From Paragordius varius (taxonomy: Eukaryota > Animalia > Nematomorpha): DNA of 64,000 bases. Position numbers and translations under genes: made by a program. The stretch spans positions 6,200,001 to 6,264,000 of the forward strand of contig OZ176051.1 of assembly GCA_964247055.1 (NCBI GenBank), read 5' to 3'. Below are positions 1 to 64,000 of this stretch, one piece after another (within the stretch, counting starts at the first letter, position 1; every line of letters begins with the position of its first letter). A model generated the notes under the pieces. It saw only the letters and a list, made by a program, of their open reading frames with translations, was not told the origin of the DNA and did no database searches.

Positions 1-2609
1 AAGAATGATTCGCATTACTATTATTATTAATCGTGTATTCTTCATCACTGGGTATCAAGGCATATTTCGTACGATGCTTCCCAAATTTTTTAGTGTTGTT
101 AAAACCAAATAATCTGGTATAAAATTGATGCATACGATCGCCTGACTTTTTTCCCGAAACGTTTGATTGTGGTTGTTTTATCTTCCGCATGGCACGTTCT
201 TGTCCAATATTTAGTCTTCGTTTTGTAAGCCGTTCACTCGTTGTAACTCCCATTGATATTTGATATAATTGACAAACTAGGAGTATGGTAACCCAAGCCG
301 AATGTATAAAAGCCTGAATCCAAAACCAACTCACCCATCCGTTACAAAAGATGAGGGAAAAAACTATACGGACAATTGTTTCGGCAAAAGTCTTAATCGT
401 AGCATCCAATGATGGCGGCTTATTATGGATATATCGTTCACTTTGTACTGTTTTATTATTGAAATCATCATTACCTTTATCAATGTGAGCATTTACGGAT
501 TGTACACATTGGGGTAATGTTATCCAATATAAATAAGTAATATACATATACGAGCATAAACATACCAACATAGATGCAATATAAATGACAAATATTTTAT
601 GATTCCGTCGCCCTATGCATGTATTAAGCCAAGGGCAATGATGGTCATGCCTAGCAACACATCGATTACACAGGGCACAATGTTTGGTTCTAGATGGTTT
701 AGGTACAATTAAACATGTCGTACAAATTGATAAATGGGGTTGATAATAATCGCTTAGTTCATTTGCGTCATTATTATCCAAGAGTGAAAATTGTATATCG
801 GTATTGTCAGAATGATTTTCAAATTGTGGTTTTTGCATTAAACCGTAATGAGCATTGAATGTTTGAACAATTTGTTCGCAATGATACCGTAAATATTCAA
901 TCTCAGTATCGATAGCAATTTGAGGTGTCGTTTTGTTAGATGCGTTTTGGGTATGTTTGAAACCCAAAAAAGCATAAATGAAATGAAAACAATTTGACCA
1001 TTCCTTACTTTGATGGTCGGTGCATGAGTTATGGTTTGGGGCCTCACTTTCAAATTTATTTCTTGGTTGAATAATAACAGGGTTATCATTCGTTGATAGA
1101 GATGATTCCGATTTTTGTGAATTAATTGCTTTACACAAGGTTTGAAGACGTTTTAACTTAGTTCTCACATCAAATTGGGGTATGTACCCTGGGTCCATGA
1201 CCAAACACGTAATGTAGGATAAAAGCATACATATGGAAGAAATGCTAAATATAATGAGGCAAGGCACACTAATCCTGTGTCCATAGACGTTTAAAGTGGG
1301 TAAAAGTATGACAAACAATGTCCCATAAAATGCTAACATTGTTGAAAGATACAGGGAAAAGGGCATAAATGTGCCAATATCTCGATCAAACATGATTTGT
1401 CCAACACCGAGCCAAAGAGCCAACCACAAGGCTATACATAAAATTTTATAGCCCACGTTAAAATGATGATAATCTGTCACAAAAAATGATGAAAGAACTA
1501 ATCCTATAAAGCATATGGTTGTAGGTATAAAACATGACATGATTGTGTTTCTAACACGTTTTCCTGCACAAATAGCCACCCTATATGAATATATATATAT
1601 ATTATGGAAAATTTTTTAGATTGCAATTTTTTAGCAAAAACCTGCATGGTAACCGTAATTCTAAGCGTTTAGTATTGTAAAGTTTATCGTAAATCAACAA
1701 AATTCGCTGCAAATGTAGGGGGTAATGAGTATTCTTCACATTTATCTAAAATTAGAAGGTTAATTATTACTGAAAATAATTAAAATACGATAATAATTGT
1801 TTATTAAAATGAATGTAAATCATAATTTGTTGAGATAAAACCGTTTGAAAAAGATCAGGTTCATAGGTAATAAATGTAGAAATGGCTGAAGTGTTAGCTG
1901 AAGCTAAAGCTTGAGTTAATGGAGATTCATTGCGATCAGTGCTGGTATTGAGGGGCGACGCATTAAAGGCTAAAAGAATGCGAAAAACATCAGGGGCAAA
2001 ACATCTCTGAGTTGCAAGGGATAAATAATTTTGTTCTGTAGTTTTATTGATAAATGCGTTCCAATTATCAGGCATTGTAAATTTGGTGGTTAAACTTGTA
2101 GATTTGTCAATCATAAGCAAAAGAGCTTTGCATAATAAAACTAACAAAATATGATAATGACCAAAATGTGTTGCGGTGGATATTGCATCGTAATTTTCTT
2201 TATCTTTCAAAAAAATATCAGCTTGATGATTTATCAAAAAAATGACTGATTTTACTTTCCCTTGTCTTATTGCCCAATGAAGAGGTGTTGAATCCATATA
2301 TCCACCTATACCATTGACATTGGAATTTAATGCGTATAATATTTTCATGATAGAAATATATCCATTTATTGCAGTCCAATGCAAAAGAGTACATCCCTGT
2401 TCATCCTTTTTTCCAACAATTTCCGATAAAACTTTTTTCGATGCCAAACCATTGATTTTTATGATGCCGTCTTTATAAAATAAAGGATTCTTATGATCAT
2501 TTAATAGGTTGTAAACTCTATTGAAATTTTGAACAAAATCATTTAGGTTTCCATATTGCGTAGATCGGACAAGATCATTGAAAACACTATCGATATCATT
2601 AATATTCAT
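1..2609 (-). CDS. ZDHHC17: Ankyrin-repeat DHHC palmitoyltransferase (ZDHHC17/13, HIP14-like); 3' end runs off the window
   Basis: ORF 2609-1767 has ankyrin repeats ([20 protein letters not shown]). An unlisted open exon 1580..1 encodes TM helices, DPGY and [38 protein letters not shown] (DHHC-CRD). A probable small middle exon lies at ~1746-1640 with GT-AG introns. Confidence 0.9.
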
Positions 2610-2682
2610 ATAAATTATATCAGCCGATAAACTTACAATTGATTAACCAAGCAATCTTTTTTTCATACGGTTTCTAAATAAT
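2610..2682. promoter_or_regulatory. Putative very compact bidirectional promoter/5' UTR region
   Basis: 73 bp separate the divergent ATGs of the DHHC gene (2609, -) and NAA10 (2683, +). Promoter function is inferred, not shown. Confidence 0.55.
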
Positions 2683-4369
2683 ATGAATATAAGGAATGCA
2701 CAGGTTTAATTTTATCTGATAAAATAATTAGCCTGACGATTTAATAAACATTCAAAATTGTAATTTACTATGTCTCCCAGAAAATTACCAAATGAAATAT
2801 TTTTTGTATCATATTTTGTCTTGGCCACAAGTTATTTTCCAATCATATTTCTAGTTATCCTACATAGCTGAAAACGAAAAATGCGAAATAATTGGATATG
2901 TTCTGGCTAAGATGTAAAATAATTAGATTTAAAAATATATCCTTAAAATTGAAGTTATACTGACAAATTATTTTAAAAAAGACAATCATTTAAATTTTTG
3001 AATAAACTATATAATTACAAATGAATAATAACCTCATATTTTTATTTTGTAAACTGAAACTATAGTTTCCTGGTTATAAAATATGGTTGTTTTTGAGAAA
3101 AAATGAGATTTTTAACTTAATTTTTTTAGGGAAGAGGATTCAGACGATGAACCACATGGTCACATAACTTCTCTAGCTGTCAAACGCCCATATCGAAGGT
3201 TGGGTCTTGCCCAAAAACTAATGGATCAAGCAACTTATGCCATGGTAGAATGTTTTAAGGCCAAATACGTGTTTTTACATGTTAGACGGAGTAATCGGGC
3301 GGCATTTAACCTCTACAATCATACGTTCAAGTTTAAGTATGTGAAAAATCTTATTTTTTATGAGGATTTTCCTTTTTTCATCAGTTTTTGGGAATTTCTT
3401 TATGATGTTTTTTTTATTTAAAACATGTTGGGTCATTGACTCTTTAAAAGATAAGAACCGCTTATAAATGCAGTTATTTATAGTTATAAATAGCCAATAT
3501 GACTGCAAATATATCTTTTAACCTAACGAAAAACCAGTTTACTAAATTATTTGTTTTAATAGCCTTATTTAACTTTTCTTATAATGTTTTATACTATTAT
3601 TTAAAATATGGTTTTTATCATGTAAACATGTATTTTATTAAAAAGATAAATGTTTTAAACGGTCAGTCATTTTTATAAACAGCTAATCAGACCCAACCAT
3701 ATTTATAAGTATGTTAATCATAACATTTGTAGCATGTACCGTTTGTATATAAAGGGACTGAAATAATAAAATCACGATTGGCAGCCTTTGCCTTTTTTTG
3801 AAATGTGCTAATGTTTTTGCTTAGCAATATAAGCATTTAAAATTTTGAGTAAAACTATTGGAGAAATGATTTGATATTTGATCATTTGATGTAGATTTGC
3901 ATAAAACTATACGTATAAAATTTAATTTATAATAAAATATATTTTTCTGCAATATTTGTTAAATCTTATGATGTTAAACCGTGTAATGTTATTAAATATT
4001 ATTTATTATTCAAAAAAAGTTCTTTTTTATCCTATATATTTTTAAAAAAATTCATATAAAAGTTAGCCTAATACAATATTTGAAAAAATTAATGTTAACA
4101 TTTTCAAGGCACTTGAATAATTACTTCCTCCTGGAAGAGTTTAAAGCTTCATTGTTTTAAATTGAAAATTAATTTTTTTATTAGCATAGTGGAAATCGAA
4201 TATGGTTATTATGCCGATGGCGAAGATGCATTTGCTATGAAGAGGAATTTGGAAAATTTTAAGGTACATTATTGCATATGAAAAATTATAATAGGTTGAA
4301 AAATATTATCAATCTAGATTTAAGCGATTATTTACAAATGATCATATTATCTTTATTCACACAATTTGA
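2683..4369 (+). CDS. NAA10: N-alpha-acetyltransferase 10 (NatA catalytic subunit, ARD1)
   Basis: Exons 2683-2703 (MNIRNAQ), 2732-2830 ([33 protein letters not shown]), 2855-2913 (LSYIAE..GYVLAKM), 3130-3336 ([36 protein letters not shown]), 4185-4263 ([20 protein letters not shown]), probable last exon 4295-4369. All introns are GT-AG with matching phases. Confidence 0.95.
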
Positions 4370-5717
4370 TCTCTTAGATTTGATTTTACAGGTGTTGTAA
4401 TATGTATTGAATTACACCTATATAAGTAATAATTTGATTACAAATATAATTAAGATAACATTGAAGAGTCTGCATACCGGTAAATTTACTTTTTTTGACC
4501 ATAGTTTTGTATCTATTGAAGTATGGTTACACTCACTTTTACCATATCCAAGTTTTTGGTTTAGTGTCAAATAAAAGGTTTACTAATAGTTTGACAATAA
4601 AATAAGTCTGGGTGGATTCTAATTTGTAAGCAAAGTTATTTCATATATTTTAATTGCATATCGTAAAATATTTATCGGGATGTATGAATCAGTTAGGATG
4701 CTTATGCTTTTTTGTAAATTGGTTTAACAAAACAATTTTATCGATTTATCTAGGATTATATCTGATCCATTTTGGGTTTTAATAAAGAAAGAAGTTTTTG
4801 AGTTATAATTTCTTAGTCTATGCAGTTATCATGATTTGCCAATTTTTAAGAAAGTTTTATGCATAGCTTCTTAGTCGTCATTAGGCGTTATAAGTTTTGC
4901 AATTCCCATATGGTGTCAATATTTTTAAATAATATAATTATGTATTTAACATTATTTAATTAATTGGAAATAAAAATACTTATTAATAATTTATATTAGA
5001 TGCGGGCTTCATTGTTATATATACATATTATGGTAACTATCTAAAAAAGTTCAATTTTTGCCATAAAAAATCACGCCTTTTCTGGTATAAAATACTGTGA
5101 AAACTTGGATAACAGAATGAGAGTTAAATGCTAAAAAGAAAAAAATGCAATGGTTAAAATACACTTAGGTCGAAAAAAAATATACAGGAAATCAATTAAG
5201 ATTATTAATTAGCAAAAAACATAAAAGGTATATATTATAAGTATATGCTAATGCAAAAGCCTTTCTAATTGCAGTTATAACATGTTGTAATTGCTAATGT
5301 TTTATTCTTACGTTGATAAGGTACTCTCCCCAGCATAATTAATCCAGTTTTAAAATCTAACTTATCAACACAAAAGTCTGCGAACTTACTCAACTTATTT
5401 CGATTTAAGAAATAATTTTTTGTATCTAGTTTGTTTTATCTAGTTTTAAATACCTCTTTTAGCCGAAAGGAGCCTTTTAAGTAAAGTTGAAAGCTCTTTA
5501 AGATATAAAATAATATTTAAATTTTATATGGAAATGATTCATTTTTGTATTTTGTCATCTAAAACACTTTGGTAAAGGTTAGACAATTTTCTAAACTTTA
5601 TAATAATTGGGCAGTTTAGAGAAATTTTAAGTGTATACGTATACAATAGCAGATATTTAGCCCACATTTCATAAAAAAATTTAAAAATTATATATCGAAA
5701 TAATCAATTTTATGTAG

Positions 5718-8700
5718 CTTCCCACTCTCACGAATCCACAATCTCTTGTAGCCGATGATAATGAAGATAATAAGAAGATATTTGAATCATTTACACATGA
5801 TATGGCACACAATTTGCCTGACACCGCCTTCAAAGATTTCGAAAAATGTCCCATGTTTTCGAAACTTGCTTCTAAATCATCGACCGTCACCACCCTCGAT
5901 CATCCTGAGTTATCTCCCCAATCTGGTGATAATAATACGCTTCATAAACAGACATCCTCAATTAAACAAATTCCCATTCAGGTTGAACAACATAGTGTTA
6001 ACGATAAAGAGCCCAATAAGGATAAAAATAGAAATATGATTAAAACAAAGGAAAATGAACAACCTCATCCATCAGAATACAATAGCAATCATTCTACTGC
6101 CGGTACCAATAATACTCATTATCATCCAAAAAATAAAAGTGGTAAGGCACATGATATAAGGCAAAGATTGCAACAAAAATTGGCGGCTTCTCATCATCAA
6201 CACCATAATGATTGTCAGCATGGTGAACATTCACATCATATGATGAATAATTTAGGTTTTATATCTTTTTAAGGGTTATAATACAAAACGAGAGAGTTAT
6301 TAATGGCCATTTCGGTATTTTAAATGATTAAAGGAACTCTGATTTATATCTCATTGGTATGTATTACTCATTTTTATTAATTACAAATTAAATTGTAAAA
6401 AAAATACAGTAGCGCCTGTTCGATATGAAATATCATATTAGCAATCAAAATCGAATGTCTAATACAGGGGTGTCCAACAGGGTACTCGCGACCACTAGTG
6501 GCTCATTGAAAATTTTGAGTGGCTCTTTGAAAATTTTGAAAAAAAAATTTTTTTAAAAAAAAAATAATTTTTAATTTTTTTTAAAAATTTTTATATGTAA
6601 AATATGCATTTTTATTTTGACATTTAAATTATTTTTAGAAACTTTTAATAAAATTCTTTATTATAAATATCTATCATCGCATTCATTTAATCATTTATAA
6701 AACACATTTTTCCTGCATGTTATTTCCAACTTCAAGATGACTTTCACATTAAATTAAAACATAAAATTACTTGCAAAAAATAGGTATTAAAAATAATTTA
6801 TTTAGCTTTCATATATTATATATATATTTCGTGTTAAAGCTTATCTGTGTTGAGAATAACCATTGTGTAACGTCTACGCAAATAAGGCATGCACACATAA
6901 AAAGAACTTGTGATATAATAGCCAGTCACTTTTTTATTTTGGTTTTCTTTTTATCGCTCAACTCTATTTTAATATACCATATTGCTATACGTGAATAAAT
7001 CTTTTCATTTGGTGCCGTAGCAAAGGCATCTGATACCTACTTTTGACGAGTTGGCCACCAAAGTGGCAAATGGGATAATTTTTTCCACTTTAGACCTGAA
7101 AGATGCTTACTTACAATTTCCGATAGACCGGGCGTCACAGACGCTAGTAACCATCACAACTCACAAAGGGTTTTATGCTTACCAACGACTTCCATTCGGA
7201 TTAACTTCAGCACCTATGATCTTTCAAAGATGCATGGACTATCTTTTAAAGGACATACCTGGTATTTCTGTGTACCTGGATGATGTCTTAATTTCCGGAG
7301 CTACCAGGGAGGAACATGATCAAAGATTAAGGGAAGTATTTAGAAGGTTACAAGAGGCGGGATTACGATTGCGCCGAGACAAATTGCAAATTGGTATCTC
7401 ACGAGTCAAATACATGGGGTACGTAATTTCTGACCAAGGTATTGAGCCGTCCAATGAAAAATTAGAGGCCATTAAAAATTGTCCGGCACCTACAAACAAA
7501 ACTGAGCTACGTTCGTTCTTAGGCTTAATAAATTTTCATGAGCGGTTTATACCAAACTGTCACCCACCTAGCAACCTTACACAAGATAAGTGGAAAGAAT
7601 ACATTGGCGGTGGACCCCGGCAGATGATAGTGAATTCGCGAAAGCAAAAAGCTTGCTAACCAGGCCCCCCGCTTTAATGCCATTTAACGACCGTTTTTCC
7701 TTGTTGATCGAAACAGATGCTTCCAACAAGGGGTTTGGGGCAATACTGTTTCATAAGACCCCACAGGGGAAACGCCCAATTTTTTACGCGTCACGAACTT
7801 GTTCAATAGCAGAAAATGGTTATTCCACGATCGAAAAAGAGGCCAAGGCCATAGTGTTTGCCCTTGAAAAATTTAAATACTTTATATATGGAAGACCGTT
7901 CGAGATATATACAGATCATAAACCGCTAGTGTCACTATTTGGGCGGAAGAGAGACATCAACAACATTAATAATAGCAAACTGCTCAGGTGGATATCGAAT
8001 ACCATCGGGTACGAGTATGAAATATTTTACAAGAAAGGGGAATAAAACTTAGCCGACAGGTTGTCGAGACTTCCCATAGAGCATAGCCAACCAGGTCATG
8101 AAGATGACGCGGCCACCAAGCAGGTACGATTTTTGGCTCTAAAAACGCTGGATGTAAATAAGAAAGTGGTCGAAGAGGCAACGATCACTGACCAACGGTT
8201 ATCAAAAGTTAAAAATGCTCTGAGGACAAACAGTTGGATCGACGAAGATCTGAAAACTTTTTTATTTTGGTTTTCTTTTTATCGCTCAACTCTATTTTAA
8301 TATACCATATTGTTATACCTGAAAAATCAACTTTTCATTTGGTGCCGTGACCAGGATCAGAACCTGGCGCTCTGCAACGAAATTGTCTCTCCTGCGTTTG
8401 TAATGCCCTAGGTACGAATCCTCTAATGACTGCGGCGGCAAACACAGCTGACCTGGGCCAGCCAGAGATGGCGTATTATCCGGAAGGCAGCAGAAACCAA
8501 GATTGGATTGATGATGATGATATTTATGAAGCCAATTATATACGTAGAAGGAGTGATCAGGTCATAACGCCTGAAACTAATGTGTTGACGCCGACACAGC
8601 AGGATTCAAATTATGTTATGGATCAAGCGTATTCAACATACCATATGCAAGACGGTATCTATAATTTTAGTGATCATGGCGATAAACAACAAATCCAATT

Positions 8701-11700
8701 CCAAATGAATCCAATCTTAACCGATGGCGATGGGCCGACACCAATACATACTAATAATAATAATTTCGTTGTTAATCAAAACTTAATTAATCCCAATTAT
8801 GATGAAATGAGTAGTATAATTCAGAATCAAAGACAAGCCAATACCATTCAAAGTGGTTCTACCTCCTATTCGACGACACGTCGAAATATATCTTCTATTC
8901 TGATGACAAATCAACCAAAATACGCCAATTATCAACAATACTATGCAACACGATCTCAGCAACAAGAAGAACCTACATTTTCTAAATTAATGTTACCCGT
9001 GTATGTTTGTGATAGTGTTACAGGTCAATGCCCATGTTTACCCAATGTAACTGGATTGGTATGTGACACGTGTGCCCCTAACCATTGGAACTTAGCTTCG
9101 GGTCGAGGTTGTGAACCATGTTCATGTTGCCTGGCCTCATCCCTCAGCGGTCCGCAATGCAATCAAATGAGTGGACAATGTACGTATAAACCGGGTTTCG
9201 GCGGTCGAACTTGCTCTGATTGTAAAGACAATCATTGGGGTGATCCTAATGTTAAATGTTATCAATGTTCAGGTGACTCCCGTGGTTCAACCTCTTACCA
9301 ATGTGATCGGAAAACGGGGAAATGTGCTTGTCGACCTGGCATTACAGGCATAAAGTGTGATATGTGCGCCCGTGGGACGATTGGACAAGTCCCGGCTTGT
9401 CGTGAATGTGGACAATGTTTCAATGATTGGGATAGAGCTATACAACAACTTTCAACTGAAACCAATTCTCTGGCTGAAAAGGCTGCTCAAATCAAAGATA
9501 CGGGTATAGCCTCCAATTATTCAGAAAGTTTTAAGGGACTTAATAATAAAATAAAGGCTATTCATGATACACTTAGGAGGGCAAATTTAACAACGCAAGA
9601 TCTCAACACTATATCAAACCAAATTGAGGATCTAAGGAAAAAATTATCTCAGCGCTCGGATGAACTAGAAAATCTCATATTGTTTTATGCGTTGTAGGAT
9701 TCTCAAATACCACTTTAATATTTTCCGTTTTTAACCGTTTTGTACTTAAACTCGGGTCAGACGTCGATGTGTCTATTCTTGCATCAGAATCATTTTGAGC
9801 GGGTGTAGTCATTTGGGACAGCAAGTTTCAAATGTGTTCTTCTCAATGCACCAAATATTGCGGCAACAGTATGGTAAAAACAAAAGGATTAGCAATGCAT
9901 CCTCGCAATCAGTAGAAGGATTTACTTTCCATATGTCAGGCGTCGATGCTTTGGTGTGTAAAAGAGATAGATTGGAAAAGATAATCATTGATGCTGCAGC
10001 TAGACAGAAATTGGAATACAAAGCGTACGAAAATGATGATAAAGACAATTGGTATGGAACTATGGGTCCATTTGCAGGATTGATAGTTGGTTATGATTGC
10101 AGGTTCAAAGAACTGCGTTTAGGGCAATCAAGCTTTATCTGCAAAAAGGACATAAGCTTAATAATGCAGAAAGGAAAATATTGGTCAGTTCTTACGGTTT
10201 TTAGGCCAGACACCATGTGTTACTTGATGGGATTACATTTCCACCTGAAAAGAAAGCTTCAATTGCATTATAGTTTATTAAAAGTGTCATTTATTGATCC
10301 AGAAAATTCATTTCAAACGATTCCCAAGGAAAAAGCCTTCTTTAGCGACTGGGTGCTCAGCTTGTGGAATTTCGACCCAACTTCCTATATCACTTGTGTC
10401 TTCAAACTTGTGCCATTCTACTGTGCCCATGTCTAATATGAATAACAACCAAATTGAGGATCTAAGGAAAAAATTATCTCAGCGCTCGGATGAACTAGAA
10501 AATCTCATTGATATTCATGCCAATGTTAATAAACGCATAACGGATTCCATGGCCAAATTAGCCGACATTCAATCCGCAACACAAATATTGCGGAACCAAA
10601 CGAAGGCTTTGGAAGAAAATACCACACGGTTACAAGAGGCTGATCTTGAAGGTGCATTCACCATCATACGTGAAAGTTGGGGTAAAACTCAACAACTTAA
10701 ACAGAATGTCACGAGCGCAATAAGGACAGCTAATGAATCACGTGCTATGCGTCAAAATGTCGGCAAGTAATAAGGATCGCATAGATAAAACCGTAAAAGC
10801 TAATCAACAAATTTTGGTGAAACTTGAAACGCAAATGACCTCCATGAAAAAGGAAGGCTTGGGACAACTCAACACTATGATATGTGATGGTAAAGTGCGA
10901 CCATGTGACCCTGTATGTGGAGGGGCGGGTTGTTCCACCGATAAGGGCGTTATTCATATTAGACATGGGCACAGTAGAATGGCACAAGTTTGAAGACACA
11001 AGTGACATAGAAGTTGGGTTGAAATTCCACAAACTGAGTATCCTGTCGCTAAAATGGCTTTTTCCTTGGGAATCGTTTGAAATGAATTTTCTGGAATCAA
11101 TAAATGGCACTTTTAATAAACTATAATGCAATTGAAGCTTTTTTTCAGGTGGAAATGTACTCCCATCAAGTAACACATGGTGTCTGGCCTGAAAACCGTA
11201 AGAACTGACCAATATTTTCCTTTCTGCATTATTAAGCTTATGTCCTTTTTGCAGATAAAGCTTGATTGCCCTAAGCGCAGTTCTTTGAACCTGCAATCAT
11301 AACCAACTATCATCCCTGCAAATGGACCCATAGTTCCATACCAATTGTCTTTATCATCATTTTCGTACGCTTTGTATTCCAATTTCTGTCTAGCTGCAGC
11401 ATCAATGATTATCTTTTCCAATCTATCTCTTTTACACACCAAAGCATCGACGCCTGACATATGGAAAGTAAATCCTTCTACTGATTGCGAGGATGCATTG
11501 CTAATCCTTTTGTTTTTACTATACTGTTGGCGCAATATTTGGTGCATTGAGAAGAACACATTTGAAACTTGCTGTCCCAAATGACTACACCCGCTCAGAA
11601 TGATTCTGATGCAAGAATGGACACATCGACGTCTGACCCGAGTTTAAGGACAAAACGGTTAAAAACGGAAAATATTAAAGTGGTATTTGAGAATCCTACA

Positions 11701-13820
11701 ACGCATAAAACAATAGAAAATCCGAAGCGCCCAGCAAACACACTTAATTCAGACCAGAAAGTTAAATGTCTTGTATTTGCTGCAGATGCAATGAGAGAAA
11801 TATAAGATTGGATGGGATTACTGGTATAAAAACGACAAATCTTTTAAATGTGATTATACATCACTTAGTTTGGGACAGCAAGTTTCAAATGTGTTCTTCT
11901 CAATGCACCAAATATTGCGCCAACAGTATGGTAAAAACAAAAGGATTAGCAATGCATCCTCGCAATCAGTAGAAGGATTTACTTTCCATATGTCAGGCGT
12001 CGATGCTTTGGTGTGTAAAAGAGATAGATTGGAAAAGATAATCATTGATGCTGCAGCTAGACAGAATTTGGAATACAAAGCGTACGAAAATGATGATAAA
12101 GACAATTGGTATGGAACTATGGGTCCATTTGCAGGATTGATAGTTGGTTATGATTGCAGGTTCAAAGAACTGCGTTTAGGGCAATCAAGCTTTATCTGCA
12201 AAAAGGACATAAGCTTAATAATGCAGAAAGGAAAATATTGGTCAGTTCTTACGGTTTTCAGGCCAGACACCATGTGTTACTTGATGGGATTACATTTCCA
12301 CCTGAAAAGAAGGCTTCAATTGCACAAAGCGTGGGATTGGGAACAACAATAGTTGCTTTAAATAGAAACAAAACAGATTCTTTTAACACTAAATGGAAAA
12401 CTGCTTTAAAAAGAGCTATAGCACATTTTCCTGATGCTGAAGTGGTGACTGCCGTAGCATCTCACAGTCCTGATGAGTTGAAGCCCTTAGTTGAGGCCGT
12501 TTGTGACTTGGCGTTATTGATAAGTACTAGAGAAGCCAAGAGAGGTTATCTCAGTGCATGTCATATTATGAGGTACCTGTCTGAGGATGAAGAGTATAAG
12601 ATACTACATGGCAAATTACCTAAATCCCCATCAACTTTGACTGAAAGAGCGTCGAAGCTAGATTTCTCCGGGAAAGGTCTGTATTTTTGCTTGAACGGTG
12701 TCATGTGTGCATTGGGCTGTCGTGTTCCTACATTATACCTATAAGTTTATTTTTAAAATAAAAATATAATAAAAAAGAAAAATAGGTTGAAAAATAAAAA
12801 TACACCCAAAAATTGTGGTTAAATCAAAAGTTAAAAATTTTAAGGACCAACTTGAAGTGGTCAAGGAACAACTTGAAGTGCAAATGGTATATTAAATTGA
12901 AATTGTGAGAAAAAATACCGTGGCGCCTGTTCGATGTTAAATATCATGTTATCAATAATAATAGAGCTAATCAAAATAGAAAATCAAACACCTACCAATA
13001 GCCATGAAAATAGCATACCCTTTTAGCCAATTACAAAACCGAGATGACTAATATTAGCTCTCGTTAGTGTATTTCAAATGAGACATATACAGCAAAAACA
13101 AAATCTGATTAATAAATTTTTTTTTCTTTAAAAAATATATAAAAAGAAGCAGACGAAAAAAATATGATAAATTATAATGGTTATAATATAATGGTGAAAA
13201 AATGCGAATGATTCGATTTTTATTTGAATACATCGTGTGTTTTTCTAAATTTCTAATTAATTGAATTATAATTATAGTATTTAGGGCGCTGGACTTTTAC
13301 ACTGTTTTTAAGGTAGTTCATAAAACCGCGCAATTTTTTATTTTCTGTGTTGGCCCTTGGTAAGCGAGTGTTAAAGCTTTTTCAAATCTGAATAAATTTA
13401 AGTCCTTAACCTTCGATAAAAAGGAAAAAAGAGACTTTAAACTGCATACTAGCTTGTATATATTACTTGAAAAGGAAAAACTTAATATTAAGGTCGTTTT
13501 TTGAAACACATTAATTTATCTTTTGGCCTATACCCCATATCCAAAATTTTTGTTAACTTATAACCTCAAAATCTACAATATTTATAGATAACAAGAGCAA
13601 ACCCAAGAATATAGCTAATCATTTAACATCTAATCATAATAATAATAATATATCTACTGGCAATAACAAAAATAATGATAAATTGCCATCTTTACCCAAT
13701 GATTCAGAGTCACTAAATGACGCAAGTTGCAATCACATTGATTTAGAACAAGATGATAAGATTACCCGGAATCCGGCAGAAAATTCAAATAAAAAGAAAT
13801 CTAAGAAAAAGAAAAAATAA
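5718..13820 (+). CDS. Unidentified spliced gene, last two visible coding exons (5718-6255 and 13588-13820); low-complexity N/H/K-rich product ending [10 protein letters not shown]; upstream exons not resolved
   Basis: Exon 5718-6255 follows TAG, is open for 538 nt and ends in a phase-1 donor (TTA G|GT). Exon 13588-13820 follows TATAG, is open in the matching phase (G+AT=Asp) for 77 codons and ends in TAA. Confidence 0.6.
6465..6545 (+). mobile_element. hAT-like transposon left-end remnant
   Basis: CAGGGGTGTCCAAC is a typical hAT terminus. A related sequence (GGTTGTCCAACAGG..GTGGC..AAAATTTTGA.TGGC) occurs at ~57576-57650. Confidence 0.5.
6848..7007 (+). mobile_element. Probable short Ty3/Gypsy LTR (~160 bp, TG...CA)
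   Basis: Ends TTCA at 7007, 2 nt before TGGTGCCGT (truncated PBS, 7010-7018). Contains TATAATA followed by CAGT, and AATAAA near the 3' end. Its 3' ~80 bp is repeated at 8256-8337. The 5' boundary (TGTTGAG at 6848) is inferred. Confidence 0.6.
7021..8255 (+). pseudogene. Ty3/Gypsy pol fragment: reverse transcriptase + RNase H + start of linker; frameshifted, no integrase
   Basis: [73 protein letters not shown]. Frameshifts near 7560-7600 and a premature stop at 8043-8045 ([13 protein letters not shown]). Confidence 0.95.
8256..8337 (+). mobile_element. Second copy of the LTR 3' part (R-U5-like)
   Basis: Near-identical to 6928-7007 (TTTTTATTTTGGTTTTCTTTTTATCGCTCAACTCTATTTTAATATACCATATTG...CTTTTCA) with a few differences near the 3' end. 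Confidence 0.85.
8340..8357 (+). promoter_or_regulatory. Primer-binding site complementary to tRNA-His 3' end
   Basis: TGGTGCCGTGACCAGGAT, 2 nt after the LTR CA, is the reverse complement of ATCCTGGTCACGGCA-CCA, the 3' end of Drosophila-type tRNA-His(GUG) as I recall it. Confidence 0.85.
8426..9697 (+). other. 423-aa chimeric ORF: retroelement-leader-derived N-terminus (inferred) + unidentified segment + laminin-beta LE/coiled-coil fragment + 6 codons of antisense viral sequence
   Basis: A single open frame crosses at least two, probably three, unrelated sequence sources. Expression is unknown. Confidence 0.55.
9001..9678 (+). pseudogene. Intronless laminin beta-chain fragment, part 1 (last LE/EGF repeats and start of coiled coil)
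   Basis: [38 protein letters not shown]...[23 protein letters not shown]...CGQCFNDWD matches the laminin beta domain III/II junction. Some LE cysteines are lost (CTYKPG, CSGDSRG). Confidence 0.9.
9679..9812 (-). pseudogene. Viral nucleoprotein EVE: N-terminal 45 codons, antisense
   Basis: Reverse complement of 11581-11714 with ~3 substitutions. Confidence 0.8.
9810..10267 (+). pseudogene. Viral nucleoprotein EVE: internal fragment, copy 1
   Basis: About 99% identical (by eye) to 11868-12323; has an extra TAG in the downstream frame. Confidence 0.8.
10268..10446 (-). pseudogene. Probable viral NP C-terminus + 3' UTR, antisense
   Basis: Minus strand reads [45 protein letters not shown], resembling orthomyxovirus NP tails that end in a G-x-(F/Y)-F-x-G motif. 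Confidence 0.55.
10447..10948 (+). pseudogene. Intronless laminin beta-chain fragment, part 2 (coiled coil to Cys-rich beta-knob)
   Basis: Resumes with a 62-nt repeat of the end of part 1, then continues to [11 protein letters not shown]..., a frameshift near 10765, and [18 protein letters not shown] (beta-knob type motif). Confidence 0.85.
10949..11127 (+). pseudogene. Probable viral NP C-terminus + 3' UTR, second copy (sense, with small indels)
   Basis: Reverse complement of 10268-10446 at roughly 93-95% identity. Confidence 0.55.
11128..11582 (-). pseudogene. Viral nucleoprotein EVE: internal fragment, copy 2 (antisense)
   Basis: ORFs 11580-11113 and 11296-10745 reproduce the peptides of copies 1 and 3 with a few substitutions. 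Confidence 0.8.
11581..12710 (+). pseudogene. Endogenous orthomyxovirus (quaranjavirus-like) nucleoprotein gene, N-terminal ~375 codons, two frameshifts
   Basis: Reconstructed: [15 protein letters not shown]...KRLK...[14 protein letters not shown](fs)KIGWDYW...[26 protein letters not shown](fs)...[32 protein letters not shown]...[14 protein letters not shown]...LCDLALL...DFSGKGLYF. These motifs match quaranjavirus NP as I recall it; not database-verified. Confidence 0.8.
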
Positions 13821-16800
13821 TTTTCAGCAATCAACCCAAAATAAACTACTCATTCACATCCTTTTACCTTCTTCCTTTTTATAAAACCAACGAATATGAT
13901 GATGCATAATGAGTATATGCATTAAAATACGAAATTTGAGTGTGTTTGTTGTATACAATTGTTTGAATAAATGCATATTATTTGTAATTTTAATTAAAGT
14001 AGAGATAATGTTTTAATTATCTGATCATCGAAGCGTATCTCATCTCCAGTTGATTTTAGCCAATTTAGTTAATTGCATATATTTTAACTATTTAAGCTAC
14101 TTATCAACATTAAAAACTTGAATACTTAAATTTTAATCTGATTTCTTGAGTGTGATGCTTAAACTCAAGGGCCTGCTTAAATTATGATCGGCGATTTTAT
14201 TTTTACGCTAGTACCTAAGTTCTTATGGGCATTACATTTTATAATAAATCCATTAACAAGTTTTGGGATATTTTGCGATTAACGTTAATTTAGCGTAATG
14301 TGGACTTGGACTCAAAGGTTATAAAAGCGACTTTGAACATTTAAAAATGAAAACAAAAGGCTATTATTTAGTTAGAATGGGTTTCCATTTCAGATAATTG
14401 CTAATGCACGATTTTACACATTAATTAGTGAACGAAATTGGCCACCTCGAAAAAAATTTTATTTAGAAAAACGATGATTAGGATACTTATGCATCATCAA
14501 TTGCAATTTTATATTTTTGCCAACGAGCAAAAAAATGTATTTTTGTCCTTTATTTAAACTGGGCTGAATTTAAGCGTAATTGATAATAAGCCCTAACTAT
14601 GATCATGACGTTCACAAACTCATTTTAAATCGGACTACCCCAGGGAATTTGCACTACTATTTTACATCTTGATTGATACATGCATGTGTAATATGCCGGG
14701 TGCATACATAATTGGATAATAGAACTAAAAGACAATAGATTTGAACTTAACATTAGGAATCAAACCGTGAGAAGTATAGCAAGCTTATCGCTTGTGGTTA
14801 TTATAAGTATTGAGTAAATTGAAAATCTCACAATTTTTTTCGTGGACCGGAAATTACAATCGTGTAATTTGGTCAAACTCGCAGATAAAACACAAGGGTA
14901 TTAAGTCACATGATTCATTGAAAGCCACAAGACAATTGAAGGAAAAATGAAATGCATATTAAATTTTTGAAAGCTGGCAATAAATCTACATGTAATATAA
15001 GCTGAAATAAAAAAGTCTATTGTGTTATAAAATAAAAAATAGTTATTAGAGCATGCCCACAAAGTTATTAAAAAACATGATAGTGGAAATTGTAAATTTA
15101 AGCACTTTAAGGGAAAAACACCGGTCAGAGTGCTTTGATCGTGGTCATACTAGGTCTGAACAACTAAACATATGCTCGAAATGTTCAAAAATTTAAAATA
15201 AAAATAATTTTTTTAGATAATTATGACCCTAAAATTAAATATAAACGACGTATAGCATTAAAAACAGGGCTTTATGGCTTGAATATGTTTTCATTTTATG
15301 TACATTAAGTACATATTCATTTTTTTGATTATTTTTGGTTAATTTAGACAAATACTGTCCACTAAATTTACTTGATTAGCCTAAAAGAAAAATAATAGTT
15401 GGGTTCATTAAACATGGATAAAACAATTTTATTAGTTGCAATCTATACGTTTAAAGGATTTAATATTGAAAATGACTATTCAAATAGTATTATAATAATA
15501 TACAAAAATAATTTTAGAAAAGCAACCTAAAATTAAAGCCTTCAAAGATGGAAGAACAGCCAAATCACATGTACTTTTGATTTTAATTTTAAAATGAGGG
15601 TATTCGTAGCCAATAAAATATGTAGCAACGTAATTCCATTTTAACCACTCTTGTAAAACATTATTATATTGAAAAAAATATTTGACGCGACGGATAAATG
15701 CATTAAATATGGAGTTAAATTTATTTTAAATATTGTCCAGAATTAGGTTAAAGTACAGCCTTTATACACCTATATGAGATTAGATATTGTTTTGGCCAAA
15801 AACTATCCGTCTAGTTATTTAATAATCTTGTATGATATGGCATAATCGCTTTTTGACCATGTTTAAAAATCAATATCAAAATTTTAGGCCTAATTTGTGA
15901 TTTAAATATTGGATTTACCGTAGAATTAACATTTTGCATTTTAGACTCCTTAATGTGTTTTACAAACAAGACCCCGTTTTAATTCGAGGACCCTCGTTAC
16001 AAAATTATATTATTCATCTTTTCGGACATCCTTAAATACTTGTTTTGAAATATCATTGCCTTTATTATATTTTTAAATAGATTTATAAAGGTTAGAAAAT
16101 GGCAATGTAGGATAGTATTTGTTGCAAACTAACAAAAAATTTTAAAACGCCGAATTTAACGCTATTAATTTACTTTTATTCCTAAAGACCTCCCATTGGC
16201 ATTAGATAGAATATCCTAAAAGTATTAAGTCAAAAACTTTAGTTTTTTGATTTTATCACAACATTATCATTGCAGGTTTTTTTGAAAATTGGCATTTAAA
16301 TTTCATATAGTTTGCCTATAAAAACTTATTTCTTTTGTTTCGTCATTATATAATGAATGGCCTTTTTGACTGATTTATCATTCGAATTGGACAGTTAATT
16401 ATATTAAATGTAAGAAATAAATTACTGTATAATTTTTTTTCTTAATCCTTTCTTTCTCATAGGCGTAAGTAAAGTAAGTCAACTTAAGAAAGATTAAGGA
16501 ATTAAATAAATATATATATTTGCATAATCTAATACCATTTATTTTCTAGCTTAATTTTATCGGTTTCGGAAATTTATTATTTGATATGGTTAGTATTGTT
16601 GTATATATAATCATTTCATTTTATGAATGTTGAAACAATATAGCAAGTAATAAGTAAGGATAAAAGCCTATTAAGGGATAAAATATTCATAAAATTTTTG
16701 GCCAATTGTATAATTGGATTGAATCTTATATGTTTTGCACAAAAAAACTCATTTAAGATTTTATTACAGATCTATAATACTTTTAGGTTTCATTTCCGTT

Positions 16801-18274
16801 ATAACGGAAACATTTTAATTAAAGATTTAGAAATTTTACATATTGTTGCACAGTTAAATATTTTCGATATTTTAACAGACTTTTAGGCACCGTACATTTC
16901 AATATAGTTTTCCTAGCAAACTGCTTTTTAAATAAATATCTAACCTATTATTCTCTATATCAAATTTAAAATGTAAGTTAATTTCAGGCAAACACTTACT
17001 ATAAATTTTAAATCAAATATATTTTATATTTAAATGGCAAAAAGAATGTATACCCAAACCAACCAATTCATGTTTTATTATTTGTCTAACATTTTTTGAA
17101 AAGAATAATATTTAAAGTTTTGCCGTTTCAAATATAAGTATAATTATTAATACGAATATGAAATTTATTTTTTTATCCAATTTTATTATGAATATTTTAG
17201 CAGCAAAACATAGTATAAAATAGACAGTATCGGAACTCAAAATGGATTTCCATTGTCAATAAAAAAAATTAATAATAAGTAATTACATGCAAAATAAACA
17301 GAATTTTTGTTTATCATCACTTTGAAATGGAGGCCATTTTTGAAACCTGCTACAAAGAAGTTAATAAAATGAGTTTATATACTAAAAACCTAATCCTCGG
17401 TTATTTTTATGAAATTGGTTGTTTATTATTATCATAGCCTAAATTTTATTTTGTAAAGGTGAAATTTTATTTTTTAGCACATATTATATTCAATATTTTA
17501 TAATTTACTATAATTAATTAATAAAAATAATAATTATAAGTAAAGTAGCGGCTTTGATTTATGGATAAGTGATTATTCTAATTTTAACCATGCACTCATT
17601 GCATTATTGCATAAGTAAATGAATATATTAGAAATGCTTTGTCGGTTTTAACTTATTAATTATGTAATATAATGTCAAAATAAAAGAGTATTTAGATTTA
17701 GCTGCCTGTCTAAAATAATTTCGCATTAATTTGGTGCGAAGGCGCCATTTTTAAATAGAAATTATGGTGAATGAATGTGCTGAAAAATTAATAATGACAA
17801 AGCACGTTATATTATGTCGTGTAGAAATCCGTTTTTTTATGTTGAAATTGCGGCCCGGAAAGCCATTTGTTTTGGAAATTCCTGTCTTAAAGAGTCCGCA
17901 ATTTTGGATTATACATTCTTAAAGAGGGGGGAGGATTATTAAATATATAATATTTAGCCCTGTGAGTATTGACGGAGGGAACGATATTTTTGCCAAATTT
18001 ACAAATTCTATTGCATATAGGGATGATAAATTAGGATATTAAATAAATAAAAAAAGGTAAGTATGCATAAAAATGTTAAAAGAAACACATAATATAAATA
18101 TCATTTTATAAATATATTAAGATTTTCCGAATTCACAAATTCTATTAGATAATATTATATAAATAAAAAAGTACACAGGTAGAAAAAATTTATAAGGAGG
18201 ATATCCCATGAATCAATATAAATATACGTCTCATGGGTTATTCTATAAAATACCTCAACACTAAATCTTATATG

Positions 18275-19660
18275 ATGGCGTATTTTAGGGCATAAAGGCC
18301 CCAAATTAACGGCTAATAAACAACGCTTGACCCTAATTTTTACCTAATTACGGGTAATATTTTAAGCTAATAAGGTCATATGGCTTCATATATTCTGTAA
18401 ATTAGGTCCAAAACAACGCAATTTCTATATAGTAGCGCAGTTTTCGGCGGGTAGCTCCACTCATGGGCAGGTATAAAAAAAAGCGTTGTGGAAAATTTGC
18501 CTTTATCTGAGGAATATCTGGAAATTATCATTCCATATGTTCCTATAAGATCTTGGAAATATTTCTTAAAAACAAAAAATTGTTCCATGGGGGCGATTTT
18601 TCAGGGCGTAACACTTTAATTAGCGACTCATTAAAAAATCCCCTATAATAAAATATTTTTAAGGGGTAATAAATATTTTATGCCCTTATTCAACTCACCT
18701 AGTATCATAGGTTTTCTGAAATGCAAAGGCATGCTATACCGATATGATGACGCGGTTTTGCGCCAGTAGCCCCGTAACCAGGGGCGAAACAAAAAAGGCT
18801 AGATCAAAATTTTTCCCTTGGTAATATCTAGAATCATGATTGATTCTTTATGCTCTCGTATGATTTTCGAAAAAATGCCTCAAAACCAAAAAGTCATTCT
18901 ATGGTTAGCTCCCTACCCAAGGTTGATATAAAAAGCGCTTGATTAAAATTTTTGCCTTTTTACGGAGAATACCTGGAATCATGATTGATTCCGTACGCTG
19001 TCAGTTTTTGGAAAAATTGCCTCAAAACTGAAAAATCATTCTATGATGCCGCATTTTTCAGGGCGTGAAGAGCCTAATTAACGGCTAATTTAAAAAAACC
19101 GAGCGACCTACATTTTTGCCTTGGAACGTATAATATTTTAAGCACCTATTGAACTCATATGGCCTGATATGTTTTTTGAAATTTAGCCCCAAAGGCACGC
19201 TATTTCGACATGAGGGGCAGTTTTTAACGGGTATCTGTTTACCCAGCAGCCAATGAAAAAAAGACACACGACTAAAATTGCCTTTTAACAGGAAATACCT
19301 ATAATCCTCACTGAAAAAGGTCTCATACCTTGGGCAAAAAATAGACACAAAAAATTATTTTGTGGTTTTTTAGAAAAAATGGCATTTTACGGGGACAGCG
19401 GGTAAAAAGAGGACCTAAATTAAAAATGTGAGCCGACTATTTTCGGCGCAATCGAAAAAAAGTAAAAAACATCATATTTGAAATCAAATGGTCCAACGTT
19501 TCTGGAAAATTGTCTCTGCACTTCTGTTAAAAAAACGTTTACACGGGGTGCCCGAACTGGGGGCCTAATTCAAAAAACGGGCGAAGCTATTGTCGGGTAA
19601 TGATTGTTTTTTGACATTTGGATTTGAATGGATCTACGGGTTTTGAAGCAGATCACAAAG
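18275..19660. repeat. GC-richer degenerate tandem array, ~150-160 bp basic unit with a ~775 bp higher-order repeat
   Basis: Recurring GC(G/A)TTTT(T)CAGGGCG-like starts near 18279, 18594, 18752, 19050, 19382, 19537. 18375-18590 aligns with 19155-19370; 18810-18903 aligns with 18947-19045. Confidence 0.6.
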
Positions 19661-22600
19661 CCAGCATTTTCCATTTTTATAAATACATAGATTATATAAC
19701 CTACTAACCTTAAAAACAAAAATATTTACAATTTATTTTACTACAGAATTTTTTGCACGCTTAATAAAAAATTCAAATAATAGAATTGTATGAGAAATTT
19801 AACAAATAATGTGCAGTAACTTTCACATGTCAAAAATGGGAGGAGTATTAGCCAGCAAAAACAAATCAATCATAGATTTTGCAGAATATACTTTGGCTCA
19901 TATCCTCCTTTCATGACTTGGATACAGAGATTGAGTTTGTAATTAACTAGAAAGATTTCGATTGCAATGCAGTTTCGTGATAAAATGCTCTGTCTGATTG
20001 AATGATTTCTAAAAGATGATGTCTGTCTTACTCCGTAGGTTCAAGTTATATTTTGATATATGTACATTAGCGTTATAATTAATATAATTTGACAATTAAC
20101 TAATGTTTATTGGCAGTTTTTTGTCAGAGATAAAATTACATACACAATTTTTTGTATAAAACACAATTTTACCATAAAACTCTCATTATATATTACAGTG
20201 AAGATCCATTAAGTGTGAGGTCTTTTAACAAATAGTTCCAAAAATTGAACTAAATATATGCAAGATTCTTTTAAAGAATTTTATATTGAATTTTATCATA
20301 AAGATAATAATGAATGCACAATGAAAGGCTGCCTCACCACATGTTAACTTAATGCGTAATTAATGAGTCGAACAACTAAGTATGGTATGTTAGAAATAAA
20401 CGCTCTTATCTTCTCATACAATTTTAACAATGAATCCAAGCACACTAAAAGAGAAACCACACTCTAGTCGTTTTTTTTGCTTAAAAGCAATTCTAAATTA
20501 ATTATATTTTTTTCATTATTATTATTTAAATATTGTTGTGCATAATGAACGTAAAAATTCGTTATTATTAAAATTTTATACACAAATTCTTAAGAGAGAT
20601 GGAGAGACCATAAGGCGTCCCATTAAGATTGAAAAAAAGCTTTTATCAGAAATTTAATTTTGTCATCTTTTGTCATTAGGTTTCAAAAGATGCTTTTTAT
20701 TACGATTAGGTATCTACATTTTTCTAAATGTTAAGTGTTATAATTTTTATTGACGAGGACCTAAAGAAAAATAATGTTGCGATATTTAAACTCTTGTAAC
20801 ATGCTTAATTTAACATTTTCAAATAAAATAATTTTTGATTGTAGATATTCAAACGCTTGTAACAAGCTTAAAAGTTTAACAATTTAAATTTTGATATTAA
20901 AATTTTAATATGAATTCACAAACAACTTACTTTAGTTGAAAAATTTAATTAAAATTGACCAGAAAATTTCCCTCTATAAAAAAGCCTTTTTTAACTTGTA
21001 TTATGTTCTAGGATATATATACCTGTTAAAGGTGTTATGAATTGCGTGTGAGTTTAAAAGTAACAAGTTAAATTCAATTTAAATTACAATAATATTTAAG
21101 CCAATATAGTGAAATTTTATTTTATACCAACACAATCTTACTTGTTTTATATCAAAAAAAATTTTTTTTTCAAAATCTAAAATAAATATTTTAGGAACTC
21201 AATTAAAAAATTATATAATATGCATATATTTGATATGGAAAGACATAAGAATGTAATTATATCATGGTCCATTTAAAATAGAAAAAAAAGCATTTAATTA
21301 TGCATAAATTATATTATTATAACTATAATAATATAATCACATAATTGATTTTTGTGCACGACTGCATTTTAAATATTGTATAAATATATAATAATATCCA
21401 TTACAATTAAAACGACGCTTGAAAATATTAACAATAGATAGAAATAAAATTGGATATAAGGGAATCTAATTGGCGAATTAGGAAAATTTAAATATATTAT
21501 AATGTATTTTTCCATTTTTTATACATTTTCCTCTTGTTAGCCTTCTGAATAGCATTTCAAACCAATAATTTCCATTTACTATATATATAAATGTATTTAA
21601 TTGCATACCACACAGTATTATTTATTGTTCTATTATTTATTGTCCTATCCTATATAGTACTTAAAAAATACCAGAATAATTATAATATTTCTATTTATGT
21701 AATAGAGTACCATATTATGCGTCATTAAAATTCTTAGGATTCTTACAATATTTTTCTTAATATAAAAAAATGTTGCATATTCTAAACAAAAATATGCTAA
21801 AAATCAATGCTGCCAGTATTATTGGCGCGTCTATAATAGTATGATGTATTTTGGAACCCTAAAAAGATATATTTGTCACACAATAGGATATTCCTTTGTT
21901 GATATTTTTAAAATTAAATCATAAACTTGGCAATTGAAATCTTTAAGATTTTCAAAAATATTTTTCGATGCAGATTAATTGGAAAAGGTGTATGTTTTTA
22001 TTTGGACCATCGCATTTTAAAGCGGTCGCTCACTATTATCAAGTGACATTTTAAATTTCGGGCTCTAGCTATGTGTCCGAAACCCGAGAACTTTAGTATT
22101 TAAGATATTAGCCGATTAAACAAATATTGGATTTCATATTTTTTAAATTTTTTAAAAAATTGTTAGCCTTTAGATTTTGGTTTCTCTAGATAAAAATACG
22201 CACTTTATTGTTTAAACATTAAAGCGTTGGCAATGCGTCATGTGCAGGGAGACATTCCGTACATTTTTAAAAGATTTTTACATTTGAAGCCATGATTTAT
22301 TTGCATGCCTTCATTTTACTATTTTCATTTTCGTTTCGTCTAATATTTATTTATTGCACAAATTTTTTTAAATTTTTGGATTACAATCGAATTTTTCTTC
22401 ATCCAAAATTTATAATGCAATAATAAAATTATTTTACAGTTTAAATAAGAACAATATAACAAACTGGTAATAACATTTTTCCTTCCGTTATTTTTACGTA
22501 TTATTCATATCTCGCTAAGAATTTTTAAATTTACAAATTACCTAGCTACCTAACTATCTAATTTTCTTCAAAGAGAACTTCATATTCAAAGAAAGCAAAA

Positions 22601-25600
22601 GCGAAAAACAGGGATGGATGAAATGTTAAATTGTGCGGAAAATTGATTTTGCGACAAAAAAATTACAAATTACAATTTTTACGTTCTTTATATATGTAGA
22701 GTATGCGCAAGTAATTGTGCAATTTCAATTTCATTTTCCCTCTCATTGATTGATCATTCCTATTAAAAAATATATAATTTAAATTGAAAAAAAATTATCA
22801 TATCGTATCTCACACAAGAAATATATGCATGCGTTGATATAGATAATATATTTTTATACTCCTATATATTATTAAAATTTTTTTTCATTTTTCCATCATA
22901 TTCATGAGAGACCTCTTATTAAGTAACTAGTATGCAATAATCTTAAGTAAACCACTTTTATCGAGGACTTGATTCAATTCTTTTCACAAAATTTTGAAAA
23001 TTCCCAAAGACCCCAAAAGCCAAAAAGTGCTCTTGTATGAAGTGTACGACAAAATTTATTTTCTCCCAATTCCATGGAATAATATTTGGTATAATATATT
23101 TGTTTAGTTTATGAAAATTCATATTCTTTCGGTAATTTGTCTAACCTAAAAACTGAACATGGGCGCTCAACACAAATGACTTCACAAGCCGCATTTTTTA
23201 TTCAAAAAACCCGCCGCACACAAAATATATTAACACATGGGCATTAAGGCATATTAGACTAAAAAAGAGTGTTTTTTCAAAATAGTTTATAAAATAATGT
23301 TTTATCATAATTGTAACGAAAAATAGATGATGTTCAGAAAATAAATAAGAAATCGAATAAACTTATTATAATATTTTAATGGGTCAAATTTTTATCATTT
23401 TTATCAGTATTTTAATCATAATTTATAATTTTTAAAACTTTCCATGGATAATGAGCTTTTTAAATTATTAAATAAAAACAGAATGACAAGCATATGCGCT
23501 GTAAAATTAATTTAAAATTTAGGAGTATTCAATATCTTTGATGCATACAGGTAGAATTCTTAGTAGTCATAGGGGAAATTTTCTAGCCTAACTTTAATTC
23601 TATGCTAACTATATCACGCTAATTTTAGGGGGTCCTTATAATAACTAAAAGTTTTGTATTGCAAAAATTGTCAAAATATTGCGACAATACATGTTTTTCC
23701 CACACCTATAACTACATAATTATATTTTAATTAATTATGTTTTTTCTGTTAAGTATCCTTGTTCTTCTAAAATAATTATTAATTACATGTAAGATAGAAG
23801 TAAATGTATTATATGAGGTGTCAACTGGCTTTCTCTGACTTCGGAAACCATTAGATGTTAAAAATATCCGATTCTTGTCACACGTTATGCACATTAAGAT
23901 AAGTCATTTTATTTTCATAATTTACATACATGTACGAGATTGCACATTTTATTTCAAAGGATCTGAAGCAATTATTGATTATATCTGGACAATGTTATAC
24001 ATTTTTCAATTTTATCAAATCAGTGCTGAATTTTTCTGTTTTTTGTTCAAAAACTTTAAAAAATTGGCTCAAAGTTAAAAGATAATAATATATATTTAAG
24101 ACAATTTCGGACGGACTGGTTGTGTAGGCTTTGGTTTCTTTTTTCAAAAATTAATGGCCAAAATATTATATTGTAACTAAACCTCACAGTTAAAATCTTG
24201 AACATTAGTTTTTTAGATATTATTTGCATATCAAAATTAAATGAAAAATAGAGCAATGCATTGATAAAATTATCTAACCCATAAAAAAACGCCTCGTTTT
24301 AAAATTCTTTAATTTGAATCATCTAAAAATACGTTAATGATGAAGTTATGTAAGGTATAGACAAGATTGTTATTTTAGTGCTTTCTAAGAAACAAACTAT
24401 CACATCAACTCTTCTGAATTTTTAGTAAATTATAATCGACTTCAGTTAATGTATAAATTTATTAAAAGTAGGTTATGGCGGATATAATATCCACATTTCG
24501 ATTCGTTATCTGAAGCAATAAAATTTGGTACTTTCAGGAAAATATTTTAGGACATATATAAAATTTGTATTAAGGTGTTTAAGGTTAGGGTTTTAAGAGC
24601 CGACTGACTGTCACGTCCAACTCATATCTCAAATGTTATAAAAAATTATATTTAACAAAAAATATTTTTAAATAATTTATTAATATATCTTATTTATAAT
24701 AATACAAGATTAATGGATATTTTTTGAAATTAAATGTGAATTTTTATTTTATAGAGGCAAAATTCTTATTTTATAAAAATCTTATTTTTTGGTTATCACC
24801 AAAGTTATAGGTTATGTAACAGCTTTTTTTATCAATATTGATCTTTAAATATTTTAACCAGTCTTCGTTTTAAAAATTTAATAAAAAAATAAATTTATAT
24901 TCTGATCCAAAATATTTCTCCATCCATATATATAAAGAATCTAAAATTTATTACTTTTACTTTGATATTTGTATGTGAAAGTTTTATATGACAATTCATT
25001 ATTCCCCAAAGAGCTTTTGTGGATTCAGTTAGTTATATGTATAATTTGCAAATTATGCAAAAGATATATGTAATATTAAGTTTTTCATATATACATTGTT
25101 TTTGATATAATGTAACATCCAAAAAACAAATTTAATAAATAGATTGAGATAGCCTGCTTTATTTAAGCAATGATTTATCATGTAATGGCCATATAAATTT
25201 TGCTTAAAATTATCGATGATATAATCTATACTGTAATAATATTTGATGGGTTAGCAGAAAATTAATGATTGAAAAAACGTTATAATGAATCCAAAAAAAA
25301 TTTATTTATAGGGTTTAATTTGATGGTAATGAATGAATTTATGACCGTTACCGATTTCAATTTATTGTTAAATTTATGTTCATCAATATAAATTAATAGG
25401 GCGGTAGCATACATATCACATAGATATATAAATTTGAAATAAGGCTAATCTGTGCGGTTTTACGATTTCATGCTTTTATCAGGGGAAATGGATAACTCAC
25501 GCGTTATTTTTTAAGCTGATTATCAATAGTCCATAGGTTCCAGCAGTGATTTATGTTACAGACCGCATGAAGCCAATTTGTCACCAAGATACTTTTTATG

Positions 25601-25676
25601 GCCCTTAAAATTTCAATAACTGGTCACAATAAACTCTACATAACAAAAGTGAATGTTAATATAAAAATCTTTGCAG

Positions 25677-27240
25677 TTTTGTTATTTTGTTTTATAACAT
25701 TATAGTTACAACATTTTTCAAATGTCTTTCCTTCCTGAGTACAACGGCCAGCTTATGGAAACCAACATATAATATCACATCTTACACTGGTCACACAACA
25801 TATCTCAATTGCCATATACCTAATGACACCTATCACGATAATACAGTTACAAAATTAGAATATTTTTCGCAACTCTTTATTACTTATATAAATATACATA
25901 GATATCTTTAAAATATTTACATATATGCAGTAAAAATTGAATTATACGCACAAAACATAAAAACATATGGACAAATATTTTTTTAAAAAAGACCAACTTT
26001 ACTTTTACTAACCTTAAATTTTCCTAGAATTTTAAATAGATAATAATTGATTGTGTCAACAAACTCTATTTCATACTTGCATAATAAAAAAATATGTTAT
26101 ATTTGATAAAATCAAGTATATAAAACACCGCGAACTTTTTTTAAAAAATATTTGTCTCCATATTTTTAAATTTTGTCTTTATAATTTCAAATACATCCAG
26201 ATCTCATGGGTCAGGTTGGATAAGGATGGACGAAATTACATAATTTATATTGGAATTGAAAAGATTTTGGATGATCCGAGATTCAGCCTTCTGGATGAAA
26301 GGCAATCAGATTTAAAGCTAAAGATTGCATATACCAAGAAAAGTGATGAAGGCTTTTACGAATGCCAGTTATTACCAAATGTCGAGAAAAAAATTGCCAT
26401 AATATATAACTTAACCGTTTTGGATGGTATTCATTTTTTATTACTATATTTGTTATTCTGTGCGATCGATCAAATGAGTTTTCCGAAAACTAAAATAGTA
26501 GAAAAAATATTATAGTTATTTAAATATTATTTGACAGTTAAATTAAAAAAATTGCATCTGTTAATAAGGGTAACAGATCTGAAAAGATAAGGGTTACGCA
26601 TTTAATATCGGAGTGCATCGCAACATAAATTGTTATGGAGTTCTCTATTGAAAATTTAGGGAAACCCATTGGTCTTTATTATCCAGGTTTCCGTAGCCTT
26701 TCGAATATTTATGGGTGAAATATAAGCTTATATATTATGCATTTTATCATAATCTCTTTATTTGCAAATCAGCCATTATTAAAAATATTTTTTAGGTTCT
26801 AAATAAACCAAAGCTATAAAACCGTTTTAGGTCTGGCCTAACGACACTCGACCCATTTTTTTACTGATTTTAAATTTTGATGGTCATTATATTAAATTTA
26901 TCAAAAAATTTATATTCTACAATAAAATATGTTAGCCCAAAATTATTCTCAACTTCCTAAATCAGCCAGATTCGTAGCCAACGATATAACAGCAAGTAAA
27001 TATACTCTTGTAGAGATATATATATCTTTTTTAAATTTAATCGTTTAGATTTTGCCAGCAAAACGCATAAAAACCCTGTAATATATATTAATATTTGTGA
27101 TTATAGATTATGTTAAACGATCTCACACCTCATCCAGCAAAATAAAATATTCTACAATATTCAAATCGAAATGCATTCAAATATGTTCAAATTTGGTACT
27201 ATACCTAATCCTTTCCATAATAATTTCAATGAAAATTTGA
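25677..27240 (+). CDS. Dpr/zig-8-like Ig-domain cell-surface protein, probably GPI-anchored; first exon not located
   Basis: Exons 25677-25845 (hydrophobic leader..NITSYTGHTTYLNCHIP), 26201-26426 (ISWVR..DPRFSL..LKLKIAYTKKSDEGFYECQL..YNLTVL), 27107-27240 (DYVKRSHTSSS..LVLYLILSIIISMKI*). Phases are compatible. Confidence 0.75.
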
Positions 27241-27975
27241 TAATATTTGAATTCTTCTATTTATTCATGGATTATTTAATAGTGACAATTAATTACCTAA
27301 ACATATCATATTGATACCGTATTAGTCTTAATAATATTATAGAAAATATATTTAATAAATATAACGAATGATATATAAATTAATGGTAAATTTGATTACC
27401 CAAAGCATGTAACTAGTGTATGATAGGTATTTATCTACAATTTACATCATTACATTTACTTAACGGGTTAGTTGGATTATTATTAATATTTCTTGTTTTA
27501 TAATATAGTACTATTCATTAAGTGTACAAATTATATATTCAAAATTTTGTTGTTCAGTTTATTAATCTGGTTTATTGGGTAAATTCTCATCAAATATTTT
27601 AAATTAATGCTTGTAATTTTTTTATAACAATGAATAAATGAACAGTTGCATTAAACTAGTATGATGTGAAGTTAAACCAAAAGTTTTCTTAATTTTAAAT
27701 AAGATATTTATTTGAATACACCAAATTATAACTAGGAACATCCCATTTGGAAATATAAAGAGAATTAATTTGATGAGATAGAAGATTGGCTTACCTTTAA
27801 AATAAATTAAAAAATAGGATATTTTATAGATTATTCAATGTTTTACGTTTGTCGGAGAGCTTATGAATCTGAAATCAACCCGTTTTTTTGTAAAAAATTA
27901 TTGTTGGAAAAGTAATATTCTGACTATCGCTTTTTAGATTCAATATTAAAAATTGTTTTATTTAATTTATTTATA

Positions 27976-30900
27976 TTATATTTTACGTATAGAAATAAAT
28001 AATTTTGATACTACAATCATTATATCCGAGAAATAATTATTTTTAACCAAGCGACTATTGCTTCATTATTTTTCGTTGCCAATGCAATATTTGTCATTAT
28101 AATTTCACGAGTTTGAGCGAAAGTACGTTTACTAATAATTCCTTGTTGAGCGAAACTGTCGAAAAAGGATTCATAATTTTTGAGCAGTTCAGGCGAATCA
28201 AATGCTAAAATATATTATAAGAATAAATATATATACAGTAAATTTACACTATTTGTGGCTTGATTTTTATGCGGTTAAAACAACTGGTCTGACCACCTAT
28301 AAATGCAGTTATTTGTGGTAAAAGAAGTTATCATTATTGCAGAACTAAGGAAAAAAATGAAATTAACTCTTAAAAATGATTTAAGTACTGTTAAAATATT
28401 ATAATAATAATAAATAAAATTAAAAAAAATATTTTTCATATATTAAATTTAAGTTTTTTTAATATTTTTAAAAGCTTGTGACAGGTAATATATGCCGAGT
28501 GACCAACACAAATGGCTTCGCGGGCTGCATTTTCTCAAAAGCACGGCAGGCCGCATTCAAAATATATATTGGAATTTATAAATAATTTATTCGATTTTAA
28601 TAAAATGCAAACCCAATATAATAATAATTTTTTCAAGTTCGGTGCCAATTGAATAGACTCATTAAGAAAATTGCGTAAGATATATCAATTTTACTAAAGT
28701 TTTGTGTGTATTTTTTCTCAAATTATGGATTTCCAAATATTCGCGGGAATTACGCGTGTTGGTCACCCCTGTTCTAAGCGGTCAGTAATAAATGCATTTA
28801 TAATCGGTAAGCCCGACCTTAATGGCTAATAATATGTTTCATGCTTATTTTGATTTTTGGTTAATGTGAGATGAAACATGTAAATTGAATAATGAAATAA
28901 AAAATATAACATACATTGACAAGCAGCTTTAACCAATCTATCGAGAGCCGGAGTTCCCTTCCCCAATACCTCAATGAACTTATTCCATTCCCCTGTAATA
29001 AGCTGCCAAATGCGTAGAAAAATAGAGGTTTGTGAGGATATACCAAGCGTTGTCAAAACTTTTATCATATCTTGTGATTTTATGTAATTGATAGGATCCG
29101 TGGTAGATAAACCATTACGTATGTAAGATAGCAATCTAACGCAAATAAACAAAACTTTTATGGGACACCAAATATAAAATGAAATGAATGGTGAAATTTG
29201 TAAAAAAAAATGTTTAAACCGCTTTAATAATACTCTCTTCAACAGGGGTATGCAACATAAATGGCTTAGCGAGTCGCTTTTTCAGCCCGAAAAATTGGCG
29301 GCCCACATTAAAAATAAAAAATATAGATATAAATAAATATTTAAATTTACAGAAATGGGTCTGAAAAAATATTACAACCCTGATATATCTACTAATTATA
29401 ATTGTTTATTACGTTGATAATATTCGGAAAAATATAATTTAATCAAGCTCAATTAATTTTTATTATCCATTTCAGGTTTTCTTACTTATAAATTTTGAGT
29501 GGATGATTATTTTTACCTGTAAGAACTCATAGTACTTTGCGAAATCTAATTTAAGACTAATTGTTGGTATATATAGATATATAACGACCTTAAACTCTCA
29601 TTTAACCAAACATTAATGATAATTGTAAATAAAATATGTATAACTTCGAAAAGAACGAAACAAAAAATATTATATGAGAACCATATTTTTGTCCGTTTTC
29701 AATCTCTGCTGAAAAAATAAAATATATTGTATAAACTTATCAACCAAATCCAGGTTGGTTACAGAAGCGAGAGCATTCAAATAATTTAATTGCTGGGAAG
29801 GGGCTTGACTTGCTTTATAATTTTCCCAGATAAGATCCCAATCATCCTTTGTGCCATATAAAACGACCGCTTTAAGTATTGCTAATGATAAATCGGGATA
29901 GGGCTATACGTAATGTTTATTTGTATAAAATAAAATCATATATCTTTTATTTTATCAAAAATTTATTTTCTTTCGTTAAATGGGTATAAATATTGGTAAA
30001 GAATGGAAACAAGAGCTCTATGGTATTAACAATATCATATTCACTAAAAAGTATAAAAATTACCATAGGGCTCTTTTTACCAAATATTTATTCCCATTTA
30101 ACGGAAAAAATAAATTTTTGATAAAATAAAGGATACATGACTGTATTTAAAAGATAAATTAAATTGAGCAATATTACCAAATTAATTTGTTTGGTTGAGA
30201 GTGTACTTTGTTTAAATATGCTTTTTGCCCTATCGACTGTAGAGTTATGACCGAGTAAAACAGCCAATTCTATCGTTTTTACTTGAAGTAAACTATATTT
30301 ATATTTAAAAAATGGAAATAAAAAATTGTTAAAATAAGGAATAATTATTAAAATATTCAAACCTGTCGAGGTGTGAAAGATCACTATTATTTTTCCAGGG
30401 TTCAAATCGCACCAATAATTTATTTAACACTAATTCATAAATGAATGTCGATAAAAGTTTTTGAGGTACAAGCGAATCCTTATAGTTACGAAATTTGATA
30501 TATAGATTGGACAAAATTTCTAATACGCCTATGAGAGGCAATGGAGCTTGTTCTCCCTGTAAAATATCTATATGACAATAATATTAATTGACAATAAATT
30601 ATATTTTGAAAATATTAAGGTTTTAAAAATTAAAAGAATTGACCTAAATCGCCTTGACATTTTGGAAATGTGGGGTTTATATACAATATAAAATCCAGTA
30701 GTTCAGTGTAAGAATTGTACCCAAAACTAAAAAAATGGTGGAAAATGATAAAATATGCATAAAATTAAAAAATAATTAGATGGCCAAAAAATACTATTAA
30801 TTGTTTCAAACATGCCTATCGTTAATATTTTTTAAAGTTAAAACATGGATATATTTAACAAAATCTTTATGATATCAGTGGACATCTTATATATATTTTG

Positions 30901-33900
30901 TTTATTATTAAATGATAAAATATTTATGTTATAAAATTACTTTGCTAAACTCTTTAAATCATTGATCAGTTGTGATCTATCTAATTCAGTAATCACATTA
31001 ACATTGTGACACAAAGCTTGAAAAAGTGCTGTATTCAAATTAGGACCGTATTTTACAGAATAATAACCAGACTGATTTACGTTTGTTTTAATCCAATATC
31101 CCCCAAAAGATGTGTTTAAGATGTTTGAGGGTATTGGGAGAGTTGTTTCCTTTTTATCTATCCAGATAACCTAAAATAATTCACAATATATATAGTAAAT
31201 ATTGAAATTCTCAAGACAAAACGTAAAAATTAAGAGAAAAATATTTTCTTCAAAAGATAACCATACTTTGTAAACCTTATTTTTTTTCCTTTATATTCTA
31301 ATTAATTTTACAATCGTTAAATATTTATTTGACTGTGTTACCAATTTTTATCTCTCCATATTTTCAGTTTAAAACATAAGTTATAATCAAGTTTAAAAAA
31401 AAATGGTTGTCTTTATAAATGTTTTTTTCTATATTTTAGCAATTTATCTGTAAAATTTCAATTTTTACTGTGAGATTTAAAATTATAAAGTTACAATTTA
31501 GATTACCTTTGGAATTGTATTTTCGATTGAACTATCAATGGTTAAGGGTATATTCCATAAAGTTGTGCTTTTATCCTGGGATACATTCGCAAATTGATTT
31601 AAAAGTTTAGTTTGGTAAATTTTGAGACCCAAATTTGGTTGGTTGTTTGATAAATTTTTGGTGCTTATAATAGGTTCTGGATCAGATATGTAAACCAAAG
31701 GGAATCCTTTCTAATAAAATAATAATTGCGCTTTTTTATTTTGTATGTGGGAAACATAAAATTAAATTAAGTTCGTACTATGGATCATAAACAATCTATA
31801 GTATTTCCCCTAAAATATGAAAAAATAAAACATTTATAAAGTTTATATATTTTCAACTTTAAGGCCTTTTTTGATTTATTTCAATATACTAAAATGTTAA
31901 CGTATAATAAAAAATATTAATTAAATTTTAAATTCATGCCTGTTTAACCCATGTGTTCATAATAGTTTCAAGTGAAGGATTATCTTTTTGTTGGCCTATT
32001 ACTACGGCTAAAGATTTTTGTGCATTTTCTAATGATTTCCACAAATCCGTCGATTGGACATTACCATAAGCATTGTCATGCAAATAGGTCTGAATACCTT
32101 TAATTTAAATATAGGTTAAAAAGAACAGATTAATGCATTTTAAATAAAATTTATATATTAGATGCAGGGGTGGAAATTAAGTGTGTAACCATAACCAGGG
32201 TGGTTACTGAAGGCTTAGAAACAGATTTTTTATGGAACTGTAAATATTGTTAAAAAAATTCAATAATTAACCAGGGTAATTAACAAGATTTAAAATCGGT
32301 TTCTACTTGGATCTTTATTAGATTAGTTAATTTACGTGGTTTTGATTCCTACCAGTGATTAATCGACAGTAAAATTTATATACCCTTTCTAAAGACTTCT
32401 CTGGGAAGAATAAGTCCATCTAACATACGTATAACAAGAGCACCTTTACTATAAGCTATAGCGTCAAACATGGATTGCATATCGGATGGTTTAACAATAG
32501 GACTCGAACTTAAGGCATGTGAATCATTCAAGGAATCTAAGGGCATTGCAATGGCAAAGGTATCAAACACAAATTTTTCTGGCATTTCTGTAAAATATGT
32601 AATATATTAATAAATTTTATAAAAAATCCGGGGTATTAATAAAAATACAAATAAATAAAATTTATAGTTTAGAGTCTATTTTTTTATTAGAGGGTTAGGA
32701 CTTAAATTATATCCGGACTTGTGAAGGCTTTAAAACTTGCCTCCCCAGTGCTGACAGTGATGATGGTAAAAATTAATGATTAGTTAAATAGTTAAATAAT
32801 TTTCATCGATTCAATCTTAACGGAAGAATAAATTTAGATGAGTTTCTATACCTCTTTTTAATGGAATTTCCATAGTATAATCTATTTTTAATTATAGCGA
32901 ATAAATAAATTATTATTATTAAGTATAAAATTCTTTATTGATTAAATTTTATATATACATATTGACAACAAAAATTTTATAACATTTAAAAGTTATATAT
33001 TATCATAGAATTAAATCTAATAGATTATTTGATAATATTTGTTCGTCGATATAAAGACTTGTTTGACCCTTTTTGAAAAAAATACTATTATGGTTAAAGA
33101 TAATCTGATAAACATTTGCACACTGATATGGAAAAAACGAAACGCTTTTACAAAATTTCTTCTCGAGAATAAACGTAATTTGCCTTAATAATTACTCCAA
33201 TCTTTGAATATGAAATCGATACATATAGATTCCATGTAAGTGGCAAACCCTTCTTTGAGCCATACATCATCCCACCACGACATGGTTACTAAATTACCAA
33301 ACCACTAGAAAACAAAAAAAACGGTAGAAAAAATCACTAAAAAATAAAAAAAGGCCCTTTTTGTATTACAAACAAAACATGATAATAACTTATATTTTCA
33401 TGTCAATTTGGTAATAGGAGCAAATTAAAAAATACTGATTTTAAGCTTACAATCTTCTTTAACCCACGAAAATACCTTTTTATTTCCAATATTTTAGGAT
33501 TTATTCCTTAGATCTAAAAGCTATTCTTATATATTAAAATAAATTAGTAAATAATAATATTTTTTGAGAACCTGATGTGCCATTTCATGCGTTATAACTG
33601 TAGCGATTCGTTCCTTTTGTAATTCCGTTGTAAGGTTGGGTTTATACAATAAATCCGTCATGCTGTATGTTATAAGGCCCCAATTTTCCATCGCACCAAA
33701 AGCAAAATTTGGTATGCAAATCAAATCTACCATAGTTTTGATTTTATAAATTTTTTAGGATAAAATATATGATTTAAAACGTTGTTTTTTAGAAACTGTT
33801 TAGTCAAAAAATTTAATACCCAATTTAGGTAGCGGGAAAAGGATGCCAAAATATTCTTCGTAAAAATTTAGCGCGTTAACGGCAACGTGCATGGCAAAAG

Positions 33901-35878
33901 CAGTTTGATCAATTTGATCTCGAGGTGCGTATACACTCACCTATTTTTGAATATATTTATTTCATTGGTGTTAAAATCAAACAAAAATAAAATATAAAAG
34001 ATAAAAATTATTAAAAATAATGGATATTAATATATTAAGTCAAGTTTTACAGACAATTTAAATTCAAATTCAGTAAGAAATATTAAAACGCCAAATATAC
34101 TTTCACTCCATTTTGTGAGGTTTGCCTTATAGCTTCAAAATCGCAAATGACCCAAGCTACCAAGTAAGTACTCATTTTCACCGAAGTTTTGAAGTAATCT
34201 CTCTTTAGTATTGGGGATATTGGGCTAATATCTGTCCAATTATTGGGCATATTTGAAAGTGAAATTAGGGCATCGGGTCGATCGATTGCAATGGTGAAAA
34301 GTGCTTTAAACTCAGGTTCATCCATACAAGGAAAAGCCCGCCGTGCGAAATTTGGTGAGAATTGAGTTGAAATTATGTAACTAAAATTATACAACTACAC
34401 ATCAAAACCAGTAAGTAATATTCCCATATATATAATATTATTTACTAAATTTATGACACATCCAACAGGTTTTTTTTATTATTAAAGGAAAGAAGCAATG
34501 GAAGATATATTAACAAATTTTGCATTAATTGTTTCATACATTCTTTTCAAATTATTTTTTTTCTCTAAGCATTTTGATTACAAATCACAAAAATTTTAAT
34601 TTCATTTGCCATCACCAATAAAAATTCATCAATAAATTATTATGTAGGCAAAAAAAATACTGTTTTTGCCCACTAGAATCCGTATATGAACTCGAATATA
34701 GCCCATAGAAAGATTGACCAATTACACCCTCATACTCAATATTAAGGGTGTATTGAGCGCCTTGGTTAAGTACCGTAGTTTGTATTTGATTAGAAGCGTT
34801 AGCAGATTTATTATGGAGACCCCTTAAATTTATGCGAACCATTTCAAAATCGTCATCTTGATATGTTATCCACTCTGGTGCAATAATGAAAATAGAGCTG
34901 AGCTTATCATCAGTATTCTCAGCTAAGGTTACATTCCTAAAGCGTAAGCCTTTATTATTCAACATAATATCTGATGTATCATTCAGGACAGTAAATATCA
35001 ATGCAACCGTACCTATGTTAAAATATCGAAAGATAAGCTAATATAAACAAAAATATATTGCTAAATGAATGGCTTAAAGTTGGTTCGTTTTTTGTTTTTA
35101 GCTAATAACATAGTTTTTTACTGTTAATGCTATCTGTTATAGAAAATAGCTATATTATAAAGTTTTATAGACATCAATACCTTAAGTAAATTTCATTTTA
35201 AAATCAAATTGTCATATATATACCTTTAAATGAGTGTCCAATACGAGGCAATGTTGATATTATATCGGTCCAATCAGGACTTATCGTTATATTGTAACTA
35301 ATAAGTTGTAGGGTTTTTGGTAATCGATAGTTGGTACTTTCGAAAAAAGTGTCTGAATCTGACTGAATAACAAAACTTCCCATTTTTATAGATTGAAATA
35401 TTCCGTAAATGATGATGCATGCATAAAGCAGTGATAATAAAACCTATGGAAATAAATTTGTGTGAATAAGGTCAGAAAAAAAATATATCTATTATTGGTG
35501 ACCTAGAAAATGCAATAAAATCCTATTTCTATTATAAGGTATGATAAGCTAAACCCGTTAAAAAAACTAACAAACTGATACACGGCTAATTTTAAAGAAT
35601 TAACGATATTATTTTTATACAATTTGATTTACAAGTTTACAATGTATAAGTAAAAAGTCAATAAAATTGTTATGCCTGTTAAAATGCACTGGCGTATGTA
35701 TGAATGAGTTAATCCTGATTAATTAAATATGCAAAATTATTGTTGAATTTATGGAAAAATTTAATTGCAACCATTTTTGTAGTAAACATTTTGATGCTGG
35801 CTTAAGTCAATCGCCAAACAAACACAGTAGGGTATGGAAAAAAACAACAAAAATTACATTGTTTATTTCATTAAACAT
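27976..35878 (-). CDS. M1-family zinc aminopeptidase (aminopeptidase N-like), ~15 exons
   Basis: YRLPKT (35.3 kb), [40 protein letters not shown]|[21 protein letters not shown] (HEXXH-18-E), [19 protein letters not shown]-terminal exons at ~29.1-28.9 kb and ~28.2-28.0 kb. Confidence 0.92.
28495..28771 (+). mobile_element. hAT-like MITE (~280 bp) in an aminopeptidase intron
   Basis: Left GAGTGACCAACAC and right GTGTTGGTCACCCCTG are terminal inverted repeats. Related left ends (CA.GGG...CAACACAAATGG.TT.GCGGGC) occur at 23158, 29243 and 57014. Confidence 0.65.
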
Positions 35879-36342
35879 TTTATTTTTTCCATACACTACT
35901 GTGTGTTGCCAATTGACCAACTATAGTGCGAAATGAGCAACCATTAAAATGCATACTGTATTATTATTATACGCTACTGTATAATAAATTTGCACAAAAA
36001 CAATATATTTATTTTTCGCCAAAAGTAGATAGGACCCGTTTAAATAAATAGTTCGTATATCTGTAGTTTTTTTTTATTAAAAAATATAAAACTGATTCCT
36101 ATATCCTCGATTTTCGGCTTCATTAAAGATCTTAACGATTGCTTCTAACAACTAATAAATTGAAATCGGATTTCGTTTCTGTTTAAAAAGTATAAACAGA
36201 AAGTTATTTTTTGTTCTAATTTTCCCACTTAATAAATGAGCCCAGTTTTATTTTAACAATATTCAAATTATATGATAAAAACATTTCTAGCAATGAATAT
36301 GCAGTACACTTAACAAATTTTATCAGGTTGTAACCATATTAA

Positions 36343-36855
36343 CACTTGGGCACAACACATTCGTTTTAGCCCCCTGGTTCAAATTGGGGTCTTTGGTGAC
36401 CCCAGGCTTGTTTAAAATCAAACATTCCTAAAGATATGGAACAAATTGAAATCATTGCGATTGTTACCACTTAATCACCGAGTATTTTTTTATTTAAAAC
36501 AATTTTATATTATTTATTTCAGATAAACTTCAAAGTAAAAATTAGTCACCATGACATGTGTCCATTAGTTAAATAAAAAAACATTCTGTTTTTTATATCA
36601 AGGTTGGATATGAATAAAATAAAAAATTTAATTTTAGCGTTAGAATTAAATAAACAGATATTTCGCAAAATGTTGTAAAATTTAAATGCACATAACTTTC
36701 TTTCAAACTCAAATTTTATTTAGATATTATGGCTTATTCAATTTTTATTAGGACGGAAGCATAAATTTAATTTGGAAGCTTTTCTTTCAGTAGTTTTTTA
36801 AAGATATAAATTTAATTTAGTTTGGGGTCGAAGATTTTCCAACTTGTTTCGAAAG
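36343..36855 (+). mobile_element. Degenerate copy of the TTAA piggyBac-like MITE
   Basis: Starts TTAA-CACTTGGGCACAACACATT..TCAAATTGGGG and follows the family sequence through; the right end is decayed. Confidence 0.6.
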
Positions 36856-37789
36856 CGTTTTCAAAATTCAAAAATTAAATAAAGTTGGATTATAAACTTA
36901 AAGTTCATGCAAAAATTAAAATTAATAGCTTATAGAATATTCAAAAAATATAAAATATATTAGATATTCGATAAGTCTTAAATGTTATAATTAAATTTCA
37001 TATAAAACGCATAAGATGTTTTATAAATAAAAATAATACCGATTTCATAAAAGCGAATAATTATGTAATTTAAAAAATTTAAATTTAAAATTGGTGCATG
37101 AACATATAACATGTGTAGAAACTGACAATTAACACTTCATTACCTTTTTTTATTTTTGGTCCTAATTTACCATTTGAGGTTGTTTCATATCTATAGCTCC
37201 ATTTTGTAAATTAACAAAAATTAAAAGTTATTTTAGTTAAAATTTAATTATAAAACATTAATTGTTCTAATGTATCAGATGAAAAAGCTTATATTGTTTA
37301 AAGTTTTGTGATGTGACTTAGGAGTCATAGGGACAGCTTTAACACTTGATTACCTTTTCACGTTCTGTTCTAGTTTACTTGGGGTGGTTTTATATTCCAG
37401 AGCAGTATTTTGTAATTTTTTGTTAGTTGATATTAAGCATTGCACTCATTATATAGATAAAAAGGCTCCTATTTTTACAGTTTTAAGACTTCTAGAGAAG
37501 CGTCCCAAATTGGAACAGGTCGATTACAAGTAGATATTAAAATCAATATATATCAAGTTTTTGCCTAATTAGCCTCATTTAAAAATTAATTATTTACATT
37601 TTTTAACGATAATATTTATTTATATCCTGTTCGAGCGATTTTAACAATTCAGTTGAAATTGGGGTATCTCCGAGACGATATATAATTTGATATTTTCAAA
37701 AAACCACTTAAAGAAACGGTCTTAATTTAAATTTATCCTTCTATTCTTCGAAAAATTATATAAAAGCGCGGCTTAAAATTTAGACTTAA

Positions 37790-38368
37790 CACTTGGATAC
37801 AACACACTCATTTTAGTCCTTCGATTCAAATTAGGGTATTTGGATACCCCAGGCCAGTTTAAAATCAAATACTTTAAAAAGTATGGAAGGAATCGAAACC
37901 ATGGCAAAATTTTGCACTTATATAACATTTAAACCGAAATATAAAAAAAAATTTATTTAAAAATACTTGATATTACTTATTTTGAGCTAAAACCGAAAGG
38001 TACAAATTTCGTAAACGTAACATGTATTAAATTTTAAAATTAAAAAATAATACAAAATAAACCGCTTTTTCTATTTCTATCAATGTTAGATGTAATTTAT
38101 ATAAATAAAAGCTTTAGCTTTACCCTTAAAATTAAATGAAAACGATATTTTACAAAAATTTTCTAAAATAAAAATGGCGTCGAAGTAGTTTGAGATAGAA
38201 CTTTTTTTTCAAAACAAAATTTTATCAAGATATTTTGGCATATTTATATAATATTTATCAGGATAGAAGCATAAATTTAAATTGGGACCGTTTCCTTCAG
38301 TAGTTTTTTAAAAATTTTAATTGAAATTTAGTCTGGGGTATTTAGATACCCCAATTTGAATCGAAGTG
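37790..38368 (+). mobile_element. piggyBac-like MITE, full copy A (579 bp), TTAA flanks
   Basis: TTAA|CACTT...AAGTG|TTAA with internal inverted repeat CGATTCAAATT(G/A)GGGTA...ATACCCCAGG at both ends. Confidence 0.75.
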
Positions 38369-38399
38369 TTAAATAACCCATATGAACTACTTTGCAGCC

Positions 38400-38735
38400 A
38401 TTGTTATTTTACAACATTTTTGCAAAATATATATTTTTTAATTTTAAGCTAAAATAGCTTATTTTTTCTTTAAATCATATCTAAAATTGATCGAAACAGA
38501 AAAGTGGTATTTTTGTATTATTATTGTTATTGTTGCTAATGCACACATGTCAAGCCTAAATTTTTAAGTTTTTTTGAATGAATTTTCTATTTATTTGGGT
38601 TTATTAATGTTATATAAGTGCAAACTTTTGCCATGGATTCAATTACTTACATATTAAAGTATTAAATTTCAAAAAGGCCTGGGGTATCCAAATACCCCAA
38701 ATTTAATTTAAGAACTGAAATGATTGTGCTGTATC
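38400..38735 (-). mobile_element. Partial inverted copy (left half) of the same MITE
   Basis: GGCCTGGGGTATCCAAATACCCCAAATT...GTATCCAAGT is the reverse complement of the family left end. Confidence 0.65.
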
Positions 38736-38933
38736 CAAGTTTTACAGAATTATAAAAAATGGAGGCAAAAAGGTTTTTACAATTTTACATTTTTTCAAAA
38801 AAATATTTAGCTTAATGTGTCTAAAATGCTAAAAAGCTAATTTTTTCGGCCTAATACCTTAAATATTTTTAAAATATTGAATTAATCGCTTTGAGATTTA
38901 AACTACCCTAAAGTTTGTGAAACGTGTCTAATT

Positions 38934-38935
<2 letters not shown>

Positions 38936-38983
<48 letters not shown>
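38936..38983. repeat. (AT)n microsatellite
   Basis: Perfect AT run; similar runs at ~44833-44871, ~55433-55467 and ~63695-63714. Confidence 0.95.
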
Positions 38984-38989
<6 letters not shown>

Positions 38990-39359
38990 ATAAATATAAG
39001 TTTCTCTAAATTGATCAACTATATTATTAGATAGAACCAAAACAAAATAATTACGATCACCCTTTTTAAAGCTGTTTAATGACATCAATTAATGTGGGAC
39101 AGGAATCGCTAATTACCCCGACTCAAACAAAATATAGTGATTTGGTAATTTATCTTTTATAGTTTAATCTGAGAATTTGAGGGTTGAAAAGTAATAAGAT
39201 AATTAATATAGCTAATTTCATTTCTGTTCTCTTATATCATTTTATTGCTAAATGTATTTAACACCTCATTACTCTAGAATGGTTTTTATTTACAGAGCGA
39301 TATTAAATTCAAGTTTTTAAGCAGAGAAATATCGGGCCAAATTAGAAAATGTATTTAGC

Positions 39360-40496
39360 TTAACATTAGATCCAACACATTAATTTCAGTCCTTCGATTC
39401 AAATTGCAGTAGTTGGATACCCCAGGCATGTTTTAAATTAGATATTTCGAAATTAATTGAATTGAAACCATGACAAAAATATGCACTTATATAACATTAA
39501 TGAACCGAAAATATAATCAAGCTTATAAAATAATTGATATAACTTATTTTTAGGTGAAAACTTAGGGTAAAAATTTAGTCAACATGGCATGTGTGCATTA
39601 ATAAATTTAAAAATAATACAAAATAAACCATATTAACTGTTTCTATCAATGTTAGATGTGATTAACACTTGGATACAACACATTCATTTCAGTCCTTTGA
39701 TTCAAATTGGGGTAGTTGGATACCCCAGGCCTGTTTAAAATTAAATTCTTTAAATATGGAAGGAATCGGAACCATGGCAAAATTTTGCACTTATATAACA
39801 TTAAAAAAACCGAAATTTATAAAAAAAATTATGCAAAAATACTTGATATTCCTTAATTTAAGTTAAAACCAAAGGGCAAAAATTTAGTCAACGTGACATG
39901 TGTGAAATGGTAAAATTGAAAAATAATACAAAATAAAGTACTTTTTATTTCTATCAATGTTAGATGTAATCTAAATAAAAAATTCGCTTTAATTTTACCT
40001 TTAAAATTTAATGGAGACGATATTTTGCAAAAATTTTGTAAACTAAAAATGGCGTCGATGTAGTTTGACATGGAATTTTTTTTCCAAAATAAAATTTTAT
40101 TTAGATATTTTGGCATATTATAATTTTAGAAGCATATATTTAAATTGGGACCGTTTCCTTCAGTAGTTTTTGAAAAATCCTACTTAAATTTAGCCTGGGG
40201 TATTTAGATACCCCAATTTGAATCAAAGTGTTAAAATGAAAAATTAGCTTTACTTTAGCTTTAAAATTAAATAAACAAATATTTTGCAAAAATGTTGGAA
40301 AATAAAAATGGCATCGAAGTATTTTGATATGGAACTTTTTTTTCAAAACTAAACTTTATTTAATTTCGGCTTATTTTTATAATTTTTTTTAGGATAGAAG
40401 CATAAATTTAAATTGCCGTTTCTTTCAGTAGTTTTTCAAAAATATCAACTTTAAAATAGTTTGGGGTATTTAGATACCCCAATTTGAATCGAAGTG
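39360..40496 (+). mobile_element. Nested pair: full MITE copy B (39666-40230) inserted at a TTAA inside copy C (39360-39661 + 40235-40496)
   Basis: TTAA at 39662-39665 and 40231-40234. The flanks rejoin into the contiguous internal sequence seen in copy A. The outer right end is GAAGTG|TTAA at 40496-40500. Confidence 0.75.
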
Positions 40497-42552
40497 TTAA
40501 GCGCATAAGAATGTAAATTGTAAGCATTCTTTTAAATGTTTCGCCCCCACTTATTAGATTTTTTTTAACATTTCATTCATCTTCATTATTTTGCGCGCGA
40601 AGACATTTTATGGTACTTTTTGACCCCAGAGCCTAAAGTTGTAAACAAACTATGAGAAAGCTGTTATGGTTAAATATAATTATCAAACCCTTATGTATTA
40701 TTTTTAACTTCTAATTTTTAAAATTAGGATCAAATCAGGATAATAACAAATAGCTGATATAAAAATCTATAAATATCAAAAATTTACTGATTAATTGTAA
40801 TTTACAGCTTATCTAAGTTATTTATATATTTTTTTAACCATAAGATACATTTATTTCCATTTTGTAGCGATAAAATAAAGGAAAATATTGGGGATGAAAA
40901 AGTTTGAAATGGCATTCTTAATTTTAGATTAAAATTTTTGTATCATGCGCCCAAAAGACCATTATTTGGGCCAATGCTAAAGATATTGAAATTTTAAATA
41001 ACCCTGGAATTTACCACAAAATTAATTGTTTCATAATGAAGGGTTTGAAAATTTATCGAAAAAATGGTTAGTATAGAACTCTCAATATTATATACATTTT
41101 CCCATTATTATCCAATAATGCACAATCTTTCTAATCTACCCGTTTACTACGCTTCTTTCCAACTAATCTCCTATGACGCTAAAATTTAGATTTCATTGCG
41201 GCGGGCTCTTTGACAACGTGGCATTAATTACCATATTTTTATGCTCTAATATTCTCTAAATTGCAACTTCTTCAAATAAAACATTATTGTTAACCATAAG
41301 GCCCAGTGGTATTTAAACTGCAGCCCTAATATAGCTTTGTGGCCTTGTATATATTTCACAATTTTATTTAAAAGCAAATATCTACTAATGTGTCAAACAT
41401 CTATTCAATATTTTTTTATATTATGTACGGCCCCTAAGACAAGAAATCCCCTTAATTTTCGATGAGTATCACTTGTATAGCCTATTGTGCATATTTGATA
41501 GGCCCAAAATTATGTTGTAGATTTGAAATTACATGAATTATAAGTATAGCATTAGACCGCGTTTTTACTAAGCGCTTCAAAGCTATTTTTTTACACATAA
41601 CGAATATATAATATATTTTTAAATAAAATTTATTTGATATTCAAATTTGATTATTTGGATAGTGTTTTGTCCATACATATAATCTAGAACAGTGTGTAAT
41701 TCATTGATTCCAGCTATACAGAATAATTTCAATATACTAAGTAAATCAATAATTATTAAATAATGACTCCAAAAAACCCGATGAGCCTTTAAATATTTTT
41801 AACAATAGTTGATTAATTTAATCCTTAAAAATACTTAATAAAAATTGTCATCATATGTGATGTCAGTTTTACATAAAAATTTGGAATTAACAAGAATATA
41901 TACTTGAGCCATCATTAAATCGATTTGAGATCTCATTCGTTTGAGTTGATTGCTTAACATAAATATATTTTTGCGTATAAATCCTGAATCATTGATTGAT
42001 TTAATCTATACCAATGGATATAATATTACATATCTAATTTAAAAAATTAATTCGACTAATATCATTATGAAAATTATTTTGATGTTACCACCACTCACTA
42101 CAGGTATTAATTGGGTTTATACACAGCAAAGACATGTAAAGATATTACCTGACTAAATACTTTAAAATATTTTTAATATATCTTGTACCATTTAGAGGAA
42201 TGTATTATTACCAGATTTATAAATTTGTGATATACATATTAAAATTAAATGTATTGTATATCCATGTTTTTTTAACAAAACAGCCGATGAAAGGACATTA
42301 AACGAATTTTAATATAGAATTGATGGAAAAGGTGAACTTTATATGGGTAATGGAAAAGCAGCTTACAAGACAAAGTTAAAACATTTAAATTTGGTTAAGA
42401 CAGAAAACAAGTCCGTAAAATATTAAAATGGATAAATTAAACAATGAAATATAAATATATAATAAATATTAACAAGTTATAAATAAATTGATTGATTGAT
42501 ATACTTTAATTGATATTAAATGCTTATATTAATAATAAGCAGTTATTAAAAT

Positions 42553-44827
42553 TTATAATTTAACTACTTCATTTTCCGATTGGTTCATCCCTTTGGAATC
42601 TAGCCAAGCCCTTAAATCAAACATATTTTCGAGATTTTCGCATGCTATGAATTGAGAAACGGGCCGATGTATGAAAGGATTAACGGGTATTTTTCGTATA
42701 TTATCACCATTCAAACACAATATAAGTGAAAGAGATGTCGACGTTTCTAATGTATTCAATTGTTTTGGCGTAAATATGCCTGAGTGTTGGTACCAAAACC
42801 TATTATAAAAATTATATATTTATGTGGAACCGCTCTTTGTGCTGACTTTTTTAAATAGTTATTTATTTTTAATTTCTTTTTTTTCTATTCTTTTCTAGTT
42901 CGGATACTATATTATAACAAAAATATATTATAAAATCATATTGGTTAGAAGTTACCTATGTTTTTCGAATCTAAATTTTATAGGTATTAATTTATAATTT
43001 TACGCTTAATTGTGCGATCCCGTTTTAACAAATTTTTGGCAGGCAATATTTTGAATATTATTGTAATATTTTTGCATTCCAAGCAATTAAAAATTATCAT
43101 AAGTGTTACATCTAAAAGGCGTGGCACTTTTTTTCGACTAAAAATTTCATACAAAAACTGTAAAACAAGATTATAGCTAATTAATAACATTTACATTGTA
43201 CAACTAATTTCTACATATATTTTCTAAATTTATAAATAATTATATTAAAAAATTATGTAGATAAATGTTTTAGGATAAAAAAGTATTGTACCTATCACCC
43301 TTCATAGTTCGACGAAACTGATCGGCTAAAAGACATGTAAAGGTTGGACCTAACATGCTATCCATTGGCAAGTTATCAGACTTTGAAGAAAATTCCTTAG
43401 CGTCTGTAAAAGATTCCCAATTTAATGGAGATTCCAAAATACCTCCCAACCATATATCAATATCGAATGGAGAAAAATATAAATCACTAAGTTTCCCAAT
43501 CAAAATGTTATCAGGGAAAGGGTTTGTCCTTAAAGTTTGAGGAACTATTGGTTGAGACTAATACAAGAATTGGAACATATATATATATGTATATAGTTTT
43601 ATATTATGATATCATAAGAGTCATAATCAATCTTACCTCAAACCCATAATTGAGTATTTGACTAAAGATACGGACTCGGCTTTCTCTCAATTCTTGTATC
43701 GTCAAAGTTGAGTTAAGCTGAATGTCTATATAAAATATAAAAGTACTAAGGAAGGAAAAATAAGTTTAAATTAAAATGTTTATAAAAAGTACCATAAAGT
43801 TTTTGATATACATCGTTTTGCACTCGTTCGTAGTCGAGATCTGTATAGGCATCTATTAGAAATATATATTTTTTTATGTTTAATATTTTATTTATAAATC
43901 ATGAAAATTGTTTAAATACCAGAGTTCGCCTTCATGTAATTGCGACAAAATTTCATCCTCCATTCCATGTAAGATGGTAAACCATGGTCACGACCTCTTT
44001 GTATATTAATAGCTATCAAATCAAAGGCTGGAGTGTGATGACTAAGCGAGATACAAAAATGATTTAAGTGTCGTAATTAGAAAATAAAACTATTAACACA
44101 CTTTAAATTCATCCTTGAACCTTTTAAATACCTCAAACATATCAACTCACTCTCGATATTTCATAATAACATCTGTACAACTCACATTCCTAAAAATAAA
44201 TTGTGTTAAAATTAAAAATTGCTTATAGTTTTTTATATTTAAAAAAAGAAAATATGTTTGAATTGAGATAATACAGGAACAAATAATTAACAATGCCACA
44301 AATATCATATCAATAATCAGTTAAATAACCCCAAAAAATAGCATTTATTAGAATTTTAAGAGATTTAGGTGTGAATTCGAGGTGTGAATGGTCTATATTG
44401 CATATAACACAATAAGGGCTTCAGACTGGCCATATAACTGTCTTGGTGGTGAACAACAATATATTAGATTTATTATTTGTGTGTTTAAAACAATATAAAG
44501 TCTAAATACCAATTTTATCCATTTTAAACATTAGAGATCTCTATAATTACTTTTCAAACAGATGATCTATCAATTCATCTGTTATAAGTTTATGCTTTTT
44601 AATGGCTTTCCCCGGCACAGCAAACAATCCGCGCAGTATTGGATCTATTCCATTTTGTTCAATTAATTTGTCTGGGGCGAAAAACGCCTCGTGTAAGTTC
44701 AGATGGCTAGGGCCTGATCGAATTACAAAAAATATTATGTTTTTGTATTGGTAATATAAAATTATTTTTTTAAGATATATCCAAACCATTGTAGACATAT
44801 CAATATACAAAAGTCGCTAAAACAGGG

Positions 44828-44874
<47 letters not shown>

Positions 44875-47800
44875 AGATTATATTAAAAAATCGTGAAATC
44901 ACATTAGCAATAATTATTATATTATTATTGAAATTATAATTCAACTAAAATTAAATGAATTTTATATGGACAATTTTCGATTACTACAAGTAATCTTTGT
45001 CAAACGTAAAAAAAATTAAAATATAAATTATATATTAAAGTTTAAATTAAAAATATTTATCTTTTTTGTTAAACCATTTTTATTCACCACATTTTAAAAC
45101 TGTAAATTTTTGTAGTTTATTAGCATTTATTGGCCATTTTTCTTACAATAATCAATTAAAAAAAGAATTATATATATATTCCCATAAATTACTCTTATTC
45201 GGTGGTATATAATCTTGATAAGTGGAATTTAAACGAAACAATTTAGAATTGACTAAACTATGGCCAAATCTTAGAGCAGCGGTTGCGAATACATTGGATA
45301 TGGAAGCATCAATGGTGGCATCATAATTATTAATATTATTAGTGGAATATCCTTTATATGTGGATAAAAAATCAATAGTTTAGGATATATTTTTATACAA
45401 TAAAATTCGCTTAAATCATATTTAAACCAAGATTACCTTAAACTTATAAACCGAGTGAGAGAGAGCCAGAGATATATATATTTACCATTTACAATTCATA
45501 TTCACCCTTAGACAATTCAAATTCACCCTCGAACAATTCAAATTCACCCCAAAAATAAATTATGTGTTTTTGGGATAACATAACTCACTATTTATATGAA
45601 ATATTTTTATCACATAGTTTATTATTTTTTCAGCATTATATTAATTTTAAACAGAATTTCATATATTAAAAATATTCTAAAATAAAGGTAATTTTTAATC
45701 TCAAAAAACGCATAATTTATTTTAGGGTGAATTGAATTGTTCAAGGGTGAATTTGAATTCAAGGGTGAATTTAAATGGTATATATATAAATTGCAGTGAA
45801 TTAAAAGATATTGGTGGTATACTTTGTTACATGTCTAAACAAAAAAAGGAAAACCTATTAACTTCATGGCTCGTTTTCCAATAATAATAGGTAACCAATC
45901 TCTGTATGTTATGATCTGCATTTGTGCACCCACAATTTTTCGAGCTTCTTCATACAACACGTTGCCTGTCCAATGGGGATTAATTTCCTTTAATCTAAAT
46001 TTTAATTGCCATATTTTTGACAAATATTTTTATGAATTAACGCTTCTTTCCATCGAGAGCGCATTATTATAATCCCTTTTAAATGCATTTTTAACCTCTG
46101 TTATGGAAATTAAATGAATGTTTTGCAAAAATTTCGTTCATGTTTGCTAATTATTAACCGTTATACCGTTTTTTATCTAGTCTTTTACACTTAAAATAAA
46201 TAACCAATTAAGTAAAATTATTTTATTTCGATTAAATAAAAGTTTAATCATCCAATTTTTTACCATTGTTTTATTTGGCTAACTGATAAACATATGGTCA
46301 CTTTTAGTGGTTAATTATAAAAACATTCGTTAAGCCTATATTTAAATTATATATACGAGGTAATCTTTGCAAATGAGTTTATAATTATATATATCAAGCT
46401 AAACTTTTTATACTCATATAATAAATTTATAGATGAATAGTGTCACTACTTGTCAACTATGGTATTATGGTGTCTCATCCATAAAGTATGCATCGACAAT
46501 AAACCGAGTTGTTCATTGGCTCTATGATCGCCTGCTAAAAAACATGGGTATCTATTGGACAAAAAATGCATAAAAAATATTTTTATAAAAAATGACTTAA
46601 TCCTACTTATTATTTGCCAAACTCCCCCTTCCAATTTTGCAATCCATAGAATTGCGTGCATCAAAGGGTAGGAAACCTTTATCATTCCTAGTTTTCTCAG
46701 TAATTCCCTTTTTCAAATATCCCGTAGGTGTTTGCGACCCATCATCTGTGATAAAATATGGGAATTTAAAAGTCATCACATTAGTTTTTTTACAAAAAAT
46801 AATACTTTTAAACTCCTTGATTTGAAGTTCTGTCTCTGTGTTTGATCCGTAAACATTGGAAGCATCTAGATAAACTGTAACAGTATTAATTTGTTCCCTT
46901 GGTACAAAGGATCCATAATTTAAAATGGAAGAACCATTTCCCCCCAAATTGCTGAAAATGGATGAAGGTCCGGTTCCACATACATGGGATGATCTTACGA
47001 ATTCTATGCATCTAATTTATTGAAGAAGTCGGTTAACATATATCATTAAACACTATGAGTAAAAACATTTTGCTAGTTTTTGTGAATAATGGCAAAAGAT
47101 TTGACAATAACCATCATGGCCTAAAGCTGGAAAAAAAACGAAAAAATGCATTTTATATGTTCCATTTATCCGATATTATCGTTCAAATACTACAGTCAAA
47201 AATAATAACTCATTCTGTAAATATAATTTAATTAAATTTTTGAATAACACCAATTGATAAAACGTAATTTACCGTATGAGTAAAAATACATTGCTAGAAA
47301 GTTATTAGATATTACTAAATAGCACATACAACTAAGGGCAGTATTATTGGCTTATAGTTATTTTTTTACTTTTACTATTATTAGCCAATAATAATTCTCT
47401 TTGCTGCATATGCTATTTGGCAATAATTAATAACTACATATACTTACTCATACTGTAATTTCGTATTATAAAAATTATATTTATTATATCAATTTACTCA
47501 TATGGCCCAATGCGTTCGTGTTTATTAGCACCAAATGGGTATATCGGAAAACATGGTATGCTTCTCAAACAATGCTCTGCACAAGGTGTCACATCAACCC
47601 AACTTGGTTGACTCAGAGCCGGCAGGGCGAAATCCAAATCATGATCTAAAAACTGACCCCATTGCATAAGCATACCTAAGATTAAAGGTTATGTTAAAAC
47701 AAAAATCTGCCAGAATTCGGTTAATGCGGCTTATTTTTGTGGAATCAAATTTTCGAAAACACCATAGATATAAAACCTTATTGGGGGGAAACGCATAGCT

Positions 47801-50800
47801 TTTTTAATTTTTAATTGAAGGATAATTAGTTAGTATGAACATTATGAGATTGAGGATATGTCAGTAACAATGTATTGACTTTAAATTACATACTCAATGT
47901 CAAACAAATAAAAAAACACCGATCGTTTTTAGCCATTTTACAGGCTTTTAAAACAATTATTTTACCGTATTAAAGATTTGGCACAAAAGTAATAGTAAAA
48001 ATATTTAACTTCTACACATATTTAAATTAAATATATATATTATAAACTGAAAGTTCTCATATACAGCATTAAAGTATATTTATATTTTATTGGGTTTAAG
48101 GGTTACACTCAGAGATTTTGGGACACGTAAAATATCATAAAGATTTCACTGTGGAGATTTTAACGCTCCTAATTTTCTGAAAACTTATAAAATATAAATT
48201 AGTTGTTTTTAACCTGAATACATTGTTTGCGTTTCAATCTTCGTAGTTTTCGCAAGCAAAGTAGATAACATCCTTGGGTTCGGCAAAGATCTGAAAATTT
48301 GGTCATTTTTAGTCCCATTAAGTAAGGAAATGTTGTAATTGTGAGCTCGTATTTTCCAACCTTTAGAGACAAAAATATAATGTTTTAAACTATGCTTCAT
48401 TTATAATATTAATTTTTTGAACAATAAAAATACCGTTGGGTGAATTGAACTTATTTTCATAATTAGGGGGAAGAATCCTGACAAAAGGCATGTACGAAGC
48501 CCCTTGGTAAACGTTGTCCAGATTGTTATATGTACCATTTATTGAACGATATTTGCTAGTTTGCAAGTCTCACATATTATAGAATAAATTATAGAGGTGT
48601 TCTTCAAAATACTATTTAATTTATTTACAAAAAAACTGTGAAAATGAAACCTTTAACCGATGTAAATACTGTTTTTTGTTCCAAGGTAGGCGTACAATCT
48701 GTCATGTTTGCAACTATGTGAAGATGCGATAGCGACAAAAAATGATGCCTTTTAGCCTTTGAATCTTATTTAAAAAAACGATGAAACGATCATGGTTATT
48801 CAAATTTTTTGATTATATAAAATGATGATAGATTAATTTATTACCGTTTAAAATTTTAACTAAATGGTCCTGGCTAAAATTGATTCTTTCAATGTGATCT
48901 TCTAAAAGATTGTAAGTTCTTTGAAACACATCTCGTAACCTTGCTTCATTCTGAGCAGTATGTCCGTTGGTTTGATATAGCAAACCCTTTAATTCACTAA
49001 AGTTATGAAAACATTAAATATTTCTCAATAATTAATAAGTTTAAAAAAATAATATTATTTTAATATAATTATATTTTACCCAAAATTAGATGGTATATGG
49101 TTACGTCTTAATTGGCTGATAATGTTAAATATGGCTGTATCCCGCTCATTCGTTTCATTTAAAAGGTCTAATGTAATATCCATATCAGGATTCCGATATT
49201 TCGCATAATAACTTTGCGACTTACGACTACCCAACTCATTTTTATTGATCAGGCTTATTCTATAGGTTGGAGATTTGATAACTATAAATTTGCATGCAAC
49301 ATTAGCTTAATTTACATCAATATATTTTGGTGTAAAGTATTTTAAATTTACCTTTCAACTTGCCACTTTCGTGGCGGTAAATAGCTTCACAAGAGTATCG
49401 GCCCTCGTCCAAAGGATCGATATTCATTATACGCAAATAATTAACATTGTCATTGTTATGGTTTACAACATAATATTTTTCATTTTGGCCTTTCTTTACT
49501 GTTTGATCGATGATTGGTAAATCAACTTCATCTTTCAACCAAATAATCGAAAAATTTCCATGGTATGACAGAGGTATAAAGGCGCAAGGTAAACTTATAT
49601 TTTGTCCATAAGAGAGTTGAAAATCGTTTTGTGGAAGAATATTGTCATTACCATTAGGTATCTAACATAAATAGGGAATTTATAATATATTTGCCTAATT
49701 AAAAGAAATTTAGAAAAAAACTCTATAACTGCCATCAAATATTCCAATACAATTTACGCGAAATACAATTAATCAACATAACTAATGTGTAAATGGTAAA
49801 TAAATTTCTTATAGGTAAAATGAAATAGTAATAAAACTAAAGGAGATTTTTGTAAAAAATGTGCTCATCAAAATAATCTTTAATGATACATCTATTCGAT
49901 TTGCAAATGGATTTAAATCTGCATTTGTTTCATAGTTTCCTTTGGGAGTCCTTTCTTCATCTACAGAGTTCAAGCGTTTTTGTCTAGGATTGATAGTGTA
50001 AGCATATTTTTTATTGTTATATGGTAAAAATGTTTCGGAAACTAAACGTATTCTATCAGTATTTGCCAAATTATTTGAGGCAAGTAGGGAAATATTGCAT
50101 GTATAAACATCTTCATCGGACTCCATAAAATTTTTTATTATCAGGCTTAGTCGATGCCTCCCGGTCGAATCAATTTTGATTGCATATTTTTTTGAAAAAA
50201 GTGGAATGGAAGAATTTAGGGTAATAGGGTTGACATAATCATTGCGATACAACATTATCGTTTTGTCTAAAGAAGTAACAGTATAAATATAAAATTTATT
50301 AGGAATTTCGACGTTATTTTAAATATAATAGTTTTTTAATTACATTTATTTAGGAACAACTATATCGTAATTCATAGAGATGTGAAACAACTAAAATCGT
50401 TTTTTATGTATTTTGAAAAACAACATAATTTACGAATTTAAATCGGATTTTCTTATATTTAAACCAATAGATAGCATGTTTCTGGTCTTTTGGTAATAAA
50501 ACTATTTTTAAAATAAATTTTTAATTAATTCCACCATTTGTTAATCAAGTTTTTTTAAATAAATTTCGTTTACAAAAGGAACTATTAATTCTAAAATTGT
50601 CAACATCATTAATTTGATTTCTTACAATTTTTGGGTTAAAATATATCATATAATAATATAATAAATGTCTTCTAATGTTGATTTATTACTAAAAAAATTT
50701 TACATTTTTCAATTGAGTTAAATTTATAACTTGCTTTCATCCATTCATATAGAGCAGGTGTGTTTGAATCGACATAAGGGCATGTGACTATCCTATCATA

Positions 50801-53800
50801 TGATTGTTTTTGACCAACTATATGCATAAATTAAAATTTAATAATTATATTTGGCACTCATTGATGTAAATTAAAATTATCAAATGTTTCAATAAAATAT
50901 ACAATTACCAATTAAAGGAATATTATTGCTACGGGCCTGTCCTAAGGCATTGGATGCCATACATTCCCATCTGGCTTTGGCTAAGAAATTTATAAAATCT
51001 TCATTGGCTGTTTGATAATTAGTTATTGGTTGAATAATTATTTTTTGGGCGTGTACCATATGTGAATTGGATATGTGCGACTTCAAACTAATTTTTATTT
51101 GCTGGCCGTCTTTGGCGGTAACGACAAATTTATTCAAAAAATCACTTTGAGAATCGTTGTGAAATGTTCCATACGGAGGCATTTTTGGGGTAAATAGCAA
51201 TTTGCTAAATTAATCAATAGATATAAAATATACTTGGTTGGTTTTGTAAACTTTTTATGTTTTATACGCAAATTCATAAATTTTAATTTTGTAAATCAGA
51301 AATTTTGTAAATTTTTATATGTTCTAATGTATTCCCAATTTATAACCCAGTGTGAATGCGTGATGTAGTAGTTAGGGCAACCAACTCTTAGGCCAAGCGT
51401 GGAAAGCTAGAGTCAGCACCCTAGGCATTTTTTCCAGCCTCATTGTCAGTCTTGGACAGGCGATGTTAAAGCTCTTAAAAGTCATAGTATAATTTAAATA
51501 TTTACCGTTTAATAATAACACACAAAAAAGACCAAACTATATTATATAATTATGACATGGGAATGAAGGTAGCCTCATTAAATATTTAAACATATTTTGT
51601 TTGATAAAAACAACACTTTATGATACCATTATACAAGCCGTATAAATTAATTCGTAAATTTTAAAATTCTCTATGGGCTAAGTATGATTAGCAGAAAAAT
51701 ATTCAAAAATCGGCCACGTCAGTTTTGTTAGGGTTTATATTAATTTAATTGGGTCCGCGAAAATATCATATATAGCTTGTTTATGACTTTAAAAGTTTTG
51801 CAATTATTTAGTCAAACGTCAACATTTAATAGCACATAATTAAATACTTGTTGTATAACCATACTAAATTAGGGATGGGCCAACCCATTGTTTTGCATTC
51901 TAAATCGATTTGTTTAATCAAACCATCTGCAGATGTCAAAATATTTCCCACAGGATCTCCTATCATTTTTGGGTGATAGGTTTCAAAGTATCTATGTTCT
52001 GATAAAAATATGTAAATTGTAAGTTTCATTTATCGAAAATTGCGAATTATTATTAATACGTTACGCAAAATCCGGTCTTTAAATCCAACAATATTTTTTG
52101 GACTGTATGGTTGATCGTTCGCTATATCTAAGTGATCACTCAGTGTAAGGTCCAATTGATGACAATTAAGTAACTTATGGTTTTGAGTTAAGGTTGAAAT
52201 GGATATACCAGATAATTTTTTAGGTGAGCTGCAAACCGCTTCTACAAAAAAGTGTTCAATACCCCTCTCCATAATTTCCATAATTAACCATAAAAGTTTA
52301 CAATCGCACACAATTGGATTAGGACGAAGTTTTCTGTTTACATAAAATTATAGGTTGAATAAGCATAGTTTGAAAAATAGGTAAGCAAATGCTTAAAAAA
52401 TATTCTTATTATATTAAAAAACTTCGATTTCGGCCTTTAAATGACAAAATATAAAATTTAAAGTCGACTGGCTACAAAATATGGTTTGATAGACCAGACG
52501 ATCGGTTTATTAATATAAATTTATTGTGCTGAAAACTAAGTATTAAAGGTAATGAAATTAATATTCATTGAAATGAATTTAATCTTAAAAAATTTAAGTT
52601 TTCTTAGAAATAAAAAATGGAAAACAAGAATAAAAAGTAAAAAGCATAAATAATTAAAATTATACATCAAAAATAATTGATGATTGTGATCAAAGAGTCC
52701 ACGTGGTAATGTTTTAATGTGATTGTCATAAAGATATCTAAAATTAAGTTCATAATATACAGTTCTTTCAGCGATTTTAAGGGTTTAAACACATCCGGAT
52801 TTAGATATTTGATCTTGTTTTGATTCAGGAATCTGAATAAAATATAAAACATTAAATATTTACGTAAAATTTAAAAAATAAAAATATTATTAAATAAAGA
52901 GAAAACTATATTTTTTATCGTTAATTTTGGCTATATAACTTAAAATCTTATAACTGAGAAATGCAATAAATATTGAATTAATCTAACTAAATACAAAACG
53001 TAAAATTATAAGACTATAAATATTTTTTTAAAATTTTTTATCCATAATTTTTACTATGTAACCTAAAATAGCGAAAGATATTTTTTTGTTACCAATTTAC
53101 ATCTCTCTTCCAAAGTTAATCCAAAAACAATTAGTAATATTTAAAATCAATGTTAAAAAATATGGTTTGTAGTCTTTTAATGTTTTATCTTTAAAATTAC
53201 AATTTTAATTAGGAAATTTTTAAAACAAAACCTTTTTAAAAAGAAATTAATTAATTTTAAATATTCATGACTGTTAAATATTTTAATTTAAAAATCTAAT
53301 TCCCATAAAAATTACAAAAAGTTAGCATAAACGTTTTGTTTTAAACATTTTTTATCAAAGAAAATTTAAATTTTTTTTAATCAAATTATATATGTATTAA
53401 TGTATAAATACAGGTGGGTTAAATTTTGTAATCCATAGAAAGCATTTGCATCCACTGTCCTAATTCGATTAGCATGAAGATATCTAAGTGATATATAATA
53501 TTAATGAAAATTCAACAAAACTTTTGTTCGTTAGTTTTGAACTTAAATGGTAGAGTAAAAATTTAAATTATACAGATAAAACGTAAAAGATAACCATACT
53601 CTTTGAAAAACCTTGATTTATATGTTTTAAACCATAAAATATGATTGGTAACACACTAAATCATTAAAATTTAATATATAAGTGTTTGAAAAATCAAGGT
53701 AAAAAAATATGGTTGGCTTTTACAAACAAATGGCTTTAGTTTTAGGTTATATCTGTCAAATTGAATTTTTCATACAACTTTCTTTAGCATAATAGAGCGT

Positions 53801-56351
53801 TAGGTATGAAATGAACATAATATAACATGAAATCATGGAAAAAATTTCAAAAAGTTAAGTTAGGCCCCCCTTCCTCTAGTTAATAATTGTCAAACAAACA
53901 AAATTTTAAATGCACTTGCGAAAATCGAAATATTGTTGATGTTTAAAAAATTGAAAAAGATTGAACCAAACAATTTGTATTTTTGTCATGACAACCGAAA
54001 AAAATACAATTTAATACCTATTCTCATACCATTTCAAAGTTATAATAGCAAATATGATTGTATAAATCATATAAACAATTTTTTTGGAGACCATTAACAA
54101 ATTTCATAGACTTTAATTGTAGTTCAAACAAAATATAATAGATAGGGACTGATTTCGAAATTAAAAAAATCTGATCAAAAATAAAAATAATATCTAATTG
54201 AATTGTTAGCGTTTGAATGGTAAATGATGATTGATTTGCCCTTCTGTTGAAACTTTATACATAGTGAAATTGGAAAGGGGGTTATAAAAATACTTTTGTA
54301 TTTGTGTTTCTAAAACTTACAAATATTTGAGTTTATTCAAAGCGGCAAAGGTAAAATCTTGGATATGGGTTATATGATTATTGCTAAGTTTTCTAAAAAT
54401 GAATAATATAAAAAAATTAATTTTATTATGGATAAATGTACGATATAAAAACTTACAAAACGCGCAAATTCGTAGTTAATAACAGACTCAATGGATCTAC
54501 TACGGTTATCAGATTGTTTCTAAAATCTCTAAAATAAGATTAAAACAGAATTTATTTGTTAAAATAATTTAGGTTAAAATAAGTTAAAAATATAAATAAA
54601 TATCCAATAAAAATCTTGAGAAAAATATTTTAAACTAGACAACTGCTCTTTTTATAAATAATGGGATGGGTATTTTAATTTCAAATTGGATCATATCAAA
54701 TTAAATAAATTTCAAAAAATGACCACATTTTTTGGATTTTTTTAGTCAATCAAAGATATAGCATATAAATTTTAAACCCATAAAAACACCAAAAACCCAA
54801 AAAGCTTTTTCATAACGTATACTCTTCAAAGCGACCTTTCTTATGCGGTCTTTAGATCTCCCATATTTAAAAAAACTTTAATTAAAAATGTAAAATCATT
54901 TTAAATATTTTTTCGAAAAACATGTAGCCCATTCAAATTTAATATTGCTAATTCATTTTCCTAGGCTCCGTTTTATAGTAATAAGCGAAATTGCGTTTTT
55001 TGCAAAAACAAACCAAGTAAGTAATTTCATTTCTATATTACCCAATTATTAGCCTTTACTTTTTGCCCTTACACATATTTCCGCAAAAAATGGCCTCACA
55101 AAATTAAAATAAGCGGTTTATAAACCTTAAATTCAATAATTACTATATTTTTCATTTTTAATATTATGAATGAGCAGAACACATTGAATCTCACTTTTTT
55201 TCATTCGCTATTCCGCCCGACCTCCTTAAAATTGGGGTTTTAAAAATTAAGTCTATAAAAAATTGTTCAATCTTTATAGTAGGCCATAACTTTTAAGTCA
55301 AAATATTTATGTTATTAACACATTGCCACAAATGATACAAATAATTTTACTAATTTATTATGATCAAATTATAAATACTGCAACAATATTTTTAAATGAT
55401 AAAACATTTAGAAATGACCTAAATTTCAAATATATATATATTTATATATATAAATATATATATATATGACAAAATATTTGAAAAACAAATTAAGACATCA
55501 TATAAGAAAACTATCAAAATAATTAAGATGTCAAAAGGTGATAATAGGTAAAATATTTTCCAAATACGTAACAAAATTTACATTTTTAAAACATTTCGTA
55601 AATGTCAGAAAAAATACCAGCCGAATCAGGTTAAAGATTAATATATGCCTAAAAATATCCAAGATTTAATTTTTAATAACTGAGTGTTAATTCTAGTTTG
55701 ATTTACTTTTACGTTGGTTTGCAAGAATTTAAAATTTTGTTCAATACACCATCTAATGCACTATTTTTTATGAATTATAAAAATAATAACCCCAAATATT
55801 ATAAAACCCGCAAAGTTAATGTTTCATGTAAATGTCAGAAGGAACTATTCTATTTCAAATTCTAGGGTTATTGAAAATGTACGTTTCAAAATAATTCCAT
55901 ATTGAATCTTAACAAATTATGGTATTGAGCTTACCAAATCGTAACCCTTTGTGGAAAGTTAGGGGAAATTATCTATTAATATTTTAAGTAAAAATTACGC
56001 TTGCTTTATATCAACAAATTATTAAACTTTTGTCTGCAAATAAATATTATTAAAATCATACAATGCCATAGTCATTGGTCCTAAATCGAGGTAGGGAGGA
56101 ATAGAGGTGATATTAGCATGTGAACAATAGACCACTTCTCTTTTACATGTACACCGCTGAGGACAAAACTCACCACTGTAATGCAAAGGAATAATATTTT
56201 GATAATCTCGATTTATAATTTGCCCGAAACAAAAGTTTAAATGGCCAAGCTTCTGATTAGGGAATATTAAATGTACTAAAAATGGTATATAAAATATTTG
56301 AGATATTTTAACAAGGGTGATTAAAAAATTCATCATCGGGCGATGTATCAT
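42553..56351 (-). CDS. PXDN: Peroxidasin-like heme peroxidase (LRR + Ig + animal peroxidase domain), >20 exons
   Basis: LRRNT CPQRCTC (56.1 kb); 72-nt LRR exons (~54529, ~54383, ~53486, ~52838); LRRCT CDCKLLW; Ig exons (52.0-49.3 kb); [85 protein letters not shown]; stop at 42553. Confidence 0.92.
45483..45780. mobile_element. Foldback-type MITE (~300 bp) with three subterminal ~20-bp repeats per arm, in TA-rich flanks
   Basis: Left TACCATTTACAATTCATATTCACCC + 2x CAATTCAAATTCACCC; right 3x GGGTGAATT.. ending AAATGGTA. Confidence 0.7.
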
Positions 56352-56763
56352 GTCTTTATTAACTAACGTTATAATTCATAGGGTAAATATTATAACTAAA
56401 TTTAATTAAATTTGAATGATAGAATATTTAAGGAAATTTTTAAACGTTTTTGATAATAAAGAATATAAAGGAAAAAATAAAATAAATGATTATTATCATC
56501 ATTTGTTACATGTTTTGAAAAACAAAACGTTTTATTATTATAAAAAAAATAAGCTTACACATTCATGTTTTGCACGTAACCAGAAAGTAAAATCCAGTCG
56601 GTGATTAAATAATGATCTTCGCATGTGCTAGTAAATGGGTGAATTTTAGAGAGTACTTAAATTTGAATACCGTACTTTATTGTTAAATATTTTTGCCATA
56701 CCTTGTACCTATTTGGCCAAAAACTTTCTTTTTGTCTTTAATTATCGAATTGGTATCATGTTA

Positions 56764-57310
56764 ACACTTGGTACAACACATTCATTTTAGCATTTCGATT
56801 CAAATTGGGGTATTTAAGTACCGCAGGCCTGCGAAGAAATCGAAACCATGGCAAAATCCTGCACTTATATAACATTAATAAACCGAAATATATGAAAAAA
56901 TTTATACAAAAATACTTGATATTACTTATTTTAAGCTAAAACCGAAAGGTAAAAATTTAGTCAGCGTGATATGTATGGAATGGTAAAATTGAAAAATAAT
57001 ACAAAATAAACCGCTGGGGTTTTCAACACAGATGGATTCGCGGGCAGCATTTTACACTCAAAAAAACAGCCGGTCGCATTTTAAATAATATTATGGGCCT
57101 TCATATATAATTTATTAGAATTTAAATATAAGACTGTAAAATGCAAATAAATATAACAATTTTTTCTAGTTGTAAATCGAATAAACAAACTTAGAATAAT
57201 CGAAATGTTGATTCCTCTAAGATTTTATCAGCATATTTTTACAAATTATGGTGATCTAGATTTTTCGCGGAGAGCACATAAAGTCTGGAGGACCGCGTGC
57301 TGGATTAGAC
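56764..57310 (+). mobile_element. Left half of the piggyBac-like MITE (56764-57013) abutting a hAT-like MITE (57014-~57310)
   Basis: TTAA-CACTTGGTACAACAC...ACAAAATAAACCG then CTGGGGTTTTCAACACAGATGGATTCGCGGGC. Confidence 0.6.
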
Positions 57311-60300
57311 ATTGTTTAGAGTAAGAACCACTGGTTGCATGCGCATCAAAAGCAATTCTTGAGTTTATAAAGGCTCAAAAAATACTTAATTATCTAGCCA
57401 CACCTAATTAAAGTATTTTTTTATAGAACTCTACCAGAAGTGAAACAATACACCTCGAATATTCTCTAATAAATTTCTACAAAATTTTATGACGTTAAAA
57501 GGTTCACATTCATTTATATATTTAATAATTACTCGCATTCATATAAAATTGTCTCATTTCGCTATAAATTAATATTGGGTTGTCCAACAGGTGGTTCTGC
57601 CGGTACTTGTGGCTTTTTTAAAATTTTGATTGGCCCTTAAAAAAATTTAAGATTAAATTTTTGCAAAAATAATTTTTGAGTGGATGTAAAATTTTTTCTA
57701 AAGTATAAATTTTAAATTGATTTGCATAAAATTTTTAAATTGATTTGCATAATTTTTTTTATATTTATTATTATATTTCCTCACATTCAATTTATTTTCT
57801 TTATGAAAATCTTTAGAAAAATTGCCACTGGTAAAGTTTTTTGATAATTATTTAGTGAAAGAGCCATATTTCTTTCAGTGATATTTAAGGATAAAATTTC
57901 ACATTCTTACTTCATTTGTCACAATATCTCTATAATTACTCTGCAATAAAAAAATATTAATTTAATTTATTGAATAAAATTTTTAGTTAATATTTATTTA
58001 GAAATATCTTCAATTTCATTCCATTATTCTTCAATAAATTTTAAAATATTTTATGCTTTAATGCAGATGATTATATAAAAATATCTACTTTTCTAACCAC
58101 ATGTGTCATTACCGACCAGACGTCGGATTTTATTTTAATACAAAATTATAAAAGATTCCTCGGCAGCATACGAATATTTCTAATATATTGTTTAATATTT
58201 ATAATGATTGCATGCTAAGTTCAAATTTAAGTGGGGTAGGTTTAAAAGTTGCTTCTGTGAAAAAAAACATCAATTTCTCGAATAGAATGTGATATATTGT
58301 ATATTAGTCTTTCAATGGCTAACGCCAGATATCAGCGGCATCGCTTTGTATAAAATATTTTATTTGAACGTTATTTAATAATAATATAATATTTCGTCGT
58401 CAAATAAAGAGAGTAATTCTTATACATTCCATAACAGAGTATTATACATATAACAGTTGTTGATTGAGCTAAGATCGTGGTTATTCCATAGTTGTTTCAT
58501 CGGATGCCTATTTGCACAATTTGGCTGGTTGGAAATAAGTTTGGGCCTCGTCATATATTTTTTTAAATGGTTATTATCTATTCTTGTCAATATTCTTAGT
58601 AGGTAATGGTAAATAAATATTTTTGGCTTCTTTGTTAGCTTTTAAATTTATAAATATAAACAATCAACACTTAATATTCACCCTTAAACATTTCGAATTC
58701 ACATGAAATATTAATTGTTTTTGGATTACATACCTTTCCACCTGCTTAAAAATACCATAAAAATAGCTTCGCCAAAATTTTGCCATCAATTATATTTTAA
58801 AGCAAAATATTTATTTTTCGGAATAGTCTTTTTTTCGTTGTTAAAATATAGCATATATTTAAAATTTTTACTGCAAATCTAGGTATTTTTGCTTTTATTT
58901 TAAGAAAACTAGCCAATTATATAGGGGCGACTTACGGAGCCCTATTTAAAAATATAGAGATACTACTGAAATAAAGCATTTAGTCGCCAAAAAAGTTTTA
59001 TATAGCAAAATGTGCGCAAATCTTGCTATTTTTTGATATGGAGCAGTTACTGCAAACATTTAAATAGCTCTCTTGAATAACTTGTAAAGGCCAAAACCGA
59101 TACATTTTCGTATCAGTTATTTCCATACGTATTTTATACCTCATGATTTTAGACTCAGCTTAATTTAAATAGGTGAACAATCATCATATATGCATAATTT
59201 AAAAAAGTGTTTTGACTACAAATTTTGAATCATATTTCAGCACAACTTATATACTAAATTTAATCAATAATTTGATAAGATTTTTTAGCATCCTATTGTA
59301 AATAGAGTGTTTTTATACCGTTTCCATCTTGCTTTAAAATACCTTAAATCTCGCTTTATCAAAAATTTTCTATAAATTTTAATGAAGCGAGATACCTATT
59401 TTTTCAAAAAAAAAATTTTGCATCTTAATTTAGCATATTCTAAAAATTTTTGGTGCTTATCGGGTTCTACCTATTTTTGATGTGTCAGATCTGAAATTTA
59501 AAATTTTATAAAAATAGTTATGCTTTTTACATAATGATATATTTTGATATTATTTGGAATCATGTTTTATCAAAAATAACTTTGCAAATGCGCAAATTTT
59601 GCCATATTTTAATATGGTCCAATTATTTTAAATGTTTTAATAACTTTTATATCACTTATAAAGCTTAAAACCCAAACCATCGTTAGAGTTTTGATACATT
59701 TATGATCAAGCATATATTTCATTAGAGCATTTTTTTGCACACAAGGTTATGGTTTAATCCGAATAAACTATTTACCGATATTTCTGACCATTATTACTCA
59801 ATTTATAACTAAATATTAGCCGTATAATATAAAACAATTTATTAAAAATTTAAAATAAAAAGCGAATTCCAGATATATTTTGCCATTTTATTATAATCTA
59901 TTTATTAATGAATATATTCCTGGCAACTCAGTTCTGATAATCCTTTTCAAATTAACCCCTGAGTTTATCCGCTGAGGAAATTTGATGGGCAAAAATTAAA
60001 AAGTGTAAACATTTTCTTAAAATATTGTGATAAAATCAAAAGGACTATGAGAATTTTTATATCAACCAGAATATATATATTTTATTAGGATATTTTTGTA
60101 TATTCCGATTTTGTGATTATGTATTTGATAAACAGATTTAATAAATTAAGAGCTTTACACTGTAACATTTAAGTTGTTTTTAATATATATTGGTACGTTT
60201 ATCATATACATAGGCTTAATAAAATAATATTTTCATATAAAATTGTTTTAGCAAAAAAATTACAAATTTTAAATATTGTTATCATATTAATTTTCATTCG

Positions 60301-60352
60301 TACATTGAGCTTTATAAAACAACCAGCCGATAAGACTGGTGCCTAAATTCGT

Positions 60353-63772
<3,420 letters not shown>

Positions 63773-64000
63773 GTAATAATTTCTGTTTTTGCTTAATATG
63801 ATTTAATTTTAAATTCAACAATGTTTTGAAAAAAAATTTAGAATTTCGGTGGTTTTTTAATTCAATAACTCTAATACTATTTAATGTGTCCGGGGATTTT
63901 ACCACAATTTTAAATTTACAAATTTCATAAACAAAGTTATTTTATTTTTTTCTAAAATAACTAATTTTTTGATTAACACAAAAGGGAAAGTTTTAAACCA

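Follow-up and report, generated by a model that had tools for sequence, protein, structure and literature searches.

The analysed stretch of DNA, 64 kb long and referred to here as the window, carries a real non-retroviral EVE derived from the nucleoprotein (NP) gene of an orthomyxo-like virus, which has been rearranged and displays an unusual hairpin architecture. Two arms of viral sequence face each other in inverted orientation across a spacer of laminin-like coding sequence (hairpin 1), and a second hairpin is nested into the right arm and the NP sequence following it (hairpin 2; Table 1). The reading we favour, and which we consider somewhat probable, is that this NP EVE arose as a chimeric cDNA by template switching and would, if transcribed, now give rise to a fold-back hairpin RNA.

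Table 1. Features of the NP-derived hairpin locus and its immediate surroundings, in positions of the window.
Feature	Position	Strand	Description
LTR-end-like direct repeat, copy 1	6928–7018	+	~91 nt, 93.5% to 8256–8348; ends in PBS-like TGG...
LTR-retrotransposon pol fragment, gypsy-type	7051–8045	+	RVT_1 2e-26, RT_RNaseH 4e-29, RT_RNaseH_2 (Pfam)
LTR-end-like repeat, copy 2	8256–8372	+	continues as longer complement of tRNA 3' end (read by eye)
423-codon open frame	8426–9697	+	intronless; last ~225 codons laminin-like
62-nt laminin-like direct repeat	9617–9678 = 10447–10508	+	perfect; copies bracket arm 1
Arm 1, hairpin 1	9678–10446		three-piece NP-derived mosaic of alternating polarity (blastn and NP similarity)
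Spacer/loop, hairpin 1	10447–10948	+	laminin-beta-like coding sequence, 502 nt
Arm 2, hairpin 1	10949–11715		mirror image of the arm 1 mosaic; outer piece runs uninterrupted into the long NP-like fragment
Nested hairpin 2, left arm	11127–11581	-	core NP piece inside arm 2
Long colinear NP-like fragment	11582–12744	+	leader-like start to about residue 343–368 of ~540-residue NP
Nested hairpin 2, right arm	11869–12324	+	third core copy inside the long fragment; 98.2% reverse complement
~75-nt direct repeat	6380–6454 and 12891–12965	+	83%; pair brackets the whole island

We determined the geometry of the inverted repeat by gapped blastn, which aligned arm 1 with the reverse complement of arm 2 at 97.1% identity over 770 columns, comprising 18 mismatches and 4 gap columns. 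An earlier note on this DNA had placed a ~765-bp inverted repeat at 9679–10446/10949–11714; its coordinates were correct within one base and its estimate of the identity was right. An ungapped repeat finder split the same match into inverted pairs of 577 nt (9678–10254/11139–11715, 98%), 136 nt (10249–10384/11010–11145) and 62 nt (10385–10446/10949–11010), because small indels shift the register for such a tool. The alignment of the arms spans their full length, including the two internal junctions, and is in exact register at their inner ends, bearing out the proposal that they have their three-piece composition in common. Furthermore, 1243 of the 1344 21-mers with a perfect reverse complement inside the window start within 9678–12324, excluding a chance origin of the inverted repeat; within arm 1, 448 of the 749 21-mers have a perfect partner in arm 2.

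The viral identity of the arms was obtained only through an exhaustive search of representative sequences and a profile built from its matches. Single arm ORFs did not match Pfam or the PDB sequences, and a homologous-protein search with a 196-aa ORF, restricted to a length window, yielded no relative. Exhaustive phmmer analysis of the 160-aa ORF of the core piece against 1.84 billion representatives returned 57 matches with a best E-value of 2e-13, many of them 526–553 aa long, and the core ORF always aligned at residues ~65–230. The NP profile constructed from the alignment of 13 of these relatives retrieved the Nucleoprotein of Raphidiopteran orthomyxo-related virus OKIAV180 as well as the Nucleocapsid proteins of Blattella germanica orthomyxovirus 1 and Phasmatodean orthomyxo-related virus OKIAV172, and PDB chains deposited as Nucleoprotein matched it with E-values of 3.9e-5 to 1e-2. 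One relative additionally exhibited a Pfam Flu_NP match below the threshold (E 3.7e-4, 19.6 bits vs the cut-off of 25). By similarity, the core of the arms clearly corresponds to NP, from an insect orthomyxo-like virus to which none of the relatives is close: the full-length NP relatives are 27–43% identical among themselves, and the nearest known NPs are about 30–40% identical overall. At this protein-level divergence, even the closest viruses known lie far outside the range of targets.

Analysis of the individual pieces showed that the core, making up about three-fifths of an arm, matches profile positions 81–227 with an i-E of about 1e-29 in all three copies present at the locus, a significant protein-level similarity to an RNA-virus gene. 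The outer piece, about one-sixth of the arm, forms the start of a stretch matching positions 4–64 (6e-6) when read together with the sequence beyond arm 2, which supports its assignment as N-terminal NP sequence. The inner piece, about one quarter of the arm, aligns with the last ~45 residues of six NPs, always in the same orientation, with tblastn E-values of 6e-4 to 0.2 and i-E values of 0.09 and 0.4 against an NP tail profile, lending weak support to its being the C-terminal tail of NP. The suggestion of the earlier note that the arms are made entirely of NP sequence thus holds for the core and the outer piece, with the inner quarter being only weakly NP-like. Polarity alternates within each arm, the core being opposite to both end pieces; relative to the + strand, arm 1 is composed of an antisense outer piece, a sense core and an antisense inner tail. 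As the arms consist of viral coding sequence, we ruled out that they are the terminal inverted repeats of a transposon of the DNA type or of a foldback element.

Arm 2 passes without a break into the long colinear NP-like fragment. By blastn, the core copy that this fragment contains shares 99.1% identity with the core of arm 1 and 98.2% with the inverted core of arm 2. Paired with the latter, it forms the nested hairpin, whose arms measure 456 nt and whose loop measures 287 nt. The earlier note describes neither this third core copy nor the alternation of polarity within the arms. The sequence of the outer piece extends colinearly beyond arm 2 but breaks off within this piece in arm 1, which identifies arm 1 as the derived copy. 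Differences among the three core copies are star-like, with 2, 6 and 2 unique differences in 456 columns, and do not give the order of events.

The viral gene is decayed throughout. One frame change relative to the NP relatives is common to all three core copies, indicating that all of them descend from one already altered template; the data fit equally well a re-copied template, either cDNA with errors or defective viral RNA, and integrated DNA that underwent later duplication. In the long fragment, 1–2 frame changes occur together with at least one stop; a further stop is particular to one of the arm copies, and of the final third or so of NP the short tail piece is all that is present. These frame changes, stops and the truncation preclude the production of NP, and as every NP copy is broken, a functional host gene derived from NP was ruled out. 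The incomplete and disrupted gene lies by itself, as no further NP-like or other viral ORFs were found within the 64-kb window. Given a correct assembly, the locus is embedded in a host chromosome, with host-like exons, MITE-like repeats and a retroelement fragment around it.

Arm 1 is itself embedded in a laminin-like stretch. The open frame reaching into the arm contains three Laminin EGF repeats (Pfam 5e-25) followed by a coiled coil, with laminin beta-1 as its best PDB match; matches in the search with this ORF were fragments of 46–50% identity. Its first ~190 codons are N/Q-rich and of unassigned origin. Laminin-like proteins align colinearly by tblastn at 9005–9676, 10444–10701 and 10769–10954, with one frame change and no intron, so that a single coding stretch covers the spacer and what lies to the left of arm 1. 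This colinearity supports the previous description of the spacer as laminin sequence, and its stated length of 502 nt is correct. The absence of introns and the context suggest that the stretch is a processed cDNA.

A gypsy-type LTR-retrotransposon pol fragment is located 1.6 kb upstream and has the orientation of both the laminin-like stretch and the long NP fragment (+ strand), thereby providing the adjoining same-strand LTR-retroelement sequence expected for capture by template switching. It is bracketed by the direct-repeat copies at 6928–7018 and 8256–8348, whose ends, as read by eye, resemble an LTR end followed by a primer-binding site. Rfam and ARAGORN, which detected neither an RNA gene anywhere in the window nor any similarity to a tRNA at the PBS-like site, do not confirm this reading. 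A second LTR was not found downstream, where the search gave only the ~75-nt repeat; no complete LTR could be defined, the ~90-nt LTR-end-like repeat being the only such element. The region from ~7000 to 12750 forms an island of 35–45% GC vs 22–30% GC in its surroundings, the host DNA having 25% GC. The rest of the window contains host-like exons (ankyrin, Ig V-set, peptidase M1 and haem peroxidase), and its repeats comprise the one pol fragment and one MITE-like family, so the window is not obviously TE-dense.

Based on this arrangement we propose that a retrotransposon reverse transcriptase would have switched templates many times, moving among retroelement RNA, host mRNA and viral RNAs of either polarity, and probably also onto its own product, and that the resulting chimeric cDNA would then have been integrated in the germ line. 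Repeated template switching of this kind fits the location of all parts on a single strand, the many junctions and the presence at two of them of sequence copied a second time (62 and ~91 nt). Antisense pieces pose no difficulty for a negative-strand virus, whose RNAs occur in infected cells in both polarities. Furthermore, both arms end at the same base whereas they meet the laminin sequence at different positions, suggesting that the three-piece unit was once a discrete molecule with a physical end there and that it was entered or left at that end twice. A later inverted duplication at the DNA level is a possible source of the second arm. Capture by template switching has been proposed for mosquito EVEs that lie beside same-strand Ty3/gypsy or BEL/Pao fragments (10.1101/127498; PMC5497376).

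To assess the RNA that such a locus may produce, we calculated the fold of 9678–11715 using ViennaRNA. The MFE amounted to -1482 kcal/mol for the + strand and -1452 kcal/mol for the - strand, vs -488 ± 8 kcal/mol for mononucleotide shuffles. For either strand, 750–756 arm-to-arm pairs with a longest perfect helix of 206–215 bp were predicted, and upon inclusion of the third core copy the pairing of arm 1 with arm 2 was still preferred. The prediction for both strands is in line with the view of the earlier note that a transcript of the locus folds into long dsRNA containing both viral polarities, and since the polarity alternates inside the arms, a transcript from either strand would yield dsRNA with both polarities of each piece. 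If transcribed, the RNA would fold into a ~770-bp stem that is 97% paired, or into an alternative stem of 456 bp; the locus thus displays, as do hpRNA loci, a long inverted repeat for which extended near-perfect dsRNA is predicted within one transcript. By analogy with insect hpRNA-type endo-siRNA loci, this stem would be a Dicer-2 substrate, with ~21-nt siRNAs of both polarities, covering the NP 5' end, residues ~80–230 and the 3' tail, as the expected product. Fold-back transcripts of this type constitute the hpRNA loci of Drosophila, which are processed by Dicer-2 (PMC10317233), and in tomato, endogenous pararetroviruses are a major source of siRNAs where they have acquired inverted repeats (PMC9868043).

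The fate of the locus after its formation may have been entirely neutral, with the inverted repeat being a young by-product of cDNA formation or of a later duplication, as its ~3% divergence would indicate, that is silent or transcribed at noise level and functionless. Such an inert fossil agrees with the arm differences, as the 22 differing columns among 770 are transition-rich and include indels, as neutral decay predicts, and the star-like differences of the core copies (2, 6 and 2) and the broken gene are consistent with it as well. In addition, exact-product look-ups of three ORFs of the window gave no record in public gene-call collections, including transcriptome assemblies, which is a weak negative result as an exact full-length product is needed for a match. 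We nevertheless hold complete inertness to be somewhat unlikely: transcribed long inverted repeats in insect genomes are efficiently diced, and the LTR-derived sequence upstream on the same strand could promote read-through. At the other extreme, we regard it as unlikely that the NP-fossil hairpin is fixed in the germ line, expressed and feeding Dicer-2, and would thereby confer heritable siRNA immunity against a circulating orthomyxo-like virus.

Quite unlikely in our view is a role as a piRNA source, in which 24–30-nt piRNAs would be generated from a long single-stranded precursor and the hairpin would be incidental. Most studied arthropod EVEs do yield piRNAs and adjoin same-strand retrotransposon fragments (10.1101/127498; PMC5497376; PMC6580184), a situation resembled here by the gypsy-type pol fragment, but the window with its host-like exons and single MITE-like family is not obviously TE-dense, and a 770-bp stem with 97% pairing is a canonical Dicer substrate. 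Inverted chimeras occur in long-read libraries, and the inverted duplication might accordingly derive from a chimeric read or a mis-join in the assembly. Artefactual palindromes are normally identical and free of a spacer. Here, 18 substitutions and 4 gap columns distinguish the arms, their flanks differ, the 502-nt spacer between them is unique, and the accompanying third copy shows further differences; we therefore consider an artefact highly improbable.

The proposed template-switched NP cDNA can be compared with several known systems. EVEs derived from segmented negative-strand RNA viruses are gene fragments in host DNA that are broken and sometimes duplicated after integration (PMC6191289; PMC6580184). 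Like these, the integrated NP fragment is broken by frame changes and stops; unlike these, it is cut into pieces of alternating polarity that form a long inverted repeat and a nested one, and its donor belongs to the insect 'orthomyxo-related' group of the NPs named above, from which it is distant. The adjacent same-strand LTR-retrotransposon fragment is a property in common with the mosquito EVEs associated with Ty3/gypsy and BEL/Pao elements. In contrast to the latter, the present locus additionally comprises host laminin-like cDNA and re-copied stretches at its junctions, is situated in a genic neighbourhood rather than in a TE graveyard, and is predicted to form dsRNA rather than a single-stranded piRNA precursor.

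The hairpin itself is reminiscent of the Drosophila hpRNA loci, with a long inverted coding duplication, a loop of a few hundred nucleotides and hundreds of base pairs of predicted near-perfect dsRNA. Dicer-2 processes the RNAs of these loci, and the gene from which a locus derives is silenced (PMC10317233); the source is a host gene there and a viral gene here. Likewise, the tomato 'TSA' loci contain integrated viral sequence in inverted-repeat conformation; these inverted repeats arose by chance, and heritable RNA-based immunity via hairpin transcripts and siRNAs has been proposed for them (PMC9868043). The tomato case concerns a plant, a DNA pararetrovirus and measured 22-nt siRNAs, whereas here an animal host and a negative-strand RNA virus are involved and siRNAs are a prediction from the fold. 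An insect RNA-virus EVE described as a long hairpin was not found in the literature searched, which is an absence from that literature and not proof. Arthropod EVEs, Drosophila hpRNA loci and plant inverted-repeat pararetroviruses are thus known, and it is the hairpin architecture that is unusual for an animal EVE. A heritable antiviral reading of the locus is attractive but hypothetical.

The siRNA pathway is the main antiviral pathway of insects, and arthropod EVEs are thought to act, if at all, via piRNAs from single-stranded cluster transcripts. An EVE in the form of a near-perfect 770-bp hairpin would supply the siRNA pathway directly. If it does feed siRNAs, the locus would be a natural equivalent of the hairpin transgenes that render insects and plants virus-resistant, and if it indeed provides heritable immunity it would represent an animal counterpart of the plant inverted-repeat pararetroviruses, distinct from the piRNA route of mosquito EVEs. 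With a retroelement, a host mRNA and viral RNA of both polarities joined on one strand, the locus constitutes an unusually legible record of EVE formation.

The second arm of hairpin 1, the inverted repeat derived from viral NP sequence, also takes part in a nested inverted repeat, in which its central NP-like core piece is mirrored by a third core copy within the long NP-like fragment. The nested inverted repeat and hairpin 1 compete for arm 2.

Coordinates of repeats and coding pieces within the window
Feature	Position	Strand	Description
Nested inverted repeat	11127-11581 and 11869-12324		456 nt, 98.2% identity, 287-nt loop
Direct repeat, laminin-like	9617-9678 and 10447-10508		62 nt, perfect; copies flank arm 1
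Direct repeats	6928-7018 and 8256-8372		~91 nt, 93.5%; flank RT/RNase H fragment
Direct repeat	6380-6454 and 12891-12965		~75 nt, 83% identity; flanks entire GC-richer island
N/Q-rich start of 423-codon laminin-like ORF	8426-9004		~190 codons
His/Asn-rich ORF	5802-6272	+	156 codons, immediately upstream of island
MITE-like short repeat family	36339-40500 and 56760-57015		60-91% identity; direct and inverted copies
Host-like coding pieces	1767-2609	-	
	26051-26515	+	
	34612-35001	-	
	46603-46947	-	
	49809-50255	-	

The laminin-like direct repeat around arm 1 exceeds the length expected of target duplications made by a transposase, and it fits a stretch that would have been re-copied following a template switch. 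The repeat flanking the entire island reached a local score of 44 vs 20 ± 3 for the null, and is more diverged than the repeats inside the island. Both repeats around the retrotransposon-derived RT/RNase H fragment end in a primer-binding-site-like TGG... stretch, extending in the downstream copy well beyond 18 nt as what looks like the complement to the 3′ end of a tRNA, a reading that found no support from Rfam or ARAGORN. Elsewhere in the window, the MITE-like repeats include a small palindromic core.

Neither the N/Q-rich codons nor the His/Asn-rich ORF yielded a family match; the former may represent a further captured mRNA piece or a portion of an unusual laminin-like paralogue. The five host-like coding pieces comprise an ankyrin-repeat ORF, two Ig V-set exons, a peptidase M1 N-terminal exon and an animal haem peroxidase exon, and their presence therefore indicates that the neighbourhood is genic rather than a graveyard of transposable elements.
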